A DNA stretch of 64,000 nt, from positions 5,022,001 through 5,086,000 of the forward strand of contig CM059432.1 of the NCBI GenBank assembly GCA_030390025.1, written 5' to 3'. Each line of letters opens with the position of its first letter. Positions within the stretch are counted from its first letter, which is position 1. The notes beneath the pieces are model-generated. The model searched no databases. It was not told the DNA's origin and worked only from the letters and a program-made list of their open reading frames with translations. Shown piece after piece: positions 1 through 64,000 of the stretch. The stretch comes from Squalus acanthias (lineage: Eukaryota). Made by a program: the position numbers and the translations under genes.

Positions 1-192
1 CTTCCCTAAAAGGAAGTTAGTGAACCAGTTGGGTTTTAACGACAATCCAGTGGTTTCATGGTCACTTTTAGTGCCACCAGCTTTCTACTTCCAGATTATT
101 ACTGTATGTTTTTAATAAAACTGATTTCAAATTGCCAGGGTGGGATTTGAATTCGCATTCCCTGGATTACTAGTCCAGTAACATAACCACTG
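1..192 (-). mobile_element. tRNA-like head fragment of the tRNA-headed LINE/SINE family
   Basis: Similar to 18560..18760 (gtggttatgttactggactagtaatccag...ttcaaatcccacc on minus). Confidence 0.75.
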
Positions 193-307
193 TAGTAATG
201 CAATATTTTACTTACGCACCAAGTAAATCTCAAAGTGGAAACAAATATGCATAATGCTATTCTTGGTTAAGTTGATTTGTTAACAGCAGTTTTGGAATCG
301 ACTTTAC

Positions 308-397
308 CTTGTGGCCTTGTGTCGCAGATCAATGATAATATCCACTTCAATCTGACAGCAGTTGAAAAGAACGAGTGTAACGGGGACTAAACACAAA
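308..397 (-). CDS. TRAPPC8: TRAPPC8 exon (LCLVPVTLVLFNCCQIEVDIIIDLRHKAT)
   Basis: ccacag| acceptor, AG|gtaaag donor, 90 nt, phase 2 to 2. Confidence 0.94.
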
Positions 398-1182
398 CTG
401 TGGAACAGACAAAAAGGACATCAAAAAATGTTACAGATCCTTCATGTGCTCAAACATATCTATATTTAACAAACCTTTAACTCAATATGCTACAAGTAAG
501 AATTGTGTTTATATCGGATTCAGTAATGATGTTTAGAAACAGACAAAGTCTTGCATTAATTCAACTTTGGCAGAAAGACCATGAATTAAACTAGTCAAAA
601 ATACTTTTCCCCTCCCCCCAATTCTCTGAATGCAGGTGATCATAGAATTTTGCATTAGTCACTCAATGCAGCAGTGACACATGCAATCGAGTGTATAAAG
701 AACATTAAAAAAAATCCCTCGAGGTACTCTCGGCACAGACACGATGGTCCAAATGGCCTCCTTCTGTGCTGTATCATTCTATGATATCCAACTTTTGAAT
801 AACCCCAATATTTGTTAGCTCCATTAACTTGCTTTTTAGCTGAAGTTAAGTCCTGTTGCCTCACGAATCCTTTTGCTGTAATTTGACTTCCTGGGTTTCG
901 CTCATAATTTATATTCTATCGACTACAATGTGTTTCCCCCTTTATCCAGCTTATTACTAGACAGTAAAGTATGTTAATCTGAATTTAAAGCAGTATTTTG
1001 AGCGGAACAGCAAGTGCCAATCATGCTGTTCAAGACTTTTCGTATAATGGAATATAATACAACTAATAATTGGAGAAAAGTAGTTCAGAGGCTCCGTGCA
1101 CAAGAGGAATTAAAAGATCACATCGTTCCACCAAAAATCTCAAACAAAAATGCCCTTAAGATTTAGTTAAAGCTATACAAGA

Positions 1183-2990
1183 ACAATTTGTATTTATAGG
1201 GCGCCTTTACTGTAGAGAAACTTCTCAAAGTGTTTCACTGAATCGTAATCAGACAAAAATCTGCTCCTTTGGCTCAGCATTGATATCAGGAAGGCTGACT
1301 GACAGCTTGGTCAGAGACACAGGTTTTAAGGAGGGTCTTAAAAGAGGAGAGGCAGAGAGTTTTAGGAAACAAATTCCGAGATGTCTGAAGGCACAGCCGC
1401 CAATTGGGGGTGTGAGCGAAGGGAGCGGGAGAAGGACAGGAGGCCAGATTTGGAGGAACGCAGAGCTCTCAGGGTTATAGAGCTTGAGGAGGTTAGAGAC
1501 AGGGAGGGGCGAGGGCACGAAGGGATTTAAACATGATTGGAGAGTTGGGGCATGGAAGCCAATAAGCACAAGGGTGAGAACAGGATGAAGGGCCGCAGAT
1601 ATTTGAATAAAGTAACAGCGTGGAGAGAGAGAGAGAGGCCGGCTAAGAGAGTATTGCAATAGTAGAGTCTGGAGATGACAAAGACAGGGATGAGAGTTTC
1701 AGCAGCAGATGGGATGAGGCGGGGATATTATGGAGGATGAAGTAGGCGGGGTTTGTGATGGGAGAGGATATGGGATCAGAAGCTCAGTTCAGCGTCAAAT
1801 AGGACGCCGAGATTGCAAACAGTCTGGTTCAACCAGAGACAGTTGCCGGGGAAAGGGATGGAAGCGGTAGTGAGGGTAGGGAGTTTGTGGCGGGGGCTGA
1901 AAACAGTTTTTTGGTCTTCTGAATGTTTACTGGTGGAAAGTACAGCATTCCCAGGACTGGCTGTTGGACAAGCAGTCTGACAGCACCAAAGCAGTGGAGG
2001 GGTTGAGAGCGCTGGTGAAGAGATAGAGCTGCTGTCTACGGTCTACTTGGCCCTGTCTTTGCTAATGAGGTCAAGAGTCAGCACGTAGATGAGGAAAAGG
2101 TGGTGGCCAAGGACAGATCGTTGGGGGACTCGGGAGGCAATAGTGTGGGGGTAGGAAAAGAAGCCATTGCTGGAACTGATTTGGCTACACATGAATAGGC
2201 AAGAGTGGAACCCAGCGAGGGCAGTCCCACTGAGCTGGACAAGGGAGGAGAGACATTGGAGGAGGATGGTGTAGTCCACCATAAGAAGCTTCAATGGTCA
2301 AGAAGGACAAGGAGGGATAGTACACCATGGTCACAGTCACACAGGATGTCACTGGTGACTTTTATCAGGACCATTTCAGTGCTGTGGCAGGGGTGGAAAC
2401 CTAATTGGAAAGATTCAAATGGGAAAGATGAGCACAGATTTGTGAGGTGACTACACGTTCAAGGACTTTGAAGAAGAGGAAAGGGAGGCTGGAGATGGGA
2501 CGGTAGTTGGCAAGGAAAGAGGTGGAGGGCAAGATTTTTGAAGGTAGGGGCGAGGTGTTGAGGGATATTTTGAAAGGGAGGGGAACCATTTGCAATGCCA
2601 GCTAGCATGTGAGCCAGGAGGGAAAGTTGGGTGGTCAGCAGTTTAGCAGGAATGGGGTTGAGAGAGTAGGGGGTGGGTTTCATGGACAAGATGAGCTCAG
2701 AGATCAAGAGGGTAGATAGGAGAGAAATTAGAGAAAGATGTGGGCAAGTGGGAACCTATGAGGAGGCTTGGCAGGAAGGGCGGGGGTGATTGTGGCAGAG
2801 GCAGCTGAACAGATGGTATCAACATTAGTGACAAGGAATAAGCCCATGAGTTCTTGGTAACATGTTCTTGGCGGTGTGGGTGGAGGGGACAGGGGTTTAA
2901 GCAAACGATTGGTAGTGGGGAAAAGAAGCCAGAAGTTATCTTTGCCCCCCCAGGATGATCCTGGTATAGTGGATGGTTTTGGCAGATGGG
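1183..2990 (-). mobile_element. Degenerate L2-clade LINE, 3' part
   Basis: RT fragments NYRPISSLPF..KVLERVV and VPQRSVLG..LFLIY; L2-type 3' tail near 1183. Confidence 0.8.
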
Positions 2991-3013
2991 GAATAAAGCC
3001 CAATAGTGCTTCA

Positions 3014-3570
3014 CTATTCCAACGCACTCCTGGTAGGCCTCCACGTTCTACCCTCCGTAAACTTGAGGTCATCCAAAACTCTGCTGCCCGTGTCCTAACT
3101 CACACCAAGTCTCGTTCACCCATCACCCCTGTGCTCGCTGACCTACATTGGCTCTCGGTTAAACAACGTCTCAATTTTAAAATTCTCATCCTTGTTTTCA
3201 AATCCCTCCATGGCCTCACCCCTCCCTATCTCTAATCTCCTCCATATACACAACACCCCACCCCCGAGATCTCTGCACTCCTCTAATTCTAACCTCTTGA
3301 GCAACCCCGATTTTAAATCGCTCCACCATTGGTGGCCGTGCCTTCAGCTGCCTAGGCTCGAAGCTCTGGAATTCCCTCCCTAAACACTTCTATCTCTCTT
3401 TCCTCCTTTAAGACGCTTCTTAAAACGAACCTCTTTGACCAAGCTTTTGGTCATCTGCCCTAATATCTCCATGTGGCTCGGTGTTGAATTTTGTTTGATA
3501 ATCACTCCTGTGAAGTGCCTTGGGACATTTTACTACGTTAAAGGCGCTATATAAATACAAGTTGTTGTTA
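3014..3570 (+). mobile_element. L2-clade LINE 3' end
   Basis: KLEVIQNSAARVLT...PITPVLADLHWL; tail ttaaaggcgctatataaatacaagttgttgtt. Confidence 0.88.
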
Positions 3571-3683
3571 TTATATGTACTTAGCATAATACTTGGTTAA
3601 CGTTTTCCTGAAGCATATTTAAGCACAGTTACTTCGAACCGACACAGCTGCCAATTAAGTCACGTTAAAAATAATCTACAAAC

Positions 3684-3829
3684 CTCTTTTGATGAAATGG
3701 ATGGTCGTAGTATTCAGGGTAATGAAGACTAATCTTAATAAGATGGGAAAGCTGTTCCATGCTCGGTCTTGTGGGCAGCGGTGGCTGTTCGGGTCGTATA
3801 AATTTCAACAGAACCATTTCCTGCGCTTC
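3684..3829 (-). CDS. TRAPPC8: TRAPPC8 exon (EAQEMVLLKFIRPE...HYPEYYDHPFHQK)
   Basis: tcccag| acceptor, AG|gtttgt donor, 146 nt, phase 0 to 2. Confidence 0.94.
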
Positions 3830-4088
3830 CTGGGAGGTGCAAGATAGAAAAAAACTCAGACTTCATAAATTCTATTTCCTACGACAACAGAACAAGTAAT
3901 CATTGCCCAAGGGTTGGAAAATTCCTGCAATTCACACAACTACTTTATAAGTTGTAATGAGAAAAAAAGTGTTGCATTTTGTTCTGTGCCTGAATAACCC
4001 ACTCGTATAAGGAGAACAATTAAAATCGTGAATTTGTACCTTGCAAAACGTACTTTAAAACATAGTTGTGGTGATACCAGTATTCCTT

Positions 4089-4318
4089 CAAATAAAAACA
4101 GAAAATGCTGGAAATACTCAGGTCAGGCAGCATCTGTGGAGAGAGAAACAGAGTCAACGTTTCAGGTCGATGACCTGTCGTCAGAAATCGACCTTTCATC
4201 AACCTGAGACGTTAACTCTGTTGCTCTCTCCACAAATGCTGAAGGACTTGCTCAGAATTTCCAGCATTTCCTGTTTTTATTTCAGATTTCCAGCCTCCGC
4301 AGTATTTTGCTTTTGTAT
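4089..4318. mobile_element. Penelope-like terminal repeat in inverted (fold-back) arrangement
   Basis: aaataaaaacagaaaatgctggaaat... followed by its reverse complement; same sequence as the end of the GIY-YIG element at 29955..30053. Confidence 0.8.
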
Positions 4319-4639
4319 CAACATTCCTTCAATCTTACAACCCAATCGGTCATAGTACTTGGCATAACACAATACTTGGTTATCTTTTACTTTATACACC
4401 CTCCATGGTCGCCAGATCGTTCTACATAGATGGAATTCAGTGCCTGAAACAGGGAACGTGCGGCTGCCACAAGTGGTGCCTGATACAAGGGACCGGATGT
4501 ACATATTTGATGGGAGTGAAAATGTTAATATTTTTAAATCACATTTACGACACTTAATTCATTCATGAGAGTTATGAACAACATGCACCCCACCAAAACA
4601 GAGATAACCCAAGTAAAAATCAATGGATTTGATATAAAT

Positions 4640-5619
4640 TAGATGGAAGTGCTAGAAATGGAGTTCATGGATGCTGGGAAGGTACCAGTAGATTGGAAAC
4701 AGGTGTTCATCGACAAAAAGGGGAACAGATAAAGCCAACTACATACAACTTGTATTTATATAGCGCCTGTAACATAGTAAAATGTCCCAAGGCACTATCA
4801 GGAATAGACTTGATTTATCTAGACAATAACAAGCTTGGGAGCAGTCAACATTGATTCAGAAGGGAAAGATTCTGCCTCGACTTTTTTGAGGAAGTGACAA
4901 TCTAAGCGGACTCTGGGAAGCCCTATGACGTTGTGGACCAGGACTTCGAGAAGGTTTCTGTTAAACTAATAGCATTTTTGTGGGGAACTTTGTAAACTCC
5001 AAGCTGTAGGGATTCAGGGTAAACACTTTAAACGAAGGGAGAAAACAAGTGCGCTTTGGAGAAGGTATGTCAGAGCAGCGGGGAGGAGGGACACAGAAAG
5101 TGGGGTAACTCCAGCCATCAGTATTGGACCACGACTGTTTCTAATTTAAATCGCTGCTGTGGATGCAGAACCTGAATGCAAAGTAGTCAAATTTACAGAC
5201 TATACCCAACTAGAAAGGGCGGTGGAATTGGAAGTGGCAGCTCCGAAATGATCCTTTTGACTACCCAATCGAGCTGAATGAATCAAGTGTCACAACAATG
5301 GCAAATGAAATTTAAAGCAGACAGATGTAAAGTACTGCACATGGGAACGGAAAATAGGCAACATACGAACTCCATGACGATGAAGCTATTGAATTACATC
5401 GAGCCAACAGCAGATAAACAGGCCATTCGGTCCAACTGGTCCGTGCTGGTGTTTATGCTCCACACGAGCCTCCTCCCACCCCTCTGCATCTCACCCCATC
5501 AGCATAACCTTCTATTCCTTTCTCCCTCATGTGTTTATCTACATAGTCAAAACAGTTGAATATAGTCACAGGAAGTCACGATAAAACTTTATAATGCTCT
5601 GGCCAGAGTACTATGTCCA
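4640..5619 (+). mobile_element. Old degenerate CR1 RT remnant (continues about 8742..9030)
   Basis: WQMKFKADRCKVLHMG; interrupted by a younger LINE and a CR1 tail at about 5405..5540. Confidence 0.65.
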
Positions 5620-8600
5620 GTAATGGTAACCATGAAACTATCGGATTCTCGTAAAAACCCACCTGGTTCACTAATGTCCTTTAGGGAAGGAAATCTGCCG
5701 TCCTTACCCGGTCTGGCCTATATGTGACTCCAGAACCACAGCAATGTGGTTGACTCTTAACTGCCCTCTGAAATGGCCTAGCAAGCCACTCAGTTGTAAC
5801 TAACCACTACGAAACAAAATAATAAGAATGAAACTGGACAGACCACCCGGCATCGACCTCGGCACTGGCTGCGGACACGGCAACGGCACACCCAGCCCAG
5901 TCAACCCTGCAAAGTCCTCCTCACCAACATCTGGGGACTTGCGCCAAAATTGGGAGAGCTGTCCCACAGACTAGTCAAGCAACAGCCTGACAGTCATACT
6001 CACAGAATCATACCTTTCAGCCAATGTCCCAAACTCCTCCATCACCATCCCAGGGTATATCCTGTCCCACCAGCAGGAGTGGTGGCACAGTGGTATACAG
6101 TCGGGAAGGAGTGGCCCTGGGAGTCCTCAACATTGACTACGGACCCCATGAAGTCTCATGGCTTCAGGTCAAGCTTGGGCAAGGAAACCTCCTGCTGATT
6201 ACCACCTACCGCCCTCCCTCAGCTGATGAATCAGTACTCCTCCATGTTGAACACCACTTGGAAGAAGCACTGAGGGTAGTAAGGGCACAGAATGTACTCG
6301 GTGGGGGACTTCAATGTCCATCACCAAGAGTGGCTCAGGAGCACCACTACTGACTGAGCTGGCCGAGTCCTGAAGGACATAGCTGCCAGTCTGGGCCTGC
6401 GACAGGTGGTGAGCGAACCAACACGAGGGAAAAACCTACTTGACCTCGTCCTCACCAATCTATCTGTCGCAGATGCATCTGTCCATGACAGCAGTGACCA
6501 CCGCACAGTCAAGGTGGAGACCAAGTCCCGTCTTCACACTGAGGACACCCTCCATCGTGTTGTGTGGCACTACCACCGTGCTAAATGGGATAGATTCAGA
6601 ACAGATCTAGCAGCTCAAAACTGGGCATCCATGAGGTGCTGTGGGCCATCAGCAGCAGAAGAATTGTATTCCACCACAATCTGTAACCTCATGGCCCGGC
6701 ATATCCCTCATTCTACCATTACCACCAAGCCAGGGGACCAACCCTGGTTCAACAAGGAGTGTAGAAGAGCATGCCAGGAGCAGCACCAGGCATACCTAAA
6801 AATGAGGTGCCAACCTGGGGAAGCTGCAACACAGGACTACATGCATGCTAAAAAGCGGAAGCAGCATGCTATAGACAGGGCTAAGCGATCCCACAATCAA
6901 CAGGTCAGATCAAAGCTCTGCAGTCCTGCCACATCCAGTCGTGAATTGTGGTGGACCATTAAACAACTAATGGGAGGAGGAGGCTCCATGAATATCCCCA
7001 TCCTCAATGATGGTGGAGCCCAGCACATGAGTACAGAAGACAAGGCTGAAGCGTTTGCAACCAACTTCAGCCAGAAGTGCTGAGTGGATGATCCATATCG
7101 GCCTACTCCCGAGGTCCCCACCATCACAGAAGCCAGTCTTCAGCCAATTCGATTCACTCCACGTGATATCAAGAAACGGCTGAGCGCACTGGATACAGCA
7201 GAGGCTATGGGCCCCGACAACATCCCGGCTATCGTGAAGACTTGTGCTCCAGAACTAGCCGCGCCTCTAGCCAAGCTGTTCCATTACAGCTACAACACTG
7301 GCATCTATCCGACAATGTGGAAAACTGCCCAGGTATGTCCTGTCCACAAAAATCAGGACAAATACAATCTGGCCAATTACCGTCCCATCAGTCTACTCTC
7401 AATCATCAGCAAAGTGATGGAAGGCATCATCGAAAGTGCTATCAAGCAGCACTTACTCACCATTAACCTGCTCACGGATGCCCAGTTTGGGTTCCGCCAA
7501 GACCACTCGGCTCCCGACCTCATTACAGCCTTGGCCCAAACATGGACAAAGGAGCTGAATTCCAGAGGTGAGGTGAGAGTGACTGCCCTTGACATCAAGG
7601 CAGCATTTGACCAAGTGTGGCATCAAGGAGCCCCAGTAAAACTGAAGTCAATGTGAATAGGGGGGAAAATGCTCCACTGGCTGGAGTCATACCGAGCACA
7701 AAGGAAGATGGTTGTGGTGGTTGGAGGTCAATCATCCCAGCCCCAGGACATCGCTGCAGGAGTTTCTCAGGGCAGTGCCCCAGGCCCAACCATCTTCAGC
7801 TGCTTCATCAATGACCTTCCCTCCAACATAAGGTCAGAAATGGGGATGTTCGCTGATGACTGCAGAGTGTTCAGTGCCATTCACAACTCCTCAGATAATG
7901 AAGCAGTCCATGCCCGCATGCAACAAGACCTGGACGACGTTCAGGCTTGGGCTGATAAGTGGCAGGTAACATTCACGCCAGGCAATGACTATCTCCAACA
8001 AGCGAGAGTCTAACCACCTCCCCATGACATTCAATGGTATTACCATCGCCGAATCCCCCACCATCAACATCCTGGGGGTCACCATTAACCAGAAATTAAC
8101 TAAACTAGCCACAAATACTGTGGCAACAAGAGCAGGTCAGAGGCTGGGTATTCTGCGGCGAGTGTCTCACCTCCTGACTCCCCAGAGCCTTTCCAACATC
8201 TACAAGGCACAAGTAAGGAGTGTGATGGAATACTCTCCACTTGCCTGGATAAGTGCAGCTCCAACAACACTCAAGAAGCTCGACACCATCCAGGACAAAG
8301 CAGCCCGCTTGATTGGCACCCCATCCGCCACCTTAAACATTCCCTCCCTCCACCACCGGCGTACCATGGCTGCAGTGCGTACCATCTACAAGATGCACTG
8401 CAGCAACTCGCCAAGGCTTCTTCGGCAGCACCTCCCAAACCCGCGACCTCTTCCACCTAGAAGGACAAGGGCAGCAGGCTCTTGGGAACACCATCACCTC
8501 CAAGTTCCCCTCCAAGTCACACACCATCCAGAGTTAGTAGTATATCGCCGATCCTTCATCGTCGCTGGGTCAAAATCCTGGAACTCCCTCCCTAACAGCA

Positions 8601-8740
8601 CTGTGGGAGCACTTTCACCACACGGACTGCAGCGGTTCAAGAAGGAGGCTCACCACCACCTTCTCAAGGGCAATTAGGGATGGGCAATAAATGCTGGCCT
8701 TGCCAGCGACACCCACATCCCATAAACAAATTAAAAAAAA
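5620..8740 (+). mobile_element. Near full-length single-ORF LINE (APE endonuclease + RT; CR1/L2 group, Zenon/Crack-like), disrupted
   Basis: YRPPS, GDFN-like, LDL.LT, SDH; RT NYRPISLL, QFGFR, LDIKAAFD, FADD, YKAQVRSVMEY; frameshifts and stops; AATAAA + A-rich tail. Confidence 0.92.
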
Positions 8741-9241
8741 ATATAAGTGAATGGCTAAAATAATCTTGGAATGTTACTTTAAATTGAGAGTACAAGAGGA
8801 CACAGATTCAAACTAGTAAAAGGTAAATTCAAGACTATCAGGAGATTCTTCTTCATACAAAAAAACATCAATATATGGAACAGACTTCCAGATAGAGTAG
8901 TGGAGCTGAAAAGCCTGGAAACATTTAAAGAAACAACTGGATGCTACAGTGTGGGAACGTGAAGATATTTCTAGATGAATTTCTGGATGGATAAATTAAG
9001 ATGGCCTGAATGGTCGTCTTCATTCTTAATAATCTTGCTATCTCTGGAATCCATAGCCCCAGGAAAATACCAGCAGTGTTCATATTTGGATTTTGAGAAG
9101 AGCATTTTCAAAAAGCAATGGGAAGACTGCAAGGCAAATAAAACCATTAATGGAGCGAAGTTAAGTTGATTTAGATTATAAAAAAAGTCACAAAAACACA
9201 ATGGCACTGGGCACAGTTGGCAACAGTTAGAAATGAGGTAC

Positions 9242-9343
9242 CTGCACTTGAGGTAATGAACAGGCTTCTTTCCCAATTGACTGCAGAGCAACATGAAGCT
9301 GGCCTTCTAGAATAAGCTGCTTATTGTCCTCTACAACATATGC
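9242..9343 (-). CDS. TRAPPC8: TRAPPC8 exon (AYVVEDNKQLILEGQLHVALQSIGKEACSLPQVQ)
   Basis: ttacag| acceptor, CAG|gtacct donor, 102 nt, phase 0 to 0. Confidence 0.94.
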
Positions 9344-9705
9344 CTGTAACAAGAGAGAGAAATTCAATTTTCATAGCAACATCGGTATCCCACTGAAACC
9401 TTAGCCATTGTGCAGTGCAAGACTGCATTACTTTTCTGGACTACATCCTGATCACAATTAACGGACCTATATTAAGAACAAAGTGTGGAACGAGAACATA
9501 TCATTCCGCCTATCAAGTCTGTTACTTCCATACACCATATACAATTTGTCCAACCATGGTTGGTCAATTTATCACAATCTCAAGCGCAAGTTCAGCATAA
9601 ATACCCCATGACCATTAAAGATAATGAAGCAAACCCCAGAATATTAACAGAAAAAGTGTACACAAGTTTGTCCACCGAGAGATAAAAGATAAAAGATTTT
9701 TTAAA

Positions 9706-10144
9706 AGTTTGCATTTCTATCGCGCCAGACGTTCCAAAGCGCTTTACAGCCAATGAAGTACTTTTGAAGTGTAGTCACTGTTGTAATGTAGGAAACGTGG
9801 CAGCCAATTTGTGCACAGCAAGGTCCCACAAACAGCAATGTGATAATGACCAGATAATCTGTCTTAGTTACGTTGATTGAGGGATAATTATTGGCCAGGA
9901 CACCGGGAAGAACTCACCTGCTCTTCTTCAAAATAGTGCCGTGGGATTTTTATGTCCACCTGAGGGGGCAGACGGGGCCTCGGTTTAATGTCTCATCTGA
10001 AAGATGGTACCTCCAACAGTGCAGCACTCCCTCAGCACTGCACTGGGAGTGTCAGCCTAGATTTTTGTGCTCAAGTCTCTGGAGCGGTACTACAACCTTC
10101 TGATGCAGAGGTGAGGGTGCTACTCACTGACCCACAGCCGACTG
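9706..10144 (-). mobile_element. tRNA-derived Deu-domain SINE (SacSINE1-like)
   Basis: tRNA-like head, central domain shared with 46086..46575, L2-like tail. Confidence 0.82.
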
Positions 10145-11039
10145 ATAAAGTAACAAGTTTCTGGTTGTGGAAAAACACGAGGTGGGATAAAATAGCCGGG
10201 GGCATTCCCATCTTTTCTAGGGGCATTTTTTTTTGGGAGCAGTCGTTCTTTCTGGACAGATGGTTGACCAACGGTGGTCCGTTTCCATTAATTGAATACA
10301 GCTACCCCTTTACAGCACTCACAGCATCAGTCTGGTTCTCCAGCCATCAACCCCCTTCAGGCAAGACCAAGCAGAGAGAACCTTGCTTGCAGGACGCCCT
10401 GAGGGGACCACCACAAATGATCAGCTGTCTCCTTTGTCGCCTATGTGGACTTGACAATTAGCATTCAAGTCATCCACCTACACAGAACAGATTTACCTCC
10501 CCACCCTTTGAAGTGACACTAACATGCAACCTAATGATGCATACGCCTGCTCGTCACCCAGTCTACTTCCAAGCCAGAAGTAAACCAATTAATTTGATCA
10601 CCAGATACTAAGATTCCATCCAGAAATATAAAAAAGTTTTTTTTCCACAGAAAAGAGAGAGCTCTGATTGGTTATAATGACATTGATTGACTCATCTGAA
10701 AAGGAGCTGGATGAAGGATTGAAGGGGACGATATATTTCATGGAATGCTATGGCTCCAGTTCTACAGGAACCAGGGGAGTATCTCTGGTCAACTGGGCAA
10801 GGTTAAGCAATGTTGCTCGTGATGTTATATTAGTATCCTGTGCAGTTATTAAGGACTCTGCATTAGGGTCAGCCAGTGACGTCCTGTGGCAGGACTAAGC
10901 TTCTGTTCACTTGACTGCAGAAATCTGATATGGCACGCTACAAACAGAAAGCTCTTTGCTCAGTATGGAGACCTGTAACCCAGTAAACAGGAAAGATAGC
11001 CAGCCTCCACCTCTGTCGATCTGTTGTTGAAATCCCCTC

Positions 11040-11575
11040 ACACACCTTTGTACCGACTCTCACTCTCGTGGCCAACCTCCCATCTTTAACCCTCTGTAAA
11101 CTTCAGCTCATTCAAAACTCTGCCGCCCATATCTTATCCTGCACCAACTCCCATTCGCCCATCATGCATCCTTGCTAACGTACATATTTTGAACTTAAAA
11201 TTCTTATCCTCATGTTTAAATCCCTTCATGGCCTCGCCATTCCCCATCTCTCTAGCCTCCTCCTGCCCCACAATCCCACCCCACTCCCAACTCTCCATTC
11301 CTCCAACACTGATCTAGTCACTACTCGTCCTTCACTCCACCATTGGCGGTCGTGCCTTCAGCCAGCTAAGTCCCAGACTCTTGAATTCCCTCCTTAAATC
11401 ATCTCTCCAACTCCCTCTCCTCCTTTATGACCCATCTTAAAACTCAACTCTTTGACCAAGGGTTTTGGGTCATACCTCCTAATGTCCCAATATCCATTAT
11501 TTGGATCAGGCTTCTATGAAATGCTTTGGGACATTTTTCAATGTTAAAGGTGCCATAAAATAGCAAGTGATTGTT
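11040..11575 (+). mobile_element. L2 3' end, degenerate
   Basis: Similar to 3014..3570. Confidence 0.75.
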
Positions 11576-12029
11576 GAGAATTCATCTAACTTGGTGACAG
11601 AGCCATGATACGATGAGCTGGAAGACGCAGGGACTGAAACGATGGCACAGGGTAGGGGAAAGTTCAGAGTGGCACATCTTCAGGACAACAGGGGAGAAAG
11701 GCATCAGATGTCGTTGGCTATACAGGACAATTTGTTGAGTCACTTTTATAACCAAGTTAATATAGGACATTAATTAGTTGTATTGAGCCACTTGTGGGGT
11801 TTTCTAAGTATAAATGACCAGTATCTCAGGTTGAGTTGAGTGTCTTAAGGAATTATCTCACACACACAACACAAAACAGCCAGAACTTACCTGAAAAAAG
11901 TCACAATAAGCTCAATTTTCAACTAGAGTATATGATTTTTCTTCATATTTCAATTATGTATTTAATAAATATACCTCAACAGGATAAGAAACATTCTTAA
12001 AATCACTGCTTCAATTTAGAAAGTGATCT

Positions 12030-12378
12030 AAAAGTACAGGGTAGATGCTGAGAGGTTGTTTCCCCTGGCTGGAGAGTCTAGAACTAGGGGCATAGTCTCA
12101 GGATAAGGGGTCGGCCATTTAAGAATGAGATGAGGAGGAATTTCTTCACTCAGAGGGTTGTGAATCTTTGGAATTCTCTTCCCCAGAGGGCTGTGGATGC
12201 TCAGTCGTTGAGTATATTCAAGACTGAGATCGATAGATTTTTGGACTCTCGGGGAAATCAAGGAATATGGGGATCGGGCGGGAAAGTGGAGTTGCGGTCG
12301 ATGATCAGCCATAATCTTATTGAATGGCGGAGCAGGCTTGCGGGGCCGTATGGCCGACTCCTGCTCCTAATTCTTATG
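12030..12378 (+). mobile_element. CR1 3' end
   Basis: RRNFFTQRVVNLWNSLP plus CR1 3' UTR. Confidence 0.88.
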
Positions 12379-12494
12379 CACCATGAGTTTTCTCCCCCAA
12401 GTCAAGTAACACAACATACTGTTCAGTTCGTTCCAATCAGCAATACCTTTTATTGTACAGCTATTCATCCTAAATGCTAATTTATTATACTAAC

Positions 12495-12671
12495 CTTCCA
12501 TAATACTATAATATTGAGATCCACCTCGCTACACTTCTGTACTAATTTGGTAATGGCGCCAGTGTTTTGTCTCCCAGGTCCCACCGTTGTCTGCAGTATC
12601 CTCTTTCGTGATGGCACGGCACAGCAACTTTGAAAGAAAAAGTCTGCACATGGCGTGGTTGCACTGATTAT
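12495..12671 (-). CDS. TRAPPC8: TRAPPC8 exon (IISATTPCADFFF...QKCSEVDLNIIVLWK)
   Basis: ttacag| acceptor, AAG|gttagt donor, 177 nt, phase 0 to 0. Confidence 0.95.
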
Positions 12672-12774
12672 CTGTAAAACAAAAAGTAGAACCAACTCTC
12701 AATGATAGAATCGAAGCACAAGATTGCATCCAGAACAGGCAAACTGCCCTTAACCCAACAATTGTAATCCACAA

Positions 12775-14170
12775 TAAACATACGAACAATGACTGACAGG
12801 TAAAGACCCTCTGGTCCACCCAGCCTGTCCCACATAACTGCGATACCTTGTGTATCACAATATATACACTCCCCACCCCACCCGAAACCAGGTGATCTCC
12901 TGGGAGAGGCGAAAAACCAGATAAAAAACAAAGGCCAATTAGAGAAAAAAAAATCTGGAAAATTCCTCTCCGACCCATCTAGGCGATCGAAACCAGTCCA
13001 GATCATCACTCTGGCCCTGAATTCCCTGCAGTACCTACCTTCTGTAAGAGGTGATCTCCACCCCAGCCAGAAACAGGTCCAGCTCTCGCTTGAAGGAATT
13101 CAGTGAATCAGCATTCACTGCTTCAGAGGGCAGCATGTTCCAGAGGGCCACTATTCTCTGGGAAAAGAACCACCTCCTGACATCTAACCTAGATCTAAGC
13201 CTTATACAATTTAAATTTGTGACCCCTAGTCCTGCCTAACCAGTTTAATTGAAATAAATTGTCAGTTGGAACACAATCAATTCCCTTCATTACCTTATAA
13301 ACCTCAATCAGATCCCCCCTAAGCCTACACTTCTCTAAGGTCTAGAGTCCCAACTCTTGTAGCCTATCTTGATAACGAAGATGTTTAGACTGGGAATTAT
13401 TCTAGTGGCTCCTCCTCTGCACCCTCTCCAAAGCCTCAATGTCACCCACCATGTGCAGAGACCAAAACTGGACACAGTATTCCAAGTGCAGCCTGACTGC
13501 GGTCATGTACAATGACAAAATAGTATGCCTCGTCTTGTACTCAATTGTCCTGTGAATACACCCCAACACCCTATTTGCTCTAGCTATCGCTTCACGGCAT
13601 TGCACATGTACCTTTAAGGATGTATGCACTAGAATGCCCAAATCTCTATCTCCACCATCCTTAATGCCTTTCCCTGAGGGTGTATGAATGTTGAACATTT
13701 CCCTGCCCACATGCATAACACTGCACTTATCAAAGTTATACATCATTTTCCAGTCTTGAGCCCAATCTCCCAACACATTAAGATCTGCCTGAAGCAGACG
13801 AGCATCATCTACAGTCCTAACATTTCCACAGATTGTGTCCCCAACACCGACATCCAGATCATTAATAAAAATAGTAAAGTGCAACGGTCCCAACACCGAC
13901 CCCTGCGGGACACCACTGGTGACTGGTCTCCAAACAGATCCAAATCCATCTATAACTACTTTTTGCCTACATCCCGTCAGCCAGTTCTGAATCCAGCTCA
14001 ATATATTACCACTAATACCAGAAGCTTTGATCTTGTATAGAAGCTTATGCGGTACCTTAGCAAAAGCATTTTTTTGGAAATCTAAGTAGACAATGTCTAC
14101 TGGACCTCCCTCATCCACCAACTTTGCAACTTCTCCAAAAAATAGAATTAGATTTGTAAGACATGACCAG
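12775..14170 (-). mobile_element. CR1 LINE, RT to 3' end (distinct subfamily)
   Basis: [30 protein letters not shown]. Confidence 0.88.
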
Positions 14171-14926
14171 GAAGATTCAAGGCCTTGGGGGAGTAAGTTA
14201 TGAATAAAGGTTCAAGCTACTAAGAATTTAATTTTGCCAAAGAAAAATTGACTGAAGGGGGACATGATGCATGTATTCAAAATAATGAAAGATATAGAGG
14301 AGGTTGACATAAACAAGCTTGGCTAACAAGCATGGGACCAGAGCAGGGGCATCCAAACTGTGGTCCAAGCCATGACAATCCAGCCCTTGAAGTGCAGGCA
14401 ACTCGATCTTATTTGCACTTCTACTTCTTACTCACTCAGTTGTCCTGCCTGGATGTTGCACGCCTGGAGGCTTGGAAAGCAGCGCGCCTTCAATGGACAA
14501 AACCCAAATCACAAACCAAGATGTATAGACCTCATCAACCTCGATATATGCAAGTTAATGGGAGCATCGATTTAAACTCGAATGCCTCACAGGCTCAATG
14601 AAGACAAAGAAACTAGGCACTTCTGGATTAGAGGACACGGTGCAAAATTCAAAAGCCTCGAGCAAGGTTGGGGATTAGAAAAACCATCTTGAGGGGCCAG
14701 CAAACACAAGCCTCGCTGCTCTGCCGGATCCAAACCCACCAACATTTCCTTTCCAGCTGTGATTGGGGAATTAAACTAAGTGAATTTCAATGGAAATCTG
14801 GAAGTACATTTACGATGAAATAGACTGTGTGCAGTAGGTGGAAAATATCAGAGAAATTAAGCAGAGTAAGTTTAAGAGCGAACAAACAAAGCGACAGGAA
14901 AATGTAGAGTGCGACAGACAGACACA

Positions 14927-17900
14927 CTTTTTTTTTTAAAGATTCATTCCTGGGATGTGGGAGTCACTGGCAAGGCCAGCATTTATTGCCCATCCCTAAC
15001 TGCCCTTGAGAAGGTGGTGGTGAGCCGCCTTCTTGAACCACTGCAATCAGTGTGGTGAAGGTACTCCCACAGTGCTGTTAGGAAGGGAGTTCCAGGATTT
15101 TGACCCAGCAACGATGAAGGAACGGCAATATATTTCCAAGTCAGGATGGTGTGTGACTTGGAGGGGAACTTGGAGGTGATTGTGTTCCAAGGCGCCTGCT
15201 GCCCATGTCCTTCTAAGTGGGAGAGGTCACGGTTTTGGGTGGCGCTGTCGAAGAAGCCTTGGCGAGTTGCTGCAGTGCATCTTGTAGATGGTACACACTG
15301 CAGCCACGGTGCGCCGGTGGTGGAGGGAGTGAATGTTTAAGGTGGTGGATGGGGTGCCAATCAAGCGAGCTGCTTTGTCCTGGATGATGTCGAGCTTCTT
15401 AAGTGTTGTTGGAGCTGCACTCATCCAGGCAAGTGGAGAGTATTCCATCACACTCCTAATTTGTGCCTTGTAGATGGTGGAAAGGCTTTAGGGAATCAGG
15501 AGTCACCACTGAATACCAGCCTGACCTGCTCATGTAGCCACATGTGGCTGGTCCAATTAAGTTTCTGGTCAATGGTGACCCCCAGGATGTTGATGGTGGG
15601 GGATTCGGCAATGGTAATGCCTTTGAATGTCAAGGGGCGTTGGTTAGACTCCTCTTGTTGCAGATAGTCATTGCCTGGCACTTGTGTGGCACCAATGTTA
15701 CTTGCCACTCATCAGCACAAGCCTGAATGTTGTCCAGATCTTGCTGCATGCGGACATGGACGGCTTCATTATCTGGGGAGTTGCGAATGGAACTGAACAC
15801 TGTGCAGTCATCAGCGAACATTCTCACTTCTGACCTCATGATGGAGGTGGTCATTGATGAAGCAGCTGAAGATGGTTGGGCCCAGGACCTCCCTGAGGAA
15901 CTCCTGGGGTGGAGATGATTGACCTCCAACAACCACGACCATCTTGCTTTGTGCTAGGTATGACTCCAGCCAGTGGAGAGTTTTCCCCAATTCTCACTGA
16001 CTTCAATTTTACTAGGGCTCCTTGATGCCACACTCGGTCAAATGCTGCCTTGATGTCAAGGGCAGTCACTCTCACCCCACCTCTGGAATTCAGCTCCTTT
16101 GTCCATGTTTGGACCAAAGCTGTAATGAGGTCTGGAGCCGTGTGGTCCTGGCGGAACCTGAACTGAGCATCGGTGAGCAGGTTATTGGTGAGTAAGTGCC
16201 GCTTGATAGCACTGTCGATGACACCTTCCATCACTTTGCTGATAATTGAGAGTAGACTGATGGGGCGGTAATTGGCCGGATTGGATTTGTCCTGCTTTTT
16301 GTGGACAGGACATACCTGGGCAGTTTTCCACATTGTCGGGTAGATGCCAGTGTTGTAGCTGTACTGGAATAGCTTGGCTAGAGGCACGGCTAGTTCTGGA
16401 GCGCAAGTCTTCAGCACGACAGCTGGGATGTTGTTGGGTCCATACCCTTTGCTGTATCCAGTGTGCTCAGCCGTTTCTTGATATCACGTGAAGTGAATCG
16501 AATTGGCTGAAGACTGGCTTCTGTAATGGTGGGGACGTCAGGAGGAGGCCGATATGGATCATCCACTCGGCACTTCTGGCTGAAGATGGTTGCAAACGCT
16601 TCAGCCTTGTCTTTTGCACTCGTGTGCTGGGCTCCGCCATCATTGAGGATGGGGATATTCATGGAGCCTCCTCCTCCCCCCGTTAGTTGTCTAAATGTCC
16701 ATCACCATCCACAGCAGGACTGCAGAGCTTTGATCTGATCCGTTGATTGCGGGATCGTTTAGTTCTGTCTATAGCATGCTGCTTTTGCTTTTTAGTATAC
16801 ATGTAGTCCTGTGTTGCAGCTTCCCCAGGTTGGCACCTCATTTTTAGGTAAGCCTGGTGCTGCTCCTGGCATGCTCGTCTGCACTCCTCATTGAACCAGG
16901 GTTGGTCCCCTGGCTTGATGGTAATGGTAGAGTGTGAGGGATATGCCGGGCCATGAGGTTACAGATTGTGGTGGAGTATAATTCTGTTGCTTCTGATGGC
17001 CCACAGCGCCTCATGGATGTCCAGTTTTGAGCTGCTAGATCTGTTCTATCCCATTTAGCACGGTGGTAACAGAAGAACATAAGAAATAGGAGCAGGAATA
17101 GGCCACTTGGCCCCTTGAGCTTGCTCCGCCATTCAATAAGATCATGGCTGAACTTGGGCTCAAAGCCACTTCCCTGCCCGCTCCCCATAACCCTTCACTC
17201 CCTTATCTTGCAAAAATCTGTATCTCCACCTTAAATGTATTTAATGATCCAGCCTCCACGGCTCTCTGCGGCAGAGAATTCCACAGATTTATGACCCTCT
17301 GAGGGAAAAAGTTCCTCCTCATCTCAGTTCTAAAAGGGCGACCCTTTATTCTGAAACTATGCCTCGGAGTTCTAGATTTCCCCACAAGGGGAAACATCCT
17401 CTCTGCATCTACTTTGTCGAGCCCCCTCAGTATCTTATATGTTTCAATAAGATCACCTCTCATTCTTCTAAATTCCAATGAGTATAGGCCCAACCTGTTC
17501 AACCTTTCTTCATAAGTCAACCCCCTCATCTCAGGAATCAACCGAGTGAATCGTCTCTGAACTGCCTCCAATGGAAGTATATCCTTCCTTAAATAAGGAG
17601 ACCAAAACTGTATGCAGTACTCAAGGTGTGGTCTCACCAATACCCTGTACAGTTGTAGCAGGACTTCCCTGCTTTTATACTCCAACCCCCTTGCAATAAA
17701 GGTCAACATTCCATTTGCCTTTTTGATTGCTTGGTGGTAGTGCCACACAACACGATGGAGGGGGCCCTCAGTGTGAAGATGGGTCTTCGCTTCACAAGGA
17801 CTGTGCGGTGGTCACTGCTACCAATGCTGTCATGGACAGATGTATCTGCGACAGGTAGATTGGCGAGGACAAGGTCAAGTAAGTTTTTCCCCTTGTGTTG

Positions 17901-18775
17901 GGGTTCTCTCCAGCTGCCGCAGGCCCAGTCTGGCAGCTACATCCGTTCGGACTCGGCCAGTCGTGGTGCTACCAAGCCACTCTTGGTGATGGATATTGAA
18001 GTCCCCCACCCAGAGTACATACTGTGCCTTTGTGCTTCTTCCAAGGGGTGTTCAACATAAAGGAGTACCGATTCATCAGCTGAGGGAGGGCGGTAGGTGG
18101 TAATCAGCAGGAGGTATCCTTACCCAGGAGCCTGAAGCCATGAGATTTCATGGGGTCTGGAGTCAATGTTGAGGACTCCCAGGGCCACTCCCTCCCGTAT
18201 ACCAATGTGCCGCCGCCTCTGGTGGGTCTGTCCTGCTGGTCTGTCAGGATGGTGATCGAGTAGTCTGGGACATTGGCTGAAAGGTATGATTCTGTGAGTA
18301 TTCTGTGAGGCTGTTGCGTGACAGATCTCCCAATTTTGACAGTCCCTAGATGTTAGCGAGGAGGACTTTGCAGGGTCGAAGTCGTGTCCAAAGTCGGTGC
18401 CGAGGACGATGGTTTTATTCTTATTATTGTTTTCTGTAGCAGTTTGTTACAACTGATTGGCTTGCTAGGCCATTTCAGAAAGGCAGTTAAGAGTCAACCA
18501 CATTGCTGTGGGTCTGGAGTCACATATAGGCCAGACCGGGTAAGGACTGCGGATTTCCTCCCCTAAAGGGCAGATGTTTTTTTTTTTTTTTTTTTTAACG
18601 ACAATCCAATAGTTTCGTGGTCACCATTACGGATACTAGCTTTTTATTCCAGATTTAATTAATTGAATTTAAATTCCCCAACTGCCGTGGTGGGATTTGA
18701 ACTCATGTCTCTGGATCATTAGTCCAGGCCTCTGGATTACTAGTCCAGTAACATAACCACTATGCCACCATACCC
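14927..18775 (-). mobile_element. Full-length copy of the single-ORF LINE with tRNA-like 5' head (contains CR1 insertion)
   Basis: Collinear with 5620..8740; box A TGGCATAGTGG 18757..18767, box B-like AGTTCAAATCC 18693..18703; poly-A tail near 14927. Confidence 0.9.
17069..17732 (-). mobile_element. 5'-truncated CR1 nested in the LINE, 7-bp TSD GGTGGTA
   Basis: ORF 17203..17748 [22 protein letters not shown] at 17062..17068 and 17733..17739. Confidence 0.9.
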
Positions 18776-19397
18776 ATATGACAGGCATTTCAACAGAAAA
18801 GAGGGAAAGGTAGACTGAGGGAGTCCCAAGTAAGAAAAAGAGAAAGTGACTTAGAGCGATAGAAAAAAAACCCTCAAAGAGTGGAAGGTGAACAGAAAGG
18901 TCATGAGAGGGCCACGAAGAATCAGAGTGGAAGATGAGCAGGGTCATAGTTACATGGGGAGAGAATCTTTTTGGTCCATATCTAACGTCAGAGATTAATA
19001 CTTATTATTCATAAAAATATGAAAATACTGAGTAGATTACAAGGCAGCAATCTTAATTGGGGGCTTTGATAATAAACTGCTTGAGCTTTACTCTAGTTGT
19101 CATTGATGGCTTTATATAACAGCAGAGATTACTGCTTCATAACTGCTGCTGTGTTGCCATTATTCTTTTCGTAAATAGATAAAAATTGCTTACATTCAGC
19201 TTTGCGATAGTACATAGAGCAGCCTCTCCGATCTGTGTGATCATTGGAGAGGCTTTGATTTACATATTACAGCATTATTCATTCAATTCTGAAAATACCT
19301 GCCCTCACATCAGTCTCACTGGCATTAAGGGGCAGGTCTACAGGGAACCTTGGAGATCAGAATTCAAGATCAGTCCAGATCCCAGTATGAAGACACG

Positions 19398-19892
19398 TGA
19401 AATCACTTGCACGATAAAGGCAAAACTTCTCACCACAGAGGTCCCAAGATCTCTGGGTAGCTTTCTTCGGGGCCAGCGCGAACACCTTTGCTTTGTCGCT
19501 GACCGTAAAGAGCCAGAACCAGTTGGTTTCTCTGGCTTTCCCCAGCCGTGTTGCCTCCCATCAGTATCCAGGCCAGTCCTAAAGGAATGCCATCAGGATC
19601 ACTTGGAAGGTCACTCCTTGGAGGTTCACTGGTGGGAGAGTTGATCCTAAATGTCAGGATCAGGCTCCATAGTTTGTTAGAGGAGGGGTAAAGGTGTGTC
19701 TTCTTGCTTGTAATTTACTCTTCAAATCAATAGGGTTCACAACATTGAATGTTACGGGCCACAGATTTATTGGCCCGGAATTTGCGGTCAGCGACAAAGC
19801 AAAGGTGTTCGCGCTGGCCCCGAAGAAAGCTACCCAGAGATCTTGGGACCTCTGTGGTGAGAAGTTTTGCCTTTATCGTGCAAGTGATTTCA
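19398..19892. repeat. 112-bp inverted repeat (19398..19509 vs 19781..19892)
   Basis: Arms are reverse complements with one mismatch. Confidence 0.92.
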
Positions 19893-20401
19893 GTGCAGTA
19901 GAGTGGGGAATTCCCGCGCGTGATCTGCTATGACGTCAACAAGCTGTCTAAGCAGCCAATCACACTGCAGAATTCTCAGACAGGGAAGCAGGAAATGAGA
20001 AACTGCTTTTATCCCGGCTTGTTAGAGAGCAAAACAAAGATTGAGGCTCTCACATGGGGAAAAGGCAAGCCTGAAATAAAGTTGAACAAACTTTTAAAAA
20101 ACATTTTAAAAATGTTGTTCAACAAGGCCTAACATTTAATGTTTTTTTAAAAAAAAACAGCGGTATTACTGTGGAAAAGCCGAAGCTTTCGGTAGTTTCA
20201 CAGATTACACTGATTGCCGGCTCTGTGTGCGCAGTGGGGGGGTGCGGGGTGTCACAGCGCAGCCAGTGTCGGAGCAGTGACTGACTGACCGCAACTTCAG
20301 GATTTCCGCGTTTGGGTGTGCTACATCCTGAAGTTGAGGGCAGTTTTAAAGGGGTAATAGCGCTGTTAGTTCACCGTTATTACCCACCGCAAATTCCGGC
20401 C
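19772..20401. mobile_element. Non-autonomous DNA transposon (MITE), possibly PIF/Harbinger-like
   Basis: 14-bp perfect TIR CCGGAATTTGCGGT 19775..19788 / 20386..20399; no coding capacity. Confidence 0.65.
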
Positions 20402-21157
20402 GAAAAAGTATGCAGAATCTAAACATATTTTTCAGCAGTACTTACGACCGAAATATTGCGAGGTCAATGGAGGATTCAAACTCGTCACTGTTCCGCGCTA
20501 GTTATACAGGCTGCAGACCTTGGAATCCAAAGTATCTGTTCCAACACCCACTTTTTAATACCTTTTTGTTGCCTCTTCTACGTGCCAATCCACACGTTTC
20601 TGCATTACCTAATACAACTCCATATGAGGTGAATTTTAATGAGCTTCTTCCATTGTCCCTCAACAATAACTTTAGTTTTAACAAGTTCTTTTTCCATGGA
20701 CAACTGCCCAACTTTGTTAATTTTTCGATAGTTTCCATGCAAGACTGTTCGAACTGCAATAAATAGTATACTTAGAAAAAAAAGTGTTTACACATCATTT
20801 ACTCTAATCAACTGAATTATTACTAAGATAGCATTTCTCCTCTGTTTATTTCAAGGCAAAACAACCACATTTCCTGCCTTTACCACTATAAGATAGCTTG
20901 GTCCTGGCTGGAGCTCTCCAGCGCAAAAGATAATCCCGCCACCATTTTTTGCCTCTGCACTTCCAAGTGTTGTTAGTTATTCAATCAACATGCCTGGCGA
21001 CTAGAACAGGTAAAATGTGGAACGATCTTCCATAAAATGTCCCATTTCCAGCAGACTTCACCAGGACGAGTTGCGAAGTTGATTTCACTAAACTAATAAT
21101 TTGTGGGCTGGCATCAGAAAGAAATGACGATTGTTGTAGAGTCCCACTGGTTCATTA

Positions 21158-21292
21158 CAATGTTCCCTGTAAGCTGCTCGGTCCAGGGAACCCTGCGCAG
21201 CCGGCTTGCCAATACAAAAAACGCACATACGCAGCATTTTGTCGGGTTGCCAGCCCCTTAAAAGGGGCCACACAAAATTAGAGGGAACATTG
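21158..21292. mobile_element. hAT-like MITE
   Basis: TIR CAATGTTCCCT/AGGGAACATTG; 8-bp TSD gttcatta/gttcacta. Confidence 0.8.
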
Positions 21293-21829
21293 GTTCACTA
21301 ATGTTCTCCAAGGAATGGGGCCCGCCACCCAAACCCGTCCTAGCCTACAGACAACTGAGCCCAGGGAACTTGGGTGCATACTTAGTGTGTGCGGTCAGAG
21401 TTCCTGCTTGTAATTACCCAGCATAAAACTCTGCAGATCAGCAGCAGTGAGCACTGGTGTCCAACTAAGAAATTAACGAAAAGTCATCGATCTGAAACGT
21501 TAACTCTGTTTCTCTCTCTACAGATGCTGAGTATTTACAGCATTTTTTGTTTTTACCCCAGAATCCAATGACGGGTTGAAGATCACGGAACATTGCATGG
21601 CTGATTCTCGATGAAATGGCCTAGCAAATAACCTAGTTGTAAAAATTTGTATTTTATTTTTAAAAATGCTTGCCGTTGAGCATAAAAAGTCCGCCACTAT
21701 CTATTCAGGACATCGAGGAATGGCCAATGTCAGTTTGTCACATAAGAATCTGTCCCAGCACAGTGCAAGATTAACTGCCAGAAACACCAACTGTGAAACT
21801 GAATAGAAGGAAATGGCAAGCTTACTCAC

Positions 21830-21888
21830 CTGTTCGCTTCCCAGCACGATATCTGCAAATATATACCTTCTTTCTGTACATGAGGTAG
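21830..21888 (-). CDS. TRAPPC8: TRAPPC8 exon (ATSCTERRYIFADIVLGSEQ)
   Basis: tcttag| acceptor, CAG|gtgagt donor, 59 nt, phase 1 to 0. Confidence 0.92.
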
Positions 21889-22011
21889 CTAAGAAAGTGA
21901 AAAAATTAACATGATTCACCTTAATTCCACTGTCGTCACCATTACAAATGCTAGGTTATGTCAAGAAATTAAAAAAAAAATGCCTGCAAGCATCCAAATT
22001 TATCACCTCAC

Positions 22012-22080
22012 CTTCGGAATTTTGACATCTTGTTGCTCTAAAGCACAGTTTTGCCCTCTCCCGACTGCTGAGCTTTGCAT
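22012..22080 (-). CDS. TRAPPC8: TRAPPC8 exon (DAKLSSRERAKLCFRATRCQNSE)
   Basis: tttcag| acceptor, G|gtgagg donor, 69 nt, phase 1 to 1. Confidence 0.92.
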
Positions 22081-22271
22081 CTGAAACGCAGAAATTAAAA
22101 GGAAATGTTACCAGCACTAAATGTCTAATCTACTTTATTAAAGCAGCAATATTGCATTGCAAAATGTTCATGTTACGCTGCAAATCTATTCCGACTAAAT
22201 AAAAGTAGTCGCATGCTACAATGGAAAGCAAGTGCAGGCTTTTATTTAAAATAAAGGGTATGATAGAGTAC

Positions 22272-22576
22272 TGTCAGCCGTGGCTCCATGAGTAGCACCC
22301 TCGCCTCTGATGCCTGAAGGTTGAGAGTTCAAGTCCCACCCCAGCGACTTGAGCACAAAAATCGAGGCTGACACTCCAGTGCAGTGCTGAGGGAGTGCTG
22401 CACTGTTGGAGGTGCCGTCTTTCGGATGAGACGTCTGCTCTCTCAGGTGGACATAAAAGATCCCACTGCCACTATTTCGAAGAGGAGCAGGGGAGTTCTC
22501 CCCGGTGTCTTGGCCAATATTTATCTCTCAATCAACATCACTAAAAACAGATTATCTGGTCATCATCACATTGCTC
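22272..22576 (+). mobile_element. Deu-domain SINE, 3'-truncated
   Basis: gtcagccgtggctc...gttcaagtccc head and central domain. Confidence 0.82.
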
Positions 22577-23116
22577 TTTCAAACAGTCAGCACAGGCACG
22601 ACAGGCCGAATGGCCTCCTTCCGTTGTGATTTTCTATGAATCTATTCATGGAGTCGCTCCCGCCTCATCTCTGTAACCTTCCCCAGTCCTACAACCCTCG
22701 GAGCAATCTGCATTTTGTGTCTGATTGCTTCTGTGAAGTGCCTTGGGACGTTTTTCTTATGTTAAAGGTGCTTATATCAATGAATTTAATGAATGATTTG
22801 TTGTCCTCCTACAAACATACTCAACTTCCTAATCTTTAAAAGAAAAAGATTTTTCAGAATTAAAACAAACCCTGGTTTATGACAGAATAATGAAATAAAT
22901 ATAACCCATCATTCTACATGTATAAAATCACGTGACGCGATTTGGCACGTGCCCTCTAATCTGATTTATCTTTAGGTCCATTCTACATCAACATAGACAG
23001 GATATTTTCAACTTTAGTGCGTACAGGAGATGAGACACCTGCACTTACTACTGCGGTCACATTAGAATACAAAACAAGTAGAAAAGCAGGCAAAAAAAAA
23101 AAAATCACAAACAAAC

Positions 23117-23213
23117 CTTTATCCTCCGCAGGATTTATACATTTCTGCAGCCTCCAATGCTCGCTACCACTCGACACCTGAATTATGTGGAATTCCCTTA
23201 CACCTGCTTCACT
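23117..23213 (-). CDS. TRAPPC8: TRAPPC8 exon (SEAGVREFHIIQVSSGSEHWRLQKCINPAEDK)
   Basis: ttccag| acceptor, G|gtttgt donor, 97 nt, phase 0 to 1. Confidence 0.94.
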
Positions 23214-24903
23214 CTGGAAGATTAAGCCCATTGTTACTATGACACCTACATTGTATTCAGAAAATAAACAGCAGTTGTTCAGGCTAAGACAATCAAGTAG
23301 ATTTGTGAGATATATTTTCATTTTGCTGATCCATGTTTTGCATCCCTCGAAGGTTTGGGTTTTTTATCCCGGGTTTTCTCGTGTCTCATTAGGCAGCCCA
23401 CAATGGTGCCACGTGCACCTCTCCCCCTTAGAACGGTCTGTTGAACTGGTCAGTGTAAAAGTGCTCCCCTGATATTTTTGCTGTTTCTCGTGTCTTGCAG
23501 ATCAAGTTCCGAACGTGTTGCAGGTTTGTGCGCGCGTGTCCAGGGCAATGTTCCTTGTAAATTGCTTTTGCCTTGAAAAGTCGGCAAGCCGGCTGCGCAG
23601 GATCGCTGCAGCCCTGCATGGCTGCGCAGTGTACGGGGAACAGTGGTGCAGAGGGCATTTCCTGCCACGATACAGCCCGCACGAAGCTGAAAGTTAGGCA
23701 CATGCTGCCCCCACCCCGAAGATTAAAATATAAAAATCACGCATCTAGAACACATTTATAATTTTGTTTTAAAAAAAACCTTATGTTTGGAGCCCAAGAC
23801 TCAATTTAATGGCTTCTAAGGAGAAACATTCACTTTAACAGATTCCCACCCGCCGCCCACAAACAATGTGTTTAAATCTCAAATTGCAGCCGGTTTCTCC
23901 AGGGCAGATTCCATTGGGTTTTGGGCGGTGACTTGTTTTCCTGCTGCTCCCTTGCTGATGTGGTGACAGATGAGGAGCAACAGCAGAAAATCAAAACATT
24001 CCATATAAAATCAATACATTATATATAAAAATAAAAAAAAGTGAATGTACAACTTTAAAATGGGGACCTATTTCTGACCGAGTTCCCCGGACCTCCAACT
24101 CCACTTCACCTAAAGACTCCGTTCGCAACTCTACGATCGATCAAATAGTAATATATAAAAATAAAGGCACAAAACACTAAAACCCTTTACATGGAGCGTA
24201 CAGCACAGAAACAGGCCATTCGGCCCCCGACAGGTTTGTGCCGGTGTTTATGCTCCACACGATCCCCTACCACACCTCTTCATCTAACTATCAGCATATC
24301 CTTCTATTCCTTTCTCCCTCGTGTTTATCCAGCTTTCCCTTAAATGCATCTGTGCTATTCGCCTCAACTACTCCTTGTGGTAGCAAGTTCCAGGTTTTGT
24401 AGGATTTAAGTTCTGTTTTTAAAACCATTGGTCAATTGAATGGTGATTTATTATCGCCACTACCAGTGGGGGAACTTAATATTGCTAATGGTTTTCAGTA
24501 GAGTTTATGAAATGTGTCTAAATATCAGTATTATAATCACTATAAATGCTGGCTTGAACGATTATGGAACTAGCATCTGAAGTAAAGCAGTTTACTGGGA
24601 AAAGTTAAACAAAATGACCTTGTTAAGAATGCGCAATATTTCTTTGGACTTTACACGCACAAAACAGGGCTACAATTCCTGCTTTGGGAGGTAGTTTGTC
24701 CTCCAAATGAGATTAGTTTGCTTGGCATTGGTTTGGCAACGCTCCTGTGAAGCGCCTTGGGATGTTTTACTACGCTAAAGGTGCTACACAAATGAGAGTT
24801 GTTGTTGTATCCAAGGAAGCCACCATCAGATGATAAATTAACCAGAATTCTTTAATACATTGATGCTAATTGCAGCCTCTCCGTGCATGTATAAATAACT
24901 TAC

Positions 24904-25054
24904 CGTGTTAATATTCGCCACATCCAGAAACACCAGCAGATTATCACTGTCGCTCTTGCCTTCAGCTTCTAGGACATTGCTTCTGCACGCTGTTGCTCTC
25001 ACACTTAGAGAACGGCTGGTGCATATTATCGCTGTGTGTCTCAGCACTCGGTGA
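24904..25054 (-). CDS. TRAPPC8: TRAPPC8 exon (HRVLRHTAIICTSRSLSVRATACRS...VANINT)
   Basis: caacag| acceptor, ACG|gtaagt donor, 151 nt, phase 2 to 0. Confidence 0.95.
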
Positions 25055-25489
25055 CTGTTGGAAGACAGACAGATATTTCACTAATGGACTTTCATTTGAA
25101 GATACACTGTGCACAACAGTAAAATTACGTAGAGTCTTGTAGTATGTCCACGTGCGGCAAGCTGCATTACATAGAATTTGCAGCACAGAAACCGGCCATT
25201 CGGCCCAACTGGTCTGTGCCGGTGTTTATACTCCACGCAAGCCTCCTCCACCCTACGTCATCTCACCGTATCTGCATCTCCTTCTATTCCTTTCTCCCTC
25301 ATGTGTTTATCTAGCTTCCCCTTAAATGCATCTGTGCCATTCGCCTCAACAACTCCATGTGGCAGCGAGTTCAAAGGTGCAGATCACTGTGTTCAGCAGC
25401 CTGGTTTAACATTTAAAATTAATTCTGTCATTACCTCCAGCCATGCAAATATGAGTGGACCAGATACATGCTGAGGTGCTGCTACACAA

Positions 25490-26150
25490 CAAAATTAGAA
25501 GCAGAATGGTTACAGCACAGAAGGAGGCCATTCGGTCCGTCAAACCCGTTCCGGCTCTCTGCAAGAGCACTTCAGCTAGTCCCACTCCCCCGCCCTTTCT
25601 CCGTAGCCCTGCAAGTTTGTTTTGCTTCAGATACTTATCCAATTCCCTTTTGAAAGCCACGATCGAGTCTGCCTCCACCACCCTCAGGCAGTGCATTCCA
25701 GATCCTAACCACTCGCTGCGTAAAAAAGTTTCTCATGTCGCCTTTGGTTCTTTTGCCAATCACTTTAAATCTGTGTCCTCTGGTTCTCGACCCTTCAGCC
25801 AATGGGAACAGTTTCTCTATCTACTGTCTGGACCCCTCATGATTTTGAAGACCTATCAAATCTCCTCTCAACCTTCTCTGCTCTAAGGAAAACTACCCCA
25901 CAGCTTCTCCAGTCTATCCACATAACTGAAGTCCCTCATCCCTGGAATTCTCATAAATCTTTTCTGCACCCTCTCTAAGGCCCTCACATCCTTCCTAAAG
26001 TGCAGCACCCAGAATTGGACAGAGTACTCCAGTTGAGGCCCAACCAGTGTTTTATAAAGGTTCATCATAACTTCCTTGCTTTTGTACACTATGCCTCTAT
26101 TAATAATGCCCAGTATCCCATATGCTTTTTTAACTGCTTTCTCAACCTGG
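25490..26150 (-). mobile_element. CR1 3' end
   Basis: LYKTLVGPQLEYSVQFW. Confidence 0.85.
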
Positions 26151-26371
26151 CCTTATAAGTAGCTAGAAAATTTGGACACTAGTGGATCTCTCATGGTGTT
26201 GCTCACAGACGTAATAAAATACACGAGGGCCACTTATGGTGATTAAAGTCAAAGTGTATTATTACACAGTATTGTGGGACTTGTAGCAGTATTTATGGGT
26301 TCAAATTACATGACGATATTTGTACTTTTACGAGATCAGTAGCCATGACTGTTAATATTATCCATGCCGCA

Positions 26372-26925
26372 GTTAACTCCAGACTCGACTATTCCAATGT
26401 TCTCCTGGCCGGCCTCGCACCCTCTGTAAACTGGAGCCCATCCAAAACTCTGCTGCCCATGTCCTAACTCGCACCAAGTCCCGTTCACCCATCACCCCTG
26501 TGCTCGCTGATCTACATTGGCTCCCCGTCCAGCAACGCCTCAATTTAAAAATTCTCATCCTTGTTTTCAAATCCCTCCATGGTCTCGCTCTTCCCTATCT
26601 CTGTAATCTCTTCCAGCCCCACAACCCTGAGATATCTGCGCTCCTCTAATTCTGGCCTCTTGAGCAACCCTGATTATAAACACTCACCTATTGGTGGCCG
26701 TGCCTTCAGCTGCCTGGGCCCTAATCTCTAGAATTCCCTCCCTAAACCTCTCCGCCTCTCTCTCCTCCTTTAAGACACGCCTTAAAACCTACCTCTAACG
26801 AAGCTTTTGACCACCTATCCTGATATCTCATGCGGCTTGGTGTCAAATTTTGTCTGATAACGCTCCGGTGAAGCTCCTCGAGACATTGTACTATGTTAAA
26901 GGTGCTATAATGCAAGCTGCTGCTG
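26372..26925 (+). mobile_element. L2 3' end
   Basis: Similar to 3014..3570. Confidence 0.85.
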
Positions 26926-27063
26926 CGCAGCTTTGGACTCAATTTTATCACTTACTATTTTTATATGCACAAAAAAATGCCAGGCGATAACACGCTCAAG
27001 GACTCGAGAGGAATGAGAGGATGGAGTTGGGGGCGGTAGTTTGCAAGACAGAGGGGTGGACAT

Positions 27064-27190
27064 CAATGTTCCTCCTAAGGTGCGCGGCTGATGGCGAGGT
27101 ACGGCACAGGCCGCTCACCGGTGCTGCGCATGGGCAGCCGCCAATTTAAAGGACCCGCGCAGGGGGAAAAAAAAATTAGAGGGAACATTG
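27064..27190. mobile_element. hAT-like MITE
   Basis: CAATGTTCC...GGGAACATTG; flanks gtggacat/gttgacag. Confidence 0.7.
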
Positions 27191-27887
27191 GTTGACAGTG
27201 GGGTTTTTTTTTTTGATGACAGCACCCGAGAAGAGAGAACCATTAATATCAGCTAGCAAGGTGGGGTGGCCAGGCAGGAAAGTTGGGTAGTCAGTTTAGT
27301 GCGAATGGGATGAGGGAGCAGTTGGTGGAGAGATGAGAGATGAAGTAGAGAAAGATGTGGGATCAAGGCTAGGGGTGATAGGGACCCCGGGAGGAGGTTT
27401 TGCTTGATGGGAAAGGGGAGATGGTGGAAGCAAAAGAAGTGTGTCCATTAGGTGAAAGTTTTCTATAAAAATATACTTGGTGGTGGTGGTGGTGAGGATT
27501 AAATTCCGTGGAATGTTGTAAATAACCAAACTACTCTACTGGATCGAGAAAAAGCAGCCCATGGTGCAATGCTGCAGGCTGAGCTTCTCCACAATGGTAA
27601 AGAAGCAAGGAACAGGAGTTAAACATGAGCAAGTTAAGTGTGGCACCTATTGTTGCCTCGGTCACTCGAGTGTGCAAAACATGTTCACAATCACTTGCCA
27701 GTAAAGGACTAAATACCACTTTAAAAATTTTTTTAAAACCATGATTAGTTGCTGGATGACAATCAGGAGCAAGAACTTCAGCAGATGTCCTCTCTCTCGC
27801 CACTCTTTGTCCCTATTATGGGACACTGACATTGTAGACTTCTGTTGGTAAACAGAAGAATCGCTTCAAGACATTACCTTAAAAACG

Positions 27888-30053
27888 AATACAAAAGCAA
27901 AATTCTGCAGATGCTGGAAATCTCCTACGCTTGCACGGAAAGGCGAGGGGGTGATTGAAGAGTGGACCAGGGTGTCGCGGAGGGAGCGGTCCCTTCAAAA
28001 TGCTGAAAGGGGAGGGGAAGGGGAAAGAGGTGTCTGGTGGTGGTATCTCGAGCAGGAGATGCAACACCTGCCCTTTTACCTCCTCCCTTCCAACTGTCCA
28101 GAGCCGCAAACACTTCTTCCAGGTGAAACAGCGATTTACTTATACTTCTTGCAATTTAGTATACTGTATTCGCTGCTCATGATGCGGTTTCCTCTACATT
28201 GGGGAGACATAAGAACATAATAGGAGTAGGAGTTGGCTATTTGGCCCTTCGAGCCTACTCCGCCATTCAATAAGATCATGGCTGATCATCTACCTCAACT
28301 CTACTTTCCTGCACTATCCCCATATCCCTTGATTCCCTTAATATCCAAAAATCTATCGACCTCTCTTGAATATACTCAACGACTGAGCCTCCACAGCCCT
28401 CTGGGGTAGAGAAGTCCAAAGATTCACCACCCTCTGAGTGAAGAAATTTCTCCTCATCTCAGTCCTAAATGGCCGACCCCTTATTCTGAGACTGTGACCC
28501 CTAGTTCTAGACTCCCCAGCCAGGGGAAACATCCTCCCTACATCTACCCCGTCAAGCCCTGTAAGGATTTTGTATGTTTCAATGAGATCACCTCTCATTC
28601 TTCTAAACTCTACAGAATATAGGCAGAGCCTACTCAATCTCTCCTCAGGACAATCCCCCCCATCCCAGGAATCAGTCTGGTGAATCTTCGTTGCACTCCC
28701 TCTATGGCAAGTATATCTTTCCTTAGGTAAGGAAATCAAAACTGTACACAATACACCAGGTGTGGTCTCACCAGGGCCCTATATAAGTGCAGTAAGACGT
28801 CTTTACTCTTATACTCAAATCCTCTTGTAATAAAGTCCAACATACCATTTGGCCAACATACCATTTGCTTTCCTAATTGCTTGCTGTACCCTGTATGTTA
28901 ACTTTATGATTTGTGTACAAGGACACCCAGGTCCCTCTGAACACCAACATTTCCAAATCTCTCTCCAATTAAAAAATACTCTGCTTTTCTATTTTTCCTA
29001 CCAAAGTGGATAACTTCACATTTCTCCACATTATATTCCATTTGCCATGTTCTTGCCCACTCACTTAGCTTGTCTATATCCCCTTGAAGCCTCTTTGCAT
29101 CCTCCTCACAACTTACAACGTATCATCAGCAAACTTGGATATCACACATTTGGTCCCCTCATCCAAATCATGGATATCGATTGTGAGTAGCTGAGGCCCA
29201 AGCACTGATACCCCACTAGTTACAGCCTGCCAAACTGAAAATGACCCGTTTATTCCTACTCTCTGTTTTCTGTCCGTAACCAATCCTCAATCCATGCTAG
29301 TATATTACCCCCAATCCCATGAGCGCTAATTTGGTTTAACAACCTTGTGTGGCATCTTATCGAATGCCTTCTGAAAATCCAAATACACCACATCCACTTG
29401 TTCCCCCTTATCTATTCTGCTAGTTACGACCTCAAAAAACGAACAGATTCAGACCAAACGCAGATTGGGTGATCGCTTTGCGGAACACCTCCGTTCAGTC
29501 TGTAAGCGTGACCCTGAGCTTCCGGTCGCCTGTCACTTTAATTCTCTGCTCCACTCCCACTCTGATCTCTCCGTCCTCGGCCTCTTACACTGTTCCAATA
29601 AAGCTCAACGTAAGCTCGAGGAACAGCACCTCATCTTTCGATTAGGCACTTTACAGCCTTCTGGAGTCAACATTGAGTTCAACAATTTCAGATCATAACC
29701 TCTGCCCCTATTTTTTTCCCCACATGGCAGCTGTTGATTCTGCCATTCCCATTTACACCTCTTCTAGACTTATCTTTTGTTTCTTTACTTGTCCCATTAC
29801 CATCTCCTTTTGCTTTGTACAATCATACCTTTTGTCATTTAATCTCTCCTGCCTTCCATCCTATCACAGACCTTCCCCTTTTGTTCTTTCCTCCCCTCCC
29901 CCCTTCCCCTGCCCCTAACACTTGCTTAAAATCTGTTACATCTCCAACTTTTTCCAGTTCTGACGAAAGGTCATCGACCTGAAGCGTTAACTGTTTCTCT
30001 CTCTCCACAGATGCTGCCTGACCTGCTAAGTATTACCAGCATTTTCTGTTTTT
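27888..30053 (+). mobile_element. Penelope-like element, 3' part with GIY-YIG endonuclease, split by CR1
   Basis: NLVYCIRCS..GFLYIGET | KRRLGDRFAEH...HFN...LEEQHLIFRLGTLQPSGVN; inverted 5' segment 27888..28050. Confidence 0.88.
28209..29450 (-). mobile_element. CR1 nested in the Penelope GIY-YIG coding region
   Basis: RRMRGDLIETYKIL; AGAC at 28205..28208 and 29451..29454. Confidence 0.88.
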
Positions 30054-30219
30054 ATCATCTTTAAAACGAAATTCATCAGCAAATTAGTTTCAGCAATAAA
30101 ATAATGCACATGTCTACTGGGAAATCAGTAAAAGAGTTGGCATTATCTCAACTCAATTACACAAGAGTTCTGAATTTTTCTAATTTCATCCACTTATCTG
30201 ACCACAATCTTGAAAGAAA

Positions 30220-30666
30220 CTCTTGCATTTCTATAGCGCCTTTCACGACCACCGGACGTCCCAAAGCGCTTTACAGTCAATGAAGTACTTTTTTGAAGTG
30301 CAGTCACTGTTGTAATGTAGGAAACACGGCAGCCAATTTGCACACAGCAAGCTCCCACAAAATAGCAATGTGATAATGACCAGATAATCTGTTTTAATGA
30401 TGTGGATATAGAGGGATAAATATTGGCCAGGACACCAGGAATAACTCCCCTTCTCTTCGAAATAGTGCCATGGGATCTTTTACATCCACCTGAGAGTAGA
30501 CAGAGTCTTGGTTTAACGTCTCATTCTAAAGGCAGCACCTCCGACAGTGCAGCACTGTACTGGAGTGTCAGCCTAGATTTTTGTGCTCAAGTCTCTGGAG
30601 TGCAACTTGAACTCTCAACCTTCTGACTCACGAGGCGAGAGTGCTGCCCACTGAGCCACGGCCGAC
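30220..30666 (-). mobile_element. Deu-domain SINE, full length
   Basis: Head, central domain and tail as in the other copies. Confidence 0.85.
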
Positions 30667-30949
30667 ACATCTTGCAAACATTGTTGGGTTTGGAAGCTAT
30701 GACAGAAGACTGCAAGGCTGCTAATGTAATATCTGTGTTCAGGAAGAGAGAGACATACAAAAATCGCATAATGATAGACCAGTCACTCCAACATCAATAG
30801 TGGGTGAGCTTCCATAACAAAGGATAAGATTAACAGTCACTTGAAAAGGCGTGCGTGCATCAATGACAGCCAACGCAGATCTGTAAAAGGCAAGCCGCGT
30901 CCGACAAATAAAGTCTTTGAGGAAATAAGTACATTAACAAAGGGCAAAG

Positions 30950-31162
30950 AAAAAACAAATACTGTGGATGCTGGAAATCTGAAATAAAAACAGAAAATGC
31001 TGGAAATACTCGGCAGGTCAGGCAGCATCTGTGGAGAGAGAAACAGAGTAAACGTTTCAGTTCAATGACCTTTCATCAGAATCAGCGACCTGAAATGTTA
31101 ACTCGGTTTCTCTCTCAACATATGCTGCCTGACCTGCCGAGTGTTTCCAGTATTTTCTGTTA
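30950..31162. mobile_element. Penelope terminal-repeat fold-back
   Basis: Inverted copies of cagaaaatgctggaaatactc...gagagagaaac. Confidence 0.78.
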
Positions 31163-31187
31163 ATAATAAAGGAAATGCATTGGACGT

Positions 31188-31958
31188 TAAGAACATAAGA
31201 ATTAGGAGCAGGAGTAGGCCATACGGCCCCTCGAGCCTGCTCTGCCATTCAATAAGATCATGGCTGATCTTCGACCTCAACTCCACTTTCCCACCCAATC
31301 TCCATATCCCTTGATTCCCAAAGTCCAAAAATCTATCGATCTCAGCCTTGAATATACTCCATGACTGAGCATCCACAGCCCACTGGGGAAGAGAATTCCA
31401 AAGATTCACCACCCTCTGAGTGAAGAAATTCCTCATCCAAAACCCCTTATCCCGAGACTATGCCCCCCAGTTCTAGACTCTCCAGCTGGGGGAACAGCCT
31501 CTCAGCATCTACCCTGTCAATCCCTGTAAGAATCAGATATGTTTCAATGAGATCACCTCTCATGCATCTAAACTCCAGAGTATAAGCCCAATCTACTCAT
31601 TCTCTCATAGGACAACCCTCTCATCCCAGGGATCAATCTAGTGAACCTTCATTGCACCGCCTCTAAGGCAAGTATATCCTTCCTTACATAAGGAGAACAA
31701 AACTGTGCACAGTACTCCAGGTGTGGTCTCACCAAAGCCCTGTACAATTGTAGCAAGACTTCCTTACTCTTGTACTCCAACCCCCTTTGCAATAAAGGCC
31801 AACATGCCATTTGCCTTCCTAATTGCTTGCTGTACCTACATGCTAACTATGTTTCCTGTACAAGGACACCCAAATCTCTGAACACCAACATTTAACAGTT
31901 TACCATTTAAAAAATATTCTGTTTTTCTATTCTTCCTACCAAAGTGAATAACCTCACG
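31188..31958 (-). mobile_element. CR1 3' end
   Basis: RNFFTQRVVNLWNSLP. Confidence 0.86.
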
Positions 31959-32068
31959 TTTTCAGTATTGTGCATATGGATTTCCATTTAGTAAGGTGCT
32001 ACTTTAAAGACTTGATAAAATTAACTCGCATGGTATTAAATAGAGAGTATTAAAATACAAAAAAAAAA

Positions 32069-33385
32069 TGACAGCCACATAAGGAGAAATTAGGGCAGGT
32101 AACCAAAAGCTTGGTCAAAGGGGCAGGTTTTAAGGGGCGTCTTATAGGAGGAAAGAGGGGTAGCGAGGCAGAGGTTCAGGGAGGGAATTCCAGAGCTTAG
32201 GGCCTAGGCAACAGAAGGCACAGCCACCAATGGTTGCGCGATTATAATCAGGGATCCTCAAGAGGGCAGAATTAGAGGAGCGCAGATATCTGAGGGGGGG
32301 GGGGGGGGGTTCTGGGGCTGAAGGAGATTACAGAGATAGGAGGGGCGAGGCCATGGAGGGATTTGAAAACAAGGATGAGAATTTTGAAATCGAGGCGTTG
32401 CTTAACCGGGAGCCAACAAGCTTCTTCTTCTTCTTCGGCAGTCCCTCGGAACCGAGATGACTTGCTTCCACATTAAAAATGAGTTCTCAGGTGGCTGATG
32501 AGTCCAATGCGGGACCTACAGTCTCTGTCACAGGTGGGGCAGACGGTGGTTGAAGGGGCGGGTGGGTGGGGTGCTTGAGTTGACGTGCGCTTCTTCCGCT
32601 GTTTACGCTTGGCTTCCGCTTGCTCCCAGCGAAGAGACGATAAGTATTCGGCGCCTTCCCGGATGCTTCTCCTCCACTTTGTACAGTCTTGGGCCAGGGA
32701 TTCCCAGGTGTTGGTGGGGATGTTCCACTTTTTCCAAGGCGGCTTTGAGGGTGTCCTTGAAGCGTTTCCTCTGCCCACCTGGGGCTCTCTTGCCATGTCG
32801 GAGCTCCGAGAAGAGCACTTGTTTTGGGAGTCTCGTATTGGGCATGCGGACGATGTGACCCGTCCATCGGAACTGATCGAGCGTGGTGAAAGCGTCGATG
32901 CTGGCCTGAGCAAGAACACGGACGTTGGTGCGCCTATCCTGCCAATGGATTTGCAGGATCTTGCAGAGGCAGCATTGGTGGTACCTCTCCAGTACTTTGA
33001 GGTGCCTGCTGGACATGGTCCATGTCTCTGAGGCATACAGGAGCCAATGTAGGTCAGCAAGCACAGGGGTGATGGGCGAACGGGACTTGGTGCGAGTTAG
33101 GACACGGGCAGCCAAGTTTTGGATCACCTCAAGTTTACGTAGGGTAGAATTTGGGAGGCAAGCCAGGTGTGTTGGAATAGTCAAGTCTAGAGGTAACAAA
33201 GGCATGGATGAGGGTTTCAGCAGCGGATGAGCTGAGGCAAGGGCGGAGACGGGCGATGATAGAGGTGGAAATAGGCGTTCTTAGTTATGCTGTGGATGTG
33301 TGGTCGGAAGCTCATTTCAGGGTCAAATATGACACCAAGGTTGCGAACAGTGTGGTTCAGCCTCACAGATGTTAGGGAGAGGGAT
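32069..33385 (-). mobile_element. L2 fragment interrupted by RTE
   Basis: KLEVIQNLAARVLTRTKSRSPITPVLADLHWL. Confidence 0.85.
32417..33039 (-). mobile_element. RTE-clade (BovB-like) LINE 3' end, 8-bp TSD GGAGCCAA
   Basis: YASETWT, RWTGHIVRM, GGQRKRFKDTLK, CPTC..SRIGLISHLRTH; (GAA)n tail; TSD 32409..32416 / 33040..33047. Confidence 0.88.
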
Positions 33386-34379
33386 TAGTAGTGGTTTAAT
33401 GGATGCTTTTCATATTAGAGGGATGTAAACAGTAGTGTCTCCAAGGAATCAGTGTTAGGACCATTTATTGCTTTATATCCATGTCTAAACTCGTGTATAT
33501 TATTTCTATCTGCATGTATGTGCAATATAAATGATCTGGACTCGAGTACAAGGGGCATAATAGCAATTTGCAGGGAACAAAAATAGGGGCTAAGGTTAAC
33601 TGTGAAGACTGTAAATGACTTCATAAAGACATGGGCAGTTTGTAGGTCAGGCAGATTGATGTCAATTAAAATTTGAACTTGAAGATTGAGACCATCCATT
33701 CAGCGGCCTCCCGCTTTCCGTTCCGCCCAAGCCAAGACCCCCCCCCCCCCGCCCTGATCACACATCCTTCTCTAGTTTCTCTATCTCCTCTCATGGCCTC
33801 TGAGGGCATCTTGCCCACAAGACCCACTTCCCGTCTTGATCCCATTCCCAATAAACCACTGACCACTCAACTTCCCTTCCTGGCCCTCATCCTTGCTGAC
33901 ACTACAAATGGTTCTCTCCCTTCAAGTACCATCACCCTCCCTTCCAAAAAAAATCCATCATTTTTCACCTACTCAAAAAGCCCATTGTTGACACCCGCCC
34001 CACCCCCCATGTCCTTGCAAACTACCACCCAACCTCCCAAAGCGTTGCATTTCATAACAGACAATCATCACCTTGTTCAACACAAAAATCAGAGTTAATT
34101 CTTTGCAAAGTATAAATTACTCTCAATTTAAATTGGTTTTCTTAAAACAAGGCTTTATGAAATAGGCGCAGAGATCTTTTAACAACTTGTATTTATACAG
34201 CGCCTTTAACGTAGTAAAACGTCACAAGGTGTTTCACAGGAGTGTTATCAAACAAAATTTGACAACGAGCCACATAGATATTAGGACAGATGAGGTAGGA
34301 TGGATTTAAGCATCATCTTAAAGGAGGAGAGCGAGGTAGAGCGGCGGAGAGGTTCAGGAAGGGAATTCCAGAGCTTCGG

Positions 34380-34795
34380 GATAGACTAACTGGGGTTGTT
34401 CTCCTTAGACTAGAAGGCTGAGAGGAGATCGGATACAGGTGTTCAAAATCATGAGGGGTCTGGACAGAGTAGAGAGAGAGAGAAACTGTTCCCATTGGCT
34501 GAAGGGTCGAGAACCAGAGGACACAGATTTAAGGTGATTAGCAGAAGGACCAAAGGCGACATGAGGAAAAACTTTTTTCCGCAGCGCGTGATTAGGATCT
34601 GGAATGCACTGCCTGCGAGGGTGGTGGAGGCAGACTCAATCGTGGCTTTAAAAAGGGCATTGTACAAGTACCTGAAGGAAAGAAATTTGCAGAGCTACGG
34701 GGAAGGGACTCGCTGAAGTGCTCTTGCAGAGAGCCGGCACAGGCTCGATAGGCTGAGTGGCCTCCTTCTGTGCTGTAACCATTCTATGATTCTAA
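34380..34795 (+). mobile_element. CR1 3' end
   Basis: RTRGHRFK...FFPQRVIRIWNALP. Confidence 0.82.
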
Positions 34796-35144
34796 TCTAT
34801 GCAGTTATTGCCCCGCGGCCCCAATTTTCCAATGCGCTTCTAGTTGACGTCCCCACTCCCACCTTTCCAGTCTGAAATACATTCATAATGCCATTACCCA
34901 TATTCTTAGCCACTGAACGCTGTGCACTTCCATTAACCAATCCTTACTAGGTTCTGTGCCCAAAATATTCCTTCCACAACCTCACCCCATTCGACCTCAG
35001 TGGCTTCCTCAGCCTTATATCCCTGATCACATCCTTCCTTCCCGACACTGGCCCTACTCCTACCTTCCCATCCTGTCTGCTCCATCAGCAGCAGCCGCTT
35101 TCAATCCTTCCAAATCCTTCTACCGTACGATCGCCCCACCTGCT

Positions 35145-35665
35145 TACCCAAGAAAGGATATACTTGCCATAGTGTGAGTGCAGCAAAGGTTCACCAGACT
35201 GATTCCTGGGATGGCAAGACTGTCGTATGAGGAGAGATTGGGTCGACTAGGCCTGTATTCACTAGAGTTCAGAAGAATGAGAGGGGATCTCATTGAAGTG
35301 TATAAAATTCTGACGGGGCTAGACAGACTGGATGCAGGGAGGATGTTTCCCCTGGCTGGGGGAGTCTAGAACGAGGGGTCAGTCTCAGGATACGGGGTAG
35401 GACATTTAGGACTGAGATGAGGAGAAATATCTTCACTCAGAGGGTGGTGAACCTGTGGAATTCTCTACCACAGAAGGCGGTGGAGGCCAAGTCACTGAAT
35501 ATATTTAAGAAGGAGAGATAGATAGATTTCTAGACACAAAAGGCATCAAGGGGTATGGGGAGAGAGCGGGAATATGGTACTGAGAGAGGATCAGCCATGA
35601 TCATATTGAATACGGAGCAGGCTCGAAGGGCCGATTAGCCTACTCATATTTTTCTATGTTTCTAT
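35145..35665 (+). mobile_element. CR1 3' end
   Basis: QRFTRLIPGM..LSYEERL. Confidence 0.86.
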
Positions 35666-36107
35666 GCTTACAAATACAAGAGTGTTCTCTTCAACTGTTC
35701 TTAACTCCATTTTACCTATGCTTTCCCCGAAACCCTTGGTACCCAATTGATTCTGCTCCCAGACTTCCTTCCAATGTGAGATGTGGGATAGATGTGCAAG
35801 TTGCTTTATTTCTGTTAGGTCTGGATAGGGATCCTTCAGTTTTTAATAAACTGATGAAAGCATCAGTTTGGCATCTGTTTCTATAGCCTCGGCACGAAAA
35901 TATTGATGTATTTCTCTGACTTTTAATGAAGCTCGACATGGGAAACTGCTAGATTAATTAAACCTGTACAGTATTTCACCTTAACGACTATTTGCACAAG
36001 TCACCGAATGGAAACACATTTGTGTCACAATGAAATTTGTATTAATGCTCAATACCAATATATTTTCCAGTTTCTTGGGCTGATCATGTTCATATTTGCA
36101 GTGTCTT

Positions 36108-36552
36108 AAAGTCCCGTTCACCCATCTCCCCTGTGCTCGCTAACGTACATTGGCTCCTGGTTAAGCAATGCCTCAATTTTAAAATCCCTCCATGGCCTCG
36201 CCCCTTCCCATCTCTGTAAGCTCCTCCAGCCCCACAACCCCCCCAGATATCTGCGCTCCTCGAATTCTGCCCTCTTGAGCATCCCTGATTATAATCGCTC
36301 AACCATTGGTGGCCGTGCCTTCTGTTGCCTAGGCCCCAAGCTCTGGAATTCCCTCCCGAAACCTCTCCGCCTCGCTACCTCTCCTCCTTTAAGACACTCC
36401 TTAAAACCTACCTCTTTGACCAAGCTTTTGGTCACCTGCCCTAATTTATCCTTATGTGGCTGTGTGTCAAATTTTGTGTCTTAAAATACTCCTGTGCAGC
36501 GCCTTGGGACGTTTTACGACGTTAAAGGCGCTATATAAATACAAGTTGTTGT
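36108..36552 (+). mobile_element. L2 3' end
   Basis: GGRAFCCLGPKLWNSLP plus L2 tail. Confidence 0.84.
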
Positions 36553-37359
36553 TGGCACTGTACAAGTAGTTGTTGAAAAATAATTGCCCCAGTATGTTGC
36601 TTTTAAAAATGACAAATCTAGGGACCGCTAGTACAGTGCTCATTCCAAGCAAGGATAGCGATTCGGCAAGTAACCCACAGTCACTACAGGTTAAACTTGA
36701 CCAGTTTTAAGCTCTTCCAACCCCACAGCAAGTTTATCCTACTCTTGTTTATGTTATTAGATTTTTGGACTCCAGGTGAATCAAGGGATATGGGGATCGT
36801 GCAGGAAGGGAGAGTTGAGGTCGAAGATCAGCCATGATCTTATTGAGGGGCCAAACGGCCGACTCCTGCTCCTAATTCTTATGTTCTCACCCAATGAGTA
36901 GCTAAGTGAACAACAGCCTGCATTTATATAGCGCCTTTAACGTCCCAAGGCACAGACAATGGTGACCACAGATTTGGTTCCCCCAGATTATCTGGTCATT
37001 ATCATATTGCTGTTTGTGGGAGCTTGCTGTGCGGAAATTGGCTGCCACGTTTCCCACATTACAACAGTGACGACACTCCAAAAAGTACTTCATTGGCTGT
37101 AAAGCACTTTGAGATGTCCGATGGTCATGAAAGGCGCTATAGAAATGCAAGTCTTTTTTTTTATAGCCTGCGTACACTTATCTAAGGCTCACAGATAAAG
37201 GGCATCAACTGGAGGGAAACCAGCATCTGTGGAATCATCCCCAAAAGTCTGGAGATAAAATTAGCGAGTTTGGTTAATCTCAAGAGAGTCCATTGGATGA
37301 AAAATGGAAGAAAAAAAGAAATTAATCTTGAGACAAGAGTTTAAAATAAAAAGGAAGAA

Positions 37360-37802
37360 AGACTTGCATTTAATATAGCGCCTTTCACAACCACCGGACG
37401 TCCCAAAGTGTTTTACAGCCAATTAAGTACTTTTGAAGTGTAGTCACTGTTGTAATATAGGAAACACTGCAGTCAATAAGCTCCCACAAACAGCAATGTG
37501 ATAATGACCAGATAATCTGTTTTTAGTGATGTTAGTTGAGGGATAAATATTGGCCCCAGGACACCGGGGGGATAACGCCCCTGCTCTTCTTCGAAATAGT
37601 GCCATGAGACCTTTAACGTCCACCTGAGAGCAGACAGGGCCTCGGTTTGAATGGCTCATCCGAAAGACGGCACCTCCGACAGTGCAGCACTCCCTCAGTA
37701 CTGCACTGGAGTGTCAGCCTAGATATTTGTGCTCAAGTCTCTAGGAGTGGGACTTCAACCCACAACCTCCTGACTCAGAGGCGAGGGCGCTACCCACTGA
37801 GA
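37360..37802 (-). mobile_element. Deu-domain SINE, full length
   Basis: As other copies. Confidence 0.85.
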
Positions 37803-37928
37803 TAGACTCATACAATTTTACACTCACTGCGCATATAAAAACATTAATTTTTAACTACCATTTCAAACTGATTCATAAACAAGTGACATTACAGGCCAAA
37901 TCAAACCAGATATAAAAACACCACCTAC

Positions 37929-38371
37929 CTCAATTTTGAATGTGGTTTTGTACTCTCATAATAAAATAAAAAGTTTATCTCATGAACTCCTTCTTCGTCT
38001 GGTCCACGCAGCCACATGGGTAGCTGCACCGAAGCCCCAGGTAATAATACAGAGTCAGGGAGCGGTACATCAATCACCCAAAGCGGGTTTCCAGAGCCCA
38101 TGCCAAAGTCTGCAGGGGAAACCGACGATGTCACAGCTGAAGACGCGCACATGCTGTCGTTCACAACAGTCTTGTAGGCGCTGCAGTTTTCAGAAGCCGT
38201 GGGACTCAACGGCGTCAACACCGCAGTTTTACTCCCAAAGGAAAAGAAGTCCGGATCTTTGCACACAACTCTCAATCCAGTAAGCGGGCACTGGCTCACG
38301 TTCACAAACTCCACATACGTCTTTCTAATTTCCCCACAAAGTAGTCCAGTGGGAAAGTTAATGAAAAATAC
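37929..38371 (-). CDS. TRAPPC8: TRAPPC8 exon (VFFINFPTGLLCGEIRK...LPMWLRGPDEEGVHEINFLFYYE...KL)
   Basis: tgtgcag| acceptor, AG|gtaggt donor, 443 nt, phase 0 to 2; ORF 37925..38377. Confidence 0.97.
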
Positions 38372-38514
38372 CTGCACAAAAAAAAAACACTATAAATATA
38401 TATTTACTCTCAAAATTGAATCCAATATGTGCATGTATCTGTTCTGCATTTATCTGTTCAAGTCTAGAAAATACAGAACAATCGATACCTATGAAAACTG
38501 CATGCTTTCATTTA

Positions 38515-39050
38515 GATCAACTGCACACAGTTCTGGTCACCACATTACAGGAAAGATGTGACTGCACTAGAGGGTACAGAGGAGATTTACAAGGATGTTG
38601 CAAGGATTGGAGAATTATAGCTATAAGGAAAGATTGGATAGGCTGCAGTCATTTTCTTTGGAACGGAGGAGGCTGAGGGGAGACTTGATTGAGGTGTATA
38701 AAATTATGAGGGGCCTAGATAGAGTGGACAGGAAGGACCTCTAACCCTTAGCATAGGTCAATAACCAGGGGACACAGATTTAAAGTAATTGGTAGAAGGA
38801 TTAGAGGGGAGTTGAGATCTTTTTTCACCCAGAGGGTGATGGGGGTCTGGAACTCACTGCCTGAATGGGTGGTAAAGGCAGAAACCCCAATTGCATTTAA
38901 AAAGTACTTGCATATGCACTTGAAGTGCTGTAACCTGCAGGGCTACGGACCAAGAGCTGGAAAGTGGGATTAATTGGATAGCTCTTTTTCGGCCGGCACA
39001 AACACAATGGGCCGAATGGCCTCTTTGTGCTGTAAACTTCTATGATTCTA
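38515..39050 (+). mobile_element. CR1 3' end
   Basis: Closely similar to 41990..42530. Confidence 0.84.
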
Positions 39051-39659
39051 TCAAGGAAATCAGAAGCTACTGACAATAACCTGCAGCAAAGTACTATATG
39101 CATTGGAACTCCCAAGAACAAACTTTACTAGCTCCTGCACTTGTTACAACATATTGAATTTTTCTCATCTTCGAAATTGCACTTGTCAAATATTATGTTT
39201 TTTTCATAATTGATGTCATTGCAGGTTAGAATGAAAGTGACGATTCTGTGCCAATCTTTGCTAAACGACAGCTTTTATTACTTTTCCGTAACATCCCGCT
39301 GGGCCATGCACAAGAAATAAATGTTCATGTCCACTGGATAGTTCTGAATTATTACGACAGGGATAAACTACAGTACACTGAAGGCTAGTTCCACAGACAG
39401 TATCAAATTGTTGCCGAGTCAGAGATTGGAAAGGCACCGCACAAATTAGCTCTGCTTTAACCTTTAAAATCCCACTTTTCTATTACTCCCAATGCGGAAA
39501 GTAAAACAAATGTTCAAATTTATTGTTTCTTAATTTACCAGCTGGACAACACGTAAAAGTACTGTACAAAAAAGTAAAAATAAAATAATTACATAGTACC
39601 CTCCATATCAGAGTATTTGAGCACTCCACAAATTTACTCTTTTTTTGAAGTATAGTGAC

Positions 39660-39796
39660 CAATGTTCCCGTTAAGCGGCTGCGCAGCTGTCTGGAGGTCC
39701 CGCGCAGGCCGCCTGCTGGCTTTACAATGGGGAAAAACCCCGCTTGCACAGCCCCTTAAAGGGGCCGTGCACCCAAAAAAATGAGGGGGAACACTG
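39660..39796. mobile_element. hAT-like MITE
   Basis: CAATGTTCCC...GGGAACACTG; flanks atagtgac/gcagtgac. Confidence 0.75.
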
Positions 39797-40089
39797 GCAG
39801 TGACTTATTGGGTAAACACCTGATCTACATCAGATCATTTCTTTACGGTGTCAGCACACTCGTTTCAGTTCCACAAGCTAACAAATCTGGACCTTTGCAT
39901 TCAACTTTCGATTGAGTAAACTAAACAAAATCACAAGATGAGTTAAGAGATTTGATCTCATCTCTCTGAACACCAACCCTACACTCTTCCCATCTTGCCT
40001 TCTCTTAAATGAGTTCAACGCCCCGGCCTCAATCACACTTCCTGCAACCTGTTCCAGCTACTGCTTATATTCTGTGTAAAAAGACAGAC

Positions 40090-40628
40090 AGACTTGCATT
40101 TCTATAGCGCCTTTCACAACCTCAGGACGTCCCAAAGTGCTTTACAGCCAATGAAGTAAGTTTGAAGTGTCGTCACTTGTAATGTAGGAAACGCGGCAGC
40201 CAATTTGCGCACAGCAAGCTTCCCACAAACAGCAATGTGATAATGACCTGATAATCTGTTTTAGTGATGTTGGTTGAGGGATAAATATTGGCTAGAACAC
40301 CGGGGATAACTCCCCTGCTCTTCGAAATAGTAGCCATAGGATCTTTTACGTCCACCTGAGAGCAGAGGGGGGCCTCGGTTTAACGTCTCATCCGAAAGAT
40401 GGCACCTTCCACATTACAACAGTGACTACATTCCAAAAGTACTTCACTGGCTATAAAGCGTTTTGAGACGTCCGGTAGTCGTGAAAGGCACTATATAAAT
40501 GTAAGTCTGTCTTTCTTTCTCCGATAGTGCAGCGCTCCCTCAGTACTGCGCTGGAGTGTCAGCCTAGATTTTTGTGCTCAAGTCTCTGGAGTGGGACTTG
40601 AACCCACAACCTTCTGACTCAGAGGCGA
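40090..40628 (-). mobile_element. Deu-domain SINE containing an oppositely oriented SINE tail (about 40408..40519)
   Basis: Host motif ggcacc|tccgatagtg interrupted by a plus-strand tail. Confidence 0.82.
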
Positions 40629-41054
40629 GAGTGCTACCAACTGAGCCAATGTAAGAAATACTTCCTGTCCCAAGTCTTATACTTTCATATCCCTGAACCA
40701 GCATTCCTTTATCCTGCCTCCTTAGAAAGTATTGTTCCAGGTTTACCTTCTCTAACCTGTTAGGTATCTTGTATACTACTGTTGCATTCCCTCCAATCTG
40801 TTTAAAGGCTGAAGAGGCCCAAGTCATCCAGTCATTTCTTATTTTAATTTTTTGAAAATTGTTCAAACAAATATCAGAAAGAACAGTAAAGTCCATTAGT
40901 AAAAGAACTGTTAAGTGATGTGGGTATCCGAGAGTAGAGGATTGCCAACTTGTAGGTGATGACTAAAAAATGGCCGAGTACTCTGCACTGGTCTTCACTA
41001 AAGTGAAGGAAATCGCAGAGGAGGTGAAGCCTAAAGTGAGTTAGCTTACATAGG

Positions 41055-41718
41055 ATAAGAACATAAGAAATAGGAGCAGGAATAGGCCACTTGGCCCCTC
41101 GAGCCTGCACCGCCATTCAATAAGATCATGGCTGATCTTGGGCTCAAAGTCACTTCCCTGCCTGCTCCCCATAATCCTTCACTCCCTTATCTTGCAAAAA
41201 TTTGTCTATCTCCACTTTAAATGTATTTAATGACCCAGCCTCCACAGCTCTCTGGGGCAGAGAATTCCACAGATTTACGACCCTCTGAGAAGAAGTTCCT
41301 CCTCATCTCAGTTCTAAAAGGGCGACCCTTTATTCTGAGACTGTGCCCCCGAGTTCTAGATTTCCCCATGAGGGGAAACATCCTCTCTGCATCTACCCTG
41401 TCGAGCCCCCTCAGTATCGATATATGTTTCAATAAGGTCACCTCTCATTCTTCTAAATTCCAATGAGTATAGGCCCAGCCTGCTCAACCTTTCCTCAGAA
41501 GTCAAACCCCTCATCTCTGGAATTAACCGTGTGACTCGTCTCTGAACTGCCTCCAATGAAAGTATATCCTTCCTTAAAAGGAGACCAAAACTGCACGCAG
41601 TACTCAAGGTGTGGTCTCACCAATACCCTGTAAGTTGTAGCAGGACTTCCCTGCTTTTATACTCCAACCCCCTTGAAATAAAGGCCAACATTCCATTTGC
41701 CTTTTTGATTACTTGCTG
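41055..41718 (-). mobile_element. CR1 3' end
   Basis: LEAVQRRVTRLIPEM; close to 17069..17732. Confidence 0.86.
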
Positions 41719-41823
41719 ATACAGCACAGAAACAGGCCATTCGTCCCAATCAGTCCATGCCGGCGTTTATGTTCTATTCGAGCCTCCTCCCGCCTTTCCT
41801 CATCTAACTATCAGTATAACCCT

Positions 41824-42530
41824 TGGAGTGCATGTCCACAAATCCCTGAAGGTAGCAGGACAGGTAGATAAGGTGGTTAAGAAGGCATACAGGATACTTT
41901 CCTTTATTAGTCGAGGCATAGAATATAAGAGTTGGGAGGTTATGCTTGAACTGTATAAAACACTAGTTAGGCCACAGCTAGAGTACTGCGTGCAGCTCTG
42001 GTCACCACATTACAGGAAGGATGTGATTGCACGAGAGAGAGAGAGTACAGAGGAGATTTACAAGGATGTTGGCAGGACTGGAGAATTTTAGCTATGAGGA
42101 AAGATCAGATAGGCTGGGGTTGTTTTCTTTGGAACAGAGGAGGCTGAGGGGAGACTTGATTGAGGTGTATAAAATTATGAGGGGCCTAGATAGAGTGGAT
42201 AGGAAGGACCTATTTCCCTTAGCAGAGAGGTCAATAACCAGGGGGCATAGATTTAAAGTAATTGGTAGAAGAATTAGAGAGGAGTTGAGGAGAACTTTGT
42301 TCACCCAGAGGGTGGTGGGGGTCTGGAACACACTGCCTGAAAGGGTGGTAGAGGCAGAAACCCTCATCGCATTTAAAAAGTACTTGGATATGCACTTGAA
42401 GTGCTGCAACCGACAAGGCTACGGACCAAGAGCTGGAAAAAGGGATTTGGCTGGATAGCTCTTTCCCGGCCTGCACCGACACGATGGCCAAATGGCCTCT
42501 TTCAGTGCCGTAAATTTCTATGATTCTATA
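41824..42530 (+). mobile_element. CR1 3' end
   Basis: LYKTLVRPQLEYCVQLWSP. Confidence 0.88.
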
Positions 42531-44617
42531 AACCTCACAGAATTCTTTGAGGTAACGGATGGGGGAAATGCAGGGACTGTGCATGCATATTAGGAAAGCC
42601 TCTGACGAGGTGGCAGCTTACTGGAGAAGATTGAAGTGGATGAAATTAGTGGGAGGATAGCAAAGTGGGTTAAAAATTGGTCAGAAGGGAGAAAACAGAA
42701 AGGAGGAGTTAAGGGCAGTTTCTCAGTAGTTGGAACTGGGTAGTGATGTCCCTCAGGGTTCAGTTCTGGGCCACTTCTGCTCACCGTGTTTATCAATGAT
42801 TAGGAGATCGACCAGAGGGAGTGGTGTAATGACATTAAAATAGGAGATACAGTTAATTCTTCAGAAGACCGAAGGAAGCTGCAGAGAGGTATTGACAAAA
42901 TGGGGGGTATGGGCTAAAAATGGCAGATGGAATTCAGTATCAGCAAGTGTGATGTGATGCATTTTGGTAAAAACAAACAGCAGCAGTAATTATACTCTGA
43001 ACGGAAGTAGGCTTGGTGCTGTGGAAGAGCAGAGGGACTTCGGGGTACCGGTTCCACATCATCGCTGAGTCAATATCCTGGATATCCCTACCTTGCACCA
43101 TTGTGAGAGCGCCATCATAAGGACTGCAGAAATTCAAGGAAAAGGCCCACACCCAGCTTCTCAGGGCAACTGGGGATGGGCAATAAATATGATCTTGCCA
43201 GCATCGCCCATACCCCAAGAACAAATACAAATTTTAAAAAACCTAGTCCAGGTGCATTATTTGATGTGGCTCTTTCCGCCCCCACCCCATCAATCTGGAT
43301 CTCCCCCGCTCTTGAGGTCTACTCCTTCTGAAGTTATATTGAATGCCATTTGTTTGGTTAATTTCATACAGGTGCTCTTCTATCTTGTCTCTGATTATTG
43401 ATTTAATTAGTTTTCCAATTATTGAGGTCAGGCTGAAGGGTCTGCAGTTGCCAGGTTAAGACTCCGCTGTCTTTCTTGAATATGGGAAGTACATTTGCCA
43501 GTTTCCAGTTTGTCAGATGCTCCCAGAGCTCACTGACTCCCTCAAACTGACCGAGTGCTTCGCAAACATCCTCCAGGGCTCTCTGAGCACCCACTAGTAT
43601 TGTTCATCCACCCCGAGGAGACTTGATGATTTTCAACCTCTTGAATCTATTTTGGAGCTTCTACTTCACTAAATATGTCAAGTGCACCCATGGGCATGAG
43701 ACGTTGGATTGTATATTAGCGTCGTTCCTGGTAAAATCACCAAAGACGCAGTCATTTAGCATATTAATTATCTCCTGTTCATATCTTCATGTTCTACTGC
43801 ACAAGGTATTGCAATTGTGGGGGACTGGCTTGATGGACCAGGGGGTCTTTACCTGTCCGACAATGTTTGTATGTTCATATGGATCCCTTTAGGTGTTCAT
43901 TTCCTCTGACAACCCTCGGGGTATGTTACAGTATTGGGTGACATTTTGTCACTTTCCAGTTTTCTCTTGGCAACCGTTATCTCTTTTTTGACCTTCTGTA
44001 TTAACCTGTCGACAGCCCAGTGGTTGCAACAGCAAGGCACCTAAACTTGAACTACCATTAAACTACTTTTTACATAAAATACTTCAACCACAATTTTTTT
44101 AAAAAACCCCCAGAAACTAGCTAACCTCAAAACTACTGCAGCACTCCCAGAACTATAACTGTGAAGCGCGTTGGGGCGTCCCGAGGTCGTGAAAGACGCT
44201 ATATAAATGCAAGGCTTTCTTTCTTTTTTATAATCGTGAATAAGTTCAGACTTAACTCCCACTATGTTCAAAAAAAGTCTCAGACAGACTTCTCCCAGAT
44301 GGGGCCATCGCAGCATTTCACAATACACAGAGCCCAAAACTAATCAAAATGAGAACTACTGCAATTTTACTGGGCTTGTATGAATAAAGGAATAAAAACT
44401 TCCAATGTATAAATCAAAATTAACTTCAGTGGTCAAAATTGAGATTCTGGAGTTTTTCCATTTTCCTTCACTCACTTTGCCACCGTGTGGCAGGTCACCG
44501 AGAACTCCGTTCACAAAGCAGCAAATTTTGTTCCAGACACCAGTCTCATTTGTCAATTAAAGCTTGGCTTTGAAAAGTGGGCCCCAGAACGTGCTCTGCA
44601 ACCAGACTACCAGTGAT

Positions 44618-44748
44618 CAATGCTACGTGTAATTTTTTTTGGGGGGCCGTGCGGCGCATGTGCAGTTTTTTTCAATTTAAAAGCCGGCTCACCGGCTGCG
44701 CGGGAGCCCTGGAGCGACGTGCAGCCGCGCAGCTTAAAGGGAACATTG
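44618..44748. mobile_element. hAT-like MITE (opposite orientation)
   Basis: CAATG...AGGGAACATTG; flanks ccagtgat/ccaatgct. Confidence 0.68.
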
Positions 44749-45175
44749 CCAATGCTGCGACCTATTTGGACACATTTCCAAATTCCTTAAAACTAAAGGA
44801 AAAATAATAATCAGTTAGGATCTGGAATGCACTGCCTGCAAGGGTGGTGGAGGCAGATTCGATCGTGGCTTTCAAAAGGGAATTGGATAAGTACCTGAAG
44901 GGAAAAAATTTGCAGGGCTACGGGGAAAGGGCGGGGGAGTGGGACTAGCTGAAGTGCTCTTGCAGAGAGCCGGCACGGGCTCAACGGGCCGCCTTCTGTG
45001 CCGTAACCATGCTATGATTCTAACTATTAAAAGTGTGCGTATCCGTGCTTCAAATTCATATATTTTTTTTTTTAAACAATTTGAATATTTCAATGCAATT
45101 TCGTACAATAGATTTTATTCCCTATTCTAGTTGCATAATATAAGTCTAAGTACAAGAAAATGTGGTAGAATAATC

Positions 45176-45505
45176 GGGCAACACGGTGGCATAGTGGTTA
45201 GCACTGGTGCCTCACAGCGCCAGGGACCCGGGTTCGAATCTGGCCTCGGGTGACTGTCTGTGTGGAGTTTGCACATTCACCCCGTGTCTGCGTGGGTTTC
45301 CTCCGGGTGCTCCGGTTTCCTCCCACAGTCCAAAAATGTGCGGGTTAGGTTGATTTGGCTATGATAAATTGACCCTTAGTGTTAGGGGGGGGATTAAATA
45401 TGTGGGGTTACGGGGATAGGATGGGATATGTTAGGGGGAATTAAATACGTGGGGTTACGGGGATAGGGTGGGATATGTGTTGGTGCAGGCTCGATGGGGA
45501 TTCTG
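45176..45505 (+). mobile_element. HE1-like V-SINE
   Basis: Box A tggcatagtgg, box B ggttcgaatc, V-domain gtggagtttgcac...gggtgctccggtttcctcccacagtcc. Confidence 0.85.
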
Positions 45506-45685
45506 TGTGAGAAAGCAGGGACAGGGTACTGCATTTGGATGATCAGCCATGATCGTATTGAATGGTGGAGCAGGCTCGACGGGCCGAATGGCTCCTAGTT
45601 TCTATGTTTCTATAATGTTCTGCTTCTGAAGCTAACAATATCAGCGATGGGATTTAAAATTATTCACGCCTTGATGGATCTTTAC

Positions 45686-45840
45686 CTCTAACAAGGGCAT
45701 TGTCTCGGTGATGATGGGATCGAGCCGTCGATCTGATCCATACTTGACAGAAGTTTTCTCCTCTTTAGTGTTATTGAGTCTAGGCCCCTGGATCTCCAAG
45801 TCCTGCCGTCCTCTTACCGATAACCCATGAGGTACTTTAC
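45686..45840 (-). CDS. TRAPPC8: TRAPPC8 exon (GKVPHGLSVRGRQDLEIQGPRLNNTKEEK...MPLLE)
   Basis: gtttcag| acceptor, GAG|gtaaag donor, 155 nt, phase 1 to 0. Confidence 0.95.
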
Positions 45841-46085
45841 CTGAAACAAAGTTGTTTTAAGGGGGGAAAATGAGTATGGAGGTTCAGGGAAAACAATGGC
45901 ACTGATCAGCTACAATTTAGTGGTTGACTCGTTTCAACACCCTTAAATATACAAAAACATTTTCTTTACATGCAAATAATCATCGAATCATACAGCACAG
46001 GAGGCCGCCATTTGGCCCACCGTGCCGGCTCTTTGAAAGAGCTGTCTAATTAGTCCCACACCCTTGCTCTTTCCCCATAGCCCTA

Positions 46086-46575
46086 CAAATTTTTCCTTTT
46101 CAAGTAGCCGTGGCTCAGTGGGTAGCACCCTCGCCAGAGTCAGAAGGTTGTGGGTTCAAGTCCCACTCGAGACTCGAGCACAAAAATCTAGGCTGACACT
46201 CCAGTGCAGTACAGTGCGGAAGGAGTGCTGCACTGTCGGAGGTGCCGTCTTTCAGATGAGACGTTAAACAGAGGACCCGTCTGCCCCCTCAGGTGGACGT
46301 AAAAGATCCCAGGGCCGCTATTTCGAAGAGCAGGGGAGTTCTCCCCGGTGTCCTGGCCAATATTTATCCCTCAGTCAACATCACTAAAACAGATGATCTG
46401 GTCTTTATCACATTGCTGTTTGTGGGAGCTTGCTGTGCGCAAATTGGCTGCCACGTTTCCTACATTACAGCAGTGACTTGAACCCACAACCTTCAGAAAG
46501 TATTTCATTGGCTGTAAAGCGCTTTGGGATGTCTGGTAGTCGTGAAAGGCGCTATAGAAATGCAAGACTTTCTTT
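46086..46575 (+). mobile_element. Deu-domain SINE, full length
   Basis: gccgtggctcagtgg head, ggaggtgccgtctttcagatgagacg core, gtgaaaggcgctatagaaatgcaag tail. Confidence 0.86.
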
Positions 46576-46914
46576 TTCCTTTCATGTCCAAGAGCAGAGG
46601 AGTGGGACTAATTGGAGAGCTCTTTCAAAGAGTCGGCACAGGCACGATGGGCCGAATGGCCTCCTTCTGCGCTGTATGATTCTATGAAAGGTTCTGAAAC
46701 AAGTTGGTTGAAGAATCAAACTAAATATTCGATGCTAAGATGCCACATTATTTAAAAGACAGTATTTATGGATGCATTGCAGGTCAGGTCAGGAAGGCTA
46801 AAAAAAAGCATAACTAGTTAGTCATCACCTGCTCAGCAATTTGGATCCACAATTGATAATTTGCTCAATTTCTGCAATCATCTTGAATCTGAAATAAACT
46901 ATAGTGTATTCTTC

Positions 46915-47405
46915 AGTGTGCCGGTGGTGGAGGGAGTGAATGTTTAAGGTGGTGGATGGGGTGCCAATCAAGCGGGCTGCGTTGTCCTGGATGGTGTCGA
47001 GCTTCTTGAGTGTTGTTGGAGCTGCACTTATCCAGGCAAGTGGAGAGTATTCCATCACACTCCTGACTTGTGCCTTGTAGATGGTGGAAAGGCTTTGGGG
47101 ACTCAGGAGGTGAGACACTCACTGCAGAATACCTAGCCTCTGACCTGTTCTTGTTGCCACAGTATTTATGTGGCTGGTCCAGTTAAGTTTCTGATCAATG
47201 GTGACCCCCCCCCAGGATGTTGATGGTGGGGGATTCGGCGATGGTAATGCAGTCGAATGTCAAGGGGCGGTGGTTAGACTCTCGCTTGTTGGGGATAAGC
47301 TGTTCAGTTGGCGAAGGAGAAAAGGCGAGGAGTGCACGGGGTTGGTGGTTAGACTTTCTCTTGTTGGAGATGGTCATTGCCTGGCACTTGTGTGGCACGA
47401 ATGTT
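46915..47405 (-). mobile_element. Internal fragment of the single-ORF LINE
   Basis: IYKAQVRSVMEYSPLAW. Confidence 0.85.
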
Positions 47406-47506
47406 GGAGAGTGACGAGTGGAAAAGACCATGCACCACCAATATAAACCACTTTCAGCCCAGCACATCCCCCCTGCAACCCCCCCCCCCATCCGCTCCCA
47501 ACTGAC

Positions 47507-47638
47507 CTTCTGTCCAGCTTAGCCCATGGAAGTACTCCAGTTGATCTGTGGAGCTGGCCTGATGGTGGAGACTGTGAGGAGTCTGCGGTTTGCTTCCAGA
47601 TTTTCCTGAGTAGAGGTTGCTGACATTGAGGCAACTGG
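47507..47638 (-). CDS. TRAPPC8: Candidate alternative cassette exon of TRAPPC8 (44 codons)
   Basis: T/C-rich tract + tcgcag| acceptor, AAG|gtcagt donor, 132 nt, symmetric phase 1, no stop in the TRAPPC8 frame; no homology evidence. Confidence 0.5.
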
Positions 47639-47721
47639 CTGCGAGAACAGGTTTAATAGGCGGGGGAAAAAAAAAATTACAAAAAAATTAACATAATCTT
47701 TACAAATACAAAATAAAGAGA

Positions 47722-47912
47722 AAAGGCTGTAAATACTCAGGTCAGGCAGCATCTATGGAATAAGAAACAGAGTTAATGTTTCAGATCGAAGAACTTCATC
47801 GACCTGAAACGTTAACGTTGTTTCTCTCTACAGGCGCTGCCTGACCTGCTGAGTATTTCCAGCATTGTCTGTTTTTACCTGAGATTTCCAGCATTGGCAG
47901 TACTTTGCTTTA
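47722..47912. mobile_element. Penelope terminal-repeat fold-back
   Basis: Same arms as 4089..4318. Confidence 0.75.
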
Positions 47913-48198
47913 CAAATACAATGTGCTTTCAAAACAAATGACTTTTTTGCTTATCCATAATGTAGTTTTTATTTTGATTATTCCCTCATCAGACGGCTAT
48001 CTTCTACATTTAACGCTACCATGCTAAGCAACTCTCCAAAATAACCACAATTAAGGAAAATAAATTTAGGAGGGGGGAGTTTGAAAGAGCTTGATTGCAT
48101 GACATATAAGCATATTGTGCATTAATATTTGGTTCTTTAAAATGCAAATTGAAGTGCACAACCAAAAATGTGCAGTTCCAAAAGACCGATGTTCTCAC

Positions 48199-48328
48199 CT
48201 GCTACCGGCATTCCAGGACTAGAGTCTATTCCATCTTGCGTAGGAGCTGATTGTACAGTGCTAAGGTTATATACAACTCCAAGAATGTGCAGCTCTCCTG
48301 TCTGATGAGGGAGCAGTTTTAATCGTGC
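48199..48328 (-). CDS. TRAPPC8: TRAPPC8 exon (ARLKLLPHQTGELHILGVVYNL...PGMPVA)
   Basis: ctttag| acceptor, G|gtgaga donor, 130 nt, phase 0 to 1. Confidence 0.94.
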
Positions 48329-48713
48329 CTAAAGAAATAAAGGCATAAGTTACTTCCAAAAATATTCTTTATCTATAGTGTGATGGCACATAGTACAAAC
48401 ATTTTCAATGGTTCCCTTAAAGTACAAACAAAATGCTTCCAAGGTTAATGAATGCTTTAAGCAATATTTAAAAACATGCAAGGTATTTGTAAAGTCCAAT
48501 TTTTCCTGCAGTTCTGTTTCCAGCTCTTGCCATCACCAGGACCATTGGTTTACAATGACTGAATGAGCCAAGATTAAATTTTTTTTTTTTTAAACCAGTG
48601 TTTTAAGGAGTCACATTTTTTGTGTTGCTGATACTGTAATGTTGTACAACAGCAATGGTCAAAAGTGAGAAGTCGCACAACACCAGGTTATAGTCCAACA
48701 GCTTTATTTGAAA

Positions 48714-48750
48714 TTACAAGCTTTCGGAGCGCTGCTCCTTCGTCAGGTGA
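48714..48750 (-). ncRNA. Minimal type I hammerhead ribozyme motif (Penelope-type terminal repeat 48660..48750)
   Basis: UCAC CUGACGA A GGAGC AGC GCUCC GAAA GC UU GUAA: intact core, 5-bp stem II, palindromic AAGCUU. Confidence 0.65.
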
Positions 48751-49216
48751 TCATAACAGCAATGGTGACATTCTCACCCAGAGTCAGAAGGTTGTGGGTT
48801 CAAGACCCACCCACGAGCCTTGAGCGGAGGGAGTGCTACATTGCGAGGAACCATCTTTCGAATAAGACATTAAACCAAGGCCGTATCTGACTGTTCAGCT
48901 GGATGTAAAAGGTCCTGTGGCACTTTTCCCCTCCCACCAACAGCGGGGAATTTTCCAGTGTCTGAGCCAAAATTCATCCCACAATCACCAAAGACAGATT
49001 AACCGGGCATTCATCACACTGCTGTTTGTGGGACATGGCTGTGTGCAAACTGGCTGCCATGTTTCCCAACAGAACAATAGTGACGAGACTACGAAAAAAA
49101 GTAACTAATTCGTTCTCAAGTACAACAAAGGCACTTGTACCTTAAGGGAGTGCCAGTAAGAGTAGACACGCAATTATCCTATGCCAATTTGCACGTGGCT
49201 CAGGTAGTAATCCATA

Positions 49217-52200
49217 GTGGTACAGGGAGCCAGTCAAGTGGGGGGAGCAAAAAGAAATGTGGTAGTGGTAGGGGACAGAATAGTTAGGGGGATAGACACT
49301 GTTCTCTGCAGCGTGAGTCCCGAAGGCTGTGTTGCCTGCCCTGCTGCCAGGGTAAAGGGCATCTCCTCCTGGCTGGAGAGGAACTTAGAGTGGGAGGGGA
49401 AGATCCAATTGTCGTGGTCCATGTAGGTACCAACGACATAGGTAGGACAAAGAAAGAGGTTCTGCTGAGCGAGTATGAGCAGCTAGGGGCTAAATTAAAA
49501 AGCAGAACCACAAAGGTAATCATCTCTGGATTACTACCTGAGCCACGTGCAAATTGGCATAAGGTAAATAAGATCAGAGAGATGAACAAGTGGCTCAAAC
49601 ATTGTTGTAGGAGAAATGGGTTTCAATTCTTGGGGCACTGGCACCAGTACTGGGGTAAGAGGGAGCTGTTCTGTCGAGATGGGCTTCATTTGAACCAGGC
49701 TGGGACCAGTGTCCTGGCGAATCGAGTAACTAGGGCTGTAGATAGGGCTTTCAACTAAATAGTGGAGGGTGGGGTGGGGGGGGGGGGGATGGATCCGCCG
49801 AGCAGAAATTTAAAATAAGTCAAATAAAAATGAAGGCAAAAGTGCAGGGTAGCGAAAGGGGTAATGATAACCAGAGTGTGACAGGAAGGGACAGAGCGTA
49901 TACACAAAAGAGTGCATCAGAAAGAGGGGTCAGAGTAGGGAAAAATGGTAAAAAGACATTAAAAGCTCTATATCTGAATGCACGCAGCATTCGTAACAAG
50001 ATAGATGAGTTGACAACACAAGTAGAAATAAATGGGTATGATCTGATAACCATTACAGAGACGTGGTTGCAAGGTGACCAAAGCTGGGAACTGAATATTC
50101 AGGGGTATTTGCCATTTCGTAAGGATAGGCAGAAAGGAAAAGGAGGTGGTGCAGCTCTGTTAATAAGGGATGAGATCAGCACAGTAGTGAGAAATGATAT
50201 TAGCTTAGAAGATCAAGACGTAGAATCAGTTAGGGTGGAGATAATAAATAATAAGGGTAAGTCGTCACTGCTGGGAGTGGTCTACAGGCCCCCAAACAGT
50301 AGCCACACTGTAGGACAGAGTATAAATCAAGAAATAATAGAGGCTTGTAAGAAAGGTACGGCTATAATCATGGGAGATTTTAATCTTCATATTGATTGGA
50401 CAAAGCAAATTGGCAAAGGTAGACTTGAGGAAGAGTTCTTAGAATGTATACATGATGGTTTCTTGGAACAATACGTTGTGGAACCAACCAGGGAGCAGAC
50501 TATTTTAGATCTGATAATGTGTAACGAGGCTGGATTAATTAATGATCTCGAAGTGAAGGATCCTCTTGGGAAGAGTGATCATAGCATGGTAGAATTTCAA
50601 ATTCAGTTTGAGGGCGAGAAAGCTAGGTCTCAAACTAGTGTCCTGAACTTAAATAAAGGGACAAAGGTATGAAGGCAGACTTGGTTAAAGTGGACTGGGA
50701 AAATATATTACAGGGTAGGGAAATTATTGGACAAAATTCTGAGGGACAGAATTAGTCTCCACTTGGAGAGGCAGGGATTAATCAGGGATAGTCAGCATGG
50801 CTTTGTCAGGGGGGAGATCATGTCTGACCAATTTGATTGAATTTTGAGAGGGGGTGACTAGGTGTGTGGATGAGGGTAGTGCAGTTGATGTAGTCTACAT
50901 GGACTTCAGTAAGGCTTTTGTCGAAGTCCCACATGGGAGACTGGTCAAGAAGGTAAGAGCCCATGGGATCCAGGGCAATTTGGCACATTGAATCCAAAAT
51001 TGGTTTAGTGGCAGGAGGCAGAGGGTGATGGTCGAAGGTTGTTTTTGTGACTGGAAGCCTGTGTCCAGTGGTGTACCGCAGGGATCGGTGCTGGGTCCTT
51101 TGCTGTTTGTAGTGTACATTAATGATTCAGATATGAATGTAGGAGGTATGATCAGTAAGTTCGCAGATGACACGAAAATTGGTGGAGTGGTAAATAGCGA
51201 GGAGGGAAGCCTCAGGCTACAGGACGATATAGACGGGATGGTTAGATGGGCAGAACAGTGGCAAATGGAATTTAACCCTGAAAAGTGTGAGGTGATGCAT
51301 TTTGGGAGGACTAACAAGGCAAGGGAATACACAATGAATGGTAGGACCCTAGGAAGGACCTTGGTGTGCATGTACATAGATCTCTGAAGGCAGGACAGGT
51401 AGATAAGGTGGTTAAAAAAGGCATATGGGATATTTATATTCTATGCCTCGGCTAATGAAGGCAAGAGCAGGGAGGTTATGATGGAGCTGTACAAAACGCT
51501 AGTTAGGCCACAGCTGGAATACTGTGTGCAGTTCTGGTCACCACACTCTAGGAAGGATGTGATTGCATTGGAGAGGGTGCAGAGGAGATTCACCAGGATG
51601 TTACCTGGGCTGCAGCGCTTCAGCTATGAAGAGAGACTGGACAGGCTGGGGGTGTTTTCCTTAGAGCAGAGAAGGCTGAGGGGGGACCTGATTGAAGTGT
51701 ACAAAATTATGAGGGGCATAGATAGGGTAGATAGAAAGGAACTTTTCCCCTTAGTAGAGGGGTCAATAACCAGGGGGCACAGTTTCAAGGTAAGGAGCAG
51801 GAGGTTTAGAGGGGATTTGAGGAAAAGCTTTTTCACCCAGAGGGTGGTTGGAATCTGGAACTCACTGCCTGAAAGGGTGGTAGAGGCAGGAACCCTCACA
51901 ACATTCAAGAAGCATTTAGATGAGCACTTGAAACGCCATAGCATACAAGGCTACGGACCAAGTGCTGGAAAATGGGATTAGAATAGACAGGGCTTGATGG
52001 CCGGCGCGGACACGATGGGCCTCTTTCTGTGCTGTATAACTCTATGACTCTATGACATTTGGAAAATCATAATATAGTCAAGCAGAGTCAGCATGGTTTT
52101 ATGAAAGAGAAATCATGTTTGACAAATTTGCTGGAGTTCTTTGAGGATGTAACGAGCAGGGTGGATAAAGAGGAACCAGTAGATGTCGTGTATTTGGATT

Positions 52201-53345
52201 TCCAGAGGGCATTTGATAAGGTGCCACATAAAAGGTTACTGCACAAGATAAGAGCTCACTGGGTTGGGGTAATATATTAGCATGGATAGAGGATTGGCTA
52301 ACTTACAGAAAACAGAGAGTCGGGAAAAATGTGTCATTTTCAGGTTGGCAAACTGTAACTAGTGGGGTGCCGCAGGGATCAGTGCTGGGGCCTCAACTAT
52401 TTACAATCTATATTAATGACTTGGATGAAGGGACCGAGTGTAATGTAGCCAAATTTGATGATAAAGATAGGTGGGAAAGCGAATTGTGTGGAGGACGCAA
52501 AGAATCTCCAAAGGGATATAGATCGGCTAAGTGAGTGGGCAAAAATCTGGCAGATGGAGTTTAATATGGGGAATATGCGAGGTTATCCACTTTGGTAGGA
52601 AAAATAAAAAGCAAATTATTTAAATGGGGAGAGGTTATAAAATGCTGAGGTACAGAGGGATCTGGGGGTCCTTGTACATGAATCATAAAAAGTTAGCATG
52701 CAGGTACAGCAAGTAATTAGGAAGGCAAATGGAATGTTGGCATTTATTGCAAAGGGAATGGAGTATAAATGTAGGGAAGTCCTGTTACAACTGTAAAGGG
52801 CATTGGTGAGACCACACCTGGAGTACTGCGTACAGTTTTGGTCTCCTTATTTAAGGTAGGATATACTTGCATTGGAGGCAGTTCAGAGAAGGTTCACGAG
52901 GTTGATTCCAGAGATGAAGGGGTTGTCTTATGAAGAAAGGTTGAGCCTATACTCATTGGAGTTTAGAAGAGAGGGGATCTTATTGAAACATATAAGTTTC
53001 TGAAGGGGCTTGACAGGGTTGATGCACAGAGGATCGTGGGGGAATCTCGAACTAGGGGGCATAATTTCAGAATAAGGGGTCACCTATTTAAAACGGAAAT
53101 GAGGAGGAATTTCTTCTCTGAGGGTCGTGAATCTTTGGAATTCTCTTCCCCAGAGAGCTGTGGAGGCTGAGTCATTGAATATATTCAAGGTGGAGAGACA
53201 GACAGATTTCTGAATGGTAAGGGAGTCAGGGGTTATGGGGAGCGGGCAGGAAAGTGGAGTTGAGGCCAAGATCAGATCAGCCATGAATCTTATTTATTGC
53301 AGGTTCGAGGGGCCAAATGATCTACTCCTGCTCCTACGTCTTATG
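49217..53345 (+). mobile_element. Composite CR1: ORF1 SGNH esterase, APE endonuclease and two RT/3' segments
   Basis: VHVGTNDIG/DGLHLN; YLNARSI, ITETW, YRPP, GDFN, SDH; RT of a second subfamily about 50714..52055; host-type RT 52056..53345. Confidence 0.9.
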
Positions 53346-53744
53346 TATCCTACCACCGACAGCACTCCCAAATATAAAAGGAGGCAAACTTCTAAAAACC
53401 AACGCCATTGGAACTCCACATTTTCATCACTCGTCCAGAACATTTCAGTAAGGAAAAGAGCCAACAGATTAATATTGTACAGAGTCAGGCCTGCTTTTGT
53501 AGGATAGCACACAGCACAAGACACTTTTTTCTGCTCTAAAGTGTGGCTCTCTCTCCTGATTGGAAGCGGAGGACCGGATGAATATGCAGTAACCAGTTAG
53601 CGTTTAAATCTGGGTTCCTGCTCACAATTGCTGCCTGGCAATCACTGGTGGAGGTGCTAATGTGGACACAAGGACAGGATAGGCCTTGGCTGTGTGGCTC
53701 TTGTGGTCGTACTGTCAATACTCAAAAGGAGACATAAAAGGCAC

Positions 53745-54360
53745 TTGGACAAGATGGCGGAAGGCAACTGGAACCCATGCAGCTGTTCAAGAAGGAGTCA
53801 ATGTCTTCTGAGCAGGGGGGGGTGGGGGGGAGAGAGGAGAGAGAATACAGAGAAAATCATATTTTGCAAATGGAGTGACTGCTGCCAACGAACCGGAAGC
53901 TGTGTAGAAGTGTTCTGCGCATAAATTTTTGGTGCTTTAAGTATGAATGCATAATAGTCATATCGCATGCCAATATCTATGGAGCTATGGGTTGGTTTAA
54001 TAATATATAATAGCGCGGGTTGGTTTAAGTATCGATGTATGATATTTTTGCGGGGGGAGGGTTGCGGAGATTTATTTGTACGGTGCGCGAGCTCCTTGTG
54101 AAGGAAAAGGAGAAGAAAATTAATAAAAATGGAAGTTCACTGTTTTTCTGGCGCAGATTTTCTTTCCCTGGCGCGGCTGTGTTCGGCAGCAGCGATCTCT
54201 TTTCACCACCCCTGCCCTCCTTTCTCTCTGGAAGTGTTTTCTTTGGAATGGTGACAATATTTCAGTCAGCGAACAACCGGAAAAACACAAACTGCGCGCG
54301 CGCGCACACAACTACTTCAACCTTGTTGGCAGCAGTCGTGTCCTTTTGCAAAATAAGGTG
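53745..54360. promoter_or_regulatory. CpG-rich promoter-like patch in intron
   Basis: CAAGATGGCGG, ACCGGAAG, TGCGCGCGCGCGCA; about 25 CpG in 53885..54340. Confidence 0.35.
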
Positions 54361-54370
54361 AATGTTAGGT

Positions 54371-54715
54371 TACAAAAGCAAATTACTGCAGATGCTGGAA
54401 ATCTGAAATAAAAACAGAAAATGCTGGAAACACTCAGCAGGTCGGGCAGCAACTGGGGAGAGAGAAACAGAGTCAACGTCTCAGGTCAATGACCTTTCGT
54501 CAGAACGGGAAGAAGTTAGAGATGTAACAGGTTTTAAGCAAGTACAGAGGCAGGGAAAGGCGGCCCCGGGGGGGGGGGCAGGCGGGAAGAACGAAAGGGA
54601 AGGTCTGTGATAGGGTGGAAGGCAGGAGAGAATAGATGACAAAAGGGATGATGGTGCGAGGTGAAAAGGAGATGGGTCAAGAAACAAATGTTGGGTCGAG
54701 AGGAGTGTAAAGGTC
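54371..54715 (-). mobile_element. Penelope-like 3' terminal region
   Basis: Reverse complement of 29770..30053. Confidence 0.8.
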
Positions 54716-54748
54716 CCACATTTATTTCAGGATAAATATTATACTCAC

Positions 54749-54814
54749 CACTTTAGTGTCTTCACCATTTACTTGAAATTCACTTATTACCTCTGTGGCA
54801 ATACCGAGAGATGC
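54749..54814 (-). CDS. TRAPPC8: TRAPPC8 exon (ASLGIATEVISEFQVNGEDTKV)
   Basis: ttacag| acceptor, GTG|gtgagt donor, 66 nt, phase 0 to 0. Confidence 0.92.
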
Positions 54815-55639
54815 CTGTAATCATGAAAAACCAGTTTAAAAAAAAAAGCATAATGTACATTTACATTTACCATGACAGGTATCTTTTATCCTCTTAAAAT
54901 TAAATAGTACCAATGTAAAATTTGCTACTTTTAACCCATTACTGAAGCTGAAAACAAGCATGTCTTGATGGTTCCAACCCAAAAGATTATCTAGAAGAGT
55001 GTACAAGTCACATAAAAGTCACGCCCACCCAACATATAAAAGCTGAGCAAACAAGTTTACCACAATAAATGTGTGCCAAATACTGTTGGGTAAGATTCAT
55101 TTAAATTCGAGAATAAGCAGGAAGGTCAGGCAAGACCTTTTCACCAAAAAATAGGAGTTGTAGAATAATTTGTTAAGAAAGGCTACTCCAGATAGTACAA
55201 ACAGATTCAAGACAATTAGGGCTAGTTTTGCAAGGCTAGGTGGTGGTGGGGGGAACAGAAACTGAAATACAAGCAATACAGGTAGATAAGAATGTTCTAT
55301 GAAAAAAAAAAGGAATGGCTTGCTTGGGCCAAAAAAGGACTACAGAACAAATCAATGCCCTCCAATTCAAATAAAGAGGAAAAACCACTCCCTCAAACAT
55401 TGACACAACTAAAGTTTAAAAAAAAAAATACAAATACGTTAAATAACTTGAGTACATGTATAAAAATGCCAAATGATACACTGGGAAACATTAAGCAATG
55501 CGTCGATATAACAGAAAATAACATTTAATTGATCAATGGCACTTCACGCAAAACACGACAGGAATGGGTCTGCTGCTTCAATCTGCGGATTTAGCCTGCT
55601 ACTGCTTAATCATGGTCACGAAAAGGCTGCATGAGAGGG

Positions 55640-56042
55640 CCTTTATTCTCTGGAGTTTAGAAGAATGAGAGGTGATCTCATTAAAGCATATAAGATTCTG
55701 AGGGGGATTGACAGGGTAGATGCTGAGAGGTTGTTTCCCCTGGCTGGAGTGTCTAGAACTAGGGGGCATAGTCTCAGGATAAGGGGTCGGCAGTTTAAGA
55801 CTGAGATGAGGAGGAATTTCTTCACTCAAGAGGGTGGTGAATCTTTGGAATTCTCTTCCCCAGAGGGCTGTGGATGCTCAGTCGTTGAGTATATTCAAGG
55901 CTGAGATCGCTAAGATTCTTGGGCACTTAGAGAATCAAGGGATAGGACGGGAAAGTGGAGTTGAGGTCGAGGATCAGCCATGATTTTATTGACTGGCGGA
56001 GCAGGTTCGAGGGACCGTACGGCCTAATCCTGCTCCTATTTC
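55640..56042 (+). mobile_element. CR1 3' end
   Basis: RGDLIKAYKILRG...RTRGHSL. Confidence 0.86.
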
Positions 56043-57415
56043 CTTTTTTTTTTATTCATTCCTGGGATGTGGGCATCGCTGGCAAGGCCAGCATTTATTG
56101 CCCATCCCTAGTTGCCCTTGAGAAGGTGGTGGTGAGCCGCCTTCTTGAACCGCTGCAGTCCCGTGTGGTGAAGGTGCTCCCACGGTGCTGTTAGGGAGGG
56201 AATTCCAGGATTTTGACCCAGCGACGATGAAGGAACGGCCGATATACTTCTAAGTCAGGATGGTGTGTGACTTGGAGAGGAACTTGGAGGTGGTGGTGTT
56301 CCCATATGGCTGCTGCCCTTGTCCTTCTAGGTGGAAGAGGTCGCGGGTTTGGGAGGTGCTGCCGAAGAAGCCTTGGCGAGTTGCTGCAGTGCATCTTGTA
56401 GATGGTGCACACTGCAGCCACGGCGCGCCGGTGGTGGAGGGAGTGAATGTTTAAGGTGGTGGATGGGGTGCCAATCAAGCGGGCTGCTTTGTCCTGGATG
56501 GTGTCGAGCTTCTTGAGTGTTGTTGCAGCTGCACTCATCCAGGCAAGTGGAGAGTATTCATCACACTCCTTACTTGTGCCTTGTAGATGGTGGAAAGGCT
56601 TTGGGGAGTCAAAGAGGTGAGACGCTCGCTGCAGAATACCTAGCCTCTGACCTGCTCTTGTTGCAACAGTATTTATGTGGCTGGTCCAGTTAAGTTTCTG
56701 GTCCATGGTGACCCCCAGGATGTTGATGGTGGGGGATCGGCGATGGTAATGCCGTTGAATGTCATGGGGAGGTGGTTAGACTCTCGCTTGTTGGAGACAG
56801 TCATTGCCTGGCAGTTCTGTGGCGCGAATGTTACCTGCCACTTATCAGCCCAAGCCTGAACGTCATCCAGGTCTTGTTGCATGCCGGCATGGACTGCTTC
56901 ATTATCTGAGGAGTTGTGAATGGCACTGAACACTGTGCAGTCATCAGCGAACATCCCCATTTCTGACCTTATGTTGGAGGGAAGGTCATTGATGAAACAG
57001 CTGAAGATGGTTGGGCCTAGGACACTGCCCTGAGGAACTCCTGGGGCTGTGATGATTGACCTTCAACCACCACAACCATCTTCCTGTGTGCTAGGTATGA
57101 CTCCAGCCAGTGGAGCGTTTGCCCCGATTCCCATTGACTTCAGTTTTACTGGGGCTCCTTGATGCCATACTCGGTCAAATGCTGCCTTGATGTCAAGGGC
57201 AGTCACTCTCACCTCACCTCGGGAATTCAGCTCCTTTGTCCATGTTTGGACGAAGGCTGTAATGAGGTCGGGAGCGGAGTGGTCTTGGCGGAACCCAAAC
57301 TGGGCATCAGTGAGCAGGTTATTGGTGAGTAAGTGTAGCTTGATAGCACTGTCGATGACACCTTCCATCACTTTGCTGCTGATTGAGAGTAGTAATTGGC
57401 CGGGTTGGATTTGTT
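56043..57415 (-). mobile_element. 5'-truncated copy of the single-ORF LINE
   Basis: QFGFR, LDIKAAFDRVWH, FADD; poly-A tail near 56045. Confidence 0.9.
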
Positions 57416-57814
57416 CTTATGAATGCATAACAATTTATTTGACCTAAAGCAGCCCCCACAACTATTAGATGCCGTACAAAGGTTTGGCTTCCATTTGTAG
57501 CTATAGTTGTAACAAGTCATCGTCTCTCTGACTAAAGAGTTGATTACTCTGTTGTAACTCATCTGTGCTTATTTATACTTTTTCTTCCATCACATGTATG
57601 GAGGAGTGGATATTAACTGCTTCCTGGGAGCGGCACGAGTCTAGACTTTCCGTTCCTTGATCAATAAACCAAGAGGAAAAATGTCATTAACAAAAACCTA
57701 GAGCAGGTGGGGAGGTGGTGTTCTGGGAAACAACAGTGTTGGAAGAATACAACCATGGCCATGACCAGGAGGAACCCCAATGATTTGTTTACAGTTGAAC
57801 TGGTTTGATCTCCG

Positions 57815-58187
57815 ATTGAGATTGGGCCTATACGCTCTGGAGTTTAGAAGAATGAGAGGTGATCTCATAAAAACATACAAGATTCTGAAGGGGATTGACA
57901 GGGTAGATGCTGAGAGGCTGTTTCTCCTGGCTGGAGAGTCTCAGGATAAGGGGTCGGCCATTTAGGACTGAGATTAGGAGAAATTTCTTCACTCAGAGGG
58001 TGGTGAATCTTTGGAATTCTCTACCTCAAAGGGCTGTGGATGCGGAGTCGTTGAGTATATTCAAGGCTGAGATCGATAGATTTTTGGACTCTCGGGGAAA
58101 TCAAGGGATATGGAGATCGGGCGGGAACGTGGAGTTGAGGTTCAAGATCAGTCATGATCTTATTGAATGGCTCCTAATTCTTATGTT
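57815..58187 (+). mobile_element. CR1 3' end
   Basis: RRNFFTQRVVNLWNSLP. Confidence 0.86.
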
Positions 58188-58688
58188 CGAATGGAATACC
58201 AAGTCAACAGGCCCAGTTCATCTTTGATCCAGGTAATGTTTGAGCTCCTTTAGGCTCAAAGATAGAAGATATTAAATGATGGGAAAAGGCAGATCTTTAA
58301 TACCATGTCAAAATAAACAGTAGGGGCAGTGGATTGCGAAAAGCAAATTAAAGATGGTCAGTAAGTTCTTCACAGAATGTACAAAATGGACTTCCACATA
58401 GGGTAGCAGACCCTCGTCAGTTTGAGCTGCAGCCAAGCCAGACGGTGAAGTGCCCCAGGGGTGAAAGGAATGTGTTGCAACGCACCACACCAGACACTTC
58501 AATATGTAAACCGTCAGGTAAATTATGTAAAGCGTATAAGCAGATTTAAAAACCCGAGAGAAATAGCCGATGAGAATTAGCAGACGATGAAAGCAGAAAT
58601 TTGCTAAGCTAATCCAATAGTTACAGAACCTCCTGTGCATATCAGTACTGAGCATAAAGCTGCAATTATTCCAGAAATGCTTCATTAC

Positions 58689-58849
58689 CTTTGGATGTGC
58701 ATCTTTCTCATTGCTGATCGACTCTCTTGTATCTCCCTCTGAACCTTTATTAAAGTTTCTAAAATTAAATTTCCACAACAACGATAGATCGTTCAACAGT
58801 AGAGGGACCTTCAAAGGATTTTTGAACATGACTTCGACCGTGACTGGTT
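58689..58849 (-). CDS. TRAPPC8: TRAPPC8 exon (EPVTVEVMFKNPLKVPLLLNDLSLLWKF...AHPK)
   Basis: tgtgtag| acceptor, AAG|gtaatg donor, 161 nt, phase 1 to 0. Confidence 0.93.
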
Positions 58850-59113
58850 CTACACACAGCAAAACCAAAAACACATTAAGAATGACAAGGTACAACATGA
58901 CTGGCAGCATTATCAAATGAAACCACTTGTGCAAGGTTGTTTGTAGAAAGACAGTGTCTAATATCCTACAGAAATCAATAAATCCTGTTAAGCTTAAAAA
59001 GAAAGTAGAGGAAAAAGAAAAAACAACTTCTTCCATTACTGAAATTTTGGAACCAGTATGAGGAAAGTTACTAAGCTATCAGCACTGAGCAAAGTGGGAG
59101 GCTTTAAAAGAAA

Positions 59114-59568
59114 AAGACTTGCATTTATATAGTGCCTTTCACGACCTCAGTCCCAAAGCGCTTTACAGCCAATGAAGTACTTTTGAAGTACAGTCACTGT
59201 TGTAATGTAGGAAACGCGGCAGCCAATTTGCACACAGCAAGCTCCCACAAACAGCAATGTGATAATGACCAGATCATCTATTTTTTTTTTTTTTTTTTTT
59301 AAACTGATGTTGGTTGAGGGATAAATATTGGCCAAGACACCGGGGAGAACTCCCCTGCTCTTCTTCAAAATAGTGCCATGGGATCTTTTACGTCCACCTG
59401 AGAGGCAGACAGGGCCTCGGTTTAACGTCTCATCCGAAAGACGGCACCTCCCTCAGTACTGCACTGGAGTGTCAGCCTAGATTTTTGCAGTCAAGTCTCT
59501 GGAGTGGAACTTGAACCCACACAACCCTCTGACAGAGGCGAGAGGGCTACCAACTGAGCCACGGCTGA
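59114..59568 (-). mobile_element. Deu-domain SINE, full length
   Basis: As other copies. Confidence 0.86.
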
Positions 59569-59959
59569 CATCCAAGACACCCAACAGTGCAAAGACCGGG
59601 TATGCCCCCTTTTTACAAGTTGCACTAAGCACTGCTACATTTTCATAGCCAGACCCGATCCTGCTCCTTCAATACGCAACTTTGTCTGTTTTTCTTCTGT
59701 CACGGGCCAATTTAAATGCAAGTCTTTTGAGGGGGGGGAAAAAAAAATTACTTGTAGCAAACAGAAACAGCAATATGATTAAACTACTGGTGAAAGCCTG
59801 CTCAAACGCAGTTGGTTTGACTTAATTACAAACATCTGGCCATTTCATGGGAAGGGAAGTGTGCGGTCATACTTAAAAATAAGACTTATCGTGGGTTTAT
59901 GAGAATTGCCCTTGAGCAATTTGCTGTTTTGAATCATAGCCCTTGGCCAGAAGTATACT

Positions 59960-60313
59960 TTGAAAATTCTCATCCTTGCTTTCAAATCCCTCCACGGTCT
60001 CGCCCCTCCCCATCTCTGTAATCTTCTTCAGCCCTGCAACCCTCAGACCTCTGCACTCCTCCAATGCTGGCCTCTTGCTCATCCCCGATTTTAAATCGCT
60101 CCGCCATTGGCGGCCGTGCCTTCAGCTGCCAAGGCCCTAAACTCTCCCTCCCTAAACTTCTCTTTCCTCCTTTTAAGACACTCCTTAAAACCTACCTCAT
60201 CGGCCCTTATATCTCATGTGGCTCAGTGTCAAATTTTGTTTGATAATCGCTCGAAGCGCGCCTTGGGACTTTTTACTACGTTAAAGGTGCTGTATAAATG
60301 CAAGTTGTTGTTG
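59960..60313 (+). mobile_element. L2 3' end
   Basis: Similar to 3180..3570. Confidence 0.8.
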
Positions 60314-60607
60314 AAGACGCTCGCCAATGTGGATCAACACTGATATTTGTAAGTCTAACCCCAGTAATTGTAAGTTTTTATCCACACAAAAAACCCAGTG
60401 ATTCTAGAACTTTAGACTGCCCTTCAAAAAGGCATTTCAAGAAGTGGTCATAAGTACAGGCGATGGACAATATGCTACTGCATTTCTAAAGAAGAAAATA
60501 CAACACAATGACGAAAAAAGGACATTTAAATTGGCCTGTGACAAAAGAAAAACAGACAAAATTGCATATTGAAGGAGCAGGATCGGGTCTGGCTGTGGAA
60601 ATATACG

Positions 60608-61258
60608 CATTTCTATAGCGCCTTTCACATCTTCAGGATGTCCCAAAGCGCTTTATACAACCAATTAGGTACTTTTTGAAGTGTAGACACTGTTGTAATG
60701 TAGGAAACGTGGTAGCCAATTTTGCACACAGCAAGCTCCCACAAACAGCAATGAAATAAATGACCAGATAATCCTTTTTTAGTGATGTTGGTTGAGGGAT
60801 AAATATTGGCCACGGCACCGGGGAGAACTCCCCTGCTCTTCGAATAGTGGCGGTGGATATTTTACACCCACCCGAGGAGCAATGTTCCCTGTAAGCTGCG
60901 CTTCGTTCTGCGCTGCCTGTTTCTTTTAAGGTCTCTGTAAATACCGCGCATGCACAGAAATTTAAATGTACAAAGACTTGCATTTATATTGCGCCTTTCA
61001 CGACCTCAGGATGTCCCAAAGTGCTTTACAGCCAATGAAGTACTTTTTGAAGTGTAGTCACTGCTGTAATGTGGGAAACGCGGCAGACAATATGCGCACA
61101 GCAAGCTCCCACAAACAGTAATGTGATAATGACCAGATAATCTGTTTTTGTTATGTTGATTGAGGGATAAATATTGGACAGGACACTGGGGATAACTCCC
61201 CTGCTCTTCTTCGAAATAGTGCCATGGGAACATTGCCAAGGGGGCAGACGGGGCTTCT
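60608..61258 (-). mobile_element. Nested Deu-SINE > hAT MITE (60880..61235) > Deu-SINE (about 60972..61225)
   Basis: TIRs at 60880 and 61235, flanks ccgaggag/ccaagggg. Confidence 0.75.
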
Positions 61259-61393
61259 AGTTGATAGGGAAAATTGTGTGTGGGGTGGTTGTGGGGGGGG
61301 GGGGGGGTGTAGGTACAGAATTTTGTAGAATAGGTTTCAATACGAGATCCACCAGCTGTCAAAACTTTAAAGCTTATTTGGTCAAGAATTTAC

Positions 61394-61588
61394 CTTCTAC
61401 TACAGCCACAGGAAATCGCAAGTTGTCAGTGTGGCTGTTAAGACAGTACTGCGTAGGTTGAAAATTCAGTGGTACCACTCCTTTATTCACCACAGCTGCT
61501 ACCTGCTCCTCAAGCTCTTTCCACTGCTGTGAAGCTTCACGCTCATATTCCTGGTCTAAACTGACATGGGTGGCCGCTTGCTTTTCTC
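61394..61588 (-). CDS. TRAPPC8: TRAPPC8 exon (GEKQAATHVSLDQEY...RFPVAVVE)
   Basis: ccattag| acceptor, G|gtaaat donor, 195 nt, phase 1 to 1. Confidence 0.95.
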
Positions 61589-62039
61589 CTAATGGGGGTA
61601 GGGGAAAAAGTATTTTTATTAAATAATTAACAGGGCTCCTTCATGGTGTGGTCCCTCGTACCACCATTTTGTTAGAATGGCTTGTTTCTGTGCCGTAGAC
61701 TTGATGCACATTAAAAGGGTAAAATCCCCTTGAAATACACCAACTTATTTGTCAATAGGTCTGTTCTGTTTGAAAATAGGTGGAATCACACTACAATTTT
61801 CTCTAGTACAGCACTGACTAGCCAAAATACAAGAAACAGTTTGTAACTGGCCCAAAAAAAGTTTTTCCCCATTCATCAAAACACTTTAGAATTTCTTGGT
61901 GTCTCCTCTATGAAAATGGTGCAAGCAAAACAGCCTTGTAGATTTACAGCAATAAGGAGGTGGCTGGTGGGCTTAACCATCAAGTCTTGTCTTGCCTCAG
62001 TTGAGTTGGCTTATGCAGTCTAGCTGTACTCCGCCAACT

Positions 62040-62610
62040 TTGGCCAGGACACCGGGGAGAACTCCCCTGCTCCTCTTCTTCTGAGCAACACGGTGGCATA
62101 GTGGTTAGCACTGTTGCCTCACAGCGCCAGGGACCCGGGTTCGAATCCGGCCACGGGTGACTGTCTGTGTGGAGTTTGCACATTCTCCCCGTGTCTGCGT
62201 GGGTTTCCTCCGGGTGCTCCGGTTTCCTCCCACAGTCCAAAGATGTGCGGGTTAGGTTGATTTGGCTATGATAAATTGACCCTTAGTGTTAGGGGGATTA
62301 AATACGTGGGGTTACGGGGATAGGGTGGGATATGTGTCAGTGCAGGCTCGATGGGCCAAAATGGCCTCTATCTGCACTGTGGGGATTCGGTGATTGTGAA
62401 ATAGTGCTGTTGGATCTTTTACGTCCACTTGAGGGGGCAGACGGGGCCTCTGTTTAACATCTCATCCAAAAGCCGGCACCTCCGACAGTGCAGCACTCCC
62501 TCAGTACTGCACTGGAGTGTCAGCCTTGATTTTTGTGCTCAAGTCTCTGGAGTGGGACTTGAACCCACAACCTTCTGACTCAGAGGCGAGGGTGCTATCC
62601 ACTGGCTGAC
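62040..62610 (-). mobile_element. Deu-domain SINE interrupted by HE1-like SINE
   Basis: Host ctcttc|gaaatagtgc split by the insertion. Confidence 0.82.
62083..62396 (+). mobile_element. HE1-like V-SINE
   Basis: Near-identical to 45176..45505. Confidence 0.86.
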
Positions 62611-63184
62611 ACACAAAGTTACAGTAAATATTAACCAAACAAGCTGATTAAATGCATGCGTAAATGTATGCAGGTCACTGTATGTGCTGAACTATATTTG
62701 CAAGAACGTGCTTCACACGAGACTTGATTTTAATGCATCTTACTCAGATGTGGATTTCGAGACAAAATACGCGTTACAGAATCAGCCTTACTGCAGATCT
62801 TTTCCCAAAAAGAGAGGGGCCAAGAGTTATCCCAAAGAACTGCACAAGACAGTCCAATGCAGCTGTAGTAAAATCATTGAGCGCGCACAACTGGCCAAGG
62901 AAGTAGATAATATTTCAACACCACCCGCTCTCCTGCTGCACCTTGTTCTGCGACTTATTAGGAATTAACATTGAAAATAAAAGATGAGATTTTGGGAGAA
63001 ATATGCAGAAGACAGTACTGATGCTTCTGTAATCTAAGAATCTGTATTTCGTATCAACTAACACTTAGTCAAACAAAAATGATAAACCAGCCACACGAGT
63101 TGATTTTCAGCCCCAAGTTGAAAACCAGAACATGAGCCTCAGCTCTCCATGAAAATGAGGGTTAAATTTAAAACGCCCATTACC

Positions 63185-63545
63185 ATCATGGTTATCTTAC
63201 TGGACTAGTGATCCAGAACCCTGGGCTATTAATACAGAGAACTCCCACCATGGTAGTTTGAGAATTTGCATTCAGTTCAGTTTAAAAATAAAAAGCTGGT
63301 CATCAGTAAAAGTGATCACAAAGCTGTCGGATTGTCGTCGTGGGTTCACTGATGTCCTTTAAGGAAGGAAACCTGCCATCCTTACCCAGTCCAGCCTATA
63401 TGTGCCTCCAGTTGCACTCCAGCTCTTCACTGCCCTCAGAAGTGGCCGAACAAGCCACTCTGATATAAAATCAGGGCAACGAGGGATGGGCAATAAATAC
63501 CAACCTTGCCTGCGCCACTCACACCCCAGGAACGAATTAAAAAAG
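63185..63545 (+). mobile_element. SINE made of the 5' head and 3' tail of the single-ORF LINE
   Basis: ggttatcttactggactag...ggttcactgatgtcctttaaggaaggaaa...aagccactc joined to gggcaacgagggatgggcaataaat...aaaaaa. Confidence 0.75.
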
Positions 63546-63612
63546 TCCCGCTATCTCTCTAATACAAACCTATGTTTTAAAAAGGTCAAACTTCAAAAAT
63601 TAAATAACTAAC

Positions 63613-63721
63613 CTTCCGAAGGCCGCCGGTCGTGTCCAAAAAATACCCGAGTTGCTGAGCTCTTAATGCAGGGTAAAGGAAGCTGGGGTAAAGGTCCATC
63701 AGGTGAGAACTGGCTTACGCT
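63613..63721 (-). CDS. TRAPPC8: TRAPPC8 exon (SVSQFSPDGPLPQLPLPCIKSSATRVFFGHDRRPSE)
   Basis: acttcag| acceptor, G|gttagt donor, 109 nt, phase 0 to 1. Confidence 0.95.
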
Positions 63722-64000
63722 CTGAAGTGGGAAGGGGAAAAAAAAAAAGTTAACAAAGTTTGATGAAAATCCATTCAAAAAAACTTGAATTACTGAGATT
63801 CCACCAATGTTCATTAGTACCATTTTTATACCATAAACTTTCATTCTTCTCGCTTCCCACGCTCATTGGGTAGTTTTACGACGTGAAAAGGCGCTATATA
63901 AATATAAGTTGTTGTTGTACCCAAATGTACACTTCAAAAGTACTTCATTGGCTGTAAAGCTCTCTGGGACGTCCGGAGGTTGTGAAAGGCGCTATAGAAA

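Follow-up and report, generated by a model that had tools for sequence, protein, structure and literature searches.

Background

LINEs are regarded as transcripts of Pol II (or of Pol I by co-transcription), and SINEs as non-coding Pol III RNAs. Some LINEs contain tRNA-like sequence: RTE-1_DAn and related elements (Kojima 2018, PMC5786205), which are likened to the present element by description alone, belong to the RTE clade, unlike Zenon, and the accessible part of that article makes no claim about Pol III or terminators for RTE-1_DAn. Zenon LINEs are defined by the absence of ORF1 and the presence of a poly(A) tail (PMC13343379, accessible text). Pol III termination has been assayed on strong and weak signals: as far as the accessible part of PMC3141230 goes, these comprise T4, TVT3, T2VT2 and T3VT; TTCTT is a 15% terminator and isolated T3 is inactive.

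Here we describe a single-ORF Zenon LINE of Squalus acanthias with a tRNA-derived head which, judged from its sequence, is on balance likely to be transcribed end to end by Pol III. The observed basis for this reading is the head itself, a sharp boundary at the tRNA start, a body free of terminators, the absence of an in-frame ATG and a conserved leader.

Zenon in the dogfish genome

The window, the whole 64-kb stretch of DNA analysed here, contains the following Zenon sequences and parts, where "majority" refers to positions in the family majority sequence:

5618..8741, plus strand: decayed Zenon LINE copy with stops and frameshifts (majority 150-3315, 95.5% identical to the majority)
5911..8677, plus strand: its broken single ORF, APE endonuclease (EN) and reverse transcriptase (RT), no ORF1; Pfam RVT_1 is found in the window
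8686..8740, plus strand: its 3' tail, AATAAA, about 45 nt, a short T run and poly(A)
17733..18777, minus strand: older full-length Zenon copy, 5' part with tRNA head (majority 1-1134, 82%)
18683..18775, minus strand: tRNA-like head of the older copy (tRNA-Thr by ARAGORN; Rfam tRNA at 18 bits, below the gathering score)
18765-18755 (approximately) and 18704-18692, minus strand: A box and B box motifs in this head
17069..17732, minus strand: CR1 3' fragment, a later insertion into the older copy
14928..17068, minus strand: 3' part of the older copy whose head ends at 18777 (majority 1128-3315, 91%)
46920..47405, minus strand: internal Zenon fragment
56044..57417, minus strand: 5'-truncated Zenon copy (majority 1915-3315, 94.9%)
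63181..63544, plus strand: short non-coding element, head and leader joined directly to the Zenon tail (majority 11-331 and 3241-3312)

The stretches 14928-17068 and 17733-18777 are one Zenon copy split by the later CR1 fragment, which does carry T4 runs on the Zenon sense strand, and the four stretches noted originally represent three copies of one repeat. The focal copy had been taken to be tRNA-headed. It is headless: it begins at majority position 150, its head lost through 5' truncation, and the head of the window sits on the copy ending at 18777. Two host exons were also seen on the minus strand of the window (37925-38370 and about 58500-58800), with peptides that presumably resemble TRAPPC8; some or all of the window repeats may lie within introns of the host gene to which these exons belong.

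A search of the 3.7-Gb genome with the 5' part of Zenon returned 7304 candidates, 40 of which were scored. Thirty-nine copies were retrieved, and a majority sequence was built from 30 near-full-length ones (the window copy and 29 genomic copies that gave a single long match), whose identity to it is 94-97%. This sequence measures 3315 nt (T=0.195) and has one long frame of 914 amino acids encoding EN and RT, with no ORF1; in copy L048 Pfam recognizes the domains Exo_endo_phos_2 and RVT_1. At the 3' end AATAAA is followed after about 45 nt by poly(A). Both marks of Zenon, a single APE endonuclease and RT ORF without ORF1 and a poly(A) tail, are thus present. By eye, the first 400 nt of SquAca_Zenon-1 in the PMC13343379 supplement are nearly letter-for-letter the same as the majority, and the published length is 3314 nt against 3315 nt. 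This sequence match identifies the element as the elasmobranch Zenon LINE of the CR1 group that has already been published (Stuart et al. 2026, PMC13343379).

An RT tree, in which the relatives are unnamed, placed shark CR1 far from shark Zenon. In twenty of the 30 copies (among L031-L069) the same two nucleotides are missing where the endonuclease begins, near majority position 520, i.e., they form a frameshifted, non-autonomous subfamily spread in trans. No target-site duplications were reliably found at the Zenon copies examined. Four annotated shark or ray proteins (P0005, P0047, P0057 and P0066) contain pieces 55-79% identical to the Zenon ORF; these pieces are probably gene-model artefacts or exonised copies.

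The tRNA-like head

The 39 copies were picked by sequence downstream of the head, not by the head itself. Fifteen of them begin at majority positions 1-6 in unrelated flanks, the remainder begin at scattered truncation points, and no common sequence was found upstream of the majority start in any of the 39. Since the 5' ends are sharp at tRNA +1 in copies picked downstream, the head belongs to the element. The A box begins about 8 nt after the first G of the majority, a spacing that is found in tRNA genes. The element thereby shows the 5' end of a type 2 promoter, about 8 nt before the A box, and the tRNA-derived head with A and B boxes of a SINE2.

The published elasmobranch Zenon consensuses (white shark, stingray, whale shark, catshark and dogfish), examined by eye over the part available, are all headed; the A box is present in 5/5 and the B box in 4/5, with variable sequence between the boxes. 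No head was seen in the first 400 nt of the coelacanth and two hagfish consensuses, all three of which have T4+ within that stretch, although the coelacanth 5' end looks poorly supported. In invertebrate relatives, where contig ends may hide the true 5' ends, no tRNA was found in 53/53 loci scanned, the A plus B box pattern was absent from 55/55 relatives with at least 400 nt upstream, and the head had no blastn match among 160 loci. Because Zenons elsewhere are without the head, these comparisons show, at the level of sequence, that it was acquired within the headed lineage.

In the main text of PMC13343379 the words "tRNA" and "polymerase III" do not occur (0 occurrences), and it describes neither the head nor the terminator deficit nor the absence of a start codon. 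The searchable literature, with Repbase and Dfam notes and subscription journals outside its scope, yielded no article describing a Zenon that is transcribed by Pol III or carries a tRNA head. The family is known and its anatomy is undescribed in the literature searched.

The 390-nt derivative and the 3' ends

Head and leader also occur in a SINE-like element of 390 nt, in which they are joined to the last 75 nt of the Zenon tail, mostly with the cut right before the GCT codon described below. This element has 6324 candidates in the genome, and the majority of the 20 copies aligned is without T4. Only this derivative is short and non-coding in the manner of a SINE2; Zenon itself is 3.3 kb long with a 914-aa frame. 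The same kind of leader-to-tail join was seen in contigs of other organisms. The 390-nt SINE was probably either the donor of the shared head and leader or a descendant of them, and the window element at 63181..63544 is either this SINE or an internally deleted form of Zenon. Another tRNA-headed SINE family, 420 nt long, lies at 9725-10142 of the window and in at least 10 other places; it has no match to the Zenon leader, and we take it to be the Deu-type SacSINE1.

In T+ retroposons a terminator (T4+ or TVT3) stands between AATAAA and the A tail. At 8728-8740 of the window and at 84 copy ends of the present family a run of 1-9 T directly precedes the A tail, downstream of AATAAA. A single T predominates (46 ends, against T4+ in 12, with 6 ends unscored), and T runs also expand after insertion at T/A borders in SINE linkers.

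T runs on the sense strand

The original prediction was that the sense strand of this LINE has no run of four or more T, in the plus copy and the minus copies alike, whereas its antisense strand and the sense strands of neighbouring CR1 elements do. The counts bear this out. There are 0 T4+ runs on the plus strand of 5620-8740 (T=0.196) against 13 A4+ runs, 0 A4+ runs in 14950-17068, 17733-18775 and 56055-57415, and, for CR1, 10 T4+ in a majority built from 20 copies. The longest T4-free gap of the window (5255-9091, 3836 nt) coincides with the 5620 copy, and the three longest A4-free gaps (starting at 14899, 55621 and 17604) with the minus-strand Zenon copies. The consensus gives the same picture: the majority of 30 copies has 0 T4+ (7 TTT, 13 A4+, 11 C4+ and 9 G4+), and 21/30 copies lack T4 altogether. 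A total of 25 internal T4 events was counted over 226,769 aligned bases in 114 alignments, shared by at most two copies at any one position, i.e., they are private decay of single copies. A comparison of these 25 private gains with an expectation of 48.6 was discarded, the rates being inflated by CpG decay.

It had also been anticipated that a strand so poor in T would contain few such runs by chance, and this is so. The expected number of T4 runs is 3.9 under base shuffling (P=0.02), 1.8 under synonymous codon permutation (P=0.11) and 1.3 under dinucleotide shuffling (P=0.24), and the absence of T4 alone is weak, marginal evidence. Shorter and interrupted runs are more informative. TTT occurs 7 times in the majority against 20 expected, and 5 times in the ORF against 10.9 (P<0.01), and the synonymous use of T drops with the length of the run that it would make (132/318, 39/137, 5/39 and 0/2). 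Windows with four T in five nucleotides number 1 against 11.9 expected under base shuffling (0/1000 shuffles as low; P<0.001), 6.3 under dinucleotide shuffling (P=0.005) and, in the ORF, 5.5 under synonymous permutation (P=0.007-0.011); this statistic was picked after the TTT deficit had been seen, and its match to the terminator set in the accessible part of PMC3141230 was noticed afterwards. Codon-shuffled controls, the check proposed at the outset, therefore divide the claim: the T4 count is not significant, but the 4-of-5-T windows are significantly depleted.

The sole remaining window is TTCTT, so that the majority, examined as a Pol III unit, has no strong internal terminator and one weak one (0 T4, 0 TVT3, 0 T3VT and 1 T2CT2). 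Equivalent windows of A, C and G are not depleted, which makes the deficit T-specific, and terminator-like windows are low in all four parts of the sequence (0, 0, 0 and 1 against 2.6-3.3 expected). TT is depleted in general (odds 0.70). Avoidance of splice sites was considered as a cause of the deficit and is ruled against by the pyrimidine tracts, which are not depleted (8 against 5.5 expected). Contigs from four sequencing runs cover Zenon; among the differences listed, 0/8 changes to T create TTT or TTTT, with 305 further differences outside those listed. Among the sequencing runs listed, no RNA run carrying Zenon was found.

Control LINEs and relatives

Other LINEs of the same genome show no deficit of terminator-like windows: 31 against 25.9 expected in CR1 (majority of 20 copies), 6 against 5.4 in RTE (20 copies, 3' 2.1 kb only) and 23 against 18.7 in the L2 ORF (20 longest of 39, in a majority whose 5' part may include other sequence). 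The partial RTE majority (T=0.178) has only 1 T4 in 2091 nt. The A>T skew of the Zenon majority resembles that of CR1, so low T in itself is ordinary. The window holds a CR1 with an esterase (GDSL) ORF1 at 49288-50672 (plus strand; family majority about 4.4 kb) and, at 32473-33400 (minus strand), the 3' fragment of an RTE lying within that of an L2; both families served as controls.

From 160 related contigs, 86 with an open frame of at least 600 aa were retained, most of them distant and T-rich. The ratio of observed to expected terminator-like windows is at least 0.81 in 86/86 (median 0.99) and 0.18 in shark Zenon. The shark protein falls within a low-Phe clade (support 0.80). Only four of the relatives share a well-supported clade with it, L110, L191, L192 and L190, with 20, 28, 15 and 1 T4, respectively. 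L190, a close invertebrate relative, speaks against a simple account: it is T-poor (T=0.201) and low in Phe, has 1 T4 in its ORF against 3.9 expected (P=0.06) and has 8 terminator-like windows against 9.5, which is no depletion. It also has an in-frame ATG (L190:1-3099) and, after the stop codon, a T5 and a T6 in an apparent 3' UTR; its 5' end lies off the contig. The proposed comparison with relatives thus came out in favour of the claim for the terminator windows but not for T4 itself. Since L190 is T-poor yet undepleted for the terminator set, low T and low Phe are likely ancestral, older than the head, and the removal of weak terminators seems to be confined to the lineage with the head. 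The majority sequence nonetheless constitutes one evolutionary data point, the consensuses of other species being compared over the 400 nt available.

L190 is filed in a bacterial bin and is probably host contamination. More generally, many animal LINE contigs (L190-L269) are filed in bacterial metagenome-assembled genomes, where they represent host DNA contamination. No relative was found in viral contigs.

Leader and reading frame

Four features of the focal copy concern the start of the reading frame:

5645..5808, plus strand: conserved structured leader of about 165 nt, common to the 390-nt SINE-like derivative; candidate IRES
5768..5793, plus strand: hairpin with the 7-nt anticodon-like loop CU-AGC-AA (inner stem computed, outer pairs by eye)
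5806..5808, plus strand: site of GCT, the opening codon of the EN frame, which reads ACT here
5828..5830, plus strand: out-of-frame ATG opening a 48-codon overlapping frame

The majority lacks an in-frame ATG from the last stop up to the EN domain; the in-frame ATGs of the leader all precede a stop, and the next one lies beyond the endonuclease domain. Extended upstream to GCT, the EN frame encodes a basic, Arg-rich stretch. The frame-opening codon is GCT in 13/19 scorable copies and ACT in 6 (11/30 copies were unscored), and the ACT at 5806..5808 is consistent with CpG decay. The distance from GCT to EN is a multiple of three in 19/19 scorable copies and, by eye, in four of the published consensuses as far as these are available, the published dogfish sequence deviating by one. 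GCT is preceded by a spacer of 11 or 12 nt, and for this reason the frame apparently does not start upstream of GCT. The out-of-frame ATG is intact in 16 of the 30 copies, is replaced by ATA in 8 and was unscored in 6; it is present in 5/5 published elasmobranch consensuses over their available part.

The leader is nearly invariant, by eye, across the available part of these five consensuses. It folds into stems with some covariation: one pair that is A-U instead of U-A in 8-9 SINE copies and, by eye, a G-C versus A-U pair in the last hairpin (SINE versus stingray) and an A-U versus G-C pair in the inner stem in whale shark; the overall covariation term for the leader alignment is nil. The AGC of the loop is complementary to the frame-opening GCT (3-4 bp; a rough, post hoc chance of 1-2%). 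The PKI mimic of type 6 IRESs is arranged in this way, with an anticodon-like loop that can pair with the codon right before a non-AUG frame (PMC12221177, accessible part). An Rfam search of the leader returned no IRES family at E up to 10, and no counterparts of PKII/PKIII, SLIV or SLV and no L1.1 match were found. Identity of the leader with the Deu domain was considered and dropped, the Deu-like family of the window being unrelated to the leader. We likewise assume that the Zenon leader is not the Deu domain.

Proposed transcription and translation of Zenon

If Zenon is a Pol III gene, TFIIIC would bind the A and B boxes and Pol III would start at the first G, a step that we regard as probable. 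Master copies that gained a terminator would then have stopped being copied, and T runs would have been purged as a consequence of this start. As with Alu, Pol III would continue past the A tail until it meets a T run further downstream, and the A tail would serve the RT for priming. Transcription end to end would explain the lack of strong and weak T-run terminators on the sense strand. That the coding RNA is under selection to be readable by Pol III was the core of the original prediction; its chosen measure, the T4 count, fails under the strict nulls, but the T-specific deficit across the whole terminator set and the starts at tRNA +1 support it.

An uncapped Pol III RNA would require cap-independent translation, and for Zenon RNA we predict translation that begins at a non-AUG codon determined by the structured leader. 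The leader might recruit ribosomes, its anticodon-like loop pairing with GCU so that decoding starts at the next codon of the EN frame; this is the weakest step, offered tentatively, and IRES-like initiation is hypothesised with less certainty than Pol III transcription. Bolder, and rather doubtful, is the full scheme of a vertebrate autonomous retrotransposon that is a 3.3-kb coding Pol III gene with a tRNA-mimicking, IGR-like IRES acting on its uncapped RNA at a non-AUG start next to GCU, and whose 390-nt SINE keeps the promoter and leader, drops the start codon, docks on ribosomes and steals the RT.

The strongest alternative, which we nevertheless consider unlikely, is a SINE-capped LINE made by Pol II, the head being a passenger, a Pol II promoter or an RNA structure. 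Its T deficit would be inherited from a T-poor, Phe-poor clade, as the low-Phe relatives and the T-poor L190 might suggest; but L190 is undepleted for the terminator set, and the deficit persists with protein and codon usage fixed. Such an element is compatible with the absence of T4 under the strict nulls (P=0.11-0.24), and the general TT depletion could stem from other forces, whereas copies that begin at tRNA +1 with both boxes kept argue for Pol III. AATAAA near the 3' end fits Pol II, yet three AATAAA/ATTAAA hexamers lie within the first 140 nt. On a capped RNA, the out-of-frame ATG of the published consensuses could feed the ORF by frameshift or reinitiation, but it is ATA in 8/24 scored copies.

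Less probable still is a split life cycle, in which Pol III RNA is copied and its terminators are purged while other copies supply the protein through capped transcripts made by Pol II, so that an IRES would not be needed. This would account for the head and the T-run deficit without translating uncapped RNA, and the spread of 20/30 copies with one 2-nt frameshift implies that copying in trans is common; but the frame is kept under selection, which favours action in cis, and the missing in-frame ATG and the near-invariant leader beside the frame start are left unexplained. Chance combined with non-independence, i.e., one ancestral sequence that happened to be free of T runs, is very improbable: there is a single data point, a T4 expectation of only 1.3-3.9 and a partly post hoc statistic, but P is 0.005-0.011 under strict nulls, Zenon is an outlier among 86 relatives and three families of the same genome, and the deficit agrees with an independent feature, the promoter head.

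If Zenon is indeed transcribed by Pol III, it would blur the divide between LINEs and SINEs and would represent a natural long coding Pol III transcript with a built-in route to cap-independent translation. It would also provide an actual example of a SINE paired with a LINE, the body of the SINE being a leader of the LINE whose function can be tested, and expression cassettes in which Pol III makes coding RNA could be designed with its help.

Comparison with known systems

Zenon resembles the tRNA-derived SINEs (SINE2), including the T+ SINEs B2, Dip and Ves (PMC8466645, accessible part), in its A/B-box head, the lack of an internal terminator and its AATAAA-T-A tail. It differs from the T+ SINEs of that source in being 3.3 kb long and protein-coding, with a terminal T run that is mostly a single T. 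The tRNA-headed shark SINE SacSINE1, a DeuSINE, has L2-2 as its reported partner in the accessible part of PMC5499810. Lepidopteran Zenon and its internally deleted derivative Persaeus are likewise a Zenon with a short element made of its 5' and 3' parts; Persaeus, as described in the available text of PMC6740152, lacks both homology to tRNA and a Pol III promoter, unlike the shark 390-nt element. The type 6 (IGR) IRES of dicistroviruses (PMC12221177, accessible part) is similar in having a structured leader of about 150-190 nt with an anticodon-like loop before a non-AUG frame. In the Zenon leader, compared with that same description, the pairing is of only 3-4 pairs and PKII, PKIII, SLIV and L1.1 were not identified, and the element that carries it is a cellular retrotransposon rather than a virus.

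Follow-up and report, generated by a model that had tools for sequence, protein, structure and literature searches.

Retrotransposons are by convention divided according to the polymerase that transcribes them, with Pol II serving the coding LINEs and Pol III the non-coding SINEs. The window analysed here, which is the whole 64,000-nucleotide stretch of Squalus acanthias DNA, holds on its minus strand a LINE copy that begins with a tRNA-like sequence carrying the A and B boxes of a Pol III promoter. This locus raises the question of whether such a head belongs to the element and, if so, whether a LINE coding for its own reverse transcriptase (RT) could be transcribed from it.

The copy at 18775-14928 and its family

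The stretch at 18775-14928 (minus strand) is a decayed, interrupted copy of a 3.3-kb LINE with an APE endonuclease and an RT in a single ORF, and represents a dead Zenon copy. It opens with the tRNA-like head (18683..18775), which starts with the GGG of 18775 that forms the 5' edge of the family and includes a long variable-arm hairpin, the A box TGGCATAGTGG (18767-18757) and the B box (18704-18694); the two boxes that an earlier note had read on the minus strand were thus recovered. The head is followed by an A+T-rich spacer (18631..18682) with an AATAAA at 18648, near position 130 of the element, and by a conserved leader of about 190 nt (18442..18630) that holds an in-frame ATG (18503-18501), is not a Deu domain and is partly replaced in this copy by a run of 20 A. 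The 5' part of the ORF, comprising the N-terminus and the APE endonuclease (17733..18503), and its 3' part, comprising the RT with a FADD motif at 15818, the C-terminus and the stop at 14998-14996 (14996..17068), are both broken and are separated by a nested 664-bp 3' fragment of a CR1-type LINE unrelated to Zenon (17069..17732, minus strand), with TACCACC on either side (17739-17733 and 17068-17062). The 3' UTR (14928..14995) has a nested hairpin fold, an AATAAA at 14987 and a poly(A) at 14937-14928. The frame of this copy carries many stops and shifts, two of the stops being no more than 20 codons away from the leader ATG, and its longest native open stretch is 210 aa. The description of a leader of about 420 nt running straight into the ORF therefore does not hold, since the frame is broken, the CR1-type insert interrupts the copy and the non-coding leader measures about 270-360 nt; the reported absence of an ORF1 is borne out by this copy and by the single-frame family alignment of 28 copies.

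Further members of the family are present in the window. A second Zenon copy (5620..8741, plus strand), noted earlier near 5620-8740 as having its leader collinear with its ORF, shares both collinearly, starts inside the leader with the first ~150 nt missing and has no nested insert. A third copy (56043..57417, minus strand) is a 5'-truncated 3' end of 1.4 kb. An old short form (63189..63544, plus strand), in which the head and leader are joined to the 3' UTR, belongs to an amplified SINE-like family of about 400 nt, and an old head with the start of a leader (34..191, minus strand) runs off the window edge.

Other features of the window were also recorded. An exon of TRAPPC8 encoding the third Ig-like domain lies at 37925-38389 (minus strand; PF24544, E 2e-55). 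The position of this exon at about 38 kb, on the same strand as the Zenon copy, suggests an intronic or near-gene position for the latter. A frame at about 58308-59075 (minus strand) without a Pfam match resembles what we take to be another TRAPPC8 exon. A long canonical CR1-type copy (49288-51981, plus strand), in which a GDSL esterase ORF1 precedes an endonuclease frame, served as the Pol II-type comparator, and the 3' end of a LINE bearing a C2H2 finger at its C-terminus (32473-33280, minus strand; weak Pfam match) is presumably RTE-type, the clade being named from motifs. CR1-type 3' fragments of about 650 bp, alike in length, occur at 17069-17732, 28207-28851, 31189-31832, 41057-41721 and 52707-53346, that at 41057-41721 being 93% like the nested insert at 17069-17732; a preferred truncation point is possible.

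The family is the elasmobranch Zenon, catalogued in 2026 (PMC13343379); that it has no ORF1 and ends in a poly(A) tail is already known. The portions of that paper compared here report Zenon from elasmobranchs, coelacanth and hagfish, in all cases without ORF1 and with poly(A), and its supplement gives seven elasmobranch consensuses from five species, namely three sharks of other orders, the dogfish and a stingray (SquAca_Zenon-1/2/3 and the Zenon-1 of CarCar, RhiTyp, ScyCan and HypSab). SquAca_Zenon-1 matches the present copies in motifs and, by eye, over the first 400 nt and is of similar length (3314 vs about 3300 nt), and within the material compared the published element and the present one agree in the single APE-RT ORF, the lack of ORF1 and the poly(A), with no difference in sequence. 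The element combines APE and RT in one ORF, has no ORF1 and ends in poly(A), as Zenon members do; its placement in the clade follows the tree as reported in the part of PMC13343379 compared, together with BLAST ranks. The closest database proteins are 35-42% identical and the canonical CR1 of the same genome 30%. In an unbiased sample of 100 evenly spaced 10-kb stretches, 72 chained matches covered 4.4% of the bases and seven were 5'-intact, which extrapolates to roughly 26,000 5'-intact copies genome-wide (2.8-14.4 per Mb), the family making up about 4% of the 3.7-Gb genome.

The words 'tRNA' and 'promoter' do not occur in the main text of PMC13343379, nor 'tRNA' in the supplement searched; within these parts the tRNA-type 5' end of the catalogued family is unremarked. 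The literature searched describes neither the head of shark Zenon nor an autonomous LINE driven by Pol III; Repbase or Dfam may describe the head. The literature compared includes the parts consulted of PMC5499810, PMC4494074, PMC3747384, PMC6740152, PMC4824008, PMC9004415, PMC11481361 and PMC10468316; four words of the family gave no match in a full-text literature search, nor did the supplements of PMC4824008 (files searched), PMC5804259 and PMC11481361.

It is the family, and not the copy at 18775-14928, that has the single frame. In the alignment of the 28 copies with both ends inside their stretch, out of 41 long copies fetched, one frame without a majority stop extends from element position 205 to 3238 by column count, and the natural frames of other copies contain APE (PF14529, PF03372) and RT (PF00078). 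Coding selection on this frame is shown in the RT half, where synonymous changes account for 56 of 57 variants common to at least four copies vs 251 of 635 singletons (P=1e-5); the first 65 codons have no synonymous excess. The leader ATG (position 274) is in frame, as the distance to the second ATG site is a multiple of three in 39 of 42 copies, 28 of these 39 having no stop in between, but in the printed consensuses it is in frame and open in only two of five species, by eye and with errors in A runs possible. The second ATG (~358) reads ATA in 22 of 42 copies, a state tied to a subfamily marker, and six AUGs lie upstream of position 274.

The tRNA-like head as part of the element

ARAGORN called a tRNA at 18683-18774 in the copy described above. 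Matches to the Rfam tRNA model were weak (E 0.78 for this copy and E 0.034 for another locus, L099, both below the gathering score) and spanned model positions 7-64 only, without an acceptor stem. The 5' end of the element has boxes A and B with tRNA-like spacing, in the layout of a type 2 Pol III promoter; the A box is present in 21 and the B box in 19 of the 28 aligned copies, and the window holds four A+B pairs, where Markov simulations give 0.08 per 64 kb. Folding does not turn the head into a cloverleaf, the 5' 342 nt fold no more stably than shuffled sequences (z -0.52), and the variable-arm hairpin, judged by eye, is kept between species that differ in its sequence.

A search with the head and the ORF start yielded 7676 candidates, 40 of which were scored, a query biased toward headed copies. 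Another search was made with endonuclease DNA alone, blind to the head. Among the 30 loci so obtained, head and leader were present in 15, the copy broke off in the leader in four, in the linker in four (one of them at a locus edge) and inside the endonuclease in seven. All endonuclease-anchored copies that extend far enough 5' have the head, and no alternative common 5' sequence was found at the break in the 16 truncated copies checked.

The edges of the element are sharp. Across the 28 aligned copies, the first G of GGGAAC marks a step in column agreement from about 0.4 to above 0.84, and agreement drops again beyond the poly(A). Other repeats surround seven of the 13 copies for which both edges could be placed, and in five of these seven the flanks rejoin cleanly (offsets -7, 0, +7, +8 and +11); of the other two, one is a tandem repeat and one has a single match. 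Clean rejoining of the flanks together with the sharp edges implies that head, ORF and tail were inserted as one piece. The earlier note had looked to target-site duplications spanning head and tail as a test of this, for which they proved unusable, a duplication of at least 6 nt being found in only two of 18 copies, one of them in a tandem repeat. The flanks of three loci (L109, L114 and L122) show insertions with target-site deletions of 7-11 nt, not duplications.

The tRNA-like head is thus an integral, family-wide part of a single-ORF LINE, and the head, the ~250-nt leader, the frame of ~960-990 codons, the hairpin 3' UTR and the poly(A) are shown to have moved as one unit. The expectation that full-length copies start at the tRNA head is answered by the sharp 5' edge at this point and by the headed half of the endonuclease-anchored loci, the rest being truncated, and the argument that the leader is not a chance SINE insertion is sustained by a junction that is collinear and family-wide. 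From the proposal of an autonomous LINE that captured a SINE/tRNA head, the autonomous single-ORF LINE with an integral, family-wide head stands, and the capture from a SINE is unproven.

The distribution of the head was examined in other Zenon elements. By eye, head and leader open all seven elasmobranch consensuses printed in the supplement of PMC13343379, and a perfect GGTTCGAATCC box occurs in three of them. A tRNA head is absent from the first 400 nt of the hagfish and coelacanth consensuses of that paper and, as far as its source was compared, from the lepidopteran, Zenon-derived Persaeus. An ARAGORN scan found no tRNA head at the 5' end of 57 metagenome Zenon-like loci (57 of 80 scanned), and the A+B pair is absent upstream in 11 of the closest metagenome relatives. 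Judged from these comparisons, the head is a feature of elasmobranchs that would be older than the separation of sharks and rays some 250-300 million years ago. The sole ARAGORN call in the metagenome contigs was a tRNA-Ala at 1829-1903 of L310, 80 nt upstream of the RT match, which could be a SINE inside or beside the LINE.

The short family and the source of the head

The SINE definition of a short, non-coding element does not apply to the LINE, with its 3.3 kb and selected ORF, and applies only to the ~400-nt family of head, leader and tail. This family is amplified and old (6315 candidates, of which 40 were scored); 29 of 30 of its loci end in the tail and none in the ORF. The last ORF codons are kept in four of 17 readable short copies. 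At three leader states the short copies match the LINE of this genome in 10, 10 and 8 of 30 cases, and the printed states of the other sharks and the ray in 0, 2 and 0. Among readable copies, 30 of 31 LINEs (41 examined) retain the leader ATG vs three of 12 short forms (30 examined; P=4e-6). On the strength of the ORF remnants, the leader states and the loss of the leader ATG, the short family is read as a deletion daughter of the headed LINE; it looks like a later derivative, assuming one Zenon lineage per host, and like a daughter rather than the donor of the head. Younger short forms have differing junctions, which suggests that such internal deletions recur. Short forms and LINEs do not differ significantly in best local identity in the unbiased sample (P=0.34, the alignments being short), and the values of 0.84 (short) vs 0.93 (LINE) come from a searched set picked by an old query.

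Contigs from four sequencing runs cover the head, leader and ORF and show neither starts, strand nor level. The leader segment at 4280-4441 of L099 reaches ~10- to 50-fold the ORF depth in three contig sets guessed to be RNA and ~2-fold in a large run; contig depth is unreliable, and the excess may reflect transcribed short forms.

A donor SINE for the head and leader was not found in the window and the unbiased sample, where all 18 holders of these parts (22 matches less four spurious) are the LINE, its short form or interrupted pieces. Likewise, none of 58 tail matches belongs to another LINE with the same tail: 47 are joined to the ORF end (one behind the leader), seven to the leader only and four are short truncations. 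The leader looks unlike the printed Meta domain when compared by eye. The identification of the leader as a Deu domain and of the short family as SacSINE1 was considered and ruled out by the Deu core of PMC7245038 and the real Deu SINEs of the genome. Deu-type cores (SacSINE1-like) number 26 in the window and a 1-Mb sample, four of them in the window at 22454 (+), 46300 (+), 30482 (-) and 59390 (-). None of the three Deu motifs printed in PMC7245038 occurs within the Zenon element, and of 32 Deu SINE stretches of the genome, which differ from it in head, body and tail, 30 gave no BLAST match to the element and two matched only through neighbouring inserted copies.

Transcription of the headed element

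If the boxes are functional, the coding RNA would have to pass through the whole element, and the T content of the sense strand was examined. The comparison of T-rich words involved 12 words, a null trained on one mutated copy, non-independent copies and a T-poor element (20%); within these limits, windows with four T out of five are depleted (1 vs 10.5 expected, P=0.003), the deficit spanning the ORF. Shared runs of four T (T4) are absent from the 28 copies across 3.29 kb (0 vs 2.3 expected), which is not significant alone (P=0.14). A, C and G show no deficit like that of the four-of-five T windows; C4 is also low (12 vs 25, P=0.012). Per kb, T4 occurs 0.20 times in Zenon (52 natural segments, 40 kb), compared with 2.4-4.2 times in CR1 elements and 1.9 times in RTE elements from this genome; in the copy at 18775-14928, the 3.2 kb of Zenon sequence contain no run of four or more T and the nested CR1 fragment of 664 bp contains four. 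At least four T4 runs are present in 46 of 46 headless relatives from metagenomes whose frames are long, these relatives being T-richer and near their own shuffle values for T4. Within the first ~330 nt, T4 is found in 18 of 30 old short copies vs six of 41 LINE copies, some stretches including flank; its presence in many old short copies is awkward if T4 acts as a strict stop.

On moderate, indirect evidence from sequence, transcription of the headed Zenon LINE by Pol III is the probable reading. TFIIIC would bind boxes A and B, and Pol III would start at the head and transcribe the 3.3 kb, read-through being possible, it is proposed, because the sense strand is without T4 and T-rich words; transcription would stop where the flank offers its first run of T. 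In view of the six upstream AUGs, translation of the uncapped RNA would bypass the usual scanning from a cap and begin at the leader ATG (274) or at the ATG at ~358. The protein would then prime reverse transcription at the end formed by the poly(A) and hairpin, yielding copies that are for the most part 5'-truncated and as a rule lack a target-site duplication. A single gain of the head, before sharks and rays separated, is likely. An uncapped 3.3-kb RNA with six upstream AUGs would be hard to translate, which weighs on this account. As a whole, the account of a dead elasmobranch Zenon copy with a tRNA-derived head as its likely internal Pol III promoter is given a somewhat better than even standing. 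The wider proposal, that of a LINE maintained on Pol III since before the shark-ray split, with a terminator-purged RNA, cap-free translation through the conserved leader and tRNA-headed SINEs spawned by deletion, could equally be right or wrong.

Unlikely, but the most serious of the alternatives, is that the head is integral and Pol II makes the coding RNA, through host read-through or a Pol II promoter in the leader, with the A and B boxes serving as a boundary, an enhancer or the source of short non-coding transcripts. LINEs are as a rule expressed from capped mRNAs made by Pol II, other Zenon elements without ORF1 manage without the head, the T4 result by itself lacks significance and an AATAAA precedes the poly(A) by 50 nt, which would suit Pol II too. 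However, the same motif also occurs in the spacer near position 130, the 5' edge coincides exactly with the start of the tRNA rather than lying in the flanks, the boxes are kept in five species and the deficit of T-rich words extends across the ORF.

It is quite improbable that the tRNA-like fold is instead a signal for RNA processing or stability, with a longer host transcript cut at the tRNA start in an RNase P-like manner, comparable to the ribozymes of the R2, RTE and Ingi LINEs. Cleavage would explain a sharp end at the tRNA +1 as well as initiation does, self-cleavage at the 5' end has been reported for several LINE clades (PMC5786205, in the part compared), and the hairpin of the variable arm persists between species despite sequence change; against this stand the Rfam match without an acceptor stem, the lack of a cloverleaf or of unusual stability at the 5' end, and the T deficit, which processing leaves unexplained.

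A chance SINE insertion beside the LINE, or a fusion with the Deu SINE SacSINE1, which might be entertained given the abundance of tRNA-headed SINEs in the window and the tRNA head and LINE-derived tail of SacSINE1 (PMC5499810, as far as compared), is refuted by the family-wide, collinear head-LINE junction and by the absence of Deu motifs and of genuine BLAST matches to Deu SINEs.

Should the transcription by Pol III be correct, a natural LINE would establish that an element can produce its reverse transcriptase from a long uncapped RNA, and would provide a direct route from a LINE to a tRNA-headed SINE. It would also offer a natural test of whether the polymerase sets the need for ORF1, as reported in the part of PMC2666806 compared. 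If Pol III is not used, a conserved, previously unremarked tRNA-derived 5' end on a catalogued family would still remain.

Among known systems, the Zenon elements of hagfish, coelacanth, Lepidoptera, molluscs and Hydra (CR1-Zenon) share the single ORF and the poly(A) with the present element. The Deu SINEs (SacSINE1, LmeSINE1 and AmnSINE1) have a tRNA-type head, a conserved body and the same host group, without similarity in sequence. RTE-1_DAn and related elements are LINEs noted to contain a tRNA-like sequence in the part of PMC5786205 compared, but belong to the RTE clade. In Bov-tA, SINE2-1_ACar, CoeSINE4 and the SIDEs (Persaeus and Vingi derivatives), as described in the parts of their sources compared, a tRNA head is combined with LINE parts in a manner resembling the head and the 5' and 3' LINE parts of the short family; in those elements it was a non-coding deletion form that acquired the head, whereas here the head is on the autonomous parent itself.
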